In this document: positions 1 to 64,000 of the stretch, one piece after another
How positions within the stretch are numbered: position 1 is the stretch's first letter
Layout of the letters: every line of letters starts with the position of its first letter
Origin: Blasia pusilla
Lineage: Eukaryota
Direction: 5' to 3'
DNA length: 64,000 nt
Assembly: GCA_050084515.1 (NCBI GenBank)
Contig: CM114271.1
Coordinates: forward strand, 62,001 to 126,000
Notes under the pieces: model-generated
Seen by the model: only the letters and a program-made list of their open reading frames with translations
Told to the model about the DNA's origin: nothing
Database searches by the model: none
Program-made: the position numbers and the translations under genes

Positions 1-2389
1 AAAATATTTCTTGACGCCATTGTAAATTGCAAAGTTATGCATGCTTTGCAACAAACAATGCACAATTTGGAGATGCGAGCAAAAATTTATGGTCAATCTT
101 GCAAAACTTCCATTGCTAGGCATTTTTTAGGGTTAAATTGTTCAAACCCTAAACCAGCCGCCGTCGTCATACTCACCATCAACGGTCAACCATCATCATC
201 GATGGTGAACCATCACCATCAACGTTCAACTTTCACCATCAACGGTCCGCCGTCACCATCAACATCAATGGTCCACCGTCCACCGTCGGCCGCTGTCGCC
301 GCCTACCGCTGCTCAGAGCCGCGTTCCGCCGTTGTCCACCCTTTGGTTGCCATTTTTGCCATTACGAAGTGGAGGGTCTTCCACGAGGACCGTTGATTCT
401 TTCACTTGCGCCGCCATCACGTACTTTGTTTTGGCCGCCACCGTCATTGTAGTTTCGTCATCAAGCAGTGATGGCAGATGACCTCGGGTTATGGTTTTTT
501 AGTTTTCATTTCATGCTGCTATGCTGTAATTGGTAGCCGCTTAACAAAAATCGAGTACCATACCGTGATGCCCGTAGCCGCAACTGGACGCCGATTGGCG
601 TGCCGTGCCGCTCGTGGCCGCACCGTACCGTCTTGACCGCGGAGCCGCTCCTTCACTAAGGATCAGAGCGTGTGAATTGCTGATTGAGGAGGGTGACGCC
701 AAGTGCCGCACTCCATTACCGAGTTCCATGTCATTAAGAGCTATTCCGTGCCGTACTAGACTGCTAGACCTGCACTGTACATCGAGGAGGTTTGAGGGGC
801 GTCAATACGAGAGGAGTCCAACTTTCCGATTGGAGGAGTTGTCTTCACAACCGAGTTGGGGTCGAGATTTGCAGTTGTCGAGGAGCGACATCGATATTAT
901 TGTCAAGTTACCTATTCTGGTCTCTTAAGCTGCACGTGTGAGTGATTTTTGGGTATTGGGAAGTTATTTGGGATATTGTTTCGTGCTGATGCTGAGAGCA
1001 TCAATGATGTATGGATTTAGGGGACATAGACGTGTGTGGGATGTCCAGAGTTAAGGATGGTTTGTCGATGAGATGGTAGATCAGTTGATTTGCCGGACCG
1101 CGCCGCTTGTTGTCGTACAACACACGTCTCACTGAGAGAGTGTAGATTGGGTGCCGCATGTTTAGTTTTAGTGATTGAGGGATGGATCCTGATCAGAGTC
1201 GATGGGTCCTGATCAGAGTTTATGGAGAGTTGGTGATGTTGTTAGTATGCAGGCACGGAGGGCGATGGGAGAAGTGAGTGCGACGATTGCTGATGCTCAA
1301 GAGGGGCATGTGTCGAGCACGTTGTTGGGGGCGGCCACCATTGAGTACCAAGCTCCTTTATTTTCTGCTTCCGATGTTATGACGTTGGGAGGTACGCCCG
1401 CCCAGGTTTTTTAGCTGGCTGCTACACTATGTGAGCGTGGAGTTGGAGTTCTTGCATCACGTTCAAAGGTGATTGTAGAGGAGGTGCCCTTGGAGCGGAT
1501 GCTCGGGCGGTCCACGTCAGATTCATGGCAGGCTCCGGCTGCTAGGATGGCAGAGATGCCCGCTAGACCCGCGATAGAGCGTGCCATGGCTTCTCCTAGT
1601 GTTGTGTTGCTTGATAACCAGGGAGAGGTCTTCCAATTGGTGAGTCACGTAGGAAGAGCTTTTAGTCCGCAGCGTGTCTTATTGGATTCAGGAGCGCAAC
1701 CCTTGATGTTGGGGAATGTGTCATTCAGAGAATTGGGCTTGACGAGAGCCGATGTGGAGCGTTGTCCATTCCGGATAAAGACATCATTGGATGGAGCTAG
1801 TACCACACAGTATATCATCCGACAAGAGGTCATGGTGAGGATTCGCTCGAGACATCCTACAGATGAGTCGGTGGTGCGAGCCAAGGCAATACTGACTGAT
1901 GTAGAGTCCTACGACGTCTTGGTTGGTAGAGCAGTGTCATACCCGATGGGGTTTTCCGTGGATTACTGGGAGGAGTCGGCATCTTACGGACCAGGATGGC
2001 AGTCACGTGATAGGCACCTTAGCTCATTACCCGTTCGATTCATAGGTGCAATGATCGAGCGATGGCCAGGGGAGATGGCGACCTTAGCAGCATTTAGCAG
2101 TGCCATCACTTGGACTAGTGATTTGATTGAGGGACATGTCCATGGAGAGGATACTCCCGTTCCTAAAATTTTTATGGAGAGGAGTGTCATGGTAGCCGCA
2201 TTAGTCCATGGAGGAGAGGTGTTGCTTTGGGGCTCAACTGAGGAGCTTCGTTGCTTAGCCAGTGAGCATGTGCAGACCGTGTGGAGCAAGACGTTTGCAC
2301 TAGAGTGTGACAAGTTAGAGGAACCCTAGGTAGACAGATAGATCCCTTTGGATACCACCCCGATTGTGTGGTGCATCCCAAAGGAGGGT

Positions 2390-3310
2390 ATTCGAGTTTT
2401 GGATCTCTTTGGAGGGATCAACAATGGGTTAGCTGTTGTTTTGCACGCTGGAGTGCGCGTGCAGCAATACGTGTATGTGGAGATTCATGATGTTGCGAGG
2501 CGCGCTTCACTTCACCATGTGGCATAGTTATGCCTCCGTTTTCCCGACTTGTTGTCTGCGTCCGCCATTTAGGGCTACCAAAGTTCCCTACCGAGGGACA
2601 TTTCATTGTTGGGGGCGCATAGATTTGGTCATTGCTGGTTGGCCGTGCTAGGGAAAATCGAGTGTTGGACGAGGTAGCGGGCTAGCTGACACTCGGTCCA
2701 TGTTATTTTGGGAGATGATGCGGATCTTGCAATATTTACAGGAGCATGAGCCTTGTTTTTCAGCATAAATTTTGGAGAATGTGCATTTCGATTGGGCGAT
2801 TCGAGGTCCCGGGTGGTGACGAGTGCACATCAGGTGCGCGCATGGACCGACCCGACAGTGTTGTTAGATACGGCGAGTATAGGTTCTAGAGCACACCACC
2901 CACATCTTTAGTGGACCAACTTGGAACCACATGAGGTGTTGCGGAGGGCTTATGCAAGAGTGGAGTGTCCCTCCGATTTTTTGGTGGATTCTATATTGAT
3001 CCAGCCGCCGATCACAAAAAAGTGAGGCATGATGATCGACCGCCGTTGATTGTGGTCAACAAGATTGGCATGCCACGAGCAGCCTTTCCCATATTGGTGA
3101 GTTTTCCCGCTTCCTATGCATTCAAGGAGGCCAGACCTAGCTTGGTTTGGGATGACCAGGTACAGAGGTTGGTGGAGCCCAACGCCGATTAGCGATAGCA
3201 AGTGATGGGATTCCCCACAGGAGTGACGCTAATATCGTCACTATCGGAGGCATCACGACGTTATGTCTTGGGTCAGGCGATGGATTTGAACTGCTTGACA
3301 TGGATTTTTA
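2390..3310 (+). pseudogene. DNMT3-like C5 cytosine methyltransferase domain within gypsy pol (disrupted)
   Basis: Manual translation gives IRVLDLFGGI (motif I, 2390-2419), YVYVEI (II), IDLVIAGWPC*G (IV, PC at 2643-2648), RSMLFWEMMRIL (V) and ILENV (VI, 2769-2783). It continues GSRAHHPHL*WTNL (VIII), VMGFP (IX) and RRYVLGQAMDL (X). Confidence 0.9.
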
Positions 3311-6120
3311 GCTTATGAGTAGGTGAGCAACCTTGTTTGAGGATGCGAAAAATCATAAAAGTTGTGTTGGTGAGCCCCATGCCTATCGAGACGGTTGAGG
3401 CAGTGGTTCGGGGCAAGGCCCCGAGGAGATCGACACACCAGGGATGATTGGGAGAGACACCCTTGGACTTCTTGGGATGTTTTGCAGATACGCCAGGAGA
3501 TGGTAGCCACAGCATTGAGCGTGGTTTAGGGTACTACAAATGGAGATCCGATTTTGCAGTTGGTTGCAAGGGAGCAGTTGAGTTTTGTTGTCCGAGACAG
3601 GGTTGCATAATAGCAACCACTAATATCCGCGCGGGAGAGTCTTACCGTAGTCACGATGGAGACTTGGGAGCCAAATATGGGCCCTAAGTGACAGGAGGAG
3701 AGTGGCATCGAAAACACCAGTTCCTTAGGAGTTATAGGAGATGTTTTGCATTTAGTATGCATGATTTGGGTACGCTGAAGGGTCCAGGGATCCGCATTGA
3801 GTTGTCGAGTGACACGCCGATCTTCCAACAACCCTATAGGCATAGTGACATGGAGAGGGCTCTAATTCAAAGTAGGAGCCATGACTTGGTTGGAGTAGGA
3901 CTAATGGAGATGTCGCATGGAGAGTATGCATCTGCCACTGTCATGCTCGCCAAGAAGCTACATCCTGGCAAGTGCAAGTTCTTCTATGACCAAATTGAAT
4001 ACTTGGGTCATGCGATATACCCAGGGGGCCTTGGTGTGCAACAGACAAAGGTAGAGGCTATTTCACGCATTCCACACCCTATAGATGTGAGTCAAGTTCG
4101 TGCATTCATGGGATTGGCGAACTTCTATCGATGATACATCAAGGGTTCCGGTTTGATTGCGAAGCCGCTAACCTTGATGATCAAGGTGGATTAGGAGGGG
4201 CACTGGGGGGATGAGCAAGAGAAAGGATATCTGATACTCAAGGACAGATTGATGTCTGCGCCCATATTTAGGAGACTGATCAGGGGGCGTCCTTTCAAAT
4301 TGCATACGGATTGGAGCATGTTGGGGCTTGGAGCCGTGCTCACCCAACATGACGATGATGGTAGAGAGCTTGTGGTGGCTTATGCTAGTCGCTCAAACAA
4401 CGCTGCAAAGTCTAGCTTGTATGAGGGTGAGTGCTTGGCTGCAATGTGGGCTATCGCACATTTCAGATATTATCTATTTGGCATTCCCTTTACCATCATT
4501 ATTGATCATCAGCCACTTAAGTGGTTGATGGAGTCCGACAAGCTTATAGGGAAGCTTGCAAGGTGGGCTCTTTTGTTGCAGGAGTATGACTTCCAGGTGG
4601 TGCATAGACCCAGGACGCTCAACTAGGATGTAGATGGTTTGAGCCGTAACCCATGCCCGAGTCAGCGAGATGCGAATGGAGCTCGTTGGCATAGTGAGAG
4701 TGATGAGGAGTTGGTGCCAGGATAGCTTGCGTCAACCTATTTGGGCTTGTTGGCTATGGAGAGCCAAATTGCTGAGACTTCGATGGCGAGGTTTGATGGA
4801 GAATCCTTAGATCTAGAGGCCGGTGAGGAGACGACATGTGGCCGAGACATTCGACGATGGAGTGGTCTTGGAGTATCTGTGTACTGGCAGCGTCGCGAGC
4901 ACAGTGGATGCGAGAGAGTGGGATCAGATCCTACAACAAGCCAGATGGTTCGGGTGGGAGGGCACACATGTGTTGCGAGTGTGGGAGGATGGTAGAATGT
5001 GTGTAGTGCCTCATCCTTTGTAGAGAGCACGTTTGGTGCGTCATGCCCATGAGAAGTTGGGTCATTTTGGAGTGAAGCGGACGTACAGCTTGCTCCAAAT
5101 TCAGTATTGGTGTCGAGGCATGCACACTAACGTTCAATAGTTTGTTGCCACATGCATGGTGTGTGATCGAGTTCAAGCATCATTCAATGCTTCGACTCTA
5201 GAATTGCATCCACTTCAGATCATGGGTTTAGGTTAGAGATGGAGTTTGGATTTTTCAAGACCTTTGCCTTTGACGGAGCGCCATAGTCGTTATATGGTAG
5301 TCATGGTCGAGCACTTCTTGGAGTGGATAGAGTTGGTTGTATTTCTTGACAAAGCAAGTGAGGGAGTAACGTATGCCTTCCTAGATCAAGTGTTGAGTCA
5401 TTTTGGCACACCACCTAAGGTGTTGACAGACTAGGGTACAGAGTTCCGTGGGGAGTTTCAGGCCTTGTGTGATCAGGCACTGATCGACCACCGCAATACT
5501 TCGCGAGATCATCCTGAGGCGGATGAACTAGCGGAGCGGGTTGTGTAGATGGTGAAGAGAGGACTACGCAAGTATGGTTTGCAGAGAGGTCACCTAGGAG
5601 ATTGGGACCTTCAGTTGCCATGGTTGGCGATGGGATATAGATTTTGCAGGCAGGCATCCTTAACGTCTTTCTCACTGTACTTGTTGCTTTATGGCCGAGA
5701 GCCAGATTTACCTATGGCCATTTGTCGAGATGTTGGTGAGGTGTTGAACGTTGATGACCCTGATGTATGGATGCGAGCATGTTCTTAGAGGGCTCAGTTG
5801 TTTTGGAGAGTGATGCCCTTAGCTTTTGAGAGCTTGGCCATTGCGCAATATCAAGATACGTTGAGGTATGCGACTATCCGGAGGATCATCATCGTGAGAT
5901 TACGTCTACTTTGCAAATGACGGCACCCACGACATTTGAGGTGACTCCAAGGCGCACCATCTTGAGAGTGCGTCAGGTTTTCCCATCCCGTGTTCTCTTA
6001 TTGGAGGGACATGATGGTATGGTTTGGAAGGACCATGTGCGTAATTTTTTGCCATGTCATCTTCGAAACATTGACGGTATAGTTGATCCAAGCTTAGCAG
6101 TAGTTCTTGTAGACTTGTGG

Positions 6121-6258
6121 TGTATGTTGTTTGGCTCCGCCCGTGGTGCAACCACTATGCTAGTCTATGATGGGTGTTCGAGAGTATGGCATATGGCATG
6201 TTTGACGCCACCTCTCACTAGGGTTCCTCAGGGACGATGGATGTGTCCCAGATGTATA
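6121..6258 (+). pseudogene. PHD finger at the C-terminus of gypsy pol
   Basis: CMLF..MLVYDGCSRVWHMACLTPPLTRVPQGRWMCPRC follows the C4HC3 PHD pattern. Two Cys positions read F and Y, each one base from TGT. Confidence 0.88.
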
Positions 6259-8479
6259 TAGAGTAGGTAGTTTTACATTCCGACTTGTGTCTATGACATG
6301 GATGGCAAGAAGGCGACTAACGATGGGGCCACATGAGCACCCGGCCTTCTTGCTCTTAGCGTTCGAGAGATGTATGTCATGGTAGGTACGGATAGATGGC
6401 TATCTGGAGTTAGAGGGACCTAACCACCAACTAGGGGGGCGATTGGGGATATTTTGGTACTTCTTGTCTCGCTTTTTGGATGCCATGAGTTAGCATGGGA
6501 TCGTGCGTACGTGTTTGTGTGTGTATTCGGTGACAACAATGTATGTTGTGTAGCGATGTGTATGCAGACGACACCATGCAAGAATTGAAAAAGTTTTTGA
6601 ATTGTAAAAAGCCAAGTTTTGCTGATGAGGTATCTCAGATATTTTCTTCCAAGAATCATTATTAAAAATTAGTAAGATGTCTATGCGAGAATTGAAAAAG
6701 TGTTTGAAGGTAATTATTTTCATTAATGGTGTTCTCCAAAAGATTCATCTACAAGTGATCTCTCCAAAATATTCATATGCAAGTCATATGGACGATTCAA
6801 ATTTCGAGGATCTTTCCTTTGGCCATCCATTAGAATCTTTGTGATTTAATTTAAAATTAAATTTGATTTGAATATTTTTATTTATTAGATTTTTGTGTTT
6901 TAATGATAGAGTTTCCAATGATAATGTATATAGAAGTTTTATTCATACTCTAGATCATGAGAAAATACATGAGTAGACAAGTAAATGTGGACTTTTTGTA
7001 AAGTGTGACCTGGAGACTTATTAATAATCCTAGCAAAACCCGACCAAGCACGGAATTGAAACAAACAGAAATCAAACATCTTTGCAAGACCTGCCATTAC
7101 TGTGCGAACACAGACTTTTTCCGTGTGCAACCAAGTTTGCTCATCACCTTTACATTAGACCAAAGCTAGAGATAACCTCCTTATGATGGCTTGGATCATT
7201 TGCAACCGATCCCCATGACGAACAATAGGAAACACTTGACAAAAATTACCACCAAATACTGGGTTTTCTAAAATGTTGGTTTCTCAACATCCACTTCTCT
7301 AAGCACCACTAATCTGATCGGCCCCCTTGTATGAGGAGAAGCTTAGATTAATGGTTCTGACTTAGACGTCGAAGGAGTCATAATAATATGACACAAAGTC
7401 CTAAAGGAACCTTTGCTCTTCAAAGCATTTAACCACCACTGGGCAGTTATTTTTCCACTAGTCTTTCAATGTGAGGTTATTTCACCCCGTGAATCGTACA
7501 AACGCCATGGGAAGTCATACAATTGTTGTTTAGACGCCCATGAAGCGTGACTCGCCATGGGCTTAGTTTACTTCTATCTTCGTCATGTCCTTGGCATCTA
7601 GCAATATGGAATAATGAGGCTTCACTCTTATAAGCGTTTCACAATCAGTTGGTGGTTATTCCCCTCCTCTTTTTGGGAGAAAGGCTAGTGAAGTTAGCCC
7701 ATTATCCATAAGTCAACAAGAGCATAGAATTTCACTTGCCAGCCGGCCTACATTCCTTCTCCTCCTTTGGGAGTGAGGTGAGGCTACTAAGGTAATAAAA
7801 GGAAACAAATGCCTACTATGTACTCCATTTTAGACGATGCAAGACTAGCTAGGATGGTTGGTGGCTTAAATCGTGTCCCCTAGGCCCATATATGCATTGA
7901 ATTGTAATACCAGAAGGACTTTCAGGCAGCTTAAAAGAAATTCTATTCTATATTGCAATTATTTGGGTTGGCAAGACAACACGTTTATCCATGAATATTG
8001 AGAACATAAAATCTGAAGTCCTTTCCAAAATTTTACTCTAGGATAACTCCACTTTGATCAACTACCAAACCACCACTACTATTTTCTTTCCCATAGCCGC
8101 CGTGACTAACCGCCACTGGAGCAACATAGGTATTGGCCAAATAAGAAAAATACTCCACCCAATGATCACCACTATTCTCCGACCTCCTATTCTCATGCAA
8201 ATAAAGGCTGCTTCTATTTCCTACCTTCACCCCTAGACTTGATTGCTGGGTTCTAATACAATTGTGTACAACATTTCTTTTTGCCAACTGATCACCACCA
8301 TTATACGCCATATGATCCACACTTTTATTTGCCAACTCCATCATTTTCCTTTGTTGCTCACTCATAGGAGAAGTATATACACCATTGACATCCACTATAT
8401 CACCGCTATTATCCGCAAGATTGATAGTTCTTTGCACTACTTGGGGGCTATGTTTATGGATGTGAGATCTTCTCCTCAT

Positions 8480-10860
8480 GGGTCTTCCAACGTTTATATC
8501 TCATTTTAGATCCTCACAAATATTTTGGTTGTGCCCTTCTCTCAAGCAATGGGAACACCGCTGCCAGCCAATTCTCACATATCCTCTCCCTTTAGGTATG
8601 TCTCCACGTGAAGCAACGCCATCCATATTTATTTCCTAACTTGTTGCATAGTCATGTATTGGGTAGGATATTTTTCCTTGAACTTCTTTTAGTCGTTGCG
8701 ACCTTCTAGGTCCATTTCTAGAATACGCATACAACACGATGATGTCCTCATCGAAAGTTGCAACAGATGGGATAAGGTCATCACACTTTACCCTTGGTAT
8801 ACTATGCTATAGATGCGCTTGATGAAGTAATTGTTCCAAATCAATCAAATAGCTATTATGAATCCATTCCAGTGAACATATCTCAAGCCATTACATGAGT
8901 ACAAGGCCAACATTTATCTTGAAACTCAAGGTAGGAACATTGACACTTAGGACTCAATGAACATGGATTCATGCATATTTGTTGTTGAGATGACAAAAGC
9001 GCTTCATCGAGGAAATCACTTCAAACCCTTGACATATGCTCTCCTTATATCGATATTGAAGTAGGGCATAGGTGGTTACCGAGAAGTTGTATTTATGAGG
9101 GTGGTATGCTTCTAACTTCCTCTCGGTCTAAGTTTTCATCATATAGTTCCAAAACCCGCATGGAATGCCCAAAGGAGGAATGTCTGTAATTGGCTTGATG
9201 GCATAATTTATTACCTCTACTAGATTTGAACTAACTTTGCCATATCGAGGTAAGGAGAGTCCATACCTAGCATACTTTTGTGGTTCTATTTCTCTCGGAT
9301 ATAAGAAATAAGGTCACAAATCTTCTGTATATGATGCCTTTCCATCTCATTCAACCAAAATTCAAACCTATACACAATGAAGACGAATCCTAAAACCTTT
9401 GCCAAAAACCACCAACATTGAGTTTAGCAGGCAATATTGAGATTAGCCGCCAAGACTAAGATTAGGAGTCATGACTGAAATTAGGCACCATGACTCAAAT
9501 TAGACACTATTAAAGTGATGTTCAAAAGATTAAATAATCACTATCCAACACCTAGGATTAGTAGTGTTAGTCAATGATGGGAAATACTTACTTTTCCCTT
9601 GACCTTGCATAGAGGCATGCGATACAATACTCCTTTGCCACTTTTCCATATCTTGATTTCACATTTGCTCATAGATGTTAAGCACACATGCTATATATGT
9701 TATTGGAAAAAATGATATTAACACCATGTAGCAATCCCTTTTTTTATCTGAAATCATAACTATATTTGGATCATTAAGGCTAGGGATTGCAATCTTCAAA
9801 TGTGAGCAAATCATTCTCAATCCTTGTTGCTCTCACGAGGATAGATCCCATACGCTAGAATGATGGTGTTGGCATTCCTTTCCAACATGGAAGCTATGAA
9901 AATTTGTATTGGATATTTCCCATTTTTTGAATGGCATGCATCTAAGCAAGGTTGAACGGAAACAAACAAGTCCGGATATATCCTTCGACATGCCCCACTC
10001 ACACCCGGGCCCGCACCCGAGCCCACCACTTAGACCCGGGGCTGTCGAAGCCCACACCCATTGCGTGGCCCATAGGTTGGGCTCAACATGGGCTAGGGTG
10101 AGAAGGCGGGGGCTCAAGCCTGATTGGGTGCGGGCTTCCCGCGGGCACGTGCAGGCTACCGCGGGAAGGTGTGGGCTTAGAGCTAATTCGGCGTAGGCTA
10201 GGGCGGGCAAGTGTGAGCTTTGGGGGGGTAGGCACAGTCTTGAGGTGGGCAGGCGTGACCCATTCCAAATCCCAAACATCCCATTCATCCTTGAGCCCGC
10301 GGGCTCAGGGAGGAATCGCTTAAACCTACATTCCAAATCCCAAACATCCCATGTAGTGGTTGCAAGAGGGTCAACTTTGTTCACAACGTGAGTGAAGGCT
10401 AGAATCATGCGGAAACTAGCACATTCGACCCTATTTATCCAATTTCGACACTTCTCTTAGCATCTCCAAGCTAGGAAGTACCAAGTGTGCCTTCGGTAAT
10501 TCTGGGCAAGGACATTTATAAGCTTGCCCACAAGAATACTTGGTTGATTCACAACCCTCTATGTTAATACCATAGAAAGCCACTTGGCTTTATGGGTCGG
10601 GCGTGTCCATGTGTGAATACGGCCTAGACATGTGTGCTTTAGGTTACACATCGTTATTTAGTAGGCACTAGACTTCTTGTGTCAATGACATCTTACCCTC
10701 TACTCACAAATCTTCTTGATCTTGGGTCGTCCCTTCTCATTTTCCATACAAAGGTACCTTGAATATTCACCGCGTGCACCATTTCAAGTCATGGTGGGTA
10801 CCTCTTTATCCTTTGATATTTCTCCACGCTTCCTCCTTCTTTCAGCAAAATCCTTTGAGG
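8480..10860 (-). pseudogene. MULE/MuDR-type transposase, decayed
   Basis: LDACHSKNGKYPIQIFIASMLERNANTIILAYGI..ES.KDW (MULE DDE core), MISDKKKGL, SWIM finger CQCSYLEFQDKCWPCTHVMA and knuckle CSHCLREGHNQNIC. Confidence 0.85.
9993..10349. mobile_element. About 355-bp GC-rich insertion interrupting the MULE transposase, flanked by CATG
   Basis: CATG at 9989-9992 and 10350-10353. Removing the insert rejoins MULE-like sequence. It has an internal repeat CATTCCAAATCCCAAACATCCCA x2. The same insertion is in the other two copies (e.g. 37270-37620). Confidence 0.5.
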
Positions 10861-12439
10861 ATGGCAATACCTCAATGAAGGAACTTTTAAGGACAAGGCG
10901 GTATGGCCTCTTGGAATGTTGTGGATGCCATGGTGCGTGTGTACCAATATAATCCCTAGGAATTCTAGGGTCCTCATTTCTTTCTTGTTGCCCCCAAACA
11001 CTTGATGATGGAATGTCCATGCTTTGCTAGCGGAGAACGGCTACTAGAGGGAGTCTATGATTAGCGGTCAAGTGGGTATCCATGCTCTTGGGCAACAAGG
11101 CAATGAGAGACAAAATTTACTCTGATAAAAGCTCGCAATCTTTAGTCGTCGTTGCAGATTGGCTCTCCAAGGTAGGCCCCAATCCCAATGGACTTACATA
11201 TATGCACCTACCATATGTAGCACCCATGAAAGTTGCTATAGCTAGTTGAGAGAGAATTTTTGCTAACAATGTGTCTTGAAGGAATATTTTGGCGGCTTTT
11301 CTCCACCACTACCCCATCGTCTCTTAGACTATCAACTCTTGCATGTACAAGGCATTTTTTCTTTGAATACGCATCCTCTCCCGTCGTGCATTTGACTTCA
11401 TCACACGGGTACACACCATCATCTTTGATCCGCATGCTCATTTTCACTAAATGCTTCCCCTCGATTCTCTCAAGAAACCCTTTCCCTCTTATCTTAGCTC
11501 CATATCTGCAAGTCTGAAGCCAATGCCATTTCTTTGTCCGCACACAATTCTTTTCTCTGACACTAAGAGAGCATCTGATTCAACAATCAAGTGCAAACTC
11601 AAAGTCATCCAATCAGATTGTCTTTGGGTTGCCCAACATGTGAACAACGTTTGTAAGGAGTGGGTCCACAAGCGTATGAGCATCTCAAAAGTTCCACAAC
11701 CCCAAAAGAAAAGACTATACTTGCATTCCAACTTTTGGAATCCGCTGATTGCATTACAAAATATCAGCCTTGGTGATTATCTTGCCGAGGATTCCTTCTC
11801 ACCCGACGCTTAAAATGTAGGCAAGCTACCCTTCCTACCTTTCCAACATTCACACACTCACAACTTTGGAGTAACTAAAGAGTCCATACCTTCTTCTAGA
11901 CTTTATCCTTCAAGATTAGGCTTATTTTTGAATATGGAGGCTTTCCACAAGTCAACCACGGCTTTTGACTCTGACACCAAAGGCCGTCATCCATACACTG
12001 CATATTTCTTCTCATTGTCATCATCACCTATGAATAAGCTTTTCTCATCAAGAGGAAAATGGTATTTTCTCAACTCTCAAGCATTATCTTTGGACGATGT
12101 GCCCAATGTCACTCAAGCTGACTCCCTACCGTCAATTCTTAAAGCATCGAATCTAATGAACATGCCCGCATGAACAATGGGAGAATGATTGAGATTTTTG
12201 AATGATTAGCGGCAGCAAGTAAATTAAATGTGTAAGTAAAATTTAGAGATTAACCTTTGAACCACAACGGTGCTTTCACCCTAAACTATGCTCTCAATTC
12301 TTATCTTGTGTGCTCCCTCCGTACTCTACCGTATCTTATGTGGCATAGTATGAAAGCCTTACAAGGAATGAATTTTTGTGGGGGGTTGTATTAGCTAGGA
12401 AGTTTCCCTCCAAAGTTGCTTAAGAAGTCTCTCAAATTT

Positions 12440-13320
12440 TTCCGCCGTGTGTCTGGCGGCTATTTACTATATCAAGGGTTTGTGGCTATTTTCACTTGGC
12501 AACATTTTTCCGTAGTGTGTCAGGTGGAGTTGGCGGATTTTTAGAGTCTCAAGGACCCAACGTCTTTTATCACTTGGCGGCATTCTGCCTCATTGTGTTC
12601 GATGGAGATAGCGGCTTTTTACAGCATGGGGGACCTGAAGACTAATTTCACCTTGCGGCATCCTAAAAGCATTCATTGGTGAAGTTGACAGCTATTTACA
12701 ATATCGCGGAAAAGACAAATATTATCACTTGGCGGCATTCTTCTACAACGTGTTCATCGGAGCTTGCAACTATTTACAATATTGGAGGCTAGTAACAATA
12801 TCGAGGACTCGACAAATATTATCAATGATGGTTGCAAAAAAATTGACAAGTCCTTCCTTAGAACAAACATGGGTTCCAAGAGGTAGGACCCACACTTTAT
12901 AATCCATGATGGAACGCAAGGCAAGGATAAGTGGAGCAATGAGGGAGGAGGGAGTGGAGGTAGAGGGAGCAAGAAACGGGGGAGTATGGAACACAAAGGC
13001 AAGTAAGGGAAGGAGAAAGAAGGGAAAGGTGGGGCCCATATGGACAAGTCCTTCCATAGGACGGACATAAGTCCACCGACATGGACATGTCCATGGACAC
13101 GGACTTTGTTCACATGCAACCTTGTTATCAATAGGCGGCATTCTACAATAGTGTGTTTGGTGGAGCTATTTTGCCTCTATTTACATAATCGAGAACTCGC
13201 CGAACATTATCACTGGGCGAAATTCTTCTGCACTCTGTTTGGTGGAGCTAGTGGCTATTCACAATATCGGATACCCGGCGGCTGTTATCACTTGGCGGCA
13301 TTCTACGGCAGAATTCTATA
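12440..13320. repeat. Degenerate ~78-bp tandem repeat, interrupted by an unrelated block at ~12830-13115
   Basis: Core CACTTGGCGGCATTCT or variants near 12493, 12571, 12648, 12726, 13133, 13211 and 13289. Confidence 0.75.
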
Positions 13321-13365
13321 TTTATAGAATCCGGAACTTGGTGGTTACCATACGAGAGGAATATT

Positions 13366-13524
13366 GTGAACCAAAGTTGGGCTCTTATCCTAAACTGCAT
13401 TCTTTGTTCTTATCCAGGGGTGAACCATAGTTGGGCTCTTATCCTAAACTGCATTCTCTGTTCTTATCCAGGGGTGAACCATAGTTGAGCTTTCATCCTA
13501 AACTGCACTCCCTGTTCTTATCCA
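13366..13524. repeat. 54-bp tandem repeat, ~3 copies
   Basis: TGAACCA..GTTGGGCTCTTATCCTAAACTGCA..GTTCTTATCCAGGGG starts at 13367, 13421 and 13475. Confidence 0.92.
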
Positions 13525-13868
13525 ATGTGCTACTTCTTACGATATCAATATCCAATTACAAGAAAAAATGGAATCATCTATTCTACTACAATGAAAGAAA
13601 GTTTCTGGCTGCATTAGGGGCGAAGTCTCTGAGGGGGGCCTCTCAAGAAATTTCTTGCGCCCGGAAATCTCTACGGCCTTGCATCCGGAAACCTCCCCTC
13701 ACAATTTATAAATTTCATCCAACAACATCTCATCTCCCAACTCTTTTACGTTCAACTCTTTTACCTCCTACTAGGCGTGGTAGTAGTTTACGTTTCTTCC
13801 TTGTTTTTCATTCCTAATGGGAAAATTTGGCGCCTAAATACATACTCGTGGGTGGGCACTAAAAGACA

Positions 13869-15239
13869 CTAGTAAGGTTCATGTACGATACACGGGAAAT
13901 AAAAAAGTGTTACAAGAGCTAGTATATAACCCGTGAAGGGAAGAGATTAATGATACTACACATAAATTCAAATTTTTTCTTGCTGCCTAGTTACCACATT
14001 TCAAGCAAATAAGTGTTTGCAAGTCAAGAAGGCACTCTCCCATAATCTATACTATTAACGAAACATGGGGGGGTTACTATAAGGGGAAAGAAAGAAAACA
14101 TTGCCTCTCTATAAGGAGTGAAGCACTCTACTATTTTCCGATGGGCCAAGTGAAGCACTCTATTATGAATTCTCATTTGGGATTATTTCCTTTGGGTGAT
14201 CCAATCCAGAAAACTCATGCCATGCCTTCAGTGGTGCTTGAAGAGGGTGGAGAAAATTACCCACCTTTATTCACGTGGGTAATTTTTTATCCACACTCTT
14301 TTTTCTGAAACTTGAGGCTAGAAGTAACTCCTATCCACCCTATTGTGCTTGTTTGGATGGTGTAGTCAATTTGAGGTGGAAAAAGTAAAGTAACAAGATA
14401 AAGGAAGGAACAAGTAGGCACTTTTGAGGAGAAAGCGGAGCGGAGACGATACATGGAGAAAGCGAAGTAGAGTAAATAAATTTATCATTTTGAAGGTTCA
14501 TAGGGAAGGTCCTTCTTCAAGTTTTCGAGTTAGGACTTTTCCTTGTCAAATGGAACTACTTTGTTCCTTAGTGGGACTTATTCCATTGACCATTTTTTGT
14601 GTTGTGGTGGATAGAAGAACATGTGTGGACTTGTCGAGCGTCATCACTTGCCTAAAGGCATATGTGGTCATCCGACTACGCCATATCTACCACATTGTGA
14701 ATCCATAGCTTCCTCCTCCCTCCAATCAAAACTCTCTACTCCATCCCTACAATGTGATCAAGCTCGATCTCTCTCTCTCTCTCTCTCCAACACGAATGGA
14801 CACTACACTCACCTCCGCAATCACACAAGCTCTACGGCCGCGATGAAGTTGGCCTCAATAATTGTTGCGCATTGAACAAAGTGGCACTCCCTCTCTCCCC
14901 AACTCAGAGCCTCTCGCACACACTCCTCCTCTTTCCTTGTCTGTCTCTCTCAAACATGAATGCTCGAGGAAATGTGACTCATCACAAGCATCTCTAAATT
15001 GTCCTGCAGGCTCTCTCGCATTTGAGATGAGGGGCGTGAGCTTCTCATTTCATGGGTCCAAGGCTCTATCATCTCAATATGCCTCATCTTATATGAGTTG
15101 ATCCAATCATAACACAAGGAAGAAAAAGGTAAAAGATATATACAACAGGTAAAACCCTCTCAAAATTTATATCAAATTAAATTTAAATTTTTATTTTTTT
15201 AATTGTTATATTTTGACGCATTCTTACTAGTAATATAGA
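13869..15239 (-). mobile_element. Helitron-like mini-element (~186 bp without its insert), hosting a nested element
   Basis: The minus strand starts A|TCTATATTA and ends CCCGTGTATCGTACATGAACCTTACTAG|T, a decayed hairpin plus CTAG. An uninterrupted homologue lies at ~45800-45968. Confidence 0.55.
14046..15230 (+). mobile_element. Non-autonomous Helitron-like element, 1185 bp
   Basis: Starts A|TCTATACTATT and ends CTTACTAG|T, inserted between A and T with no TSD. The empty site GGCACTCTCCTATAA/TAATATAGATA is visible at ~45944-45970. No clear 3' hairpin. Confidence 0.65.
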
Positions 15240-15479
15240 TATAAACTGCTTTTCCTCCCAAACGTTTAATCCTATTTCAACCCCTAGCGCGGCGCCCAAT
15301 GCTTGCTTCTCCGACCAGCGTCCGGGAGAATAGGGTTTAAGGTTGACGTAACGTTCAATTTCTAAAAGCCGGCTAGATAGCCAACTGGGATTAGAAAACT
15401 TCAACATAAATTCCGGGAGAAACTAGCAAGACCTGTCTCCGACTGCTTGAGGCAAGACCCTCCCCCTAGACCCTATCTC

Positions 15480-18213
15480 TTAGGCCGATCTTAAACGTAA
15501 TACTACTGTGGCTCATTCCACTCAACATGCCAATCATGGGAGGCCTTCAATACAACAACGCCTTCGATGAAGTCTACTTTTGGTGCAGGTTGGTGAGTTT
15601 TCACGTGCAGCTCGAGCATTGGGTCCTCTTTCTCCGACGATTCCAAGTGCGGAAAAAGTGGCTCTCTTAGAAGCTCTTCATCCTCCTTCAAGTGGCGATG
15701 CTCCATCTTTTGTGGAAGACTATACAACGGACCTTGACTTGAAGCTTGACTTGGAGGTTTTCACAAGGGCTTTTCTGCATACTCCTCGCTTATCAGCAAG
15801 CGGGCTATCAGGGATGGTTTTGAGCATCTCCGCGATTGCTTTATCCCAGCAAATTCAGCAAGTGGCTTTGTCTCTCTATATAAGGTGTGTGCACATATGG
15901 CGGCAGGTCGTCTCCCATTCTCTATCTCTAGGCTCTTAGGAGCTTGTTGTTTGTGGGCTATGGATAAGCCTCCTTCAGGTGTGCAACCTTTGGCTATTGG
16001 AGAGGTTTTATATCGCTTGGTTAGTCAATCCCTATGCTTGCAATTACGTCCTCACTTTAGTGCCCACTTATTTCCTCATCAATTTGGAGTGGCAACTCCT
16101 AGAGGTTGTGAGGCTGTGGTGCATGGGATTCGCTCCACTCTTGATATTCATCGAGATTGGGTAGCAATTCAAGTCGATGTGGCTAACGCATTCAATTTAG
16201 TTTCTCATGCAGCCATCTTTGAGGAGTTACGTTGTGCAAGAGGACAACTTGCAAGCCTCATTCCATTTGCTTGCTCCTTCTATGTCGATGATACGCCCAT
16301 TATCTATTCCCATCATGCTACTTCTGGGGAATATAGTATTCTACAATCGGATGATCCCATGGGGGGCCCAGTCTTTGCCATTGGCCATTTTCGTGCCCTT
16401 CGAGCATCAGCGCAAGCATTTCCATCTTGTCTTTTCCCTTCTATTGCTGATGACACTCACATTATAGGTCCTCCTTCTGAAGTGGTTCTTGCTTATACCC
16501 ATTTTGTGGAGCAACTCTCTTTCTTAAACCTTAAAGCCCAACCTAGTAAATGTGGAGTATGGTCTCCTTCATGCCTTCCCTCAACATTCATCCCACCTAC
16601 TCCTGATTTTCCCATCTACATTGAAGGGGTTAGAGTTCTTGGGGTCCCAATTGGCTTCATCGACTATGTCTCAAAGTTCTTCGATGAGACCCTTTTGAAA
16701 GACATGGAATGGCTTAATTTGTTACCTCATCTAGGGGATCCCCAAGTGGCATATGGGATTCTCTCCCAATGATTTCTACAATGTCCTTCCTACCTTCTTC
16801 GCACTTGTCCTCCCACTTCAAGGTTCTTACATCAGTTGGCCTCTTTTGATGCTTCTATCTTGGCAACTTTTGGTCAACTTCTTGGCCTGAATACCTTTGA
16901 GGGAGAGGATGGTGTCTTTGTTTCACGACAAGCTATCTTGCCTATTTCTTTTGGAGGGGTGGGACTGTCCTCCACAGTCGTATCTGCTCCCGCAGCCTTT
17001 TTGGGGAGTTGGGCGTTGGTAGCACCGATTATGGCTTCAAGGTTTCTCCAAGGAGATATACTTATCTTGATGGATCATATCGCCCATGTAGAGGAGGGAG
17101 ACTTCTTATTTCAACAATAACTGAGATCTGCCCGAGCTCTTCTTCCTCTTGCTACACAAGCAATTCTACCCCCTTTTAGTCAATTGATTACGGAAGGGCT
17201 TGATCAACTTCAAGAGCATATCTCCGAGAATCTGCATCAAATCAACTTTTCCAGCATTCTCTCCGAGGCATCCTCTGAAGCTAATTGAGCTCGTCTACGT
17301 TCATGTGCGAGTACCGGAGCGGGGACGTGGCTTACTGCAAATCCTTTTATTCTTCCATTTTGTCTTCCTCGAAGTATAATCTCCAGCTTTGCGGTTACTT
17401 CTCGGACTTCCCCATCCTTCTCTCTTAGATGTGTCAAATTGTGTATGTGGGGATCCCATTGATGCCAAGGGTATCCATATTCTCCGATGTGCATATGGTG
17501 GAGAACGAACGGCCATACAAGATGCGATTAGAGAGGAGGTAGCATCGGTGGCTCATAATGCAAGATACACCGTTGGGCAAGAGCACCTCCACGTCCTACC
17601 TTCAACCACACAAGCAACCTCTCCTCGGAGAATGGATCTTGTTATGTCTCAAGGTGGATTCCGGACACTAGGTGATGTGGTGGTTGGTGATCCAACACGT
17701 TATGACTTGGTGTGTCGAACCGCACATACCAAAGGTTTGACGGCCGAAGTTGCAGCAAGAATGAAGGAGTTAAGTTATGCCTAGACACGCGAGTGATGGA
17801 TTTATTCCTTTAGCAAAGGAAGTATTCGGTCATTTACATGTGTCTTTTGATACTTTCCTAAAAACATGTTCTACCACTCCCTCAAGAATCATCACCTTGC
17901 CCCTTACCTCTCGATAGCTACTACTTATTTTTGGCAATGCATCTCAGTGGCCTTACAACGTGCATAAGCCTTGGCATTGATACATTGTGCAGAGGTGGTG
18001 AGGGGTCGCTCGCCTTGTCGTCCATTCACGTCTGACCAACCACTGGTGTTCTTGTGAGATTTGTCTTAGGCTATCAATCGTGTAGCTCATTGAGCCGATG
18101 TTTGCGTTGGCTTGTTGCCATTTTCTTTTTCATTCTTGTATGCATTTTTTGACTCCTCTTTTGAGTTGTTATTACCTTTCTTTGTCCTCTTCTCACGTTT
18201 ATTTTATAATAAA
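15480..18213 (+). mobile_element. CRE-like non-LTR retrotransposon A (RT plus restriction-like endonuclease), 5'-truncated, decayed
   Basis: GEFSRAARAL, VQPLAIGEVLYRL, HQFGVATPRGCE, QVDVANAFN, IADDTHIIG, GVRVLGVPIG, LPISFGGVGL. Knuckle CVCG..HILRC, then RRMDLV..DVVVGDP..K..Y..FIPLA. T-rich 3' UTR. Confidence 0.88.
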
Positions 18214-19339
18214 GTGGATATATCTTTAATGATGTTGTTTAGAAAATTGATGACACGCGGACCTTTCGTGCGTGACCACATGTCAATTGGAGTCAATCCG
18301 TGAATGACAAAGAAGCAGGTAAGCCTTGTGTACGGGTGACGGATCTAAAGTTGATAGGCATGGGAACTACGACCGTCTTTGCCAACTCAAGCAGTATAAA
18401 GCTTCGGTCGCGTCACCCACGCACGATCCAAATATAAAACTTAAAAGGAAAGGGGATGGAAACCCATCAGGATACAAGACAACAAGACGAGAATTCGATG
18501 AGAGAGAAGGAACGATGTGGATCCAACTACCTACCATTCCCGACGTCCCAATCGGGTGGGAGTCGGGCTTCAGTCGGCGATGGAAACGAGGATTGTAGGC
18601 AGGCGAGTCCACCCCGAGCTGCAATAGACCGTTCGATCATGAATCCTAACGATTTGGAGGAGACGGGAGGGCGCGCGAAGCTTTTACGGGATGGCGGCGG
18701 GGATGGGAAGGAGATTGATAGTGGGATGGAGGATGGAGGAGGTCGTGTGTTATATCAAAACGGAGATACCGACTTCCTCTATGTTTTGATCCGTAGCGTC
18801 AATCTTCTAGTGAAGTATTTTTCAGTTTATTTTGTTTTGTAGAGTTTTGTTGTTTTAGGGTTTCTCATTTAGGTATTAGGGTCCTCTTTGTTGTCTCGTT
18901 TTGTTGTAATGCTTTGAATGTTTCCAAGACAACTCATGTTGTTATTCCACACCACCCTTTTTTTTCTCTTTGTCCTTATTCTCAGAAAGCCACACACGCG
19001 TTCCTCCTTCACGTTTGACCCATATTTTTCTCCCTTATCCCACTCTATTCCCATCTATTTTTTCCATCTATTATTTTTCCATATCACTAGTACCTCCATA
19101 CTATCTCTACATTATTTGGGAAGGAGTTGGGCCATATGTCATAGGTGAAGATGGTAGATGAGAGTTCATACTAGGGAGAGCATTTCCGTGGACGGGAAGA
19201 GAGTCGATTACCATTAGGGTGGTTGAATGGGGGTTGTGGGGCGGATTTTGGTGGGGTTTGTCTCTCGAGTTTGAGGGAGGGGTTCATGTTCTCTTCTTGG
19301 TGAGAGGTGTCCGTGCCTCGACCCGCATCGGCCCCTTGC

Positions 19340-21966
19340 GTAGGGGCTCGTGGGTCATCTAGCTAGGATATGAAATGCCCTTGTTGTCCCGAATTCTTCG
19401 CTTTTCTGGAATTCGGAACCATTTAGGGGCTGAACATCCTCACTTTGATAGATTCGGATGGGTGGTTTCTCCAATCGATCATGGATGCTCACCGGTGCTT
19501 CATGCATCATCGCCCCCTCCCGAGGCATGGGAGTGGTTGAGGTCCCACCTTGGCAGCATCTTTGAGACCCGTTTTTCCCTTCCCGAGGTTGTTTCATAGG
19601 ATTCCCCCTTGCTATTTGGGATGAGCTTTGCCACTCTTTCCTCCTTCCCTTATCTAGGATCGCACTTGATCCTATGGATGAGCTCGTGGTATCTACTACC
19701 TCTCCTTCCACGATGGTATCTTCACTATACCCGAGGAGGAAGGCTGGCCATAGAGAGGTTGTGGCCCGATTGCGGCGCTTCCGAGGAGGTGATTGGGAGT
19801 CTGCAGAGTGAGTTCGTGGCATATGCTAGAGGTAGCACTCCACGTGGTTTCCCAATAGATGATCTTGTAGCTCCCAGATTGCGACGATGTAGGAGACTTG
19901 GGCGAGCCAGGGAGTACTCGCGAGCGGCTCGTGCGCTCCGCCTATGGATATGGCTCCTCCTTCTGCTGTTACCATCGACGCCCTCCGGAGGCTACACCCT
20001 CGTCTAGTGGTTGACATCAAACAACATTTGTACATGACTTCCATCCTGACACGACCTTATGCCTAGACCCATCCCTCTTTCCACGGGCACTTGGGCGTTC
20101 CCCTAGGATAGTAGCTGGAGGGTTGTCCGGTATGATGTACGAACACCTTGGTGATTTCTTTCCCTCCGAGGACTCTGCTAGCGGCTTTTTTGAGTTGCTT
20201 CAGGTTGCCTCTCACCTAGCTTAGGGGAGAGTTCCAACAGTAGTAGCCCAGGTATTGGGGGCGGGGCGACTTTTGGCATAATCGAAGGAGGGTGGAGGGA
20301 TCCGTCCGATTGCCATAGGGGAGGTGCTCTTGCGGTTGGTGAGTTGCACTATCGCTTTGCAGTTCCGTGAGGCTTTCCAGTCACATCTGAGTCCGCACTA
20401 GTTCGGAGTTGCTACGTGAGCTGGTTGTGAGGCTGTAGCCTTAGGTTTGAGGGCTTGTTTAGATATACATCCCAAGTGGGTGGTTCTCCAAGTTGATGTG
20501 GAGAACGCCTTTAACTCACTGTATCGGGCAGCTATCTTCACGGAGCTGAGAGACGCAAGGGGTCCCATAGCGAGCCTGATTCCCTTCGTGCATGCTTTTT
20601 ATGGGGCTCCCTCGGCTCTCTATTTTCACCACGGTAGGTTCGAGGAGGAGGTCACGGTCTTGGAGTCTGCTATTGGGACGCGTCAGGGTGATCCCTTGGG
20701 TGGTGCATTGTTTGCTTTGGCTCATTATCTCAGCAGATTCTTTCTCTGTGGAGGCTTTCGTGGGTTGCATTTTCCTTCTTTGGCACATGATACTCACATT
20801 GTCGGCCTCGAGACTTGGTTGTTCTGCATTTCAAAGCACTTTTCAAAGACAGATTGGCACACATCGCCTTGCGGTGAAGGTGGGAAAGTGCAAGGCATGG
20901 TCTTCATTAGGCTTGTCAAGCATATATTCATTTACCCGACGGTATTTTGACACTCGCTCAAGGGCTTCGGCGTCTAGGAGTCCCACTGGGAGCCAAGACT
21001 TTGTATCGAGTTTTATGGCGGCGGCTCTTACCCGGACGAGGATATCCCCATGGAGGTTCGGGCCCGTATTCGCTCTTGCTCCGGAAAGGGGGCAGGCTCA
21101 TGGGTGGGGGCTCGTCCCCTAATCCCGGTTTTCATCGATCGCACCACTTACCTACACTACGGCCGATGAGGTTCCGATGGGCTGCCCCAACCAACGGGGT
21201 TGGTTCGACACATTGAAAGTGTTCTTCGGAGTCCTGGATCCACTTGGTGTGCATTTGGCACGATGTCCAGTTGGGGGTGAGAGGATAGCCACTCACGATG
21301 CAGTGCGGGATATTATGTTCTCTATTGCTCGGGAGAGTGGATTCCATGTACAAAGAGAGAGGCACTACTCCATACAAGATTCCCTTATCCGTGCTGATCT
21401 CTACATGACGAGGGAGTCTGAGGTGGTGGTAGCGGATGTTGTAGTGACGGATCCTATGCGGGAGGCGGTGCGAGCCCAAGTGGTAGCACAAGGAAGATTG
21501 CTACAAGGAGCGGCGGCGGCGGTCAAGAAGACCCACATTTATAGTCGACTTCATGACAGACATCGATTTATCCCCCTAGCCATTGAAATGTACGAGGCGA
21601 TGGGGGAGAGGATTGACTCGTTCCTTACGGATTGCGCCCATCATCTCCAGTCAAGAAATGGATTGTCCTTAGCCACTGCGATATTTTATTGTAGGCAACG
21701 GGTCTCCATAACTTTGCAGCGCGCCCAGGAAAATGGGCTTTTGCGGCGGGCTCAGGCGGCGGTTGGAGACGCCAATGCTAGAGGCCCACTTAGTAGGAAT
21801 CATAGTTCTCTAAGTCTAGGTTTTGTTGATATTGTCTATGCTGTTGGTGATTTTGGTGGTTAGAGGGAGGCCCCCTTCTTCTTTCTCCGGGCCGGGTTCC
21901 GTTGGGCATATGGGTTTCCCATCCTTTTTCTACATATATATTTTATTTCATCATGATTAAAAAAGG
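19340..21966 (+). mobile_element. CRE-like non-LTR retrotransposon B, near full length, decayed
   Basis: Frameshifted N-terminal C2H2 finger (CPCC..RNHLGAEH, 19376-19440), IRPIAIGEVLLRL, QVDVENAFN, GTRQGDPLG, HDTHIVG. Endonuclease HLARC..HDAVRD..RADL..ADVVVTDP..KK..FIPLAIEMY in ORF 21177..21863. Confidence 0.88.
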
Positions 21967-21974
21967 GGCATAAA

Positions 21975-22152
21975 GATACAAATAAGGGGCCATAGAAAAA
22001 AAAAAAAACCGAAGCCCCCGAATATAAGGTCCGAATATAAAACTTAATAGAAAAGGGGATGGAAACCCATCAGATACATAGAATAAGAAGACAGAAGGGA
22101 CGTCCCCCTAGAAGAGACCTCCCCTAACGACCAAAATCACCGATCTACCCGG
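21975..22152 (-). mobile_element. Short 3'-end fragment of a CRE-B relative, tail-to-tail with element B
   Basis: The reverse complement contains GGTGATTTTGGTCGTTAG and ATGGGTTTCCATCC, matching 21846-21925. A similar fragment lies at ~18425-18490. Confidence 0.65.
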
Positions 22153-22328
22153 AGTTGCTTGCTTGGACTCCATCACAGTCATCAGACGCGTGACTGACGG
22201 ACGCTTCAGGCTGTGGGGGGTATTATATGGACAGGTTCTAAGCCTAGAAATTTGGATGAACAGGTCATGGGGTTCGAAAGTCAATTTTGACCGATCACAC
22301 GGACGCCAATACGCATAGCTCCACAGTT

Positions 22329-22334
22329 TATAAG
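22329..22334 (+). promoter_or_regulatory. Putative TATA box of the secreted-peptide gene
   Basis: TATAAG about 150 nt upstream of the ATG, followed by a pyrimidine-rich leader. Start context ATCATGGCC. Confidence 0.5.
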
Positions 22335-22480
22335 CCCAGAGGCGAGCACTGCCTTTCACATCTCAAGCCGATCCCTCGAGAACGATCTATCTCTCTGAGA
22401 ACTTCATTTCTTCGCTAGATAACGCAATCCTTGCGATCGACTTACATTCTCTCATCGATCTCCAGCGCTAGCAGTCGATC

Positions 22481-22789
22481 ATGGCCATCTTACGAGTTCT
22501 CTGTGTGGCACTGCTACTCGCAGCATTGACCGAAGCTGCGAAGATTGAGACGTTCAATTCGGCCAGCTGTGATGGTAATCCTACCAACACCTTCTTGGTG
22601 GGAGGCAATACCTGTCAAATATTCAATGACCAGGGCGCAGTTCGCATCACCGAAGTCAGCGGCGACACCCGAGTGTCCATCCATAACCAGCAGGATTGTG
22701 AGCAGTACAGTAGTGTGGCGCAAATCTATGGACCGGGCTGTGTTGTGCAAGGCAGAACCGCGCTGCGCGCCGTCTGGATTCAGGGTTGA
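22481..22789 (+). CDS. Small secreted Cys-containing protein, MiAMP1/beta-gamma-crystallin-like candidate antimicrobial peptide
   Basis: Intact, apparently intronless 102-aa ORF. Signal peptide MAILRVLCVALLLAALTEA. Four mature Cys in two internally similar halves. Upstream TATA and good start context. The family call is by visual similarity only. Confidence 0.8.
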   Translation: MAILRVLCVALLLAALTEAAKIETFNSASCDGNPTNTFLVGGNTCQIFNDQGAVRITEVSGDTRVSIHNQQDCEQYSSVAQIYGPGCVVQGRTALRAVWIQG

Positions 22790-25700
22790 AGAACTTAAGG
22801 TGTGGTACTTGCTGTCTGAATCGTATTGTCTGCGCTGCGCTTTTAGTTCCTTGACTAAAAGCGCTAAATGACTGCAACTCAACGTATCACAGATTGTCTG
22901 CAAGACATGTATAGTTGCGCATGCTGTAGATAATTCTGCTCCCATCGTTTCTCTATTCTCACCATGCTCGAATCGGTTTGGATCCGTCATTTCATGGATC
23001 GTTTGGTTGCGTGCAGGGCACAGTTGGGATCAAGTAAGCTGCGAGAAGTGCCGATATGCGACAAGAAACAAGGCAGATGTGTAGACCGTTCCATGGGCAT
23101 GCACCAAGTTCGCAATGCAGCTGAACTTAGCGCTAAATCTCACAGATGACCTAGAACTTTCACACTCCATTCGAAGTCCTTTTCTTGTCGGCAAAGATGT
23201 AACTATTTTATGTGAATCTCCGCATGGGCTGGTCAAGCCGACATAAATAATATACAACCCAAGTATTCATATTCACACTTTCGTATGTGGCATGGTCGCA
23301 CGCGTAGAACGCGAAAAGAAAAAGACTGGAGAACTTTGAAAGTTGTACAGACACATTTTTCATTTGGAAATTCTGTCATTGGGCTGAGCAGATTACCATG
23401 CATCATCGCACGCTGATGGCCAGCTGGCTTGTTCTCGAATCGCATGATCCTCAACTGTCAAATGACAACATAGGTAGAAACGGTGTCAAGGAAAATCAAA
23501 TCAATCCTGGAAACTGCATGGAAAGGATCGGCTCTAACAAGTCAAAGTCAAGACATTCCGTTGAATAGCATCAGTTGTAATGAGAGCTCTGTCGACTAAG
23601 TTAAATTTGTGGCTATTATTCCTGATATAGCGGGGTTGGGACTCTTTAAGAAAGCTTGCTTTCATCTCCAGCTAGGCTTCCCAACAAGTTGGACTTGATC
23701 TACTGATTCTTCTTCTTTTTCTTCGTTGGTCACGGGCCTGACAAAACTTCCGAGTACTATCGTAGTATCCTGGCCCGGCATTTTTGTTTTGTTGAAGATC
23801 GCCTTCCAAGTTCTCAGTCTGGAATCTTGTTTCCGGCAGGGATATGTGACAAAACATCAGGGGAGCAGCAATTCATTTTGTTCAAGGTCGACTTCCAAGT
23901 TCTCCGTCTAGAATCTGGAAGTTTGTCTCCGACCGGGTTATGTGACAAAACATCGGGGAAGCAATACTTCAGTCTTAGAAGTGTTTTATTTCATCAAATG
24001 CATGTTCATGTAATGAACCGTAAAAACGGATCACTTTATGACATGAATTATGGTCAAAAAACATCCCACATACGTGTGAACTTTGAAGTTTTTCCTCTTA
24101 CGCTCAATCCAAATATAGAATCCAAATATAGATTAGTGCTTCAAAGTTTAACTGTTCAACAATGTCCGGGGAGAACCGGGGTTACGTGTTGAGCTGGCCG
24201 GAAGAATTTGAAAATTTCCGATTCAGGTTGTCACTTACCGGCCAAAAACCGAGGGTTCAGGGAGGGTGTCCTTTGTATTAATATCTGTTTAGCCGGCTGG
24301 AATGAGGAAAACTTCGAAAAACGGTCGGGTTTTGAAATCGGTTTGACACTGCTGTTCAACGTAGAGCCACGGCTATCTATGGGTGACGGGGTGTCAACTT
24401 TGAATCTTTGAGCCGCAAGATTCGACAACCTTAAAGTCGACGCCCGGTCGGGCAAGGTAAGATTCATAAGAATAGAGGAGGGTCGTCGACTATTATTGGT
24501 CTACTATTTTGTGTGAGGACTCAGTCACACTCTTTGTCTACGTAGTGTAAAGTGAACGTTGGTTTCGAATAGATGTGGACGTCAATTCATGGGAAAAACG
24601 TACTGCCCGGGCATACCAAACTTGGAAAGTACAAAATGAGGCAAAAGTGGGATTCATTGCATCGGATAACATAAGTCATTGGATAAGAAGTAATATGCAG
24701 ACATACAACAATAACAATACATATAACCGTGATACTGCCCTTAAGAGTTAGTTTCTTTCACGCATCTGGACTTCATTTTTCTCTTACATTAGTAAATCAC
24801 CAAGCCTTCTTCTAGTTAACAGGATTTGGTTCATTATAGACAGCAGTGAGAAATGTCTTAATATTTGAAAAATGATTGTCACCGAGCCTGTCACTGTTTC
24901 AATTTGTAGTTTCAAAATGTGGCGAATATCAACGGTCGGTTCACAAATCGTAAGTTTAAACTCTGAGAAATCGTAAGTTGAAAGTGTGAGAAATAGAAAG
25001 ACTTCCGTATCTTGATGGGGTTGGTTAAGAACATGGTAATCCATGAAAGTCTGAATCTGAATATGACAAAATTGGAAGATATAGTACAAGACAAGGTGTA
25101 ATACAAATTATAAAAGAAGAATATTCGGTTCATGATATAAGACCAGACCTGAAATCGACCCATCAAGAGGAAATTCACTAGGGGCGACCATTTTTCTTCC
25201 CCGATATTTCTCAAAGATCACTCTTCACCTACTTCTTGACCTTAGTCACCTTACTACTTGTCTCGTCGAAATTTCACCGCAACTACTATGATTTTCTACT
25301 CTATTTAATTCTTTTGTTATTTCCTGTTTCAATTTTTTGTTTTACGAAATTTCTAAGTGGAACCGTAATTTGGTAGCTTTCAATAAAGAGGTTTGATTGA
25401 CGGATCCCAACTCTTAACTTATTAATGTCCGCCATGATGAATAATCCTAATCCTGCTCCATTTTTTTTGACAAGTGGTTTATTTCCGGTTTCGACGGGGC
25501 CCTACAAGGAGTTTATAATCGAATTCATGACAAACATCAATTTATCTTCCTAATCATTGAGATGTACCATTGAAATGTACCTGAAAGAGGTTTGACTCGA
25601 TCTTTACGAATTTCGCTCAACATCTCCGGTCCAAAAATGGGTCCTAACCACTCTATTCTTTATTGTAGGGTCCTCTCTTTGAATCAATGGAGGACCGAAA

Positions 25701-26859
25701 AATCAATAGATCCGAAAGCCTATATGCAAAGAGGATTCTATACGTCTGTTCTAGAGCCACTAAAAGATGCGTTACAAGTGTTCCGATCGAGCACCTTATA
25801 GATACCCCGCTCAAAGCCAATTCGGAATAAGTTTCAGTTCGATCGTGATTTGCAGGAGAAGTACAAATCTGGAGAGCCTCTGGAGTACCCGCTTACTCCC
25901 ACCAACACCAGGTTATCCCGCTACAATGGACATGAAATGTTCTTGCACCTATCTCGTAAGACACCCGTCTTTCCTTCAAACGAATTGGCAGACAGCTGAG
26001 AAATTGGAAGCCAGGAGGAGAAGAAGCATGCCGTCGAACAAGAACTCATTGATGAGGGCATGACGATGAGGTTTGGGTGGGGAGGAAACAAAATCAAAAC
26101 CGGAGCTTGCCGGAGAAAGGGGTTGTTCTGGAGGTGGATTGAAGGATGCCCAAAGACTGAAAACCCGACTAAATTAACCGCACGAAAATCGTGCCCAATC
26201 CCTATAATCCTGTGGGACATACTCTCGTTGCGACAGATGATCTTCAGCCGAATTTTGAAGCCGACGTTCGGCTGTGAGCGGTGTGCGATTCGACGTGATT
26301 TCGTTGCATTTGAAAACGGAGTTTTCGAGCCGTGCGGTGAACTCACAGTACGGCTCGAGTGTCGAGAACGACGTAGAAGAAACTCAAGCGAATCGCATCC
26401 AATCCAGTTTCTGTGGATTACTTCGGATTGTGAATCGTGGAAAAGGGTTTTAGACACTTTGTTCATTTATCATTCGGCTGGTGTGGATAAATTCACTTGA
26501 AACGTGTGCCCACCAAAAGCCAACGTACTAACTATCACTTGCGTGACCCAACTGTCACCTGCCCCACCAAATGAGACAATTTTCAAACGAGACCGTGTGT
26601 CAACTTTCAGGAGGCCGTTATAGGCGTCTGCACACGTGGCCAGAACAAAGTAATGGCCTGAGCGCGCGCCGCGCGTGGTGATACATTGCTGACTTACAGA
26701 AGACTACCCAGTGTCCAAACCTACATGACGAACGAGGCTCCGACAGGTTTTTTTAAGTACCCCCATATTGAATGAGAGCCACAAGCTCGATGAGAGCAAT
26801 TACGGCACTTGACATTCTGATGGCATATGATACAATATGGATGCTCTGGCCACTAAAGA

Positions 26860-27065
26860 CTTCAATAAAGAGATCGAAAGGCTCTCCGAATTCTGATGTT
26901 GTCTTATGATGATGTCAAGGAGAGACTCTCAAATCCTTCATTTGAAACATGCTTTCAAATGCAGAGACTTGGAATGTACTTGAAGCGGTTCATGCTAGCA
27001 CAAGCATGACCAGAAAACTGGTATTGCAAAGACTTAATTTACTCAATGAAGATGAGCTCGAGCCT
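26860..27065 (+). pseudogene. Probable copia-type gag (UBN2-like) relic
   Basis: RDRKAL..LMLS..AETWNVLEAVHASTSMTRKLVLQRL..MKM read across frameshifts. Confidence 0.45.
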
Positions 27066-27229
27066 CCACTATGCATTCTCACCTCAGCATTATGAAAACA
27101 TGGCGCCACTATGATGAATAGTGTGACCCAAGACTCCCTCTGAGGGACTTCATAAACTCTCTAGCCCCGAGAGAGGACGCCTACTTTTCTGAACTATGCA
27201 CACTCCTACTTGACGAAGAGAGAGAGGCG

Positions 27230-27678
27230 AATAGCGACCTTGCTGCCCAAGGAGGACAAGAGTGGGACTCTCAAGATGGTGCGCCTTGCACTCACATTGA
27301 ACGTCGTGGGTACCGTGTGTTGCAAGTAGACATAGTCTCCTAATGAAACCTCCAAATAGTAGGTGGATAACCACCTCCTGAATAGTTGCATTCTTCAAAG
27401 TATCTCGATGTTGTGCAATCACCAAGTTCTCAAACGCCATGGGCATCACTCTCAAAATAACTCAGCCCTCGAGAATATACTCGCATCCATAAATCAGGTC
27501 ATCAAGGTTCAACACCTCACCAACATCTCTACTGAATGGCCTTAAAGTAAATTTGGCTCGACCATAAAAAAGCAAGTCACGGTGAGAAAGTCGCTAGGAT
27601 GCTGCATGTTGAATCTGATCCCATCGCCAACCACGGCAATCAAGGTCCCAATCTCTAGGTGACTTCTCTGCAAGCCAT
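27230..27678 (-). mobile_element. Integrase C-terminal fragment related to the DNMT-gypsy family
   Basis: The reverse complement TTGCAGAGAAGTCACCTAGAGATTGGGACCTT..TGGTTGGCGATGGGAT matches 5579-5640. ORF text RVMPMAFENLVIAQHRDTL and TTFNVSARRTILRV parallels 5807-5970. Confidence 0.8.
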
Positions 27679-28658
27679 CAGGTAGAGAAGAAAAAAAAGT
27701 GGTTTTTATGACTAGAATTGAACGATTGAGGTTCTTCAGGACTTGAATATATGACTAGAATGTCCCTGGTCATACAATAGTCATATCTTTCACCAAAAGA
27801 AGGAAATATTAGTCATATTAGAACATTACTAAGTCCTACAATAAGTCTGCGTGATAGTTTAGTAATATATGAAATGACTTAGTAATCTTTTAGTGATATA
27901 TAAGCAAGATGTCTCAACTTCTAGTCATGTAAAATAGCAATATGACTCAATGACATGGATTTTTCTAGTTTGTTATTAATTTTAACATAGTTTTTCATTA
28001 GATATAAATATAGATATAAACTCACACTACTTTGTACTAAAAACATGGAAAAAAATTGGATGATAGATTTTATTCCTACCATTGGAGGGCAATATGAAGC
28101 GGGAGCAAAAATTAATAGGGTCTCACTAAGAGGGCGGGAAGCTTGGAGAAACCAAGGAAGAGATAGTACATACTAGACCGCGGCAAACAAGGGGGCGCGC
28201 GCGAACTAAGGAACTTGGTGCAAACATAGAGACAAATGACTCGTGCGCGGGAGGGAAAGGGATTGAGATAGGGTTTAGTGTGAGTTACATTGCTTTCTTG
28301 TGTGCACCAACTCAAGGTGTTTCAAATATTTGAGAGCTATTGTTTAGGTGATATGAGTGTGGGTGAGATCAGGTTAAAGCAATTTTGGTCCTCCATTGTA
28401 TACTTTTTGTACTTGAGCGAAAAGAGAAGATCGCAGTCGCGACAAGTTTAGAGAAGAGAAGATGAGGGAGACCAATTATACCTATTTTGGGAGAGGGGAG
28501 AGGAGCTAATGCTGTTGGCATTTTTCGAAACAAGTTCAGAGAGGTCTAGATGAAGGTGTTGTTTACTTCTCTGGATGGGCGTAAGAACAAGACCGGCAAC
28601 CTTTTTTGCAAGGTGAATTAGTTCACCTTAGACATGAGGTTCAATTTTGGAATTTTTC

Positions 28659-28769
<111 letters not shown>

Positions 28770-30123
28770 ACTCTCTCTTGAGAGCTCCCATATCATTCTG
28801 CTGCACTCATCACCATCTTTGTTTTGCTTGACATTCAGGTTGTTGTGTTCATGATAGAGACGTCTTTGCTGCTCTCCTCCGCTTTTGGCAGCTCAGGTTG
28901 TCAAGTTCACTTCATAGATTCGAACTACTGCAACGAAATGTGACTCGCTGCAAGTGAAGTTAAAGGTACTCATGGGTAGTGTTGATTAGTTTAATCAAAC
29001 AGCTGGTGCCCAAACTACTGAAGAAAATGAGAGAACTTAGAAAGATCTTGAATGTAATAATATCACTTCTTTAAACGACCGGGTGATATCCCTGTCTATG
29101 CGTGTGTTTGCGCGGAAGTGCTCGATCATTTGCACTATTTTTCTTGCCTTGTAGAATCCACGTCACCGATGAAATTAGTGATATCCGGACTTGGAGATTT
29201 TCTCTTGGAAGTCAAAGATGTAGATAAAGTTCCCCGCAATATCTACAACTATTGTTCCTACTGCATTTTCAATAGCTTTGCTTCTTTAGGAAAGTTGGTG
29301 AAGTCTAGTGTAGGTGTGACACTTTTTGAAATTCTCTGCTCAAACTCCTTGACTCATTCATTGACATGGTCTATCATTGAATTCACAAGATCCTCCATAT
29401 CAAATTGCAGTTTCCGCTGCTCTCTCAAACTTTTCATTTGCAAAGTCTGAGAATCGGTTCCCCTTGAACTTTGAGTCTCACTACCTTGTAGCCTTGCATT
29501 TGTGAAAGGAGCAAAAGCCAATGCTTGTGAGTTCTTTGAAATTGGTTCAACCTTAGTTGTATCTATAATTATAATTTCCTCATGCGTCTCTGGAGATGCA
29601 ATAAAATTTTCAGACTTACAAGGTGGAGTTGGGCTCTACCTCGTCATAGACCTCCTAAGTTTCTTCAAGTCATGTTGTAGCTGATACAAGTACTCATTTT
29701 TTTTTCGAGCTGCACTTGATAATATTGCAGCCCCTGAAGTAGTCAGTCTCTCTCATGTGCCCAAGAAGCATCCTCTCATGCAACCCACCAATTCTATGGA
29801 GTTCCTGATTTCCAGGCCCAAAGGTTCTAAGGGTCCTTTCATCTCGCTTAAGGTGGAGTTGGCTCTCTCCATGTATTTCCCTAGCCTCAAACTCACTACA
29901 ACAGACTTGAATTAAATTGTTCAAATTATTGTTGAATAATTTGAACATTTCTTTCCAGTTCCTTCCAAAGATCCAACATATTTAGCGGTCTCCTTAAGAT
30001 CTTCTAAGCTTTCCTTGTGAAGTTCTTCTATTATGCCTTCCAAATATGTACATCTCTTAGACAACTCTTGAACCTTCTTCATCAAATTCTCTATTTCTTT
30101 CTCGAGATTAGAGATTCTCTTGC

Positions 30124-30207
30124 TTTGACTCCTCAACTTTTCAATCGGATTCCTATTCAGCAATGCAAGCCTGAATAGGAATCCGATTGAAAAGTTGAGG
30201 AGTCAAA
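30124..30207. repeat. Perfect 37-bp inverted repeat with 10-nt loop
   Basis: TTTGACTCCTCAACTTTTCAATCGGATTCCTATTCAG / CAATGCAAGC / CTGAATAGGAATCCGATTGAAAAGTTGAGGAGTCAAA. Confidence 0.95.
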
Positions 30208-32549
30208 AATTCAGTTGGATCTTTTCGTAACATGGGTTTCTTAGCTACTTTCCCATTTAGTCTTGGGCCATCATTGTGGGTCCCATTTTGAGTTTCAATT
30301 GAAAAGTCTGGGGAAAGCCTTGAGTTTCTTTCAAGCCTCTGAATTTGTTTCTTAGCTTAGCAACAGTGTTGTAAGATCTATGTAATTCCTTCTCCATGGT
30401 CTTTATAGCTTCACCTTTGATGAGTAAACATTCGTTGCGTAGGATCGAGCAGAAGAGCTCTATGTGCATCATCAAGCACTTTGTCACACTGCTCTAGCCG
30501 CAAATAGACTTGTGCTCTATTTGTGTAAGCTAATTCACCGTGTTGACGGATCCCACCTTCATGGGGATAACATAGAGCTTCCCATGGATCACTCTCCCGA
30601 CATGACGCTTGCCCAATGTGATCTCAGGCAGAATAATATTCTTCAAGCCTTGACAATGTATCTACTAACATGTTATCCTTGCAGTTCAACTTGCAGTGCG
30701 TGAAGAGGTTGTTGAAGTGGAGGACAGCGCAATCGTGGGTCAGTTCAGAACGAGTTCCCACTCCGATTGGCGACGAGTCAAATCCGGGTAAGGGCTCTAA
30801 ATCCATATACAATTTGCCCTACTCCGACGGGTTGCATCTCTGCATGCAGCCCGTCGGATTGTCTGAGCTGGTAACTGCGGTGTTGCAATCCGTCTGAAAG
30901 CGACGGTTTGCAAATTTACCACAAGTCTCCATTGGATGAATGCGACCCGTCGAAAACCGACGGGTTGCAAGTGCTTATGCTTTTCCTTGTGTTTTTGGAA
31001 TGATGCAACTTGACCGAGAAAGCGACGGGTTGCTCTTAGCCAACCATGGGCTGCTCTAAGCCAGCAACGTGTCGACTTCCGACGGGTTGCTCATGGCAAA
31101 AAAAATCACTAACACTTGTAAAACAAGTCGTCGGACTCAGATAGGTTGCTCCAATGTTAGGACTATAACGAAGTTCTCTAGGGTTAAGCAAAGTTCTTTG
31201 GGGACGTGTTGCACATTGTGTCACCATACTGAGAGAAGACCAGCATTCAAGTAGCTCTTTCTTGTTGCTGATATTATTTCCAACCTGCTTCTTTACAAAT
31301 GGACCACTCCTATATTTACTGCTTTGCTCGGCCCGAGCACAACTTCCAAGTGTTTAAGATCCTCAATCCAGTGGATCCATGATCCGATGGGTACAACTTA
31401 GATAGCTTATACAATTCCCCCTCAGGAATTTACATGCAAGACGGTACCCCCATGCTTGGAGGAAGGGCAAAGTCGCCAGCCCTCATGCAAACGCTCATCA
31501 AGCTCTGCTCAGGGCGTGTGACTTGGTGTTCGACTTAGTGGGCCTTTTAGGGGCGAGTATTAGAGGCCCTTGGCATAGTGGTAGGAACATTCTTTGCCTT
31601 GAGGGAAGGCAAGACATGTTTGACCTTTGCAAAGAGGCAAAGCCAGATTACGACAGGCTAGTTAGGGCGTACAACTCTCCTCCGAAGCCGAGAGCTCCGG
31701 TTCCAGACCCACCATTGGTAGTGACACCATCGTCACTTCCCACGATTTCGAAAATCGGGAGGGCAAGGTCGACTGTAATTCTGGAAGAGCTCTCGGACGA
31801 TGACTCGTGAGTTCAAAAACTCAAGGACCTAGATTGACTACAACATTTTGGAGTAGGGATTTATTTGATGACGAGGCAGAAGAATTCATAGAATAGATCA
31901 AACGTAGAGTTCCAAGCTTCCTTAAGATGTAATAAAGGACAAGATTTTTTCGAACGATGATGGTGTTTGTAAAATTTTGCTGAGGTGCAACCTGTAAAAT
32001 TCCGACGGGTTGGGAGGGGTGCAGCTTCTCAGTTTCTCAGATTTAGGATCTGAATGAAGGGACATTAGTTCCTCTTTACTCTAGACAACTAACAATATTT
32101 TGGTTCAATTATTGTCTCGTATGTTCACGTTTCACAAAGTTGGTCTTTATTTGAACCTTTCGTTGAGATGAGATTGCTACTTCTCGTCAAATTATTTGCC
32201 AATGGTCCTCCAACAAAAATACCCCTGGGCACAGCTTACTGTAGACTGAGATAGGCAATGTGAAGAAACTTAGGCTCTTATGGAGAGTGATGGAAAAATT
32301 TTTGTAGTGGTCTTATGATGTCTACTTGTTTTTCGCCCCCTGAAAAAAGGAGGTTTCTTTAGGCCCAAATATGGACCACTACCTACTCTCTTCTAAAGAT
32401 TTCATGAATTTGAAAGCAAACAAAAATTTCAAATATGTCAAAAAGTTTTGAAGAGAGGAGGCGGATTTGGCCCTTTTTTTTAAAGAGAGACTCTCCTCTC
32501 TTCCTCTCCTCTCTTCCTCTATCCTACAAGAGTACCAGCCCTCCTTGTA

Positions 32550-34569
32550 GGAGAGTTAGATATGTTCTCCAGCGTACATTTTGGAGAACGTGTCTTTGTT
32601 GGGAGACACTCGTGCACGTGTGATGACGAGTGTGCATGAAGTGAGGTCTTGGTTAGGACATGTTGTGTTGCTAGATGGAGCGAGAGTTGGATCACGTGCC
32701 CATCGTGCACGACTGTGGTGGACGAACTTGATACCATCAGAGGTACTGAGTCAAGCATATGATAAAGTCCAGAGAGCACCACATCTCACAATGGATACTA
32801 TTTTGGGCTCACGGCGTTGATCTTAGGTGGTGACGCCGGATGATAGACCATTGTTGGCCATGGCCAATAGGGTGGGGGAGTTGAGGGCAGCCTTACCTAC
32901 GTTGGTGAGCTTCCCAACATCCCATGCCTTTTGTCAGGGAGGGCCAGGCATGATTTGGGATGAGGTGACCGGAGCATTGGAGGAGCCTATAGCACATGAG
33001 CGCGAGCGCGCCATGGGGTTTGCTACAAGTACTACGGCGGTGCCATGTATCACAGAGGCATCTCGGAGACAAGTGTTGGGGCAGGCAATGGACCTCAACT
33101 GTCTCACATGGATAGCCATCCTAGGTATGGCTGAGCAGAGACGGATGCGAGTGTCATCCATGTCGTCACGTCCACGAGTTGGACCATTGTCTACAGCGTC
33201 TGTAGAGGCATTGGCTGGGGACGGACGAGGAGAGATAGGCACCCATGGACTTCTTGGGACGTCGTTCGAGCGGAGAGTGCAAAGGCGTCCAAAGTAGCAC
33301 ATGTTCATTTTTTGGATGTAGAGCATGGTGTAGGAGGTCAGAGTGGAGTGGTTGTTGCGGAGATGGCTAGGGTTGCTACATAGCAACCAAAGCCAGAGGT
33401 TGCGTCCTCTCCAAGTGAGATCACAATGGAGACTTGGGAGCATGTGATAGGTCTCAAGTTGATAGGAGGAGAGCGACGGCGAGTTCATAGCTTTCTGAGA
33501 GGGCATGTTAGTTGTTTTGCCTTCAGTATGAGAGACTTGGGTACGCTGAAGGGTCCTAGGATACGGATTGAGCTGGCTAGTGATACGCTGATCTTTCCTC
33601 GACCCTACAGGTATTCTCATATGGAGCGAACCTTGATTCAGAGCAGGATTCAAGACTTGTTGGAGGCAGGCCTTGTGGAGTTATCACATGGGGAGTATGC
33701 ATCTGCCATAGTCATGCCGGCGAAGAAGGATATGTATGGCAATTGGACGGATAGGCAGATGTGTGGAGATTACCGTCCTATCAACCAACAGACGAGGTCA
33801 GATTGGTACGTCATGCCTACTCCTGAGGAGATCTTTGATGGGGTAGGGCATGCAAAGATCTTCAGTACTTTAGATCTCCGTGTTGGCTATCATACGCTTC
33901 CTATCAGGTTGGAGGACCGGGAGAAGACAACATTCTGGGGGATAGATTGGTTTGGGAGAGATTGCTTGTATTAGTGGCGGTTCTTACCGTTTGGGTTGAA
34001 GAATGCACCTGTAGAGTTTTAGAGAGTGATGGATAGGATTCTCACTGGCTTGGATTTTGAACGATGTTACATAGATGATATTCTTATCTTCACTTCCATG
34101 GTTGAGGAGCATGAGTGACACTTGGAGCAGGTGCTTCGGCGATTGTAGTTAGATGGACTGAAGTTACATCCAGGCAAGTGCAGATTCTTTCAAGAGCACA
34201 TTAAGTACTTGGGACACACCATATACTTGAGTGGGTAAGGCGTTCAGCAGACGAAGGTGGAGGCTATTACGCAGATTCCACGCCCTACAAATGTGAGTCA
34301 AGTCCGAGCAACATTGCCAAGGTGAAGTACAACTCCTACGCGGGAGAGTGCTTGGCTGCAGTGTGGGCCGTGGCACATTTCAAGTGCTATTTATTCAGAA
34401 ATCCTTTCACACTTATCAGTGATCATCAGCCGTTGAGGTGGTTGATGCAGTTCGACAAGCTTACAGGAAAGATTGCCATGTGGGCTCTATTACCACAGCA
34501 GTATGAGTTTAAGGTGGTTCATAGGTTAGGTTGGCTGAACCAAGATGCGGATGGGTTGAGTCGTAACCC
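32550..34569 (+). mobile_element. Diverged DNMT-gypsy relative: methyltransferase C-terminal half - RT - partial RNase H
   Basis: YILENVSL, VGSRAHRARLWWTNL, ERERAMGF and RRQVLGQAMDL. Then RT PYRYS, MCGDYRPIN, FSTLDLRVGYH, LPFGLKNAP, CYIDDILIF. Then RNase H ECLAAVWAV..SDHQPLRWL..DADGLSRNP. Confidence 0.92.
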
Positions 34570-34583
34570 TAAACCCTAAACCC
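34565..34583 (-). repeat. Short interstitial telomeric repeat (TTTAGGG, ~2.7 units) at a rearrangement junction
   Basis: The + strand reads AACCC-TAAACCC-TAAACCC exactly between the gypsy RNase H end and the inverted MULE segment. Confidence 0.75.
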
Positions 34584-37500
34584 ACCTTTCCCTTCTTTCT
34601 CCTTCCCCTTACTTGCCTTTGTGTTCCATACTCCCCCGTTTCTTGCTCCCTCTACCTCCACTCCCTCCTCTCTCATTGCTCCACTTATCCTTGCCTTGCA
34701 TTCCATCATGGATTATAAAGTGTGGGTCCCACCTCTTGGAACCCATGTTTGTCCTAAGGAAGGACTTGTCCATTTTTTTGCAACCATCATTGATAATATT
34801 TGTCGAGTCCTCGATATTGTAACTAGCCTCCAATACTGTAAATAGTTGCAAGCTCCGATGAACACGTTGTAGAAGAATGCCGCCAAGTGATAATATTTGT
34901 CTTTTCCGCGATATTGTAAATAGCTGTCACCTTCACCAATGAATGCTTTTAGGATGCCGCAAGGTGAAATTAGTCTTCAGGTCCCCCATGCTGTAAAAAG
35001 CCGCTATCTCCATTGAACATAATGAGGCAGAATGCCGCCAAGTGATAAAAGACGTTGGGTCCTTGAGACTCTAAAAATCCGCCAACTCCACCTGACACAC
35101 TACGGCAGAATGTTGCCAAGTGACAATAGCCAACAAACCCCCGATATAGTAAATAGCCGACTCCGACAAACGGTGGAAAAATTTGAGAGACTTCTTAAGC
35201 AACTTTGGAGGGAAACTTCCTAGCTAATACAACCCCCTGCAAAGATTCATTCCTTGTGAGGCTTTCATACCGTGCCACATAAGATGCCGTACAGTACAGA
35301 GGGAGCACACTGGATAAGAATTGAGAGTGTAGTTTAGGGTGAAAGCACCGTTGTGGTTCAAAGGTTAATCTCTAAATTTTACTTACACATTTAATTTACT
35401 TGCTGCACCTAATCATTCAAAAATCTCAATCATTCTCCTATTGTTCATGCGAGCATGTTCATTAGATTTGATGCTTTAAGAATGGACGGTAGGGAGTCGG
35501 CTTGAGTGACATTGGGCACATCGTCCAAAGATAATGCTTGAGACTTGAGAAAACACCATTTTCCTCTTGATGAGAAAAGCCTATTCATAGGTGATGATGA
35601 CATTGAGAAGAAGTATGCAGTGTATGGATGACGGCCTTTGGTGTCAGAGTCCAAAGCCGTGGTTGACTTGTGGAAAGTTTCCATATTCGAAAATAAGCCT
35701 AATCTTGAAGGATAAAGTCTGGAAGAAGGTATGGACTCTTTAGTTACTCCAAAGTTGTGAGTGTGTGAATGTTGGAAAGGTAGGAAGGGTAGCTTGCGTG
35801 TATTTTAAGCGCCGGGTAAGAAGGAATCCTCGGCAAGATAATCACCAAGGCTGATATTTTGTAATGCAATCAGCGGATTCCAAAAGTTGGAATGCAAGTA
35901 TAGTCTTTTCTTTTGGGGTTGTGGAACTTTTGAGATGCTCATACGCTTGTGGACCCACTCCTTACAAACGTTGCTCACATGTTGTGCAGCCCAAAGACAA
36001 TCTGATTGGATGACTTTGAGTTTGCACTTGATTGTTGAATCAGATGCTCTCTTAGTGTTAGAGAAAACAATTGTGTGCGGACAAAGAAATGCCATCGGCT
36101 TCAGACTTTGAGATATGGAGCTAAGATAAGAGGGAAAGGGTTTCTTGAGAGAATCAAGGGAAAAGCATTTAGTGAAAATGAGCATGCGGATCAAAGATGA
36201 TGGTGTGTACCGGTGTGATGAAGTGAAATGCATGACGGGAGAGGATGCATATTCAAAGAAAAAATGCCTTGTACATGCAAGAGTTGATAGTCTAAGAGAC
36301 GATGGGGTAGTGGTGGAGAAAAGCCGCCAAAATATTCCTTCAAGACACATTGTTAGCGAAAATTCTCTCTCAACTAGCTATAGCAACTTTCATGGGTGCT
36401 ACATATGGTAGGTGTAAATATTTAAGTCCATTGGGATTGGGGCCTACCTTGGAGAGCCAATCTGCAACGACGACTAAAGATTGCAAGCTTTTATCAGAGT
36501 AAATTTTGTCTCTCATTGCCTTGTTGCCCAAGAGCATGGATACCCACTTGACGGCTAATCATAGACTCCCTCTAGTAGCCGTTCTCCGCTAGCAAAGCAT
36601 GGACATTCCAGCATCAAGTGTTTGGGGGCAACAAGAAAGAAATGAGGACCCTACAATTCCTAGGGATTATATTGGTACACACGCACCATGGCATCCACAA
36701 CATTCCAAGAGGCCACACCGCCTTGTCCTTAGAAGTTCCTTCATTGAGGTATTGCCATCCTCAAAGGATTTTGCTGAAAGAAGGAGGAAGCGTGGAGAAA
36801 TATCAAAGGATAAAGAGGTATCCACCATGACTTGAAATGGTGCACGCGGTGAATTTTCAAGGTACCTTTGTATGGAAAATGAGAAGGGACGACCCAAGAT
36901 CAAGAAGATTTGTGAGTAGAGGGTAAGATGTCACCGACACAAGAAGTCTAGTGCCTACTAAATAACGGTGTGTAACCTAAAGCACACATGTCTAGGCCAT
37001 ATTCACACATGGACACGCCCGACCCATAAAGCCAAGTGGCTTTCTATGGTATTAACATAGAGGGTTGTGAATCAACCAAGTATTCTTGTGGGCAAGCTTA
37101 TAAATGTCCATGCCCAGAATAACTGAAGGCACACTTGGTACTTCCTAGCTTGGAGATGCTAAGAGAACTTTCGGCATTGGATAAATAGGGTCGAATGTGC
37201 TAGTTTCCGCATGGTTCTAGCCTTCATTCACGTTGTGAACAAAGTTGACCCTCTTGCAACCACTACATGGGATGTTTGGGATTTGGAATGTAGGTTTAAG
37301 CGATTCCTCCCTGAGCCTGCGGGCTCAAGGATGAATGGGATGTTTGGGATTTGGAATGGGTCACGCCTGCCCACCTCAAGACCGTGCCTTCCTCCCCCAA
37401 AGCCCACACTTGCCCGCCCTAGCCTGCGCCCAATCAGCTCTAAGCCCACACCTTCCCGCGGTAGCCTGCGCCTGCCCACCTTGAGCCCGCATCCAATCAG

Positions 37501-39824
37501 GCTCGAGCCCCGGCCTTCTCACCCTAGCCCATGTTGAGCCCAACCTATGGACCACGCAATGGGTGTGGGCTTCAATAGCCCGGGTCTAGGTGGTGGGCTC
37601 GGGTGCAGGCCCGGGTGGGGCATGTCGAAGGATATATCCGGACTTGTCTGTTTCCGTTCAACCTTGCTTAGATGCATGCCATTCAAAAAATGGGAAATAT
37701 CCAATACAAATTTTCATAGCTTCCATGTTGGAAAGGAATGCCAACACCATCATTCTAGCGTATGGGATCTTTCTCGTGAGAGCAACAAGGATTGGGAATG
37801 GTTTGCTCACATTTGAAGATTGCAATCCCTAGCCTTGATGATCCAAATATAGTTATGATTTCAGATAAAAAAAGGGATTGCTACATGTTGTTAATATTAT
37901 TTTTTCCAATAACATATATAGCATGTGTGCTTAACATCTACGAGCAAATGTGAAATCAAGATATGGAAAAGTGGCAAAGGAGTATTTTATCGCATGCCTC
38001 TATGCAAGGTCAAGGGAAAAGTAAGTATTTCCTATCATTGACTAACTACTAATCCTAGGTGTTGGATGGTGATTATTTAATCTTTTGAACATCATTTACT
38101 AGTGTCTAATTTGAGTCATGGTGCCTAATTTCAGTCATGACTCCTAATCTTAGTCTTGGCGGCTAATCTCAATGTTGCCTGCTAAACTCAGTGTTGGTGG
38201 TTTTTGGCAAAGGTTTTAGGATTCGTCTTCATTGTGTATAGGTTTGAATTTTGGTTGAATGAGATGGAAAGGCATCATATACAGAAGATTTGTGACCTTA
38301 TTTCTTATATCCGAGAGAAATAGAACCACAAAAGTATGCTAGGTATGGACTCTCCTTACCTCGATATGGCAAAGTTAGTTCAAATCTAGTAGAGGTAATA
38401 AATTATGCCATCAAGCCAATTACAGACATTCCTCCTTTGGGCATTCCATGCGGGTTTTGGAACTATATGATGAAAACTTAGACCGAGAGGAAGTTAGAAG
38501 CATACCACCCTCATAAATACAACTTCTCGGTAACCACCTATGCCCTACTTCAATATCGATATAAGGAGAGCATATGTCAAGGGTTTGAAGTGATTTCCTC
38601 TGATGAAGCGCTTTTGTCATCTCAACAACAAATATGCATGAATCCATGTTCAGTTGAGTCCTAAGTGTCAATGTTCCTACCTTGAGTTTCAAGATAAATG
38701 TTGGCCTTGTACTCATGTAATGGCTTGAGATATGTTCACTGGAATGGATTCATAATAGCTATTTGATTGATTTGGAACAATTACTTCATCAAGCGCATCT
38801 ATAGTAGTAGTATACCAAGGGTAAAGTGTGATGACCTTATCCCATCCTGTTGCAACTCGATGAGGACATCATCGTGTTGTACGTATTCCTAGAAATGGAC
38901 CTAGAAGGTCGCATAACGACTAAAGAAGTTCAAGGAAAAATATCCTACCCAATACATGACTATGCAACAAGTTAGAAATAAATATGGATGGCGTTGCTTC
39001 ACGTGGAGACATACCTAAAGGGAGAGGATATGTGAGAATTGGTCGGCGGTGTTCCCATTGCTTGAGAGAAGGGCACAACCAAAATATTTGTGAGGATCTA
39101 AAATCAGATATAGCGTTGGAAGACCCATGAGGAGAAGATCTCACATCCATAGACATAGCCCCAAGTAGTGCAAAGAACTATCAATCTTGCGGATAATAGC
39201 GGTGATATAGGGGATGTCAATGGTGTATATACTTCTCCTGTGAGTGAGCAACAAAGGAAAATGATGGATTTGGCAAATAAAAGTGTGGATCATATGGCGT
39301 ATAATGGTGTTGATTAGTTGGCAAAAAGAAATGTTGTACACAATTGTATTAGAACCCAGCAATCAAGTCTAGGGGTGAAGGTAGAAATAAAGCGACCTTT
39401 ATTTGCATGAGAATAGGAGGTAGGAGAATAGTGGTGATCATTGGGTGGAGTATTTTTCTTATTTGGCCAATACCAATGTTGCTCCAGTGGCGGTTAATCA
39501 TGGCGGCTATGGGAAAGAAAATAGTAGTGGTGGTTTGGTAGTTGATCAAAGTGGAGTTATCCTAGAGTAAAATTTTGGAAAGGACTTCAGATTTTTTGTT
39601 CTTAATATTCATGGATAAACGTGTTGTCTTGCCAACCCAAATAATTGCAATATAGAATAGAATTTCTTTTAAGCTGCCTGAAAGTCCTTCTGGTATTACA
39701 ATTCAATGCATATATGGGCCTAGGGGACACGATTTAAGCCACCAACCATCCTAGCTAGTCATGCATCATCTAAAATGGAGTACCTAGTAGGCATTTGTTT
39801 CCTTTTATTACCTTAGTAGCCTCA
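34581..39824 (+). repeat. Inverted copy of 7779-13033 (MULE segment), more diverged than the direct duplicate
   Basis: Reverse-complement identity throughout, with scattered substitutions. Confidence 0.95.
36770..39130 (+). pseudogene. MULE/MuDR-type transposase, decayed (inverted copy)
   Basis: CE*RVRCHRHKK..ITVCNLKHTC, YFLAWRC, LDACHSKNGKY, KDWEWF, MISDKKKGL, SWIM CQCS..PCTHVMA and CSHCLREGHNQNIC. Confidence 0.87.
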
Positions 39825-42246
39825 TGTAATATACAAGAGTTTCTATTTTACAGTCGTTTAATAAGTTCGATCCCCAAGAGGCATTCTTAGGGGATTGGAA
39901 GTGAATTCTCGCAAACTGTGAACTGAAACATTCCAAACACATCCAAAACCATGACATCTTGCCTCAATAACGAATTCCCTAAACCACGGCTGGACAAGCT
40001 ATCATCTAAATGCATACCCACGTGAAGTCAAGACAAGTATGATAAGGCACATATACCTAACCTGGTTCTTATCTCGATGGAGATCTCAATCATCACTAAC
40101 AATCCTCACCGATGTGGTCCAACGCTTCCAACGACATTCCTGAATGACAAATGTAACACACCCAACTTTAGATAATGACTCAATCCTTTGATATGTACAC
40201 TTCATCATGGCCCTGGTGTAATAAATGTTTCGAGCAAAGATCTAGACAAACAAACTATAAAGCTAATCTGCTGTGACTGACCATAGTATTTTACCTTACA
40301 CTCACATCAAATCAACAACTAAAGCAAGTGACTAACCTACGTGAAGGCGCAAGGAGAACAAGGAGAAGAGTGACGTAGAAGTAAGTACTTGGTAGGTCAA
40401 GGAGTGAATGTCTTGGTTCCCTTCGTGATATTTGAGTCTTACTTTGCTCTTGTACCTGATACACAACACTAGTTGAGCCAAATTCAACCAATTCCATGGT
40501 TGGCACGATATGTATATATATAAAAAAGAGTTCTAATGTATGGAAAGCAAGAAAGTGCTTGTTGCTCAGATGGGTGTAGAAAGACAAGCAAGTGAAGAAG
40601 TACTATATGAGAGGAGGAGACACTCTCATATAGTGTGAGTGTTGACTAAACAACGTGTTTGTCGGATCTTCCAAGTGTCATCCAAGAAACTATTCACGGA
40701 CCATCTACTTTACGTGATTGGGATCCCCAATAGACATTATTTACCACTATAGTAGTAGCTTTGGGCAATGAATCAAGGCTCTTGAATGTGTTGAACAATT
40801 CAGTGCTACGAGAATGAGAGAGAGAGAAAGACTATACTATCAAGAAGTGCGTGTTGTAGCCTTGCAACCATAGACCCCTCGCCTTGGTTGGACGGTGCTT
40901 GAGAGCGGGATGGGTGTAGAGAGAGAAGCAAGTGAAGAAGATACCTTGAACAATTCTGGTGCTACCAGCTTAGCAATATCAGCATATGCTCTTGCTATGA
41001 GGAATACGACTTTTGCGTAGGAAGCCAAGTAATGGCTAGATGCTTCATCCTCATCGTCACAAAAGGCGAGCAAAATCACAATGATCTGGGAACTCCAAGT
41101 CCAATCAAGAAGAGAGAGAGAGAGAATTCAAGCGGATGCCAAGGAGAGATTTAAGAAGTGAGATGTGAGCAGAAAACTTCACACTATTCAATTTGGAGAT
41201 CTTCTTCATGAAATCAATGTTCAACCAAACTTAAGACGAGCAGAATGTTGAGTGAAAAAAAAGCGTGCTTGCCTCTTTTATACAGCCCAACTTTAGAAAA
41301 GAGGTAATAAATAAAGATGACTTTATAAAAAGTAAAGTAGTGAGATTGGTACTTTAATGAAAAGTAAAAATACGCTTTGGTTGGTGGCTAGGTTAGTTGG
41401 GGTAATTTGGAAAATATCAAGTGGGTAAAGAGGATATTTTGGAAGAGATAAGAGGAAATCTACTTGTGTCAAAATATGATTGGCTAAGCCTTGAGAGGAA
41501 GCCATGTGGCACAAGATAAGATTAGCTCTATTTCTTACTCTTGTGGGTCTCTTGTGAGTATATAAAGAGGAGGGATCTTCAAGGGTTCATCATCTTCTAT
41601 TCCACATCTTGAGTCTTTCGTGTCACTGTTGAGGTGTATGATTTTGGGATTGCTTGCTCTTCCAATGAGAGTGGATCACCCCTCTTGGGAGAGTAACTTG
41701 ACCATGGTCTATTCTTTGAGAGATTTCTAGAGTGTGGTGTGTGTGGAGATGAGAGGTTTGTCACCTTAGAGGAGTTTAGTCATACTAAAATAGTGAATGT
41801 TTTGGCTTGTTTTCTTCCCCAATGAGAGTGGATTACCCCTCTTGGGAGAATAACTTCGCCAAAACCCATTCTTGAGGAGAGTAGAGAATGTTTGTCAAGC
41901 ATGGATAGGGGTGGAGCACGAGTTGTGCCCGACTTTCCTTTCTTTAATTCATACCATGTTAAGATACTCTTTGTAGATAGGCACTGGTTCACTCGCTATT
42001 TAGTTTATCACTTTGGGGAGGCGTTCATGATCTAGGTCATTCAATCTCCAACTCCGGTGATCCTTCCTATCGTCACATATGGAAGGACATGGGATTGTTC
42101 TTTGTATGTCCTTATAAAGCAATCCATGGACGTCAATAGGCCTGCTCAAGTAGGGTTTAATACTATTTGTGCTATCTTCCTCGTATATTAGCGTAAAATA
42201 GTTTATAGGGATTTTATACTTAGGAATTTCGGGGTCCGATGTTACG
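39825..42246 (+). mobile_element. Probable long 5' LTR of a gypsy element
   Basis: Begins TGTAAT exactly where the inverted MULE homology stops and ends in an imperfect GTTACG. It contains a TATATAAAG (~41559) and an internal repeat CCAATGAGAGTGGAT(C/T)ACCCCTCTTGGGAGA (41662, 41819). A gag start follows. Confidence 0.45.
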
Positions 42247-42487
42247 AAGAAGTGATCGCCTCGGCACTTCCATTTGTGATACCTGTCATGAGAGAATGGA
42301 GAGTATACATAATAAATTTATATTGAAAAAGAGATCTTCTCAGAGAATTCATCTTGCATCGACCCCGTCTGCCGCAGCTAGAAGGCCTGCCCTTACTCGA
42401 AGAAAGGCTCTCGACACGACAAATGGTGCTTCCATTGAGAGATCTTTGAGGCTGTAGATTGTGTTTGCAAGTTGGAGTCTTATCAAG

Positions 42488-42673
42488 ATGACTACTTTTG
42501 GTAGTACTTCATTAATGGGAAGTGAGGGAGCTGAGGATCTTCTCCGAACTTTGACAACATTGTTGAGCCAACAAGGAGGAGTTCACATAGGAGAGCAAAG
42601 ATCAACAAGGGCTCTTCAAGCGATTCTAAAGAAGTTGGGGAGATTTGATGGGAGGAACATGGCTCAAATGTGA
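42488..42673 (+). pseudogene. Truncated N-terminus of a moss-type gypsy gag
   Basis: STRALQAILKKLGRFDGRN resembles the conserved start of bryophyte gypsy gag, recognised from memory. Confidence 0.55.
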
Positions 42674-44299
42674 GTCCTCAGGATGAGGTACTTGGGATTC
42701 TTACTTGTGGATATGCGATTTTGACTCTGCATCAATGGCTTTGTTGGTTGGTGAGCATGGGCTTAAAAACTTGCTAAAGGAAGTGCGATGCATAAAAACG
42801 TGCTTCATAGCATCATTCTTGAGCACATGCGACTAAATCGCTGAAATTATTGTGCGTTGATTGGATGACTGAGGGCCTCTCCGTCAAAGAAAGTGAGCAA
42901 ACCTTGAGAGAGTCAGGCCGAACAGCGTCACGGGCTTCGACTACCCTCATACACCACACTATCACTTCTTTCTCCTACTACCGGGGTCTCGGGCCAAAAG
43001 AATATCGGGCTTCCGACTACCCTCACACACCACACTATCACTCCTTTCTCCTACTACAAGCCGGTCCTCGCCCTCGATTGCTCTTCTCTATGTCTTCACC
43101 TTGCTTCGCCGCTTCACTGATCCTGTCCCCTCCCACCCTCTTGTGCTTTGCGCTCCTCCCTCTTGTGCTCTGCGCTCCGCTCTCTCACTTTCAAACAACC
43201 TCCTCTCAAGCTCCCTAGAGAGGGCGTGCAAGGCAAAAGCCCAGCCAAGATACGTAAGCTAACACTTCCCAGAGATCATCACAATAATAGGTAAATTGAA
43301 AAACGTTCCCGTTGTCAACTATTTTACCATTCTCTTCCTAGGGACAGACTGAGCATGAAGAGATGTTTGTTCACACTCCTCAGAAAGAAGTGAATACAGG
43401 TCGAGACATTGGATGCAAAATCTACTAATTCAAAGAGAGTTTTCAATCGGCTTTTGAATTTATCATTTGAGCAGAGATCCGATGTTTTTTGTAGCTTAAA
43501 GCTTACATGAAGGGACGTCATCTCACAAATTCTTGGGTGTATTATGACGATTAGAAATTAGAGCCATTATAGCCCACCATAGCTCAACTGTTCGGCAACG
43601 AGTAGTTGCTTTGATTCTCTCTAAATCTAAAGAGGAGGAGGCCAAAGGGCCAAATCCTTGGCAAGCAATTCTGGACTTCCTGCAAGCTCTATTCTATGGA
43701 TTGGCTCCGTTGGGTAAAAAGTACCACTCATCAATAGCTGCTATTACAACAATGCATTCTGGTGTGAAGAGCGATAGTGGACTTACCCGAATTTGAGGAT
43801 CCAACTCTCCTTGTGGAAGCTTTCTTGCTGGTCTAGACAAGGTACTTGATTCGGGCACGCACTATTCAATCGCCCTTTTGCATCATGCGATGTGTATAGC
43901 TGGGCGCACACTATCAACGTTCTCCGAGATGTGCAGTGAGAGGTTTCTTCTCAGAGTGAGGCGAAGATAGAAATGAACAAGAGAGAGAAAGGACACCCGA
44001 AACTGGAGTTTTTCTTGACTGACTCTATCCCTGCGCATTCAATCTGCATGCTTTACTTAGTAGGTTCTCCTCACCAACATCGCTACAACAGCTTCAAAGC
44101 TCAGTGCACTCAATCCATAGCTTAATCTACCATCACCATTCCTCGCATTCTCACTTGTTGTGGAGTTTGGGAGACACAGAACGCGGGAATGTGGAGGGTC
44201 TGAACCTCGGCAGTACGAATAAAACCGAGCAACACGAATGAGCCCAAGTTTTTGAATCTGACACATCAAGCCACCTCTGTCTAAACATGCCACATCAAC

Positions 44300-45460
44300 C
44301 TAGGAAGTTGTAAATGTCCCACTCCAAACCTTCCTCCTCCTTGTTAACACCTCCTTTTCTAACCTCCACCCTCACCAAGCGTTCTAAGAACCTGGAGACT
44401 TTGCCCAAAGGGACACCCCAACACTAGGAACAAAGGGAAAAAGAAAAAAGTTGAAATAACCACACCCACATCGATTTAAAAATCGTAAACCCAAATTGGG
44501 GTGTTTCATTTTGGGGGGGAGCATGAGGGGTTCAAAAGCAGATCCAAACCGTTGAACTGGTGCCAAGATTTAATTCCGAGGTGTGTGCCAATTTTGATTG
44601 CCATCCAATGGTGGGATGAAAAGCTATGTCCATGTTAACCTCAGAAATCGCAAAACGCCCTATTCCTCCTTGGTCTGGTCGGTTTTTGTAGCCTCCACCC
44701 TCCATATGGTGCCCAAAGATCATAAGACTTCCTCCTGAATGGCAACCCTAACCCAAGAACAGAGGAAAAAAGAAAAAATTACAAATGAACACTCACACAT
44801 GGAATTAAAAATCTTAACCCTAAAAGTGATCTTTCATTTCTGGTTTGAGCACTGAGAGCTAACCAGCAGATCTGAACCGTTCAAGATGTGGAAGAATTTA
44901 AGACCTTGATGTGTGCCAGGTTTCATCACCATCCAATGGTGGGAGAGAAAATTAACTGCATGATACAATGAAAATGCCATCAGGACTAGAAACAATCTTA
45001 CTCGACGCCCTCTTCCTCCTTCTTGGCCTTGCTTTTTGTACCCTCCACCCTCCACATGGGGCCCAAAAATCATAAAACTTTTTATTGGATGGCAACCCTA
45101 ACCATCCAATGGTGGGAGAAAAAGGTAATTGCATGATACAATGAAAATGCCATCAAGACTAGAAACAATCCTACTCAAGGCGCTCTTCCTTCTTCTTGGC
45201 GTGTCTTTTTGTACCCTCCACCCTCCATAGGGGGCCCTAAAATCATAAAATATTCCTACTAGTGAACCCTTTACCGTGGAACAAAGGGCAAGAGAAAAAA
45301 CTTCATATGACCACTCACACATGGAATTAAAAATCATGAACCGTAAAGTGGTCTTTCCTTTTTGGTTTAAGAATGGAAAGCTAACTGCCAGATGTGAACC
45401 GTTGAAGCAGTGGAAGGATTTAGGACCTTGGCTTGTGTTAACTTTCACTGCTAAACGCAA
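44300..45460. repeat. Degenerate ~345-bp tandem repeat with a partial ~173-bp duplication
   Basis: CCTCCACCCTC core near 44363, 44692, 45042 and 45214. CCATCCAATGGTGGGA, GGCAACCCTAACC and CACTCACACATGGAATTAAAAATC recur. Confidence 0.8.
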
Positions 45461-45797
45461 GATGCAACAAATTTTTTAAATCCATGATGACATGAAAATG
45501 GCAGAGAGACGTGGAACCTTCTCTTCATGCATGAGCCCTCTTTTAGTACATTTCCGCCTGAACCAAGGGTGCAAGAATGTTCAATTTTTTTCCCGAGGGG
45601 CAACCCAATCCTAGGAATGTAGGACATATAAATATTTATATATCCCAACAACATTAAAAGATACATTATCATTGGAGCATGAGACCACAAAAACACACTA
45701 GTCATTATTTATGACTCAGTATTACTAGGCAAGTGAAAGAAGTACGACTAGTCTTTACTAAAGGGTATTGATAACTACTTTAGTAATAAGTACATGA

Positions 45798-45968
45798 CTA
45801 GGTGAGTTGTGCAACCGTGAAGGGAAGGGACTAATGATGTTACACATACATTCAATTTTTTTTCCTACTGCCCGTTGCATGTGAAACATTTTCTTGCTGC
45901 CCAGTTGCCACATGTCATATAGAGAAGTGTTTGCTAATCAAGAAGGCACTCTCCTATAATAATATAGA
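45798..45968 (-). mobile_element. Helitron-like mini-element homologous to 13918-14045 plus 15231-15239
   Basis: Shared CCGTGAAGGGAAG..AATGAT..ACACATA..AAGTGTTTGC..TCAAGAAGGCACTCTCC.ATAA.AATATAGAT. The minus strand begins A|TCTATATT. Confidence 0.5.
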
Positions 45969-45983
45969 TAGTAAGGTGCCCAT

Positions 45984-46845
45984 TGTCACGTCTTTTAGGA
46001 TAGATTGGTGAGATCTAGTAGAGCGCCTTCGTGAGTAGTGGAGGACAAGCTCCGTAGGTCTAGGATGATCAACTGAGGCCTTGAGAAACTTGAGAGAGCA
46101 TGTTTCCCCTTCGTTTCGGCTCATTTGGAGCCATATTGAGGAACTTACTATTTCAGGTAAGTACCATTTTGAGTATATGATCAACTTTCTATTTTGTTAA
46201 GTGGCCCTTGACCTCCTACATCAAATCAAGAGCCAAAGAGGTGACTTGGGAGCATAGGTTAACATGGAGAGAGCTTGGGAGAGGGAGGGGATACTTCAAG
46301 GAGAGAGAGCTTGAGAGCTCATTCTCTCTTTGTTGAACCTCTTGGGATGAGGCGGCGGAGCTATGGTCTTTCTTGCCTTGTGTGTGTAACCCAAACCTCT
46401 CATTAGGAGAGTGGGTTTGGTTTGACATTGAGTAAGACATGTGAGAACTATGGTGTTGTGAGAGAGATTGGATCATATTTTACAAAGAGAGAATGAGTGA
46501 GTGAGAGAGCTTCATGGGGGAGCTTGTTGGTCACTCGTTGGTTTGGCAAGTTGGGGATCGTATTCCCCGTTCAGCGGTTCATGGGAGTGCTCACCGGCGT
46601 CAGAGCCGCTTACTTGTGATGTTTCCTTTGCCGATTTTTCGTGGGGAAGAGTGACACGCGGAAGTGCTGCCCAATTTTCGATAGGAATTGAGTATGGGGC
46701 GGATTGCTCCATGCCGGTGCTCTCATGAGCATCATGTAGCTTCCTTATTTGTCTTCTTATAGGTTTTATATTTTCTGGGGGAGAAATCAGCGCAGAAGCG
46801 TTGCCAAATTTTGTGTATTAGAAAGAGACATTGGGTTTTACGACA
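45984..46845 (-). mobile_element. Probable 3' LTR (~860 bp) with adjacent polypurine tract
   Basis: TGTC...GACA termini. On the minus strand AGAAGGGGAT directly precedes TGTCG. No TSD or partner LTR was seen. Confidence 0.45.
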
Positions 46846-48325
46846 ATCCCCTTCTGTTATTACTCGAATGTTTGATTCAAAATATTTCTTGACGCCATTG
46901 TAAATTGCAAAGTTATGCATGCTTTGCAACAAACAATGCACAATTTGGAGATGCGAGCAAAAATTTATGGTCAATCTTGCAAAACTTCCATTGCTAGGCA
47001 TTTTTTAGGGTTAAATTGTTCAAACCCTAAACCAGCCGCCGTCGTCATACTCACCATCAACGGTCAACCATCATCATCGATGGTGAACCATCACCATCAA
47101 CGTTCAACTTTCACCATCAACGGTCCGCCGTCACCATCAACATCAATGGTCCACCGTCCACCGTCGGCCGCTGTCGCCGCCTACGCCGCCGAGAGCGTTC
47201 GCCGTTGTCCACCCTTTGGTTGCCATTTTTGCCATTACGAAGTGGAGGGTCTTCCACGAGGACCGTTGATTCTTTCACTTGCGCCGCCATCACGTACTTT
47301 GTTTTGGCCGCCACCGTCATTGTAGTTTCGTCATCAAGCAGTGATGGCAGATGACCTCGGGTTATGGTTTTTTAGTTTTCATTTCATGCTGCTATGCTGT
47401 AATTGGTAGCCGCTTAACAAAAATCGAGTACCATACCGTGATGCCCGTAGCGCGAATCGGGCGCCGATTGGCGTGCCCGTGCCGCGGGTGGCACCCGCAT
47501 CCGTCTTGACGCGGAGCGCTCCTTCACTAAGGATCGAGCGTGTGAATTGCTGATTGAGGAGGGTGCGGGCAAGTGCCGCACTCCATTACGAGTTCCATGT
47601 CATTAAGAGCTATTCCGTGCCGTACTAGACCGCAGACTGCACCGTACATCGAGGAGGTTTGAGGGGCGTCAATACGAGAGGAGTCCAACTTTCCGATTGG
47701 AGAGTTGTCTTCACAACCAAAGTTGGGGTCGAGATTTGCGGTTGTCGAGGAGCGACATCGATATTATTGTCAAGTTACCTATTCGGTCTCTTGCCGCACG
47801 TGTGAGTGATTTTTGGGTATTGGGAAGTTATTTGGGATATTGTTTCGTGCGATCTTTGAGAGCATCAATGATGTATGGATTTGGGGACATAGAGCGTGTG
47901 TGGGATGTCGAGTTAAGGATGGTTTGTCGATGAGATGGTAGATGAGTTGATTTGCCGGACGCGCGCTTGTTGTCGTACAACACACGTCTTCGAGAGAGTG
48001 TAGATTGGGTGCCGCATGTTTAGTTTTAGTGATTGAGGGATGGATCCTGATCAGAGTCGATGGGTCCTGATCAGAGTTTATGGAGAGTTGGTGATGTTGT
48101 TAGTATGCAGGCACGGAGGGCGATGGGAGAAGTGAGTGCGACGATTGCTGATGCTCAAGAGGGGCATGTGTCGAGCACGTTGTTGGGGCGCCACCATTGA
48201 GTACCAAGCTCCTTTATTTTCTGCTTCCGATGTTATGACGCGTTGGGAGGTACGCCCGCCCAGTTTTTTAGCCGGGCGCTACACTATGTGAGCGTGGAGT
48301 TGGAGTTCTTGCATCACGTTCAAAG

Positions 48326-51300
48326 GTGATTGTAGAGGAGGTGCCCTTGGAGCGGATGCTCGGGCGGTCCACGTCAGATTCATGGCAGGCTCCGGCTGCT
48401 AGGATGGCAGAGATGCCCGCTAGACCGCGATAAGCGTGCCATGGCTTCTCCTAGTGTTGTGTTGCTTGATAACCAGGGAGAGGTCTTCCAATTGGTGAGT
48501 CACGTAGGAAGAGCTTTTAGTCCGCAGCGTGTCTTATTGGATTCAGGAGCGCAACCCTTGATGTTGGGGAATGTGTCATTGAGAATTGGGATTGCGAGAG
48601 CCGATGTGGAGCGTTGTCCATTCCGGATAAAGACATCATTGGATGGAGCTAGTACCACACGATATATCATCCGACAAGAGGTCATGGTGAGGATTCGGCT
48701 CGAGACATCCCTGAGATGAGTCGGTGGTGCGAGCCAAGGCAATCTTCGATGTAGAGTCCCTCGACGTCTTGGTTGGTAGAGCGATGTCATACCCGATGGG
48801 GTTTTCCGTGGATTACTTGGGAGGAGTCGGCATCTTACGGACCAGGATGGCGATCCGCGTGATAGGCACCTTAGCTCATTACCCGTTCGATTCATAGGTG
48901 CAATGATCGAGCGATGGCCGGGAGATGGCGACCTTAGCAGCATTTAGCAGTGCCATCACTTGGACTAGTGATTTGATTGAGGGACATGTCCATGGAGAGG
49001 ATACTCCCGTTCCTAAAATTTTTATGGAGAGGAGTGTCATGGTAGCCGCATTAGTCCATGGAGGAGAGGTGTTGCTTTGGGGCTCAAGCTGGAGGAGCCG
49101 TTGCTTAGCGGTGAGCATGTGCACCGTGTGGAGCAAGACGTTGCACTAGAGTGTGACAAGTTAGAGGAACCCTAGGTAGACAGATAGATCCCTTTGGATA
49201 CCACCCCGATTGTGTGGTGCATCCCAAAGGAGGGTATTCGAGTTTTGGATCTCTTTGGAGGGATCAACAATGGGTTAGCTGTTGTTTTGCATTTGGAGTG
49301 AGGCAAAGACAATACGTGTATGTGGAGATTCATGATGTTGCGAGGCGCGCTTCACTTCACCATGTGGCATAGTTATGCCTCCGTTTTCCCGACTTGTTGT
49401 CTGCGTCCGCCATTTAGGGCTACCAAAGTTCCCTACCGAGGGACATTTCATTGTTGGGGGCGCATAGATTTGGTCATTGCTGGTTGGCCGTGCTAGGGAA
49501 AATCGAGTGTTGGACGAGGTAGCGGGCTAGCTGACACTCGGTCCATGTTATTTTGGGAGATGATGCGGATCTTGCAATATTTACAGGAGCATGAGCCTTG
49601 TTCTTCAGCATAAATTTTGGAGAATGTGCATTTCGATTGGGCGATTCGAGGTCCCGGGTGGTGACGAGTGCACATCAGGTGCGCGCATGGACCGACCCGA
49701 CAGTGTTGTTAGATACGGCGAGTATAGGTTCTAGAGCACACCACCCACATCTTTAGTGGACCAACTTGGAACCACATGAGGTGTTGCGGAGGGCTTATGC
49801 AAGAGTGGAGTGTCCCTCCGATTTTTTGGTGGATTCTATATTGGATCCAGGCCGTCGATCACAGGCAGTGAGGCATGATGATCGACCGCCGTTGATTGTG
49901 GTCAACAAGATTGGCATGCCACGAGCAGCCTTTCCCATATTGGTGAGTTTTCCCGCTTCCTATGCATTCAAGGAGGCCAGACCTAGCTTGGTTTGGGATG
50001 ACCAGGTACAGAGGTTGGTGGAGCCCAACGCCGATTAGCGATAGCAAGTGATGGGATTCCCCACAGGAGTGACGCTAATATCGTCACTATCGGAGGCATC
50101 ACGACGTTATGTCTTGGGTCAGGCGATGGATTTGAACTGCTTGACATGGATTTTTAGCTTATGAGTAGGTGAGCAACCTTGTTTGAGGATGCGAAAAATC
50201 ATAAAAGTTGTGTTGGTGAGCCCCATGCCTATCGAGACGGTTGAGGCAGTGGTTCGGGGCAAGGCCGAGGAGATCGACACACCGGGGATGATTGGGAGAG
50301 ACACCCTTGGACTTCTTGGGATGTTTTGCGTGATCGCCAGAGATGGTAGCCCAAAGATTGAGCGTGGTTTAGGGTACTACAAATGGAGATCCGATTTTGC
50401 GGTTGGTTGCAAGGGAGCAGTTGAGTTTTGTTGTCGAGACAGGGTTGCATAATAGCAACCACTAATATCCGCGGGGAGAGTCTACCGTAGTCACGATGGA
50501 GACTTGGGAGCCAAATATGGGCCCTAAGTGACAGGAGGAGAGTGGCATCGAAAACACCAGTTCCTTAGGAGTTATAGGAGATGTTTTGCATTTAGTATGC
50601 ATGATTTGGGTACTGTTGAAGGGTCAGGGATCCGCATTGAGTTGTCAGTGACACGCCGATCTTCCAACAACCCTATAGGCATAGTGACATGGAGAGGGCT
50701 CTAATTCAAAGTAGGAGCCATGACTTGGTTGAGTAGGACTAATGGAGATGTCGCATGGAGAGTATGCATCACACCTTTGTCATGCTCGCCAAGAAGCTAC
50801 ATCCAGGCAAGTGCAAGTTCTTCTATGACCAAATTGAATACTTGGGTCATGCGATATACCCAGGGGGCCTTGGTGTGCAACAGACAAAGGTAGAGGCTAT
50901 TTCACGCATTCCACACCCTATAGATGTGAGTCAAGTTCGTGCATTCATGGGATTGGCGAACTTCTATCGATGATACATCAAGGGTTCCGGTTTGATTGCG
51001 AAGCCGCTAACCTTGATGATCAAGGTGGATTAGGAGGGCCTTTGGGGGATGAGCAAGAGAAAGGATATCGATACTCAGGATGATTGATGTCTGCGCCCAT
51101 ATTTAGGAGACTGATCAGGGGGCGTCCTTTCAAATTGCATACAGATTGGAGCATGTTGGGGCTTGGAGCCATGCTCACCCAACATGACGATGATGGAAGA
51201 GAGCTTGTGGTGGCTTATGCTAGTCGCTCAAACAACGCTGCAAAGTCTAGCTTGTATGAGGGTGAGTGCTTGGCTGCAATGTGGGCTATCGCACATTTCA

Positions 51301-53093
51301 GATATTATCTATTTGGCATTCCCTTTACCATCATTATTGATCATCAGCCACTTAAGTGGTTGATGGAGTCCGACAAGCTTATAGGGAAGCTTGCAAGGTG
51401 GGCTCTTTTGTTGCAGGAGTATGACTTCCAGGTGGTGCATAGACCCAGGACGCTCAACTAGGATGTAGATGGTTTGAGCCGTAACCCATGCCCGAGTCAG
51501 CGAGATGCGAATGGAGCTCGTTGGCATAGTGAGAGTGATGAGGAGTTGGTGCCAGGATAGCTTGCGTCAACCTATTTGGGCTTGTTGGCTATGGAGAGCC
51601 AAATTGCTGAGACTTCGATGGCGAGGTTTGATGGAGAATCCTTAGATCTAGAGGCCGGTGAGGAGACGACATGTGGCCGAGACATTCGACGATGGAGTGG
51701 TCTTGGAGTATCTGTGTACTGGCAGCGTCGCGAGCACAGTGGATGCGAGAGAGTGGGATCAGATCCTACAACAAGCCAGATGGTTCGGGTGGGAGGGCAC
51801 ACATGTGTTGCGAGTGTGGGAGGATGGTAGAATGTGTGTAGTGCCTCATCCTTTGTAGAGAGCACGTTTGGTGCGTCATGCCCATGAGAAGTTGGGTCAT
51901 TTTGGAGTGAAGCGGACGTACAGCTTGCTCCAAATTCAGTATTGGTGTCGAGGCATGCACACTAACGTTCAATAGTTTGTTGCCACATGCATGGTGTGTG
52001 ATCGAGTTCAAGCATCATTCAATGCTTCGACTCTAGAATTGCATCCACTTCACATCATGGGTTTAGGTTAGAGATGGAGTTTGGATTTTTCAAGACCTTT
52101 GCCTTTGACGGAGCGCCATAGTCGTTATATGGTAGTCATGGTCGAGCACTTCTTGGAGTGGATAGAGTTGGTTGTATTTCTTGACAAAGCAAGTGAGGGA
52201 GTAACGTATGCCTTCCTAGATCAAGTGTTGAGTCATTTTGGCACACCACCTAAGGTGTTGACAGACTAGGGTACAGAGTTCCGTGGGGAGTTTCAGGCCT
52301 TGTGTGATCAGGCACTGATCGACCACAGGAATACTTCGCGAGATCATCCTGAGGCGGATGAACTAGCGGAGCGGGTTGTGTAGATGGTGAAGAGAGGACT
52401 ACGCAAGTATGGTTTGCAGAGAGGTCACCTAGGAGATTGGGACCTTCAGTTGCCATGGTTGGCGATGGGATATAGATTTTGCAGGCAGGCATCCTTAACG
52501 TCTTTCTCACTGTACTTGTTGCTTTATGGCCGAGAGCCAGATTTACCTATGGCCATTTGTCGAGATGTTGGTGAGGTGTTGAACGTTGATGACCCTGATG
52601 TATGGATGCGAGCATGTTCTTAGAGGGCTCAGTTGTTTTGGAGAGTGATGCCCTTAGCTTTTGAGAGCTTGGCCATTGCGCAATATCAAGATACGTTGAG
52701 GTATGCGACTATCCGGAGGATCATCAGGGAGATTACGTCTACTTGCAACAGACGGCACCCACGACATTTGAGGTGACTCCAGGGCGCACCATCTTGAGAG
52801 TGCGTCAGGTTTTCCCATCCCGTGTTCTCTTATTGGAGGGACATGATGGTATGGTTTGGAAGGACCATGTGCGTAATTTTTTGCCATGTCATCTTCGAAA
52901 CATTGACGGTATAGTTGATCCAAGCTTAGCAGTAGTTCTTGTAGACTTGTGGTGTATGTTGTTTGGCTCCGCCCGTGGTGCAACCACTATGCTAGTCTAT
53001 GATGGGTGTTCGAGAGTATGGCATATGGCATGTTTGACGCCACCTCTCACTAGGGTTCCTCAGGGACGATGGATGTGTCCCAGATGTATATAG
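48326..53093 (+). mobile_element. Duplicate of the protease-DNMT-RT-RH-INT-PHD gypsy pol (DNMT ~49236-50156, PHD ~52953-53090)
   Basis: Same motifs, same stops and same RT deletion as 1469-6261. Confidence 0.93.
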
Positions 53094-55309
53094 AGTAGGT
53101 AGTTTTACATTCCGACTTGTGTCTATGACATGGATGGCAAGAAGGCGACTAACGATGGGGCCACATGAGCACCCGGCCTTCTTGCTCTTAGCGTTTGAGA
53201 GATGTATGTCATGGTAGGTACGGATAGATGGCTATCTGGAGTTAGAGGGACCTAACCACCAACTAGGGGGGCGATTGGGGATATTTTGGTACTTCTTGTC
53301 TCGCTTTTTGGATGCCATGAGTTAGCATGGGATCGTGCGTACGTGTTTGTGTGTGTGTTCGGTGACAACAATGTATGTTGTGTAGCGATGTGTATGCAGA
53401 CGACACCATGCAAGAATTGAAAAAGTTTTTGAATTGTAAAAAGCCAAGTTTTGCTGATGAGGTATCTGTATATTTTCTTCCAAGAATCATTATTAAAAAA
53501 TTAGTAAGATGTCTATGCGAGAATTGAAAAAGTGTTTGAAGGTAATTATTTTCATTAATGGTGTTCTCCAAAAGATTCATCTACAAGTGATCTCTCCAAA
53601 ATATTCATATGCAAGTCATATGGACGATTCAAATTTCGAGGATCTTTCCTTTGGCCATCCATTAGAATCTTTGTGATTTAATTTAAAATTAAATTTGATT
53701 TGAATATTTTTATTTATTAGATTTTTGTGTTTTAATGATAGAGTTTCCAATGATAATGTATATAGAAGTTTTATTCATACTCTAGATCATGAGAAAATAC
53801 ATGAGTAGACAAGTAAATGTGGACTTTTTGTAAAGTGTGACCTGGAGACTTATTAATAATCCTAGCAAAACCCGACCAAGCACGGAATTGAAACAAACAG
53901 AAATCAAACATCTTTGCAAGACTCGCCATTCTTTGTGCGAATACGACTTTTTCCGTGTGCAACCAAGTTTGCTCATCACCTTTACATTAGACCAAAGCTA
54001 GAGATAACCTCCTTATGATGGCTTGGATCATTTGCAACCGATCCCCATGACGAACAATAGGAAACACTTGACAAAAATTACCACCAAATCTGGGTTTTCT
54101 AAAATGTTGGTTTCTCAACATCCACTTCTCTAAGCACCACTAACTGATCGCCCCTTGTATGAGGAGAAGCTTAGATTAATGGTTCTGACTTAGACGTCGA
54201 AGGAGTCATAATAATATGACACAAAGTCCTAAAGGAACCTTTGCTCTTCAAAGCATTTAACCACCACTGGGCAGTTATTTTTCCACTAGTCTTTCAATGT
54301 GAGGTTATTTCACCCCGTGAATCGTACAAACGCCATGGGAAGTCATACAATTGTTGTTTAGACGCCCATGAAGCGTGACTCGCCATGGGCTTAGTTTACT
54401 TCTATCTTCGTCATGTCCTTGGCATCTAGCAATATGGAATAATGAGGCTTCACTCTTATAAGCGTTTCACAATCAGTTGGTGGTTATTCCCCTCCTCTTT
54501 TTGGGAGAAAGGCTAGTGAAGTTAGCCCATTATCCATAAGTCAACAAGAGCATAGAATTTCACTTGCCAGCCGGCCTACATTCCTTCTCCTCCTTTGGGA
54601 GTGAGGTGAGGCTACTAAGGTAATAAAAGGAAACAAATGCCTACTATGTACTCCATTTTAGACGATGCAAGACTAGCTAGGATGGTTGGTGGCTTAAATC
54701 GTGTCCCCTAGGCCCATATATGCATTGAATTGTAATACCAGAAGGACTTTCAGGCAGCTTAAAAGAAATTCTATTCTATATTGCAATTATTTGGGTTGGC
54801 AAGACAACACGTTTATCCATGAATATTGAGAACATAAAATCTGAAGTCCTTTCCAAAATTTTACTCTAGGATAACTCCACTTTGATCAACTACCAAACCA
54901 CCACTACTATTTTCTTTCCCATAGCCGCCGTGACTAACCGCCACTGGAGCAACATAGGTATTGGCCAAATAAGAAAAATACTCCACCCAATGATCACCAC
55001 TATTCTCCGACCTCCTATTCTCATGCAAATAAAGGCTGCTTCTATTTCCTACCTTCACCCCTAGACTTGATTGCTGGGTTCTAATACAATTGTGTACAAC
55101 ATTTCTTTTTGCCAACTGATCACCACCATTATACGCCATATGATCCACACTTTTATTTGCCAACTCCATCATTTTCCTTTGTTGCTCACTCATAGGAGAA
55201 GTATATACACCATTGACATCCACTATATCACCGCTATTATCCGCAAGATTGATAGTTCTTTGCACTACTTGGGGGCTATGTTTATGGATGTGAGATCTTC
55301 TCCTCATGG

Positions 55310-57670
55310 GTCTTCCAACGTTTATATCTGATTTTAGATCCTCACAAATATTTTGGTTGTGCCCTTCTCTCAAGCAATGGGAACACCGCTGCCAGCCAAT
55401 TCTCACATATCCTCTCCCTTTAGGTATGTCTCCACATGAAGCAACGCCATCCATATTTATTTCCTAACTTGTTGCATAGTCATGTATTGGGTAGGATATT
55501 TTTCCTTGAACTTCTTTTAGTCGTTGCGACCTTCTAGGTCCATTTCTAGGAATACGTACAACACGATGATGTCCTCATCGAGTTGCAACAGGATGGGATA
55601 AGGTCATCACACTTTACCCTTGGTATACTACTGCTATAGATGCGCTTGATGAAGTAATTGTTCCAAATCAATCAAATAGCTATTATGAATCCATTCCAGT
55701 GAACATATCTCAAGCCATTACATGAGTACAAGGCCAACATTTATCTTGAAACTCAAGGTAGGAACATTGACACTTAGGACTCAACTGAACATGGATTCAT
55801 GCATATTTGTTGTTGAGATGACAAAAGCGCTTCATCAGAGGAAATCACTTCAAACCCTTGACATATGCTCTCCTTATATCGATATTGAAGTAGGGCATAG
55901 GTGGTTACCGAGAAGTTGTATTTATGAGGGTGGTATGCTTCTAACTTCCTCTCGGTCTAAGTTTTCATCATATAGTTCCAAAACCCGCATGGAATGCCCA
56001 AAGGAGGAATGTCTGTAATTGGCTTGATGGCATAATTTATTACCTCTACTAGATTTGAACTAACTTTGCCATATCGAGGTAAGGAGAGTCCATACCTAGC
56101 ATACTTTTGTGGTTCTATTTCTCTCGGATATAAGAAATAAGGTCACAAATCTTCTGTATATGATGCCTTTCCATCTCATTCAACCAAAATTCAAACCTAT
56201 ACACAATGAAGACGAATCCTAAAACCTTTGCCAAAAACCACCAACATTGAGTTTAGCAGGCAATATTGAGATTAGCCGCCAAGACTAAGATTAGGAGTCA
56301 TGACTGAAATTAGGCACCATGACTCAAATTAGACACTATTAAAGTGATGTTCAAAAGATTAAATAATCACTATCCAACACCTAGGATTAGTAGTGTTAGT
56401 CAATGATGGGAAATACTTACTTTTCCCTTGACCTTGCATAGAGGCATGCGATACAATACTCCTTTGCCACTTTTCCATATCTTGATTTCACATTTGCTCA
56501 TAGATGTTAAGCACACATGCTATATATGTTATTGGAAAAAATGATATTAACACCATGTAGCAATCCCTTTTTTTATCTGAAATCATAACTATATTTGGAT
56601 CATTAAGGCTAGGGATTGCAATCTTCAAATGTGAGCAAATCATTCTCAATCCTTGTTGCTCTCACGAGGATAGATCCCATACGCTAGAATGATGGTGTTG
56701 GCATTCCTTTCCAACATGGAAGCTATGAAAATTTGTATTGGATATTTCCCATTTTTTGAATGGCATGCATCTAAGCAAGGTTGAACGGAAACAGACAAGT
56801 CCGGATATATCCTTCGACATGCCCCACTCACACCCGGGCCCGCACCCGAGCCCACCACTTAGACCCGGGGCTGTCGAAGCCCACACCCATTGCGTGGCCC
56901 ATAGGTTGGGCTCAACATGGGCTAGGGTGAGAAGGCGGGGGCTCAAGCCTGATTGGGTGCGGGCTTCCCATGGCACGTCGTGGCCCGGGAAGGTGTGGGC
57001 TTAGAGGGCTAGGGGCGGGCAAGTGTGAGCTTTGGGGGGTAGGGTCTTGAGGTGGGTAGGCGTGACCCATTCCAAATCCCAAACATCCCATTCATCCTTG
57101 AGCCCGCGGGCTCAGGGAGGAATCGCTTAAACCTACATTCCAAATCCCAAACATCCCATGTAGTGGTTGCAAGAGGGTCAACTTTGTTCACAACGTGAGT
57201 GAAGGCTAGAATCATGCGGAAACTAGCACATTCGACACTATTTATCCAATTTCGACACTTCTCTTAGCATCTCCAAGCTAGGAAGTACCAAGTGTGCCTT
57301 CGGTAATTCTGGGCAAGGACATTTATAAGCTTGCCCACAAGAATACTTGGTTGATTCACAACCCTCTATGTTAATACCATAGAAAGCCACTTGGCTTTAT
57401 GGGTCGGGGCTGTCCATGTGTGAATACGGCCTAGACATGTGTGCTTTAGGTTACACATCGTTATTTAGTAGGCACTAGACTTCTTGTGTCAATGACATCT
57501 TACCCTCTACTCACAAATCTTCTTGATCTTGGGTCGTCCCTTCTCATTTTCCATACAAAGGTACCTTGAATATTCACCGCGTGCACCATTTCAAGTCATG
57601 GTGGGTACCTCTTTATCCTTTGATATTTCTCCACGCTTCCTCCTTCTTTCAGCAAAATCCTTTGAGGATG
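55310..57670 (-). pseudogene. MULE/MuDR-type transposase, decayed (third copy)
   Basis: Duplicate of 8480-10860. ORF 54861..55454 shows CSHCLREGHNQNIC and ORF 56646..56858 shows LDACHSKNGKY. Confidence 0.85.
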
Positions 57671-60600
57671 GCAATACCTCAATGAAGGAACTTTTAAGGA
57701 CAAGGCGGTATGGCCTCTTGGAATGTTGTGGATGCCATGGTGCGTGTGTACCAATATAATCCCTAGGAATTCTAGGGTCCTCATTTCTTTCTTGTTGCCC
57801 CCAAACACTTGATGATGGAATGTCCATGCTTTGCTAGCGGAGAACGGCTACTAGAGGGAGTCTATGATTAGCGGTCAAGTGTGTATCCATGCTCTTGGGC
57901 AACAAGGCAATGAGAGACAAAATTTACTCTGATAAAAGCTCGCAATCTTTAGTCGTCGTTGCAGATTGGCTCTCCAAGGTAGGCCCCAATCCCAATGGAC
58001 TTACATATATGCACCTACCATATGTAGCACCCATGAAAGTTGCTATAGCTAGTTGAGAGAGAATTTTTGCTAACAATGTGTCTTGAAGGAATATTTTGGC
58101 GGCTTTTCTCCACCACTACCCCATCGTCTCTTAGACTATCAACTCTTGCATGTACAAGGCATTTTTTCTTTGAATACGCATCCTCTCCCGTCGTGCATTT
58201 GACTTCATCACACGGGTACACACCATCATCTTTGATCCGCATGCTCATTTTCACTAAATGCTTCCCCTCGATTCTCTCAAGAAACCCTTTCCCTCTTATC
58301 TTAGCTCCATATCTGCAAGTCTGAAGCCAATGCCATTTCTTTGTCCGCACACAATTCTTTTCTCTGACACTAAGAGAGCATCTGATTCAACAATCAAGTG
58401 CAAACTCAAAGTCATCCAATCAGATTGTCTTTGGGTTGCCCAACATGTGAACAACGTTTGTAAGGAGTGGGTCCACAAGCGTATGAGCATCTCAAAAGTT
58501 CCACAACCCCAAAAGAAAAGACTATACTTGCATTCCAACTTTTGGAATCCGCTGATTGCATTACAAAATATCAGCCTTGGTGATTATCTTGCCGAGGATT
58601 CCTTCTCACCCGACGCTTAAAATGTAGGCAAGCTACCCTTCCTACCTTTCCAACATTCACACACTCACAACTTTGGAGTAACTAAAGAGTCCATACCTTC
58701 TTCTAGACTTTATCCTTCAAGATTAGGCTTATTTTTGAATATGGAGGCTTTCCACAAGTCAACCACGGCTTTTGACTCGACACCAAAGGCCGTCATCCAT
58801 ATTTGCATATTTCTTCTCATTGTCATCATCACCTATGAATAAGCTTTTCTCATCAAGAGGAAAATGGTATTTTCTCAACTCTCAAGCATTATCTTTGGAC
58901 GATGTGCCCAATGTCACTCAAGCTGACTCCCTACCGTCAATTCTTAAAGCATCGAATCTAATGAACATGCCCGCATGAACAATGGGAGAATGATTGAGAT
59001 TTTTGAATGATTAGCGGCAGCAAGTAAATTAAATGTGTAAGTAAAATTTAGAGATTAACCTTTGAACCACAACGGTGCTTTCACCCTAAACTATGCTCTC
59101 AATTCTTATCTTGTGTGCTCCCTCCGTACTCTACCGTATCTTATGTGGCACAGTATGAAAGCCTTACAAGGAATGAATTTTTGTGGGGGGTTGTATTAGC
59201 TAGGAAGTTTCCCTCCAAAGTTGCTTAAGAAGTCTCTCAAATTTTTCCGTGTGTCCAAGCGGCTATTTACTATATCAAGGGTTTGTGGCTATTTTCACTT
59301 GGCAACATTTTTCCGTAGTGTGTCAGGTGGAGTTGGCGGATTTTTAGAGTCTCAAGGACCCAACGTCTTTTATCACTTGGCGGCATTCTGCCTCATTGTG
59401 TTCGATGGAGATAGCGGCTTTTTACAGCATGGGGGACCTGAAGACTAATTTCACCTTGCGGCATCCTAAAAGCATTCATTGGTGAAGTTGACAGCTATTT
59501 ACAATATCGCGGAAAAGACAAATATTATCACTTGGCGGCATTCTTCTACAACGTGTTCATCGGAGCTTGCAACTATTTACAATATTGGAGGCTAGTAACA
59601 ATATCGAGGACTCGACAAATATTATCAATGATGGTTGCAAAAAAATTGACAAGTCCTTCCTTAGAACAAACATGGGTTCCAAGAGGTAGGACCCACACTT
59701 TATAATCCATGATGGAACGCAAGGCAAGGATAAGTGGAGCAATGAGGGAGGAGGGAGTGGAGGTAGAGGGAGCAAGAAACGGGGGAGTATGGAACACAAA
59801 GGCAAGTAAGGGGAAGGAGAAAGAAGGGAAAGGTGGGGCCCATATGGACAAGTCCTTCCATAGGACGGACATAAGTCCACCGACATGGACATGTCCATGG
59901 ACACGGACTTTGTTCACATGCAACCTTGTTATCAATAGGCGGCATTCTACAATAGTGTGTTTGGTGGAGCTATTTTGCCTCTATTTACATAATCGAGAAC
60001 TCGGCGAACATTATCACTGGGCGAAATTCTTCTGCACTCTGTTTGGTGGAGCTAGTGGCTATTCACAATATCGGATACCCGGCGGCTGTTATCACTTGGC
60101 GGCATTCTACGGCAGAATTCTATATTTATAGAATCCGGAACTTGGTGGTTACCATACGAGAGGAATATTGTGAACCAAAGTTGGGCTCTTATCCTAAACT
60201 GCATTCTTTGTTCTTATCCAGGGGTGAACCATAGTTGGGCTCTTATCCTAAACTGCATTCTCTGTTCTTATCCAGGGGTGAACCATAGTTGAGCTTTCAT
60301 CCTAAACTGCACTCCCTGTTCTTATCCAATGTGCTACTTCTTACGATATCAATATCCAATTACAAGAAAAAATGGAATCATCTATTCTACTACAATGAAA
60401 GAAAGTTCTCGGGGCTGCATTAGGGGCGAAGTCTCCTGAGGGGGCCTCTCAAGAAATTTCCTTGCGCCCCGGAAATCTCTACGGCCTTGCATCCGGAAAC
60501 CTCCCCTCACAATTTATAAATTTCATCCAACAACATCTCATCTCCCAACTCTTTTACGTTCAACTCTTTTACCTCCTACTAGGCGTGGTAGTAGTTTACG

Positions 60601-62289
60601 TTTCTTCCTTGTTTTTCATTCCTAATGGGAAAATTTGGCGCCTAAATACATACTCGTGGGTGGGCACTAAAAGACACTAGTAAGGTTCATGTACGATACA
60701 CGGGAAATAAAAAAGTGTTACAAGAGCTAGTATATAACCCGTGAAGGGAAGAGATTAATGATACTACACATAAATTCAAATTTTTTCTTGCTGCCTAGTT
60801 ACCACATTTCAAGCAAATAAGTGTTTGCAAGTCAAGAAGGCACTCTCCCATAATCTATACTATTAACGAAACATGGGGGGGTTACTATAAGGGGAAAGAA
60901 AGAAAACATTGCCTCTCTATAAGGAGTGAAGCACTCTACTATTTTCCGATGGGCCAAGTGAAGCACTCTATTATGAATTCTCATTTGGGATTATTTCCTT
61001 TGGGTGATCCAATCCAGAAAACTCATGCCATGCCTTCAGTGGTGCTTGAAGAGGGTGGAGAAAATTACCCACCTTTATTCACGTGGGTAATTTTTTATCC
61101 ACACTCTTTTTTCTGAAACTTGAGGCTAGAAGTAACTCCTATCCACCCTATTGTGCTTGTTTGGATGGTGTAGTCAATTTGAGGTGGAAAAAGTAAAGTA
61201 ACAAGATAAAGGAAGGAACAAGTAGGCACTTTTGAGGAGAAAGCGGAGCGGAGACGATACATGGAGAAAGCGAAGTAGAGTAAATAAATTTATCATTTTG
61301 AAGGTTCATAGGGAAGGTCCTTCTTCAAGTTTTCGAGTTAGGACTTTTCCTTGTCAAATGGAACTACTTTGTTCCTTAGTGGGACTTATTCCATTGACCA
61401 TTTTTTGTGTTGTGGTGGATAGAAGAACATGTGTGGACTTGTCGAGCGTCATCACTTGCCTAAAGGCATATGTGGTCATCCGACTACGCCATATCTACCA
61501 CATTGTGAATCCATAGCTTCCTCCTCCCTCCAATCAAAACTCTCTACTCCATCCCTACAATGTGATCAAGCTCGATCTCTCTCTCTCTCTCTCTCCAACA
61601 CGAATGGACACTACACTCACCTCCGCAATCACACAAGCTCTACGGCCGCGATGAAGTTGGCCTCAATAATTGTTGCGCATTGAACAGTGGCCACTCCCTC
61701 TCTCCCCAACTCAGAGCCTCTCGCTTACACACTCCTCCTCTTTCCTTGTCTGTCTCTCTCAAACATGAATGCTCGAGGAAATGTGACTCACTGCGCATCT
61801 CTAAATTGTCCTGCGCTCTCTACGCATTTGAGATGAGGGGGCGTGAGCTTCTCATTTCATGGGTCCAAGGCTCCTATCATCTCAATATGCCTCATCTTAT
61901 ATGAGTTGATCCAATCGCAACACAAGGAAGAAAAGGTAAAAGATATACACAATAGGTAAAAACCCTCTCAAAATTTATATCAAATTAAATTTAAATTTTT
62001 TATTTTTTTAATTGTTATATTTTGACGCATTCTTACTAGTAATATAGATATAAACTGCTTTTCCTCCCAAACGTTTAATCCTATTTCAACCCCTAAGCGC
62101 CGGCGTCCAATGCTTGCTTCTCCGACCAGCGTCCGGGGAGAATAGGGTTTAAGGTTGACGTAACCGTTTCAATTTCTAAAAGCCGGCTAGATAGCCAACT
62201 GGGATTAGAAAACTTCAACATAAATTCCGGGAGAAACTAGCAAGACCTGTCTCCGACTGCTTGAGGCAAGACCCTCCCCCTAGACCCTA

Positions 62290-64000
62290 TCTCTTAGGCC
62301 GATCTTAAACGTAATACTACTGTGGCTCATTCCACTCAACATGCCAATCATGGGAGGCCTTCAATACAACAACGCCTTCGATGAAGTCTACTTTTGGTGC
62401 AGGTTGGTGAGTTTTCACGTGCAGCTCGAGCATTGGGTCCTCTTTCTCCGACGATTCCAAGTGCGGAAAAAGTGGCTCTCTTAGAAGCTCTTCATCCTCC
62501 TTCAAGTGGCGATGCTCCATCTTTTGTGGAAGACTATACAACGGACCTTGACTTGAAGCTTGACTTGGAGGTTTTCACAAGGGCTTTTCTGCATACTCCT
62601 CGCTTATCAGCAAGCGGGCTATCAGGGATGGTTTTGAGCATCTCCGCGATTGCTTTATCCCAGCAAATTCAGCAAGTGGCTTTGTCTCTCTATATAAGGT
62701 GTGTGCACATATGGCGGCAGGTCGTCTCCCATTCTCTATCTCTAGGCTCTTAGGAGCTTGTTGTTTGTGGGCTATGGATAAGCCTCCTTTAGGTGTGCAA
62801 CCTTTGGCTATTGGAGAGGTTTTATATCGCTTGGTTAGTCAATCCCTATGCTTGCAATTACGTCCTCACTTTAGTGCCCACTTATTTCCTCATCAATTTG
62901 GAGTGGCAACTCCTAGAGGTTGTGGGTGTGGTGCATGGGATTCGCTCCACTCTTGATATTCATCGAGATTGGGTAGCAATTCAAGTCGATGTGGCTAACG
63001 CATTCAATTTAGTTTCTCATGCAGCCATCTTTGAGGAGTTCGTTGTGCAAGAGGACAACTTGCAAGCCTCATTCCATTTGCTTGCTCCTTCTATGTCGAT
63101 GATACGCCCATTATCTATTCCCATCATGCTACTGGGAATATAGTATTCTACAATCGGATGATCCCATGGGGGCCCAGTCTTTGCCATTGGCCATTTTCGT
63201 GCCCTTCGAGCATCAGCGCAAGCATTTCCATCTTGTCTTTTCCTTCTATTTGCTGATGACACTCACATTATAGGTCCTCCTTCTGAAGTGGTTCCTGCTT
63301 ATACCCATTTTGTGGAGCAACTCTCTTTCTTAAACCTTAAAGCCCAACCTAGTAAATGTGGAGTATGGTCTCCTTCATGCCTTCCCTCAACATTCATCCC
63401 ACCTACTCCTGATTTTCCCATCTACATTGAAGGGGTTAGAGTTCTTGGGGTCCCAATTGGCTTCATCGACTATGTCTCAAAGTTCTTCGATGAGACCCTT
63501 TTGAAAGACATGAAATGGCTTAATTTGTTACCTCATCTAGGGGATCCCCAAGTGGCATATGGGATTCTCTCCCAATATTTTCTACAATGTCCTTCCTACC
63601 TTCTTCGCACTTGTCCTCGCACTTCAAGGTTCTTACATCGGTTGGCCTCTTTTGATGCTTCTATCTTGGCAACTTTTGGTCAACTTCTTGGCCTGAATAC
63701 CTTTGAGGGAGAGGATGGTGTCTTTGTTTCACGACAAGCTATCTTGCCTATTTCTTTTGGAGGGGTGGGACTGTCCTCCACAGTCGTATCTGCTCCCGCA
63801 GCCTTTTTGGGGAGTTGGGCGTTGGTAGCACCGATTATGGCTTCAAGGTTTCTCCAAGGAGATATACTTATCTTGATGGATCATATCGCCCATGTAGAGG
63901 AGGGAGACTTCTTATTTCAACAATAACTGAGATCTGCCCGAGCTCTTCTTCCTCTTGCTACACAAGCAATTCTACCCCCTTTTAGTCAATTGATTACGGA
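62290..64000 (+). mobile_element. Duplicate of CRE-like element A (truncated by the window end)
   Basis: ORFs 62394..62753 and 63288..63926 match 15580-17120. Confidence 0.9.

Follow-up and report, generated by a model that had tools for sequence, protein, structure and literature searches.

Does the methyltransferase-like sequence in the window of Blasia DNA analysed here (the whole 64-kb stretch) belong to the retrotransposon in which it is found, and what could such an enzyme do for a mobile element? An earlier note, based on the sequence alone, had proposed a gypsy element at 1469-6261 with a DNMT3-like cytosine methyltransferase inside pol. Our analysis indicates, with a probability of roughly 85%, that the locus holds a truncated and no longer functional member of a Ty3/gypsy-type family with the order gag(?)-protease-DNMT3-like methyltransferase-reverse transcriptase (RT)-RNase H-integrase-PHD finger and with ends arranged as A-coding-B-A-B. 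The features are presented in Table 1. The span first proposed is too short, since copy 1 extends past the left edge of the window and has its right end at ~6573.

Table 1 Features of the retrotransposon family in the window
Feature	Position	Strand	Evidence
5' internal stretch of copy 1, truncated at the window edge; leader and presumed gag	1-1312	+	Repetitive DNA depth; colinear with L044
Aspartic protease region and linker	1313-2329	+	Intact 304-aa ORF 1415-2329; D-S-G at 1685-1693
DNMT3-like C5 cytosine methyltransferase domain, pseudogenised	2330-3387	+	PF00145 match; motifs I-X in order; P0154 alignment
Reverse transcriptase remnant, core deletion at 3955-3957	3679-4134	+	P0164 tblastn; L044 comparison
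RNase H, Ty3/gypsy type	4195-4710	+	PF17917 2e-31 and PF17919 1e-24 on ORF 4195-4626
Integrase (zinc-binding H2C2 and DDE core), with stops	4844-5881	+	tblastn and tblastx to relatives
C-terminal PHD finger of pol, where a chromodomain could stand	5911-6261	+	PF00628 4.9e-8 on ORF 5830-6261
B1 repeat; copy 1 stops at the B1/A2 junction	6443-6573	+	L044 matches; read ends
Fourth small family fragment, integrase C-terminal part	27267-27678	-	77% nt identity to 5574-5969
Element B, diverged member (71-75% nt); truncations in the methyltransferase (motif VI) and in RNase H	32536-34580	+	
LTR-like A repeat, presumably the 5' one, of the duplicate copy	45984-46486	+	Start supported, end approximate
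Duplicate of copy 1, within a segmental duplication	46879-53405	+	98.3% nucleotide match

The PF00145 (DNA_methylase) search suggested by the earlier note was carried out on a read-through translation with stops replaced by X, and the motif IV-VI core alone, in one of the three frames, gave a match with E 6e-8 and 32.9 bits, exceeding the curated threshold of 22 bits; the duplicate copy gave E 3.7e-8, likewise in one frame (49152-50201). No PF00145 match was obtained when the short stop-free pieces were scanned singly, which explains, as had been supposed, why an ORF track does not show the domain. All eight C5 methyltransferase motifs listed previously for 2390-3310 were present in the given order in the three-frame translation. 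In a frameshift-aware alignment, the domain is spanned by amino acids 860-1215 of P0154, an intact gene model of 1278 aa from Marchantia (cluster of 18 members), with 198 of 344 aligned residues identical. Motif I lies, as described before, in the frame of the 304-aa protease ORF (position mod 3 = 2) with two point stops in between, and the C-terminal part of the methyltransferase (3022-3414) shares its frame with RT and RNase H at 3688-4710.

Solved structures matched by P0154 in HMMER were DNMT3A, DNMT3B or DNMT3C in 25 of 27 cases (best 1.7e-8); other structures were M.HaeIII (1e-3) and 4onj (2.6e-3). Judged by these matches, the methyltransferase of the family is predicted to be closer to DNMT3 than to other classes, in agreement with the original proposal. 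Motifs I, IV (PCQ), VI (ENV), VIII (RxR), IX and X are colinear and unpermuted, both in an alignment of 142 domains together with the window sequence and in the HMMER alignment to DNMT3A. Across these 142 domains, from chlorophyte-type and streptophyte-type elements, 60 columns are at least 80% conserved, including GG..GL, AGWPCQ, ENV, DAA..GS.AHR.R..WTN and ERERAMG, and the catalytic motifs, as far as the alignment tells, are kept from chlorophytes to bryophytes, a pattern that speaks for selection on catalysis. PWWP and ADD, the N-terminal readers of host DNMT3, were absent from the 13 polyproteins scanned, which have only the catalytic domain; the PHD finger stands at the opposite, C-terminal end of pol.

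The window element displays the pol order protease-RT-RNase H-integrase, with the methyltransferase after the protease, and contains both an RT-linked RNase H of the gypsy type and an H2C2/DDE integrase; thus, the assignment to Ty3/gypsy holds. The first 1312 bp are colinear with element coordinates ~1630-2900 of the repeat-flanked relative L044, and they yielded neither a gag or other Pfam match (all three frames) nor, in tblastn, any alignment with the first 513 aa of P0154; the gag assignment is therefore presumptive. The protease region matches RVP_2 weakly (E 0.22), P0154 aa 514-1090 align to 1313-2998 with 42% identity (tblastn), and relatives possess Asp_protease_2 or gag-asp_proteas at this position (P0024 scan and precomputed Pfam annotations). 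RT does not follow the methyltransferase directly, as had been thought: a linker of ~290 bp precedes the first RT match, and the RT core is deleted. In tblastn, 3688-3957 is covered by P0164 aa 704-793 and 3955-4710 by aa 899-1139, which leaves ~105 aa of RT missing; at the nucleotide level, ~430 bp are gone, with L044 5610-6041 having no counterpart. The integrase was assigned by tblastn to P0049 (aa 1244-1546), P0017 (aa 1062-1397) and P0178, the Pfam domains being those of the relatives (PF17921 in P0049 and P0017; PF00665 in P0049, P0040 and P0178), and is 64% identical to L044 over 346 codons (tblastx). The best solved matches of the PHD finger are those of CHD4, KDM5A/B, PHF21A, PHF12, KAT6A, AIRE and UHRF1; two cysteine positions of the KDM5A finger are F and Y in the aligned window copy.

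The alignment to P0154 revealed nine in-frame stops (2339, 2525, 2570, 2649, 2766, 2909, 3190, 3196 and 3316) and four frameshifts (2621, 2790, 3002 and 3018) in the methyltransferase of copy 1, which thus cannot yield any enzyme. The two near-identical copies are not separate insertions but one segmental duplicate: 1-17194 matches 46879-64000 with 98.3% identity over 17239 columns, a duplication of 17 kb. The duplicate methyltransferase (49176-50233) has nine stops, every one at the matching offset, and three frameshifts. In element B, the C-terminal half of the methyltransferase (32536-33180) occupies a single frame with four stops (136 of 213 residues identical to P0154) and is followed by RT (RVT_1, 3.7e-19) and RNase H (4.3e-15), the methyltransferase-to-RT junction being the same as in copy 1. 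All three methyltransferase copies in the window are broken, and the window's own copies do nothing. According to the host reads, the window has A or T where the family has G or C at 176 and 174 sites, vs. 54 and 54 in the reverse direction; the window copies carry the C-to-T decay signature expected of methylated DNA. The fourth fragment gave weak tblastn matches of P0049 aa 1484-1587.

Another question concerns the ends of the element. Within the 64-kb window, no repeat (LTR) pair bracketing the element was found, and copy 1 stops without a 3' repeat. Direct repeats of 169-342 bp, 7.1-8.7 kb apart, were identified in three of the 14 loci examined (L044, L045 and L036). In the metagenome elements L044 and L045, these repeats start with TGTCA and finish with TTTTCA, an extra B repeat lies beyond the 3' copy (L044, 10238-10349 = 10693-10804, 105/112; L045, 14485-14600 = 14935-15052, 104/116), and the methyltransferase is located inside the repeats, colinear with the window. 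The five bases flanking the L044 repeats on either side differ from each other, as judged by eye. In the window, 6400-6448 matches L044 10193-10243 (45/49) and 6511-6573 matches L044 10743-10805 (46/61; score 33, shuffle maximum 27). Beyond 6573, 924 DNA reads of other copies continue with TGTCAC, and host reads reveal where A begins (behind 6573) and where A ends (before 6442). The A-coding-B-A-B arrangement is found in L044 and L045, the host read junctions agree with it, and the window copy lacks A2 and B2. The A-start motif, derived from the ends of reads that extend beyond 6573, has a single match in the window (45984-46011, two mismatches; 0 of 100 shuffles matched), and the A-end sequence seen before 6442 resembles 46451-46483 by eye.

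Could the methyltransferase nevertheless be foreign to the element, a pseudogene of a host DNMT3 or a fragment of a captured gene that, at this locus only, lies beside or within an otherwise ordinary gypsy copy? Its spread over three frames and the lack of a bracketing LTR pair in the window would fit such an origin, and the near-identical copies belong to one duplication and therefore count once. We consider this extremely improbable, and it is already contradicted by the junction shared with the diverged element B and by L044 and L045, whose repeats enclose the domain. The relatives speak against it as well. A HMMER search of 1.84 billion representatives revealed 777 proteins at E <= 1e-3 (410 at <= 1e-10), and among the 229 relatives retrieved, 64 carry protease-methyltransferase or methyltransferase-RT within a single ORF (at least 17 Marchantia gene models are among these, as are Calypogeia, Sphagnum and Closterium), 87 carry RNase H-methyltransferase or methyltransferase-integrase, 77 the methyltransferase alone and one integrase-PHD alone. 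Two intact relatives in a single ORF are P0056 (protease-methyltransferase-RT-RNase H-integrase) and P0192 (methyltransferase-RT-RNase H-integrase-PHD), in accordance with the placement between protease and RT put forward earlier. In the domain tree, both window copies fall within a clade of element-borne domains (support 99), and all 73 rows with the order RNase H-methyltransferase-integrase lie within one clade of 88 rows (support 99); the two orders need one change only. The closest named relatives are bryophytes (liverwort and moss). Element B and the 64 single-ORF relatives make the domain a feature of the family, as had been suspected, and such comparisons show that the methyltransferase belongs to pol as an integral part passed on vertically, and is not a nested insert.

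In reads of the host species, mean DNA depth was ~400 over 1201-6300 vs. ~1.75 in the flanks (~230x), with 82-268 over 1-1312 and 86-321 over the methyltransferase (2401-3300), the last value again contradicting a host gene fragment confined to this locus. The host species therefore contains the family in hundreds of copies. The majority of RNA reads were only 90-95% alike to the window (1272/1347, 1490/1617 and 1407/1488 in three runs) and thus stem from other copies; the first mate mapped mainly to the minus strand in all three runs, and other family copies are transcribed, on the sense strand provided that the library was a standard dUTP-type stranded one. Reads of other copies (884 of DNA, 56-57 of RNA) continue into other sequence at the RT deletion junction. 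Several observations count against the favoured explanation. RNA depth was 0.9-8 in the methyltransferase bins vs. 20-40 in protease or RT, DNA depth also dipping there, and an RNA-only joint (2619>3037, 10 reads) deletes the catalytic core in some transcripts. Unbroken methyltransferase stretches were found in none of the 21 metagenome copies checked, and the direct support for live copies comes from gene models that are intact (P0154, for example) and from the RNA reads.

How does this family compare with known elements? A histone-reader module fused to the integrase end is shared with chromoviruses, in which a chromodomain occupies the integrase C-terminus, whereas the Blasia family has a PHD finger (PF00628) there. 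Chromoviruses are not known to carry a methyltransferase. Chlorophyte elements of Haematococcus lacustris, Monoraphidium neglectum, a record labelled Chrzof1 and many metagenome contigs have a homologous methyltransferase (35-45% identity) and, in common with the Blasia family, an integrase and a PHD finger; however, the order is RT-RNase H-methyltransferase-integrase-PHD, with the methyltransferase after RNase H and before the integrase instead of between protease and RT. The chromovirus chromodomain steers insertion to marked chromatin (preprints, including bioRxiv 10.64898/2026.05.21.726589). The EpiLTRs of Cymbomonas and Euglena also pair a DNA methyltransferase with a chromatin reader in LTR elements, but they combine an adenine methylase and a DNMT4-related cytosine methylase with a chromodomain, and their authors consider the acquisition distinct from Gypsy-DNMT3 (bioRxiv 10.64898/2026.05.21.726589).

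The closest published case is the Klebsormidium nitens element KnitGypsy-Dnmt3 (de Mendoza et al. 2018, PMC5890265), to which later work refers as "streptophytes (Gypsy-DNMT3)"; the accessible part of this paper corresponds to the capture in dinoflagellates and a charophyte mentioned in the earlier note. Since Gypsy-DNMT3 is published and relatives are already present in public bryophyte annotations, the domain is less unusual than first thought. The kind is known, its first description having come from a green alga, and is seen here as a high-copy, transcribed family. Our literature search yielded no report of a C-terminal PHD finger, a land-plant range or a second domain order in chlorophytes for such elements. 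None of the named relatives found was a K. nitens protein by name (the best 150 of 777 representatives were listed without names), and KnitGypsy was compared by description. In the accessible text of PMC5890265, it has an unrearranged DNMT3-type domain in the Pol ORF of a gypsy-type element, as in the intact relatives of the Blasia family, DIRS-like A-coding-B-A-B repeats (figure legend), as in L044 and L045, and catalytic residues of the kind kept in our intact members. The same text has no occurrence of "PHD" and gives few copies in K. nitens, a charophyte, whereas the Blasia family ends in a PHD finger, is present in hundreds of copies and has bryophytes as its closest named relatives. SymbioDIRS-Dnmt3 of Symbiodinium, as described there, shares the DNMT3-type domain in Pol and the A-coding-B-A-B layout, but is a DIRS element with a tyrosine recombinase and no DDE integrase, whose acquisition the authors judge independent; its domains methylated CG in yeast, an activity that for the Blasia family is a prediction.

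What, then, could the methyltransferase do in live copies? The polyprotein would be cut by the element's own protease, the methyltransferase would travel together with RT and integrase and act de novo on new double-stranded cDNA or on a fresh insertion, and the PHD finger on the integrase would guide the complex to chromatin with unmethylated H3K4. The PHD fingers matched here prefer unmethylated H3K4. If this mechanism operates, new copies would enter the genome already resembling silent host DNA. We propose it tentatively, as possible rather than probable: cleavage sites, packaging and the histone preference of the PHD finger are presumed for the family, and the cleavage, packaging and cDNA pre-methylation suggested by the earlier note likewise stay conjectural. 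The de novo CG methylation by DIRS-borne Dnmt3 domains in yeast is counted as a precedent, and the KnitGypsy-Dnmt3 domain, which gave no methylation in yeast, an outcome that the authors call inconclusive, is counted against it (accessible part of PMC5890265).

The same yeast result could mean that the domain is a real family feature with no DNA methylation in the life cycle, having an RNA target, serving as a DNA- or chromatin-binding module or interfering with host DNMT3 complexes. RNA methylation is raised in the accessible part of PMC5890265 for a LINE-borne DNMT, and the absence of PWWP and ADD from the polyproteins scanned points the same way. We nevertheless find this unlikely: the catalytic motifs (motif I, PCQ, ENV, RxR and motifs IX-X) are all kept across 142 domains, which a mere binding module would not need, and the negative result for the Klebsormidium domain carries little weight because human DNMT3B was negative in that assay too (same source). 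Rather than the element's own cDNA, the enzyme might methylate the host genome, either around and at the target site once integration has occurred or in trans, with local chromatin remodelling or a contribution to host de novo methylation as the outcome; the observations above are compatible with this reading and with self-methylation of cDNA. The resemblance of the PHD finger at the integrase end to histone-tail readers would suit this reading, as would a high-copy, transcribed family, from which the enzyme could be abundant. It seems rather unlikely to us, and it is opposed by the methylome of K. nitens, which, according to the accessible text of de Mendoza et al. (PMC5890265), is land-plant-like despite its elements.

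Stop-to-stop ORFs and three-frame translations of positions 1-9000 revealed a decayed retroelement pol on the plus strand, which belongs to copy 1, the dead Ty3/gypsy-type element at the left edge of the window. An open frame of 304 aa (1415-2329) contains an aspartic-protease-like D-S-G and matches the Pfam family RVP_2 weakly (E 0.22). Two point stops beyond its end, in the same frame, lie GIRVLDLFGGI and YVYVE, and farther 3' are IAGWPC, LFWEMMRIL, ILENV, RAHHPHL*WTNL, MGFP and LGQAMD, which is the C5 methyltransferase motif order from I to X. The three-frame translation thus bears out the earlier note, which had claimed ordered C5 methyltransferase motifs with motif I in the protease frame. 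The profile search anticipated there likewise gave a positive answer: individual stop-free ORF pieces had no methyltransferase match in Pfam, but a whole-frame read-through of 2301-3350 with X at stops matched PF00145 at E 6e-8 (32.9 bits, cut-off 22). The corresponding read-through of copy 2, the duplicate at 46879-53405, matched at 3.7e-8, and the C-terminal half of the methyltransferase by itself gave no Pfam match at E<=0.1. No gag-type Pfam family was detected in the three frames of 1-1400, and Rfam gave 0 matches within the window.

Other pol domains of copy 1 and further mobile-element sequences in the window
Feature	Position	Strand	Remarks
RT remnant	3679-4134	+	downstream of methyltransferase
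RNase H		+	downstream of RT remnant; PF17917 at 2e-31
Integrase		+	downstream of RNase H
PHD finger		+	downstream of integrase; PF00628 at 4.9e-8
Element B	32536-34580		independent relative; 71-75% nucleotide identity; starts within methyltransferase at ILENV
Fourth small family fragment	27267-27678	-	
Non-LTR (LINE-like) reverse transcriptase ORFs	15750-16772, 20420-21863, 62564-63926		RVT_1 4.6e-9 on a 340-aa ORF

To characterize the enzyme type, the related Marchantia protein P0154 was compared with all solved structures. Of its 27 matches at E<=0.01, 25 were DNMT3A, 3B or 3C (best 1.7e-8); the others were M.HaeIII (1e-3) and 4onj ('DNA methyltransferase', 2.6e-3), the latter presumably a plant DRM. 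In the alignment, IRVLSLFDGI and AHRARYFWGNL of DNMT3A stand opposite LLDLFGGI and AHRARLWWTNL of the family. Over 142 domains, 60 columns are at least 80% conserved, every catalytic motif among them; among the conserved columns that can be read, element B keeps 36/37 and copy 1 keeps 43/53, a count that includes a wrong-frame piece (2529-2620). No PWWP or ADD domain was found in the 13 polyproteins scanned. The nearest solved matches of the PHD finger are CHD4, KDM5A/B PHD1, PHF21A, PHF12, KAT6A, AIRE and UHRF1. Most PHD fingers of these proteins read unmethylated H3K4; if the finger of the element does so too, it would steer integration away from active promoters.

Copies 1 and 2 lie in a direct segmental duplication of ~17 kb (1-17194 and 46879-64000, 98.3% identity), which reaches both window edges; as parts of one duplicate, the two near-identical elements count as one insertion. 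A frameshift-aware alignment of P0154 aa 860-1215 to copy-1 DNA spanned 2330-3387 with 198/344 residues identical, and the methyltransferase of this copy contains nine in-frame stops and four frameshifts. That of copy 2 (49176-50233) has three frameshifts and nine stops at offsets as in copy 1; because the stops match, inactivation of the methyltransferase predates the duplication. The RT of copy 1 is without ~105 residues: aa 794-898 of the Marchantia protein P0164 and 5610-6041 of the metagenome relative L044 are unmatched at 3955-3957, where the reads of other copies (884 DNA, 56-57 RNA) continue into different sequence. In an alignment with KDM5A, the PHD finger of the window has F and Y at two of the cysteine positions. 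The window has A/T against G/C in family reads at 176 + 174 places, versus 54 + 54 in the opposite direction, and this excess is the pattern expected of methylated-cytosine deamination. The locus is a fossil, and its value lies in pointing to its family.

That family was explored with the C-terminal half of the element B methyltransferase, which was searched against 1.84 billion protein representatives. At E<=1e-3 there were 777 matching proteins, of which 410 reached <=1e-10 and 27 reached <=1e-30; many span 1000-3456 aa. Named relatives belong to Marchantia polymorpha (at least 17 gene models), Calypogeia fissa, Sphagnum fallax and Closterium, and many of the Marchantia models are near-identical. 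Among the matches listed (43 + 60 + 100 rows), there were no vascular-plant names, and two rows under bacterial MAG names were taken for misbinned eukaryotic contigs. In the protein atlas, matches were limited to clusters of 'C-5 methylase, Streptophyta' and of viral methylases. A metagenome scan with the related protein P0056 found no relative; with P0242, which lies beside a Sphagnum model in the tree, 69 loci were found, and dozens of metagenome contigs (L001-L047) carry relatives with 74-82% protein identity to P0242. An unbroken methyltransferase stretch was present in 0/21 metagenome copies checked.

Protease (PR), methyltransferase (DNMT), RT, RNase H (RNH), integrase (INT) and PHD finger were located by phmmer in 229 relatives, and two domain orders emerged. 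The order seen in the window (PR-DNMT and/or DNMT-RT) occurs in 64 proteins and a second order (RNH-DNMT and/or DNMT-INT) in 87, while 77 showed the methyltransferase only and one INT-PHD only. Single ORFs carry the window order in P0056 (PR-DNMT-RT-RNH-INT, 2188 aa) and P0192 (DNMT-RT-RNH-INT-PHD), and the succession of DNMT, RT and RNase H in P0164 was confirmed by Pfam. The second order was found in the chlorophytes Haematococcus and Monoraphidium and in a record labelled Chrzof1. In a FastTree phylogeny of 142 methyltransferase domains and the two window read-throughs, the orders are one change apart: 73/73 second-order rows fall into an 88-row clade (support 99). The two window rows belong to a 19-row clade (support 99) that also contains Marchantia, Calypogeia and Sphagnum sequences, and these nearest relatives suggest a land-plant host. 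The copy-1 read-through used in the tree and alignment has 2529-2620 in the wrong frame, and the placement of element B is independent of it.

Another question is where the element ends. No repeat pair encloses it within the window: neither LTR pairs nor inverted repeats were detected in 40000-56000, and comparing 6201-6700 and 1-1500 with the window yielded none either. PBS-like tRNA-Met matches were absent near 45900-47500. Direct repeats of 169-342 bp, 7.1-8.7 kb apart, surround the methyltransferase in 3/14 metagenome loci examined. In L044 and L045, the 3' repeat is immediately flanked on each side by a copy of a ~115-bp segment, the two copies being identical at 105/112 positions in L044 and 104/116 in L045; the terminal repeats A and B of the family are therefore laid out as A-coding-B-A-B. 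The same arrangement is given in legends of PMC5890265 (de Mendoza et al. 2018) for DIRS elements and the Klebsormidium nitens gypsy element. The first B repeat, B1, occupies 6443-6573 in the window, and 6511-6573 is identical to L044 at 46/61 positions, with a score of 33 that exceeded all 200 shuffles. Past 6573, 924 reads of other copies continue with the TGTCAC... repeat start, and 497 reads show the repeat end before 6442. Copies 1 and 2 both end at the B1/A2 junction. A single instance of the repeat-start motif is present in the window; it lies at 45984, 5' of copy 2, which thus presumably has its 5' repeat. Just before and into the B repeat, 6400-6448 matches L044 10193-10243 at 45/49 positions, in contrast to protein identity of ~55-65%; this stretch may be a cis-acting site, e.g., a priming tract. 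The 5' region of the element contains 20-base tandem units (47051-47150, with a counterpart near 170-270), of which several length variants occur in DNA reads, with joints at 162-329.

Raw reads from the same species (one genomic run, three RNA runs) were placed on 1-9000 at 90% likeness. DNA depth, with both orientations summed, averaged ~400 over 1201-6300 and was 86-321 in the methyltransferase bins, compared with ~1.75 in the flank (mean of seven bins, with the 7201-7500 repeat left out). This indicates a family of a few hundred copy equivalents, a rough figure since many reads fit only in part; 27086/29251 placed DNA reads were only 90-95% alike. The element is covered in each of the three RNA runs, and first mates lie mainly on the minus strand (depth 37-40 versus 0.4-3 at 3901-4200), which means that the family transcripts are sense, given a usual stranded library. 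Nearly all RNA reads were 90-95% alike and therefore come from other copies. Two joints were seen in RNA only: at 2619-3037, 10 reads lack 417 bases and carry 21 other letters at the joint, and at 4405-4581, 17 reads lack 175 bases and carry 26 other letters; the DNA run, at ~1/100 sampling, showed neither. Replacement of the core of the methyltransferase and of a portion of RNase H seems to have occurred in some transcribed copies. Immediately beyond the element, a short repeat with no relation to it (7201-7500) has a DNA depth of ~300, some RNA cover and many read ends at 7392.

Elements of this kind have been published: the available text of PMC5890265 describes KnitGypsy-Dnmt3 from one charophyte alga with few copies, that of PMC12344493 refers to DNMT3 embedded in streptophyte TEs, and that of a 2026 preprint (bioRxiv 10.64898/2026.05.21.726589) names 'streptophytes (Gypsy-DNMT3)'. 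The window locus is a further, dead member of the published Gypsy-DNMT3 kind, and here the kind forms a high-copy, transcribed family. A literature search for DNMT-bearing retrotransposons in bryophytes or Marchantia gave nothing relevant, and we found no paper on the bryophyte (land-plant) range, the PHD finger, the two orders with a single switch or the chlorophyte members, parts of which figures or supplements may show. The term 'PHD' has 0 occurrences in the available portion of PMC5890265; methyltransferase, PHD and Marchantia have 0 occurrences in the main text of PMC6317226, a classification of plant LTR retrotransposons.

The data demonstrate the family architecture, the age of the fusion, the conservation of the catalytic motifs, the high copy number and transcription. 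DNA methylation is the main weapon of the host against transposons, and a transposon that carries a methyltransferase is therefore a paradox. Live members would make one polyprotein cut by their own protease, and the DNMT3-like enzyme would accompany RT and integrase and methylate either newly made cDNA or the insertion just formed. We hold this self-methylation only tentatively. According to the available text of PMC5890265, self-methylation of cDNA was proposed for DIRS elements, the domains of which methylate CG in yeast. That the enzyme works instead on host chromatin in trans appears unlikely. A role of the methyltransferase other than DNA methylation is more doubtful still; in the same source, the K. 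nitens domain gave no methylation signal in yeast, a result that its authors call inconclusive.

Beyond self-methylation, we propose, with a probability of roughly 0.4, an old Viridiplantae-wide gypsy-type lineage that combines a DNMT3-like writer, a PHD reader and A-coding-B-A-B ends. The writer would have moved once in pol (chlorophyte-type versus streptophyte-type), and the lineage would have survived the move to land and still be multiplying in bryophytes, its enzyme supplying the genomes of early land plants with de novo methylation encoded by the element. One question is whether an element-encoded DNMT3 methylates the cDNA of its own element and whether this helps or restrains that element. 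Marchantia is a genetically tractable liverwort, and its relatives of the element would therefore make the question testable. The PHD finger and the single domain relocation offer ways to study how chromatin toolkits are put together by retroelements.

In element B, one frame with four stops runs through the remaining methyltransferase motifs, and RT (RVT_1 at 3.7e-19) and RNase H (4.3e-15) follow. Its truncated end at 34580 adjoins an inverted duplication of 5.3 kb with 96% identity (7779-13033 and 34581-39824). The direct and inverted duplications reflect either a rearranged region or an assembly error. A second, diverged LINE-like copy was detected at 20420-20950 (E 0.0024). On the minus strand, at 54861-55463 and 8033-8500, an ORF of 200 aa contains a CX2C...H-type motif (RCSHCLREGHNQNIC); it has no Pfam match and may be the remnant of another mobile element.

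Follow-up and report, generated by a model that had tools for sequence, protein, structure and literature searches.

Does a PHD finger at the end of a retrotransposon integrase act as a chromatin reader, and does it work together with a DNA methyltransferase encoded by the same element? This question is raised by positions 6121-6258 of the window (the whole 64,000-nucleotide stretch of DNA analyzed here), where the initial annotation had placed a C4HC3 PHD finger that ends the polyprotein of an element also encoding a writer of DNA methylation. Our analysis identified this sequence as the decayed C-terminal PHD finger of a dead copy of a Ty3/gypsy LTR retrotransposon. The original domain order of the element was protease (PR), DNMT3-like methyltransferase, reverse transcriptase (RT), RNase H, integrase (INT), and PHD; the 5'-truncated copy in the window is missing its RT core and underwent duplication at a later time. 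This descriptive part covers the anatomy and decay of the copy, conservation across the family, co-inheritance with the DNA methyltransferase (DNMT), and the transcription of related copies, and we hold it with high confidence.

A decayed PHD finger as the last coding domain

The PHD-finger remnant (6121-6258, plus strand, frame 1) has six of its eight zinc ligands left. One codon follows it, and then a stop codon (6259-6261), so the PHD was the last coding domain and lies where chromoviruses carry their chromodomain. A Pfam PHD scan, the check proposed with the initial annotation, recovered PF00628 at exactly 6121-6258, a stretch of 46 residues (E 4.4e-9, 36.7 bits), well over the Pfam gathering score of 24 bits for this family; for the whole 143-amino-acid open frame at 5830-6258, the score was 33.3 bits. 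The same 143-residue frame retrieves relatives at E values of 1e-40 to 5e-44 in protein searches, which places the PHD-like identity far above chance.

The window finger covers only positions 9-47 or 10-47 of the PF00628 profile, while relatives match positions 1-47. The match begins this late because ligands 2 and 3 are Phe and Tyr, respectively; all 35 aligned relatives have Cys at both. The canonical Cys4-His-Cys3 set of eight ligands is accordingly complete in 35 of 35 relatives and reduced to six of eight in the window copy, where the loss of two ligands means that the first zinc site cannot form. What stands of the initial annotation is therefore a sequence derived from a PHD finger, in the terminal position of a chromodomain. 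An intact C4HC3 finger does not stand, with two of the eight ligands replaced, nor does a continuous polyprotein, which is broken by a frame shift, stop codons, and the RT deletion.

Anatomy and decay of the window copy

Similarity to relatives starts only at about position 1400, leaving gag and the 5' LTR unrecognizable. The most upstream recognizable part is a protease-like pol region (1415-2326, plus strand, frame 2) with a DSGA motif. Its Pfam match to RVP_2 is weak and under the cut-off (E 0.22); the corresponding stretch of the duplicate copy (48263-49295) resembles stretches upstream of the DNMT in two related metagenome loci, L009 and L023 (tblastx). Next comes the remnant of a C5 DNA methyltransferase of the DNMT3-like family (2342-3315, plus strand), spread over three frames and interrupted by at least six stops. 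A fragment of it at 2652-2765 matches PF00145 at E 0.017, and residues 3-203 of the related protein P0160 map onto 2396-2983 (tblastn, E 4.8e-12).

The RT remnant (3688-4131, plus strand) has had its catalytic core deleted, with a junction near 3957/3958. Across this junction the P0160 alignment leaps from residue 558 to residue 695 (tblastn), and blastn against L023 opens a 436-nt gap, so that the core is short by about 436 nt; Pfam gave no RVT_1 match in the RT remnant of the window copy. The RNase H domain (4195-4623, plus strand) matches PF17917 at E 2e-31. The integrase (4841-5872, plus strand, frame 2) has six in-frame stops and comprises an H2C2 zinc domain (5024-5137), a core (5237-5431), and the start of the C-terminal region; Pfam reports PF17921 (E 4.5e-10) and rve (E 0.0021) here, and residues 1028-1378 of P0160 align with the window integrase at 47% identity across the six stops (tblastn). 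The integrase C-terminal beta-barrel and linker (5830-6120, plus strand) lie in frame 1. Near 5881-5916, this C-terminal region and the PHD are offset from the frame-2 integrase core by a short deletion together with small indels, and the loose ends of RNA reads behind 5881 contain letters that are absent from the window copy. In all, at least 15 in-frame stops were counted: six in the integrase match, three in RT/RNase H, and at least six in the DNMT remnant.

A purine-rich tract at 6433-6449 (plus strand) probably represents the polypurine tract that closes the internal region. Inside it, at position 53274 of the duplicate copy (equivalent to about 6442), the DNA similarity to L009 and L023 stops. 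Neither direct repeats nor self-blastn revealed LTRs for the window copies, and a sensitive blastn of 6440-7800 against 40001-48500 and against 1-2400 gave none either; the window copy is 5'-truncated or too decayed for them to be seen. The window nonetheless preserves the Ty3/gypsy pol order PR-RT-RNase H-INT with gypsy-type domains, and the relative P0160 is nearest to Ty3 Gag-Pol among solved structures (E 2.2e-94). Pfam scans of the window and of relatives gave no Chromo family match at the integrase C terminus, where the PHD is found instead. In the Protein Atlas, the top cluster (0.78; Chlorophyta integrase plus Chromo) falls below the meaningful level and serves as a lead only.

Duplication and other family members in the window

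Positions 1-7000 are repeated at 46879-53832 with 97.5% identity (blastn) as part of a 46.8-kb segmental duplication, and hence the same decayed finger occurs again: the blastn alignment places a second, identical PHD remnant at 52953-53090 (plus strand). Two further pieces of the family were recognized. A diverged, 3'-truncated member at 32572-34576 (plus strand) retains DNMT-RT-RNase H, with integrase and PHD gone, and was identified by a P0160 match (tblastn), by 73-75% identity (blastn), and by its RNase H (Pfam). An integrase C-terminal fragment of another member at 27245-27678 (minus strand; blastn at 77%, and tblastn) stops short of the PHD. Beyond a further RT (15750-16769) and the RNase H of the 32572-34576 piece, Pfam scans of 31 other open frames of the window found nothing, with no host gene seen among them. 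Copies of the family are clustered in the window, a pattern that duplication and selection after insertion can also produce.

Conservation of the integrase-PHD unit in relatives

A search of the 143-residue frame against 1.84 billion representative proteins returned 2429 matches at E <=0.001 and 394 at E <=1e-10. Most of these span query residues ~30-143 in one stretch, which is to say that the integrase C-terminal region and the PHD are matched as a unit. Pfam scans recovered integrase followed by PHD in 25 of 25 long matches, plus all 12 PHD-bearing sequences among 13 further proteins; the thirteenth (P0198) breaks off inside the integrase core. Metagenomes scanned with P0160 alone yielded no relative, and scanned with an alignment (A2) they yielded loci L001-L079. 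At one of these, L007, RT, RNase H, integrase, and PHD are read in one frame that has a single stop over 1022 codons; the frame terminates 12 codons past the last Cys of the PHD. LTR pairs of 84-88% identity flank elements of 9-10 kb at L022 and L054, with the 3' LTR beginning ~240 nt beyond the end of the PHD; no terminal repeats were detected at L023 and L012. The PHD in relatives is thus neither absent nor out of frame, two of the findings that the initial annotation had named as telling against it, and is read in frame with the integrase.

Seven of the eight ligand columns (six Cys and the His) are invariant across 17 relatives of 43-71% identity. Among the metagenome loci with a C-terminal region, 10 of 32 show all eight ligand positions, the rest being decayed or cut. 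The nearest named relatives are liverwort proteins (65-69% identity), namely MARPO_0060s0038 and Mp_7g09570 of Marchantia polymorpha and one from Calypogeia fissa, which makes a liverwort or a near relation the probable host. A zinc knuckle upstream of the PHD was also considered and dropped: a single Cys and a single His are conserved in that stretch.

A DNMT3-like methyltransferase co-inherited with the PHD

That one element encodes both a reader and a methylation writer is correct insofar as remnants of both are present in the window; both are dead there. The type of the writer can be judged on an intact window-like relative (L009:8738-9694), whose nearest solved structures are DNMT3A, 3B, and 3C (DNMT3A at E 1.8e-11), with M.HhaI (E 4e-4) and a DRM-type entry (E 1.8e-3) trailing. 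With DNMT3A the closest solved structure, the enzyme is DNMT3-like.

Co-occurrence of PHD and DNMT across the family, which had likewise been put forward for checking, held in 20 of 20 loci and in 97 of 97 testable proteins. All 20 family loci having at least 1600 nt upstream of the RT carry the DNMT, and the C-terminal region or PHD was found in 23 of 25 DNMT-bearing loci having at least 1000 nt past the integrase core. The remaining two of these, L017 and L024, were rejected as candidate PHD-less elements, both being 3'-truncated copies. None of 28 gypsy-like loci without the PHD region carries a DNMT. A set of 125 stored proteins extends from RNase H through to the PHD. The DNMT is placed between RNase H and integrase in 94 of them and, as in the window, ahead of the RT in 3; the other 28 have a short RNase H-integrase linker and come from gene models too short upstream for the presence of a DNMT to be judged, so that no testable DNMT-negative protein was seen in the set. 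One of the queries included the DNMT, which biases this protein set. In the subset free of this bias, i.e., the matches of the 143-residue frame, the DNMT lies between RNase H and integrase in 15 of 18, and the remaining three are uninformative. Since many of the loci are related copies from few samples, the counts document co-inheritance within one lineage and not independent events.

The DNMTs of the two placements are homologous, with 29-42% identity over ~330 residues. The named organisms with the RNase H-DNMT-integrase order are chlorophytes (Haematococcus lacustris, Tetrabaena socialis, and Chlamydomonas eustigma).

Copy number and transcription of related copies

Contigs from two DNA runs with the same organism label cover 4800-6460 in thousands of pieces, mostly 90-99% alike, which identifies a multicopy family. 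From a stranded RNA-seq run of the same organism label, read to ~6%, 987 reads fell on 4800-6460: 4 were at least 99% alike, 64 were 95-99% alike, 479 were 90-95% alike, and 440 were less than 90% alike. First-mate depth per bin ranged from 10 to 148 on the minus strand and from 0 to 11 on the plus strand, a bias that is the pattern of sense transcripts in most stranded libraries. In the bins of the PHD, the depth was 100-132, versus 3.6-5.3 on the opposite strand. The codon for ligand 3, which is Tyr in the window copy, encodes Cys in 95 of 96 RNA reads; by contig depth, Cys accounts for 4227 of 5159 in one DNA run and 16229 of 39147 in the other. As the RNA reads mostly have Cys at ligand 3, there is transcription of related copies whose finger is better preserved. 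The reads come from other copies, and the window copy makes a marginal contribution to the RNA at most.

The kind of PHD finger

The best 60 solved relatives of the finger, whether retrieved with the single sequence or with a 36-sequence profile, are all PHDs. Among them are those of CHD4, KDM5A/5B/Lid PHD1, PHF12, PHF21A/BHC80, KAT6A/B, DPF2/3, and KMT2C/D, as well as those of ATXR5, WSTF, BAZ2A/B, UHRF1/2, AIRE, ORC1b, and Rco1. Binders of unmodified H3K4 include BHC80, AIRE, CHD4, DPF3, and TRIM24; the hallmarks described for such H3K4me0 readers are a missing aromatic cage, acidic residues before Cys1, and, preceding Cys3, a hydrophobic residue that is inserted between R2 and K4 of H3 (PMC3241642). 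In the family, all 36 aligned sequences have a hydrophobic residue ahead of Cys3 (Leu in 24, Ile in 6, Val in 3, Ala in 2, and Phe in 1). The position two before the His ligand, which is occupied by the cage Trp in K4me3 readers, holds a small residue (Gly, Ala, Thr, or Val) in all 36. The six residues before Cys1 include at least one acidic residue in 27 of the 36 sequences but two or more in no more than 9; for the most part, the sequences of liverwort type nearest to the window have one or none. The acidic cluster is thus weak, and poorest in the liverwort type, which counts against an H3K4me0-reader assignment.

Structure could be assessed on a relative, P0006, whose AlphaFold2 model (mean pLDDT, 77.8) consists of a five-stranded beta-barrel (block-mean pLDDT, 74-96), a less confident linker, and then the PHD (residues 121-172; block-mean pLDDT, 81-95). 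The PHD fold is therefore seen on the model of this relative and not on the window copy. The modeled finger superposes on those of ATXR5, BHC80, UHRF1, DPF2/3, BAZ2A/B, and CHD5 at 0.6-1.4 A over 46-54 columns. Foldseek matches include ATXR5, UHRF1, and DPF3, which were solved with the H3 tail, and Ehd3, which was solved with H3K4me1. For the barrel and PHD taken together, the top two-domain matches are Tudor-PHD cassettes (PHF1, MTF2, and UHRF1), at low TM-scores of 0.24-0.29. Both the best 60 solved relatives and the superposition of the P0006 model bear out that, in sequence and fold, the finger belongs to the type binding the H3 tail. On these alignments and this model, the best reading of the family finger is as a putative reader of the unmodified H3 tail (H3K4me0 type), its likeness to such readers being a resemblance of class and not a test of specificity.

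Candidate functions of the PHD finger

The locus as a whole is probably best explained as the decayed PHD of a dead Ty3/gypsy element, in which the PHD is the counterpart of the chromovirus chromodomain. As for function in intact members, we favor, at about even confidence, tethering and targeting of the integrase by the PHD. The finger would tether the integrase-cDNA complex to nucleosomes without H3K4 methylation, away from active promoters, and the DNMT3-like enzyme that the element encodes would have a separate action, on element DNA. Histone binding, its specificity, and its effect on integration-site choice are here what we infer. The PHD has a fixed position following the integrase barrel, whereas the DNMT occupies either of two places in pol, which ties the finger to the integrase, as the chromodomain is in chromoviruses. 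In published accounts, PHD fingers occur widely as accessory domains of retrotransposons and may guide where these insert (PMC6673714, PMC8557442, PMC9940879, 10.1101/2021.11.30.470311). They suggest that a retrotransposon PHD may lessen harmful insertions (PMC9940879, PMC8557442, PMC6673714), and for the PHD-bearing Gypsy-7a_cRei of Chlamydomonas reinhardtii, intergenic insertions are reported at 2.6 times the expected frequency (PMC9940879). The finger could instead be coupled to the writer: in an ADD-like manner, it would bring in the DNMT3-like enzyme, or switch it on, at nucleosomes lacking H3K4 methylation, and the element would thereby methylate its own DNA or the surrounding DNA once inserted. 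Such coupling would fit the co-inheritance of PHD and DNMT without testable exception, the proximity of the DNMT to DNMT3A/B/C among solved structures, and the de novo CG methylation described for retrotransposon DNMTs (PMC5890265); moreover, the chlorophyte-type DNMT lies directly N-terminal to the integrase-PHD and could share one mature protein with it. In the window's architecture, however, RT-RNase H intervenes between the DNMT and INT-PHD, and Ty3-like processing would separate the two, so the self-contained reader-writer module of the initial annotation has to be inferred. The constant place of the PHD at the integrase barrel, against two places for the DNMT, also speaks against coupling, and co-inheritance within one lineage, counted on many related copies from few samples, is no proof of a functional link. 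We regard coupling as unlikely.

Less probable again is that the finger serves as a zinc-binding interaction module for a host protein, for the element's own proteins, or for nucleic acid rather than for histones. A few PHD fingers do bind nonhistone proteins (PMC3241642), the expected acidic patch is weak in the liverwort-type sequences, and a conserved upstream Pro-Cys-His-Leu-Pro together with the adjoining structured barrel suggests a larger composite surface. Yet the best 60 solved relatives by profile are all PHDs of chromatin proteins, the Foldseek matches ATXR5, UHRF1, and DPF3 were solved with an H3 tail bound, and a hydrophobic residue precedes Cys3 in every one of the 36 sequences, all of which argue for histone tails. 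It is highly improbable that the 143-codon frame is a host gene or an exapted, element-derived PHD protein rather than debris. The frame is the only stop-free part of the copy, with no stops in the aligned 125 residues, and similar fragments are annotated as the Marchantia polymorpha genes MARPO_0060s0038 and Mp_7g09570. At the stop density of the integrase (6 per ~350 codons), however, 143 open codons would arise by chance in about 1 of 11 cases; the frame is colinear with the decayed pol and was duplicated along with it, the loss of two zinc ligands makes the first zinc site impossible, and the Marchantia models are themselves fragments mixing DNMT and PHD pieces. Targeting of the integrase by the PHD thus remains the reading that we favor.

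A broader scenario, which we put forward tentatively and hold to be doubtful, is that of a Viridiplantae-wide Gypsy lineage that has carried a DNMT3-like enzyme and an H3K4me0-type PHD since before the chlorophyte-liverwort split and in which the DNMT moved at least once. Its two domains would form an analogue of ADD-DNMT3 borne by a transposon, in which the PHD would direct new copies to chromatin lacking H3K4 methylation and the DNMT would methylate them. If this is true, the acquisition would be much more ancient and of wider extent than the single event in the Klebsormidium lineage proposed in 2018.

Significance of the family

The copy in the window is inert, and its value lies in the family that it reveals: within one Gypsy lineage, found in green algae and bryophytes, the integrase bears a putative histone-tail reader and is accompanied by a DNMT3-type writer. 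Some members of this lineage are still transcribed. The part worth following is this family-wide pairing of DNMT3 and PHD in two architectures. The family offers a natural system for two questions: do retrotransposons choose H3K4-unmethylated chromatin via a PHD, as chromoviruses choose H3K9-methylated chromatin via a chromodomain, and is there a link between this choice and methylation by an enzyme that the element itself encodes? Genome annotation is concerned as well: the Marchantia "PHD-type domain" gene models MARPO_0060s0038 and Mp_7g09570 are fragments of this element.

Comparison with known systems

Chromoviruses (MAGGY, Tf1/Sushi, and Tcn1) are the closest parallel in layout, being Ty3/gypsy elements with the same domain order and a histone reader at the integrase end. 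As in the targeting proposed here, their reader has been suggested to steer integration by chromatin state (PMC3605345, PMC6673714, 10.1101/2021.11.30.470311). The two differ in the reader itself, which in chromoviruses is a chromodomain for H3K9me, whereas the window family has a zinc-binding PHD, expected to recognize the unmodified H3 N terminus, and a DNMT in addition. The PHD as an accessory domain of a retrotransposon polyprotein is shared with REM1 and Gypsy-7a_cRei of green algae and with CR1-like LINEs that carry a PHD. Gypsy-7a_cRei differs in that its description nowhere mentions a DNMT (0 occurrences of "DNMT" in the text available of PMC9940879).

A DNMT3-like C5 methyltransferase inside pol, the feature of Gypsy-DNMT3 elements, is present in the window as the remnant at 2342-3315. 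Such an arrangement, with DNMT3 inside a Gypsy pol, has been described for Klebsormidium nitens (KnitGypsy-Dnmt3; de Mendoza et al. 2018, PMC5890265), and a 2026 preprint speaks of streptophyte Gypsy-DNMT3 (10.64898/2026.05.21.726589). KnitGypsy-Dnmt3 resembles the window family in being of the Ty3/gypsy type, in having an unrearranged DNMT3-like domain within its pol, and in belonging to the streptophyte lineage (PMC5890265); no K. nitens sequence was among our named relatives, and the likeness is by description only. That paper proposes acquisition of the DNMT in the K. nitens lineage (PMC5890265), whereas here DNMT and PHD occur in liverwort- and chlorophyte-type sequences and in two pol positions. 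The main text and three supplements of PMC5890265 make no mention of a PHD, although its Figure 4c or its largest supplement may draw one; the same three supplements do not contain "KnitGypsy," "Marchantia," or "PF00628" either. A literature search whose reach ended short of that figure and that supplement found no text joining a PHD to Gypsy-DNMT3.

EpiLTRs, as described in 10.64898/2026.05.21.726589, likewise join a histone reader and DNA-methylation writers in single LTR elements. They differ in having a chromodomain as the reader, a DNMT that is sister to DNMT4, and an adenine methyltransferase (DAM), and in their hosts, Cymbomonas and Euglena. PHD retrotransposons, Gypsy-DNMT3 elements, and reader-plus-writer LTR elements are thus each already in print.

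The animal enzymes DNMT3A, 3B, and 3L share with the window family the combination of a DNMT3-type catalytic domain and a PHD-type finger, which in their case reads unmethylated H3K4. In animal DNMT3, the ADD lies next to the methyltransferase domain within the same protein and gates catalysis. The finger of the window family, in contrast, is a plain single PHD carried on the integrase, apart from the DNMT in the polyprotein.

Domain order and accessory domains among relatives

The position of the DNMT3-like domain (DNMT) within pol was not shared by all relatives of the family. In the window element and the liverwort-type relatives (proteins P0160 and P0198, metagenome loci L003-L054), the DNMT preceded the reverse transcriptase; in chlorophyte-type proteins (P0051, P0097, P0144, P0181 and others), it fell between RNase H and the integrase. 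Because the DNMTs from both positions were homologous (29-42% identity), sequence comparison points to relocation or recombination of this domain inside pol of the family. Some chlorophyte-type polyproteins (P0154, P0245, P0265) additionally encoded a G-patch domain (PF01585), located between the DNMT and integrase in P0154, the one protein scanned for its position.

About 20 residues upstream of the PHD finger, a Pro-Cys-His-Leu-Pro stretch (window 6043-6069) was kept in nearly all relatives in alignment A3, its Pro and Cys being invariant in 36 sequences. On the C-terminal side, liverwort-type sequences ended 1-12 residues past the last Cys; eight chlorophyte-type proteins (P0040, P0055, P0062, P0089, P0105, P0110, P0119, P0153) continued into a conserved block of ~60 residues, which matched the Tudor family PF21743 weakly and below threshold (E values of 0.0098 and 0.096). 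Judged from its sequence, this block could be a second reader domain.

Genomic context, copy number, and transcription

The element lies within a duplicated segment (window 1-17120 and 46879-64000) whose two copies are offset by ~46.8 kb and were 97.5% identical across the element and 98-100% identical across many 300-nt blocks. All content of the first 17 kb is therefore present twice. Short tandem repeats were found at window 173-272 (four copies of a 40-nt unit, 20-nt spacing) and at 13366-13524, also 60170-60328 (copies of a 105-nt unit, 54-nt spacing). A 340-codon open frame on the forward strand (window 15750-16769, repeated near 62560-63580) encoded a reverse transcriptase domain (PF00078, E value of 4.6e-9) and belongs to a different, unclassified retroelement.

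Comparison of DNA and RNA sequencing runs sharing one organism label (X2, X3, X19) with window 4800-6460 revealed that the family is multi-copy under that label and that related family copies give rise to sense transcripts. Members of the family also appear among annotated genes: the Marchantia polymorpha models MARPO_0060s0038 and Mp_7g09570 (P0004 and P0192), annotated as "hypothetical" or "PHD-type domain" proteins, are pieces of this retrotransposon family, and in one of the two, part of a DNMT is combined with the PHD and the tail of the integrase.

What the first reader, a model, noticed from the sequence alone, without database searches (positions are those of the whole stretch)
32550..34569. 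An independent, diverged element has the same DNMT-RT fusion, so it is a family trait
Seen: a second element with many nucleotide differences but conserved protein motifs (ENV, RAHRARLWWTNL, PTLVSFP, ERERAMGF, RRQVLGQAMDLNCLTWI) has the methyltransferase in the same position before RT. Its motif VIII is better preserved than in copy 1. A related integrase fragment sits at 27230-27678. Inference: protein conservation despite DNA divergence suggests purifying selection on the methyltransferase while the family was active, rather than a passive capture.
Basis: partly seen in the sequence, partly recalled or inferred. Interest (0 to 1): 0.8.

Follow-up and report, generated by a model that had tools for sequence, protein, structure and literature searches.

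The report
Dead fragment of methyltransferase-carrying Gypsy retrotransposon
This stretch is a broken, truncated copy of a plant-type jumping gene whose family carries its own DNA-methylating enzyme next to its reverse transcriptase, a kind of element already described in a green alga and found here in a liverwort-like genome.

Summary
Observation confirmed. Window 32553-34569 (+) is a 2-kb dead fragment of a Ty3/Gypsy retrotransposon. It holds the C-terminal half of a DNMT3-like C5 cytosine methyltransferase (motifs VI-X only), a linker, RT (YIDD kept) and part of RNase H. It matches Marchantia polyproteins in the same order (E 5e-80; 61-66% identity per domain).

It has 7 in-frame stops, 2 frame changes and a ~78-aa deletion. 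Its 5' end is cut before motif VI. Its 3' end is joined to an inverted segmental repeat through a telomere-type repeat.

It is independent of the copy at 1313-6261 (duplicated at 48263-53093): synonymous sites are saturated (pS 0.74).

Purifying selection on the DNMT frame is supported: pN/pS 0.38 against 0.70-1.33 out of frame. It is weaker than on RT (0.28).

The DNMT is a family trait. 26 of 29 nearest RT relatives carry it, and 42 of 47 related metagenome loci have RT just downstream.

New here: a sister lineage in chlorophyte algae has the DNMT after RNase H instead (RT-RH-DNMT-INT).

The kind is known (KnitGypsy-Dnmt3, de Mendoza 2018). I found no paper describing liverwort members. Verdict: new member of a known kind, moderate interest.

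The parts
32553..33126 (+). C-terminal half of a DNMT3-like C5 cytosine methyltransferase domain (motifs VI ENV, VIII RAHRARLWW, IX ERERAMGF, X GQAMD). The 5' end is cut just before motif VI. In-frame stops at 32818-32820 (TGA) and 32824-32826 (TAG).
   Evidence: Translation. tblastn P0013 512-694, 65% identity. Homologues at E 4.6e-80. Nucleotide alignment shows homology to copy 1/3 starting near 32553, after a CT-rich tract.
33127..33434 (+). Poorly conserved linker between DNMT and RT, with a frame change between 33297 and 33384.
   Evidence: ORF frames. Linker pN/pS 0.71, not different from the out-of-frame controls.
33435..34316 (+). Reverse transcriptase, with the YIDD catalytic motif kept and 5 in-frame stops.
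   Evidence: tblastn P0013 696-950, 61% identity over 294 columns. 69% aa identity to copy 1 RT remnants.
34298..34569 (+). C-terminal part of the RNase H domain, in another frame. About 78 aa of the RT-RNase H connection are missing. The element ends here, without integrase.
   Evidence: Pfam RT_RNaseH E 3.4e-15 on 34205-34579. tblastn P0013 1029-1119, 66%.
34567..34583 (+). CCCTAAACCCTAAACCC, a telomere-type repeat of about 2.4 units, at the joint between the cut element and the inverted segmental repeat.
   Evidence: Unique in the window; 0 of 100 shuffles give a match. Alignment of the three repeat ends. The reading as the plant telomere unit is from recall.
34581..39824 (-). Inverted copy of window 7779-13033 (96.4%); also matches 59837-54607. 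It bounds the fragment on the 3' side.
   Evidence: Self-megablast.
1313..6261 (+). Copy 1, a fuller but degenerate element. It holds protease (DSGA in ORF 1415-2329), a whole DNMT (motif I at ~2400, motif IV GWPC-stop at ~2640, motifs VI-X to 3306), RT remnants 3688-4110 (RT core deleted), RNase H 4195-4710, integrase 5171-5590, and a PHD finger at ~6148-6255.
   Evidence: tblastn of Marchantia and Sphagnum proteins. Three-frame reading. Pfam RNase H 2e-31, rve 2e-3, PHD 4.9e-8.
48263..53093 (+). Copy 3: the same insertion as copy 1, duplicated with its flanks (1-17194 = 46879-64000, 98.3%).
27261..27654 (-). Frame-shifted fragment like the region after the integrase core of copy 1 (5599-5975).
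   Evidence: tblastn of copy 1 translations, E 3e-12, 47% over 73 aa.

Best explanation
Window 32553-34569 is a non-functional, doubly truncated remnant of a Ty3/Gypsy LTR retrotransposon. In this family the pol polyprotein reads protease - DNMT3-like C5 cytosine methyltransferase - RT - RNase H - integrase, with a PHD finger at the end in many members. It comes from a different, long-diverged sublineage than the copy at 1313-6261, so it is an independent insertion.

Shown here:
- The DNMT belongs to the element lineage.
- It is kept in the same place in liverwort, Sphagnum and Closterium relatives.
- It evolved under purifying selection while the lineage was active, more weakly than RT.
- It has the DNMT3 fold and unpermuted motif order.

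Inferred, not shown: in intact members the domain is made as part of Gag-Pol and methylates DNA de novo. The target is most likely the element's own new cDNA or insertion, as proposed and partly demonstrated for SymbioDIRS-Dnmt3 by de Mendoza et al. 2018. The PHD finger would steer integration by reading histone tails.

This fragment can do none of that. It lacks the SAM-binding motif I and the catalytic cysteine of motif IV, and it is full of stops.
For: Collinear match to Marchantia polyproteins.

Family profile against PDB sequences gives 51 hits at E<=0.01. All of the top 29 are DNMT3A/3B/3C (7e-19 to 1e-13). Then come DRM (5e-10 to 3e-7), HaeIII/HhaI (5e-6 and weaker) and DNMT2 (2e-3 and weaker). 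No DNMT1 or CMT appears.

AlphaFold model of an intact member (P0005): mean pLDDT 81, 289 residues at 90 or more. All the hits listed are DNMT3A/B/C; catalytic-domain chains give TM 0.77-0.83 by target length.

Motif order I-IV-VI-VIII-IX-X is visible in alignment A1.

Selection.

Family census:
- 26 of 29 RT-clade members carry the DNMT.
- Of 47 metagenome loci with at least 1500 bp after the DNMT, 42 have RT within 900 bp. 23 of 80 loci show the full order PR-DNMT-RT-RH-INT.

LTRs of ~340 bp (90.7-90.8% alike) flank a ~9.1-kb relative in L066 and L065.

Death of the fragment.
Against: No LTRs or target-site duplications were found around any window copy. The LTR-element reading therefore rests on relatives.

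Pfam PF00145 does not reach the fragment's DNMT half: 0 families at E<=10. The single-sequence PDB search is only marginal (best E 0.36).

dS between the window copies is saturated, so omega is not measurable there.

The related metagenome copies are nearly all degenerate too. The DNMT lies in one open frame in 12 of 80, and DNMT+RT+RH lie in one frame in 0 of 80. They come from a few related samples, so the pairs are not independent.

In 16 of 39 type-A and 82 of 152 type-B domains, motif IV reads ECQ rather than PCQ. Catalytic competence across the wider family is therefore not assured.

No methylation activity or target was tested.
Confidence: 0.9

Rival explanations
1. Copy 2 is not an independent insertion. 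It is an old segmental duplicate of the same insertion as copy 1 that has since diverged in place.
For: The window is full of segmental duplications and inversions. Copy 2 abuts one of them.
Against: Synonymous sites are saturated while non-synonymous differences are held at 0.29, and the wrong-frame controls give 0.70-1.33. In-place neutral decay would give a ratio near 1.

The two copies carry different internal deletions. Copy 1/3 lacks the RT core; copy 2 lacks the RT-RH connection.

They are not supported sisters in the DNMT tree.
Confidence: 0.03
2. The DNMT half is a host DNMT3 pseudogene, or a piece of another element, that lies next to an RT by chance (nested insertion or rearrangement). 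On this view it is not part of the element.
For: The region is a repeat graveyard with rearrangement joints. Pfam does not call the DNMT half.
Against: The same order and spacing occur within single annotated proteins of Marchantia (P0013), in Closterium proteins and in metagenome polyproteins. They also occur in 42 of 47 related DNA loci and in copy 1/3 of this window.
Confidence: 0.02
3. The DNMT domain is a neutral passenger, a passive capture carried along without a function for the element.
For: It is less conserved than RT: dN 0.36 against 0.20. aa identity to copy 1/3 is 48-55% against 65-69% for RT and RNase H. Near-identical metagenome pairs give dN/dS 0.80. Many family members have ECQ in place of PCQ.
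Against: The in-frame pN/pS of 0.38 is well below the wrong-frame controls. Deep pairs give 0.20.

The domain is retained in both sister lineages across chlorophytes and streptophytes, in 135 of the 139 rows of the RT clade. Most of these rows were found through their DNMT; the RT-based count is 26 of 29.

RxR of motif VIII is kept in 33 of 39 type-A and 149 of 152 type-B domains.
Confidence: 0.05

Closest known systems
KnitGypsy-Dnmt3 of Klebsormidium nitens (de Mendoza et al. 2018, Nat Commun 9:1341, PMC5890265; I read section 9 and passages)
   Same: A DNMT3-type domain with unrearranged motifs lies inside the Pol polyprotein of a Gypsy retrotransposon of a streptophyte. The paper reports purifying selection on the domain (Ka/Ks < 0.2). 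The copies are multi-copy and intron-less.
   Different: The host here is liverwort-like: the best named relatives are Marchantia, Calypogeia and Sphagnum. The paper describes a DIRS-like repeat arrangement, whereas a relative here (L066/L065) has plain ~340-bp direct repeats.

I could not see the domain order of KnitGypsy-Dnmt3 (Fig. 4c, supplements). No Klebsormidium sequence turned up in my searches. Common descent was therefore not tested.
SymbioDIRS-Dnmt3 and SymbioLINE-Dnmt of Symbiodinium (same paper)
   Same: They are retrotransposons that carry a C5 DNMT. The paper reports two domain orders within SymbioDIRS-Dnmt3, which parallels the two orders found here. It also shows de novo CG methylation by the DIRS-borne DNMT3 in yeast.
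   Different: They belong to other element classes (DIRS with a tyrosine recombinase, and LINE) and to another host supergroup.
Chlorophyte Gypsy polyproteins RT-RH-DNMT-INT-PHD (Haematococcus lacustris, Monoraphidium neglectum, Chromochloris zofingiensis and many metagenome contigs)
   Same: They form the sister clade on both the DNMT tree and the RT-RH tree. DNMT identity to P0013 is 47-49% for the more distant relatives listed. A PHD finger follows the integrase, as in copy 1.
   Different: The DNMT lies after RNase H and before integrase, not between protease and RT. Motif VI is mostly ENT and motif IV mostly ECQ.
EpiLTRs (bioRxiv 10.64898/2026.05.21.726589; passages read)
   Same: They are LTR elements with an added cytosine DNMT and a chromatin-reader domain.
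   Different: The preprint places that DNMT as sister to DNMT4, appended at the 3' end of pol, together with an adenine methyltransferase and a chromodomain. It calls this acquisition distinct from the streptophyte Gypsy-DNMT3.

Membership tests
Ty3/Gypsy (Metaviridae) LTR retrotransposon | RT with YxDD, followed by a Gypsy-type RNase H | tested here: met
   YIDD in 33435-34316. Pfam RT_RNaseH E 3.4e-15 on 34205-34579. The RT-RH tree places the family among Gypsy polyproteins.
Ty3/Gypsy (Metaviridae) LTR retrotransposon | Integrase after RNase H (order PR-RT-RH-INT) | tested here: inconclusive
   Absent from the fragment, which ends in RNase H. Present in copy 1 (rve E 2e-3; tblastn 66% to the Sphagnum protein's integrase) and in 23 of 80 related loci with the full order.
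Ty3/Gypsy (Metaviridae) LTR retrotransposon | Long terminal direct repeats flanking the element | tested here: not met
   No direct repeat of 40 nt or more flanks the copies in the window. Met only in a relative: ~340-bp repeats, 90.7-90.8% alike, 8.75 kb apart in L066/L065.
C5 cytosine DNA methyltransferase, DNMT3 type | Motifs I, IV (catalytic Cys), VI, VIII, IX, X in unpermuted order | tested here: inconclusive
   Family and copy 1: all are present in order. Fragment 32553-33126: only VI-X; motifs I and IV are missing.
C5 cytosine DNA methyltransferase, DNMT3 type | Closer to DNMT3 than to DNMT1, CMT, DRM, DNMT2 or bacterial enzymes | tested here: met
   Profile against PDB: DNMT3A/B/C at 7e-19 to 1e-13, DRM 5e-10 and weaker, bacterial 5e-6 and weaker, DNMT2 2e-3 and weaker, no DNMT1 or CMT at E<=0.01. 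Foldseek: all listed hits are DNMT3A/B/C; catalytic-domain chains TM 0.77-0.83. No tree with plant host DNMT3 could be built.
C5 cytosine DNA methyltransferase, DNMT3 type | Methylates DNA | not testable with these tools
   Needs expression and bisulfite or EM-seq.
KnitGypsy-Dnmt3 lineage | DNMT3-like domain within the Gypsy Pol ORF | tested here: met
KnitGypsy-Dnmt3 lineage | Common descent with the K. nitens elements (same capture event) | not tested
   No K. nitens sequence was returned. The figure and supplements of PMC5890265 were not available.

The most novel reading that the evidence does not exclude
The fragment belongs to one ancient clade of Gypsy elements that spans the green lineage and is largely undescribed. 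The clade captured a DNMT3-like domain once, often alongside a PHD finger on the integrase. The domain later moved within pol. It lies after RNase H in chlorophytes (Haematococcus, Monoraphidium, Chromochloris). It lies between protease and RT in streptophytes (Closterium, liverworts, Sphagnum).

If so, a self-encoded de novo methyltransferase has been kept by a retrotransposon lineage for roughly the age of green plants. Marchantia, whose copies form a tight young clade (branch lengths up to 0.05, one row 0.19), would be a tractable model to test what it does.
Probability: 0.45. Interest if true: 0.6.

Novelty: new member of a known kind. Interest (0 to 1): 0.4.

Why it matters
Cytosine methylation is the host's main way of silencing transposons, so a transposon that brings its own methyltransferase is a paradox. 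Only a few cases have been described: Symbiodinium, Klebsormidium and, lately, EpiLTRs.

This window adds liverwort-type members. Following them outward shows three things. The domain is a stable, selected part of a large clade: 434 cluster representatives at E<=1e-30. It is present in both chlorophytes and streptophytes. It occupies two alternative positions in pol.

That makes the question 'what does a transposon gain from methylating DNA?' testable in a genetic model, Marchantia. The fragment itself is dead and has no function.

Tried and rejected
- Pfam on the single ORF pieces and on the read-through DNMT half: no PF00145 hit. The half is too diverged for the model, and the family was recognised only through relatives.
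Public proteins and metagenome loci were used instead.
- LTR search around the window copies: nothing.
- Cluster look-up for taxon names of 10 representatives: no organism names.
- YN00 in Biopython failed on saturated data. I used my own Nei-Gojobori p-distances with bootstrap and wrong-frame controls.
- CpG observed/expected: elements 0.61-0.71 against the window's 0.64. No distinctive depletion.
- Sequencing runs: no RNA holder listed.
- Laid reads. The DNA run of the same species label covers the stretch patchily, and 237 of 325 reads lie only partly on it. The three RNA runs gave 2, 3 and 4 reads, all only partly on it. At 33784 RNA reads of one run (X18, 3 reads) share a loose end with DNA reads, so those likely come from other copies. 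This gives no verdict on expression of this fragment or on the assembly joints.
- Searching for intact ORFs among the 80 metagenome loci, for a clean dN/dS: the DNMT is open in 12 of 80, and DNMT+RT+RH in one frame in 0 of 80. Only mixed neutral and selected estimates were possible.
- Single against double capture of the DNMT: not resolvable, because no host plant DNMT3 or DRM sequences could be brought into the tree.
Full report
**What is at the coordinates.** The window is eukaryotic and rich in repeats. A self-comparison shows that 1-17194 is repeated at 46879-64000 (98.3%). It also shows that 7779-13033 recurs inverted at 39824-34581 (96.4%).

The finding's stretch, 32550-34569, is different. 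blastn gives only 63-75% nucleotide identity to those copies, in patches.

tblastn of a Marchantia polymorpha protein (P0013) lies on it in order. By Pfam, P0013 holds DNA_methylase, RVT_1 and RT_RNaseH. Residues 512-694 fall on 32566-33114, 696-950 on 33435-34316, and 1029-1119 on 34298-34567, at 65, 61 and 66% identity. So the methyltransferase half stands directly before RT.

**State of the fragment.** The fragment is dead.
- It has 2 stops in the DNMT part and 5 in RT.
- It has a frame change in the linker and another before RNase H.
- About 78 residues are missing between RT and RNase H.
- RT still reads YIDD.
- On the 5' side, homology begins near 32553, just before motif VI (ENV). Upstream is a CT-rich tract that aligns to nothing in copy 1/3. 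No frame upstream matches the family. Motif I (SAM binding) and motif IV (catalytic cysteine) are therefore absent.
- On the 3' side the element stops inside RNase H at about 34569. It is joined to the inverted segmental repeat through CCCTAAACCCTAAACCC (34567-34583). That sequence is unique in the window, and 0 of 100 shuffles give a match.

It lies on the minus strand (27261-27654) and is frame-shifted.

**Is the DNMT call sound?**
- Pfam does not see the half-domain.
- A single-sequence search of PDB sequences is marginal. Of 16 hits at E<=10, 15 are DNMT3A/B and one is a thioredoxin reductase. The best E is 0.36.
- The relatives settle it. The read-through finds 24 proteins at E<=1e-3, the best at 4.6e-80. 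Thirteen are from Marchantia polymorpha, one from Calypogeia fissa, one from Sphagnum fallax, and nine are unnamed metagenome or assembly proteins.
- An alignment of six of these with the fragment shows motifs I (LFGGI), IV (GWPCQ), VI (ENV), VIII (RAHRPRLWWTNL), IX (ERERAMGF) and X (GQAMD) in the unpermuted order.
- Its profile hits 51 PDB sequences at E<=0.01. DNMT3A/3C/3B take the first 29 places (7e-19 to 1e-13). Then come DRM (5e-10 to 3e-7), M.HaeIII and M.HhaI, and DNMT2. DNMT1 and CMT do not appear.
- An AlphaFold model of an intact member has mean pLDDT 81. Every hit listed is a DNMT3A/B/C structure, and the catalytic-domain chains give TM 0.77-0.83 by target length.

**Independence and selection.** I aligned copy 2 with copy 1 and copy 3 codon by codon, using ungapped tblastn blocks.
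- In the DNMT segment (to 33123), pN is 0.287 and pS is 0.742, which is saturated. The ratio is 0.38, with a bootstrap range of 0.29-0.47 over the two comparisons.
- The same nucleotide alignment read one or two bases out of frame gives 0.70 and 1.32-1.33.
- RT gives pN 0.174, pS 0.616 and a ratio of 0.28 (0.20-0.40), with out-of-frame values of 1.28 and 1.38.
- The linker gives 0.71, no different from its out-of-frame controls.

So the DNMT frame was under constraint, more weakly than RT (dN 0.36 against 0.20). The two copies separated long before they died. In a DNMT tree both sit in an 18-row clade (99*) with the liverwort and Sphagnum sequences. They are separate long branches, outside the tight Marchantia polymorpha clade.

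For a less saturated view I fetched 80 related DNA loci from metagenome contigs.
- Nearly all are degenerate. The DNMT is open in 12 of 80, and DNMT+RT+RH lie in one frame in 0 of 80.
- Pairwise dN/dS for the DNMT falls from 0.80 (dS<0.1) to 0.55-0.56 (dS 0.1-0.6) and to 0.20 (dS>1).
- For RT-RH the values are 0.46, 0.44 and 0.34.
- This is the pattern expected from neutral decay after insertion laid over purifying selection in the active lineage.
- The loci come from a few related samples. At least L065 and L066 are the same locus, so the pairs are not independent.

**Family trait?**
- Among the 47 loci with at least 1500 bp after the DNMT, 42 have RT within 900 bp. Of the other five, three still have RT downstream (one at 1.2 kb, two with nested second elements), one has lost RT, and one shows none.
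- 23 of 80 loci show the full order PR-DNMT-RT-RH-INT.
- A profile search of 1.84 billion cluster representatives found 7812 proteins at E<=1e-3 and 434 at E<=1e-30.
- Among the best 150, my domain mapping gave two architectures. 17 have the DNMT between protease and RT (PR-DNMT 10, DNMT-RT 5, full or nearly full 2). 78 have it after RNase H or directly before integrase (RT-RH-DNMT-INT 37, plus partial forms). 55 hold the DNMT alone.
- A search with a member of the second type returned named proteins of Haematococcus lacustris, Monoraphidium neglectum and Chromochloris zofingiensis, and more weakly Closterium. Most carried a PHD finger after the integrase.
- Copy 1 in the window also ends in a PHD finger (Pfam 4.9e-8). 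So do some first-type proteins (P0331, P0332, P0338).
- On the DNMT tree the two architectures are the two sides of one branch. The FastTree run had 193 rows and support 96*. The IQ-TREE quick run had 49 rows and support 99*.
- On an RT-RH tree with generic Gypsy elements as outgroup, all 135 DNMT-bearing rows fall in one clade of 139 (support 100). Inside it are a type-A clade (23 rows, 87) and a type-B clade (115 rows, 99). The four rows without a detected DNMT are three incomplete proteins and one complete one, P0378.
- Most rows were found through their DNMT, so I counted the RT-based search alone. Of the 120 proteins listed, 110 had a usable RT-RH stretch. 29 lie in the clade and 26 of these carry the DNMT. 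Of the 81 outside, 80 have none adjacent.

The DNMT is thus a trait of the lineage. Its position before RT is a trait of the streptophyte branch.

**Mechanism.**
Shown:
- the domain order;
- the DNMT3 fold;
- the retention of the catalytic motifs in the bryophyte clade;
- selection on the DNMT frame;
- LTR-like ~340-bp repeats around a ~9.1-kb relative.

Not assured: across the wider family motif IV is often ECQ rather than PCQ. That is 16 of 39 type-A and 82 of 152 type-B domains.

Inferred from de Mendoza et al. 2018 (PMC5890265; abstract, section 9 and passages read): the enzyme is made within Gag-Pol and methylates the element's own cDNA or new insertion de novo. I give this about 0.45. 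The PHD finger would guide integration by reading histone H3 tails.

None of this applies to 32553-34569, which cannot encode an enzyme.

**Comparison with what is known.** DNMT3 domains inside the Pol of a Gypsy element are described for Klebsormidium nitens (KnitGypsy-Dnmt3, Ka/Ks<0.2).
- A 2025 paper (PMC12344493, passages) treats retrotransposon-embedded DNMT3 in streptophytes as reported.
- A 2026 preprint (10.64898/2026.05.21.726589, passages) does the same.

My full-text searches for liverwort or Marchantia Gypsy-DNMT elements, and for the chlorophyte RT-RH-DNMT-INT-PHD form, found no description. Supplements and subscription journals were not searchable.

Whether the elements here descend from the same capture as KnitGypsy-Dnmt3 could not be tested.

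**Verdict.** The thing itself is a dead fragment of a known kind of element in a new host group. The wider pattern deserves a proper study: one green-lineage clade with two DNMT positions. It rests on quick trees and on unnamed metagenome proteins.

Noticed in passing
window 34567-34583: A telomere-type repeat (CCCTAAA, about 2.4 units) sits exactly at the joint between the cut retrotransposon and an inverted segmental repeat. It looks like a footprint of break repair or healing. It is unique in the window (0 of 100 shuffles).
   Followed up: partly
window 1-17194 / 46879-64000; 7779-13033 / 39824-34581 / 54607-59837: A 17-kb direct segmental duplication (98.3%) spaced 46.9 kb apart, and a 5.2-kb segment present three times (two direct, one inverted; 96-98%). 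Between the two 17-kb copies there are 118 substitutions, 69 of them transitions and 39 in a CpG context.
   Followed up: partly
window 5830-6261 (and 52665-53093): The integrase region of copy 1/3 ends in a PHD finger (Pfam PF00628, E 4.9e-8) where chromoviruses have a chromodomain. The same PHD occurs in most chlorophyte relatives and in some streptophyte ones.
   Followed up: partly
proteins P0026-P0269: Closely related DNMT domains sit in two places in Gypsy pol: PR-DNMT-RT-RH-INT and RT-RH-DNMT-INT. The two forms are reciprocally monophyletic on the DNMT and RT trees.
   Followed up: yes
alignment of 191 family DNMT domains: Motif IV reads GWECQ rather than the canonical PCQ in 82 of 152 type-B and 16 of 39 type-A domains. 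The catalytic Cys is kept but the preceding Pro is replaced by Glu.
   Followed up: no
protein P0022 (Sphagnum fallax) in the DNMT tree: A moss protein sits as the nearest sister (branch length 0.18) to the tight Marchantia polymorpha clade. It is closer than the other liverwort-like copies. Possible explanations are horizontal transfer, contamination or slow evolution.
   Followed up: no
window 3955-3957 and 50733-50794: Copy 1/3 lacks about 105 residues of the RT core (P0013 793-899), the part that copy 2 retains. Copy 2 in turn lacks the RT-RNase H connection that copy 1 retains.
   Followed up: yes
window 15571-17784 and 20420-21863 (+): Two LINE-like reverse transcriptase ORF sets, one with a 340-aa open frame. 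They are other retroelements in the same repeat-rich region.
   Followed up: no
P0013 against window 33735-33850: The Marchantia gene model P0013 lacks 39 RT residues that the window fragment encodes. This is probably an intron wrongly called inside a retrotransposon ORF.
   Followed up: no
window 34569, laid reads: 33 DNA reads of a run with the same species label match up to 34569. They then continue with sequence resembling copy 1 after 4652. This suggests untruncated copies of this sublineage elsewhere in that genome.
   Followed up: partly
protein P0230: A 1974-aa Gypsy polyprotein of this eukaryotic family is labelled as a Minisyncoccia bacterium MAG protein in NCBI. It is likely a mis-binned eukaryotic contig.
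   Followed up: no
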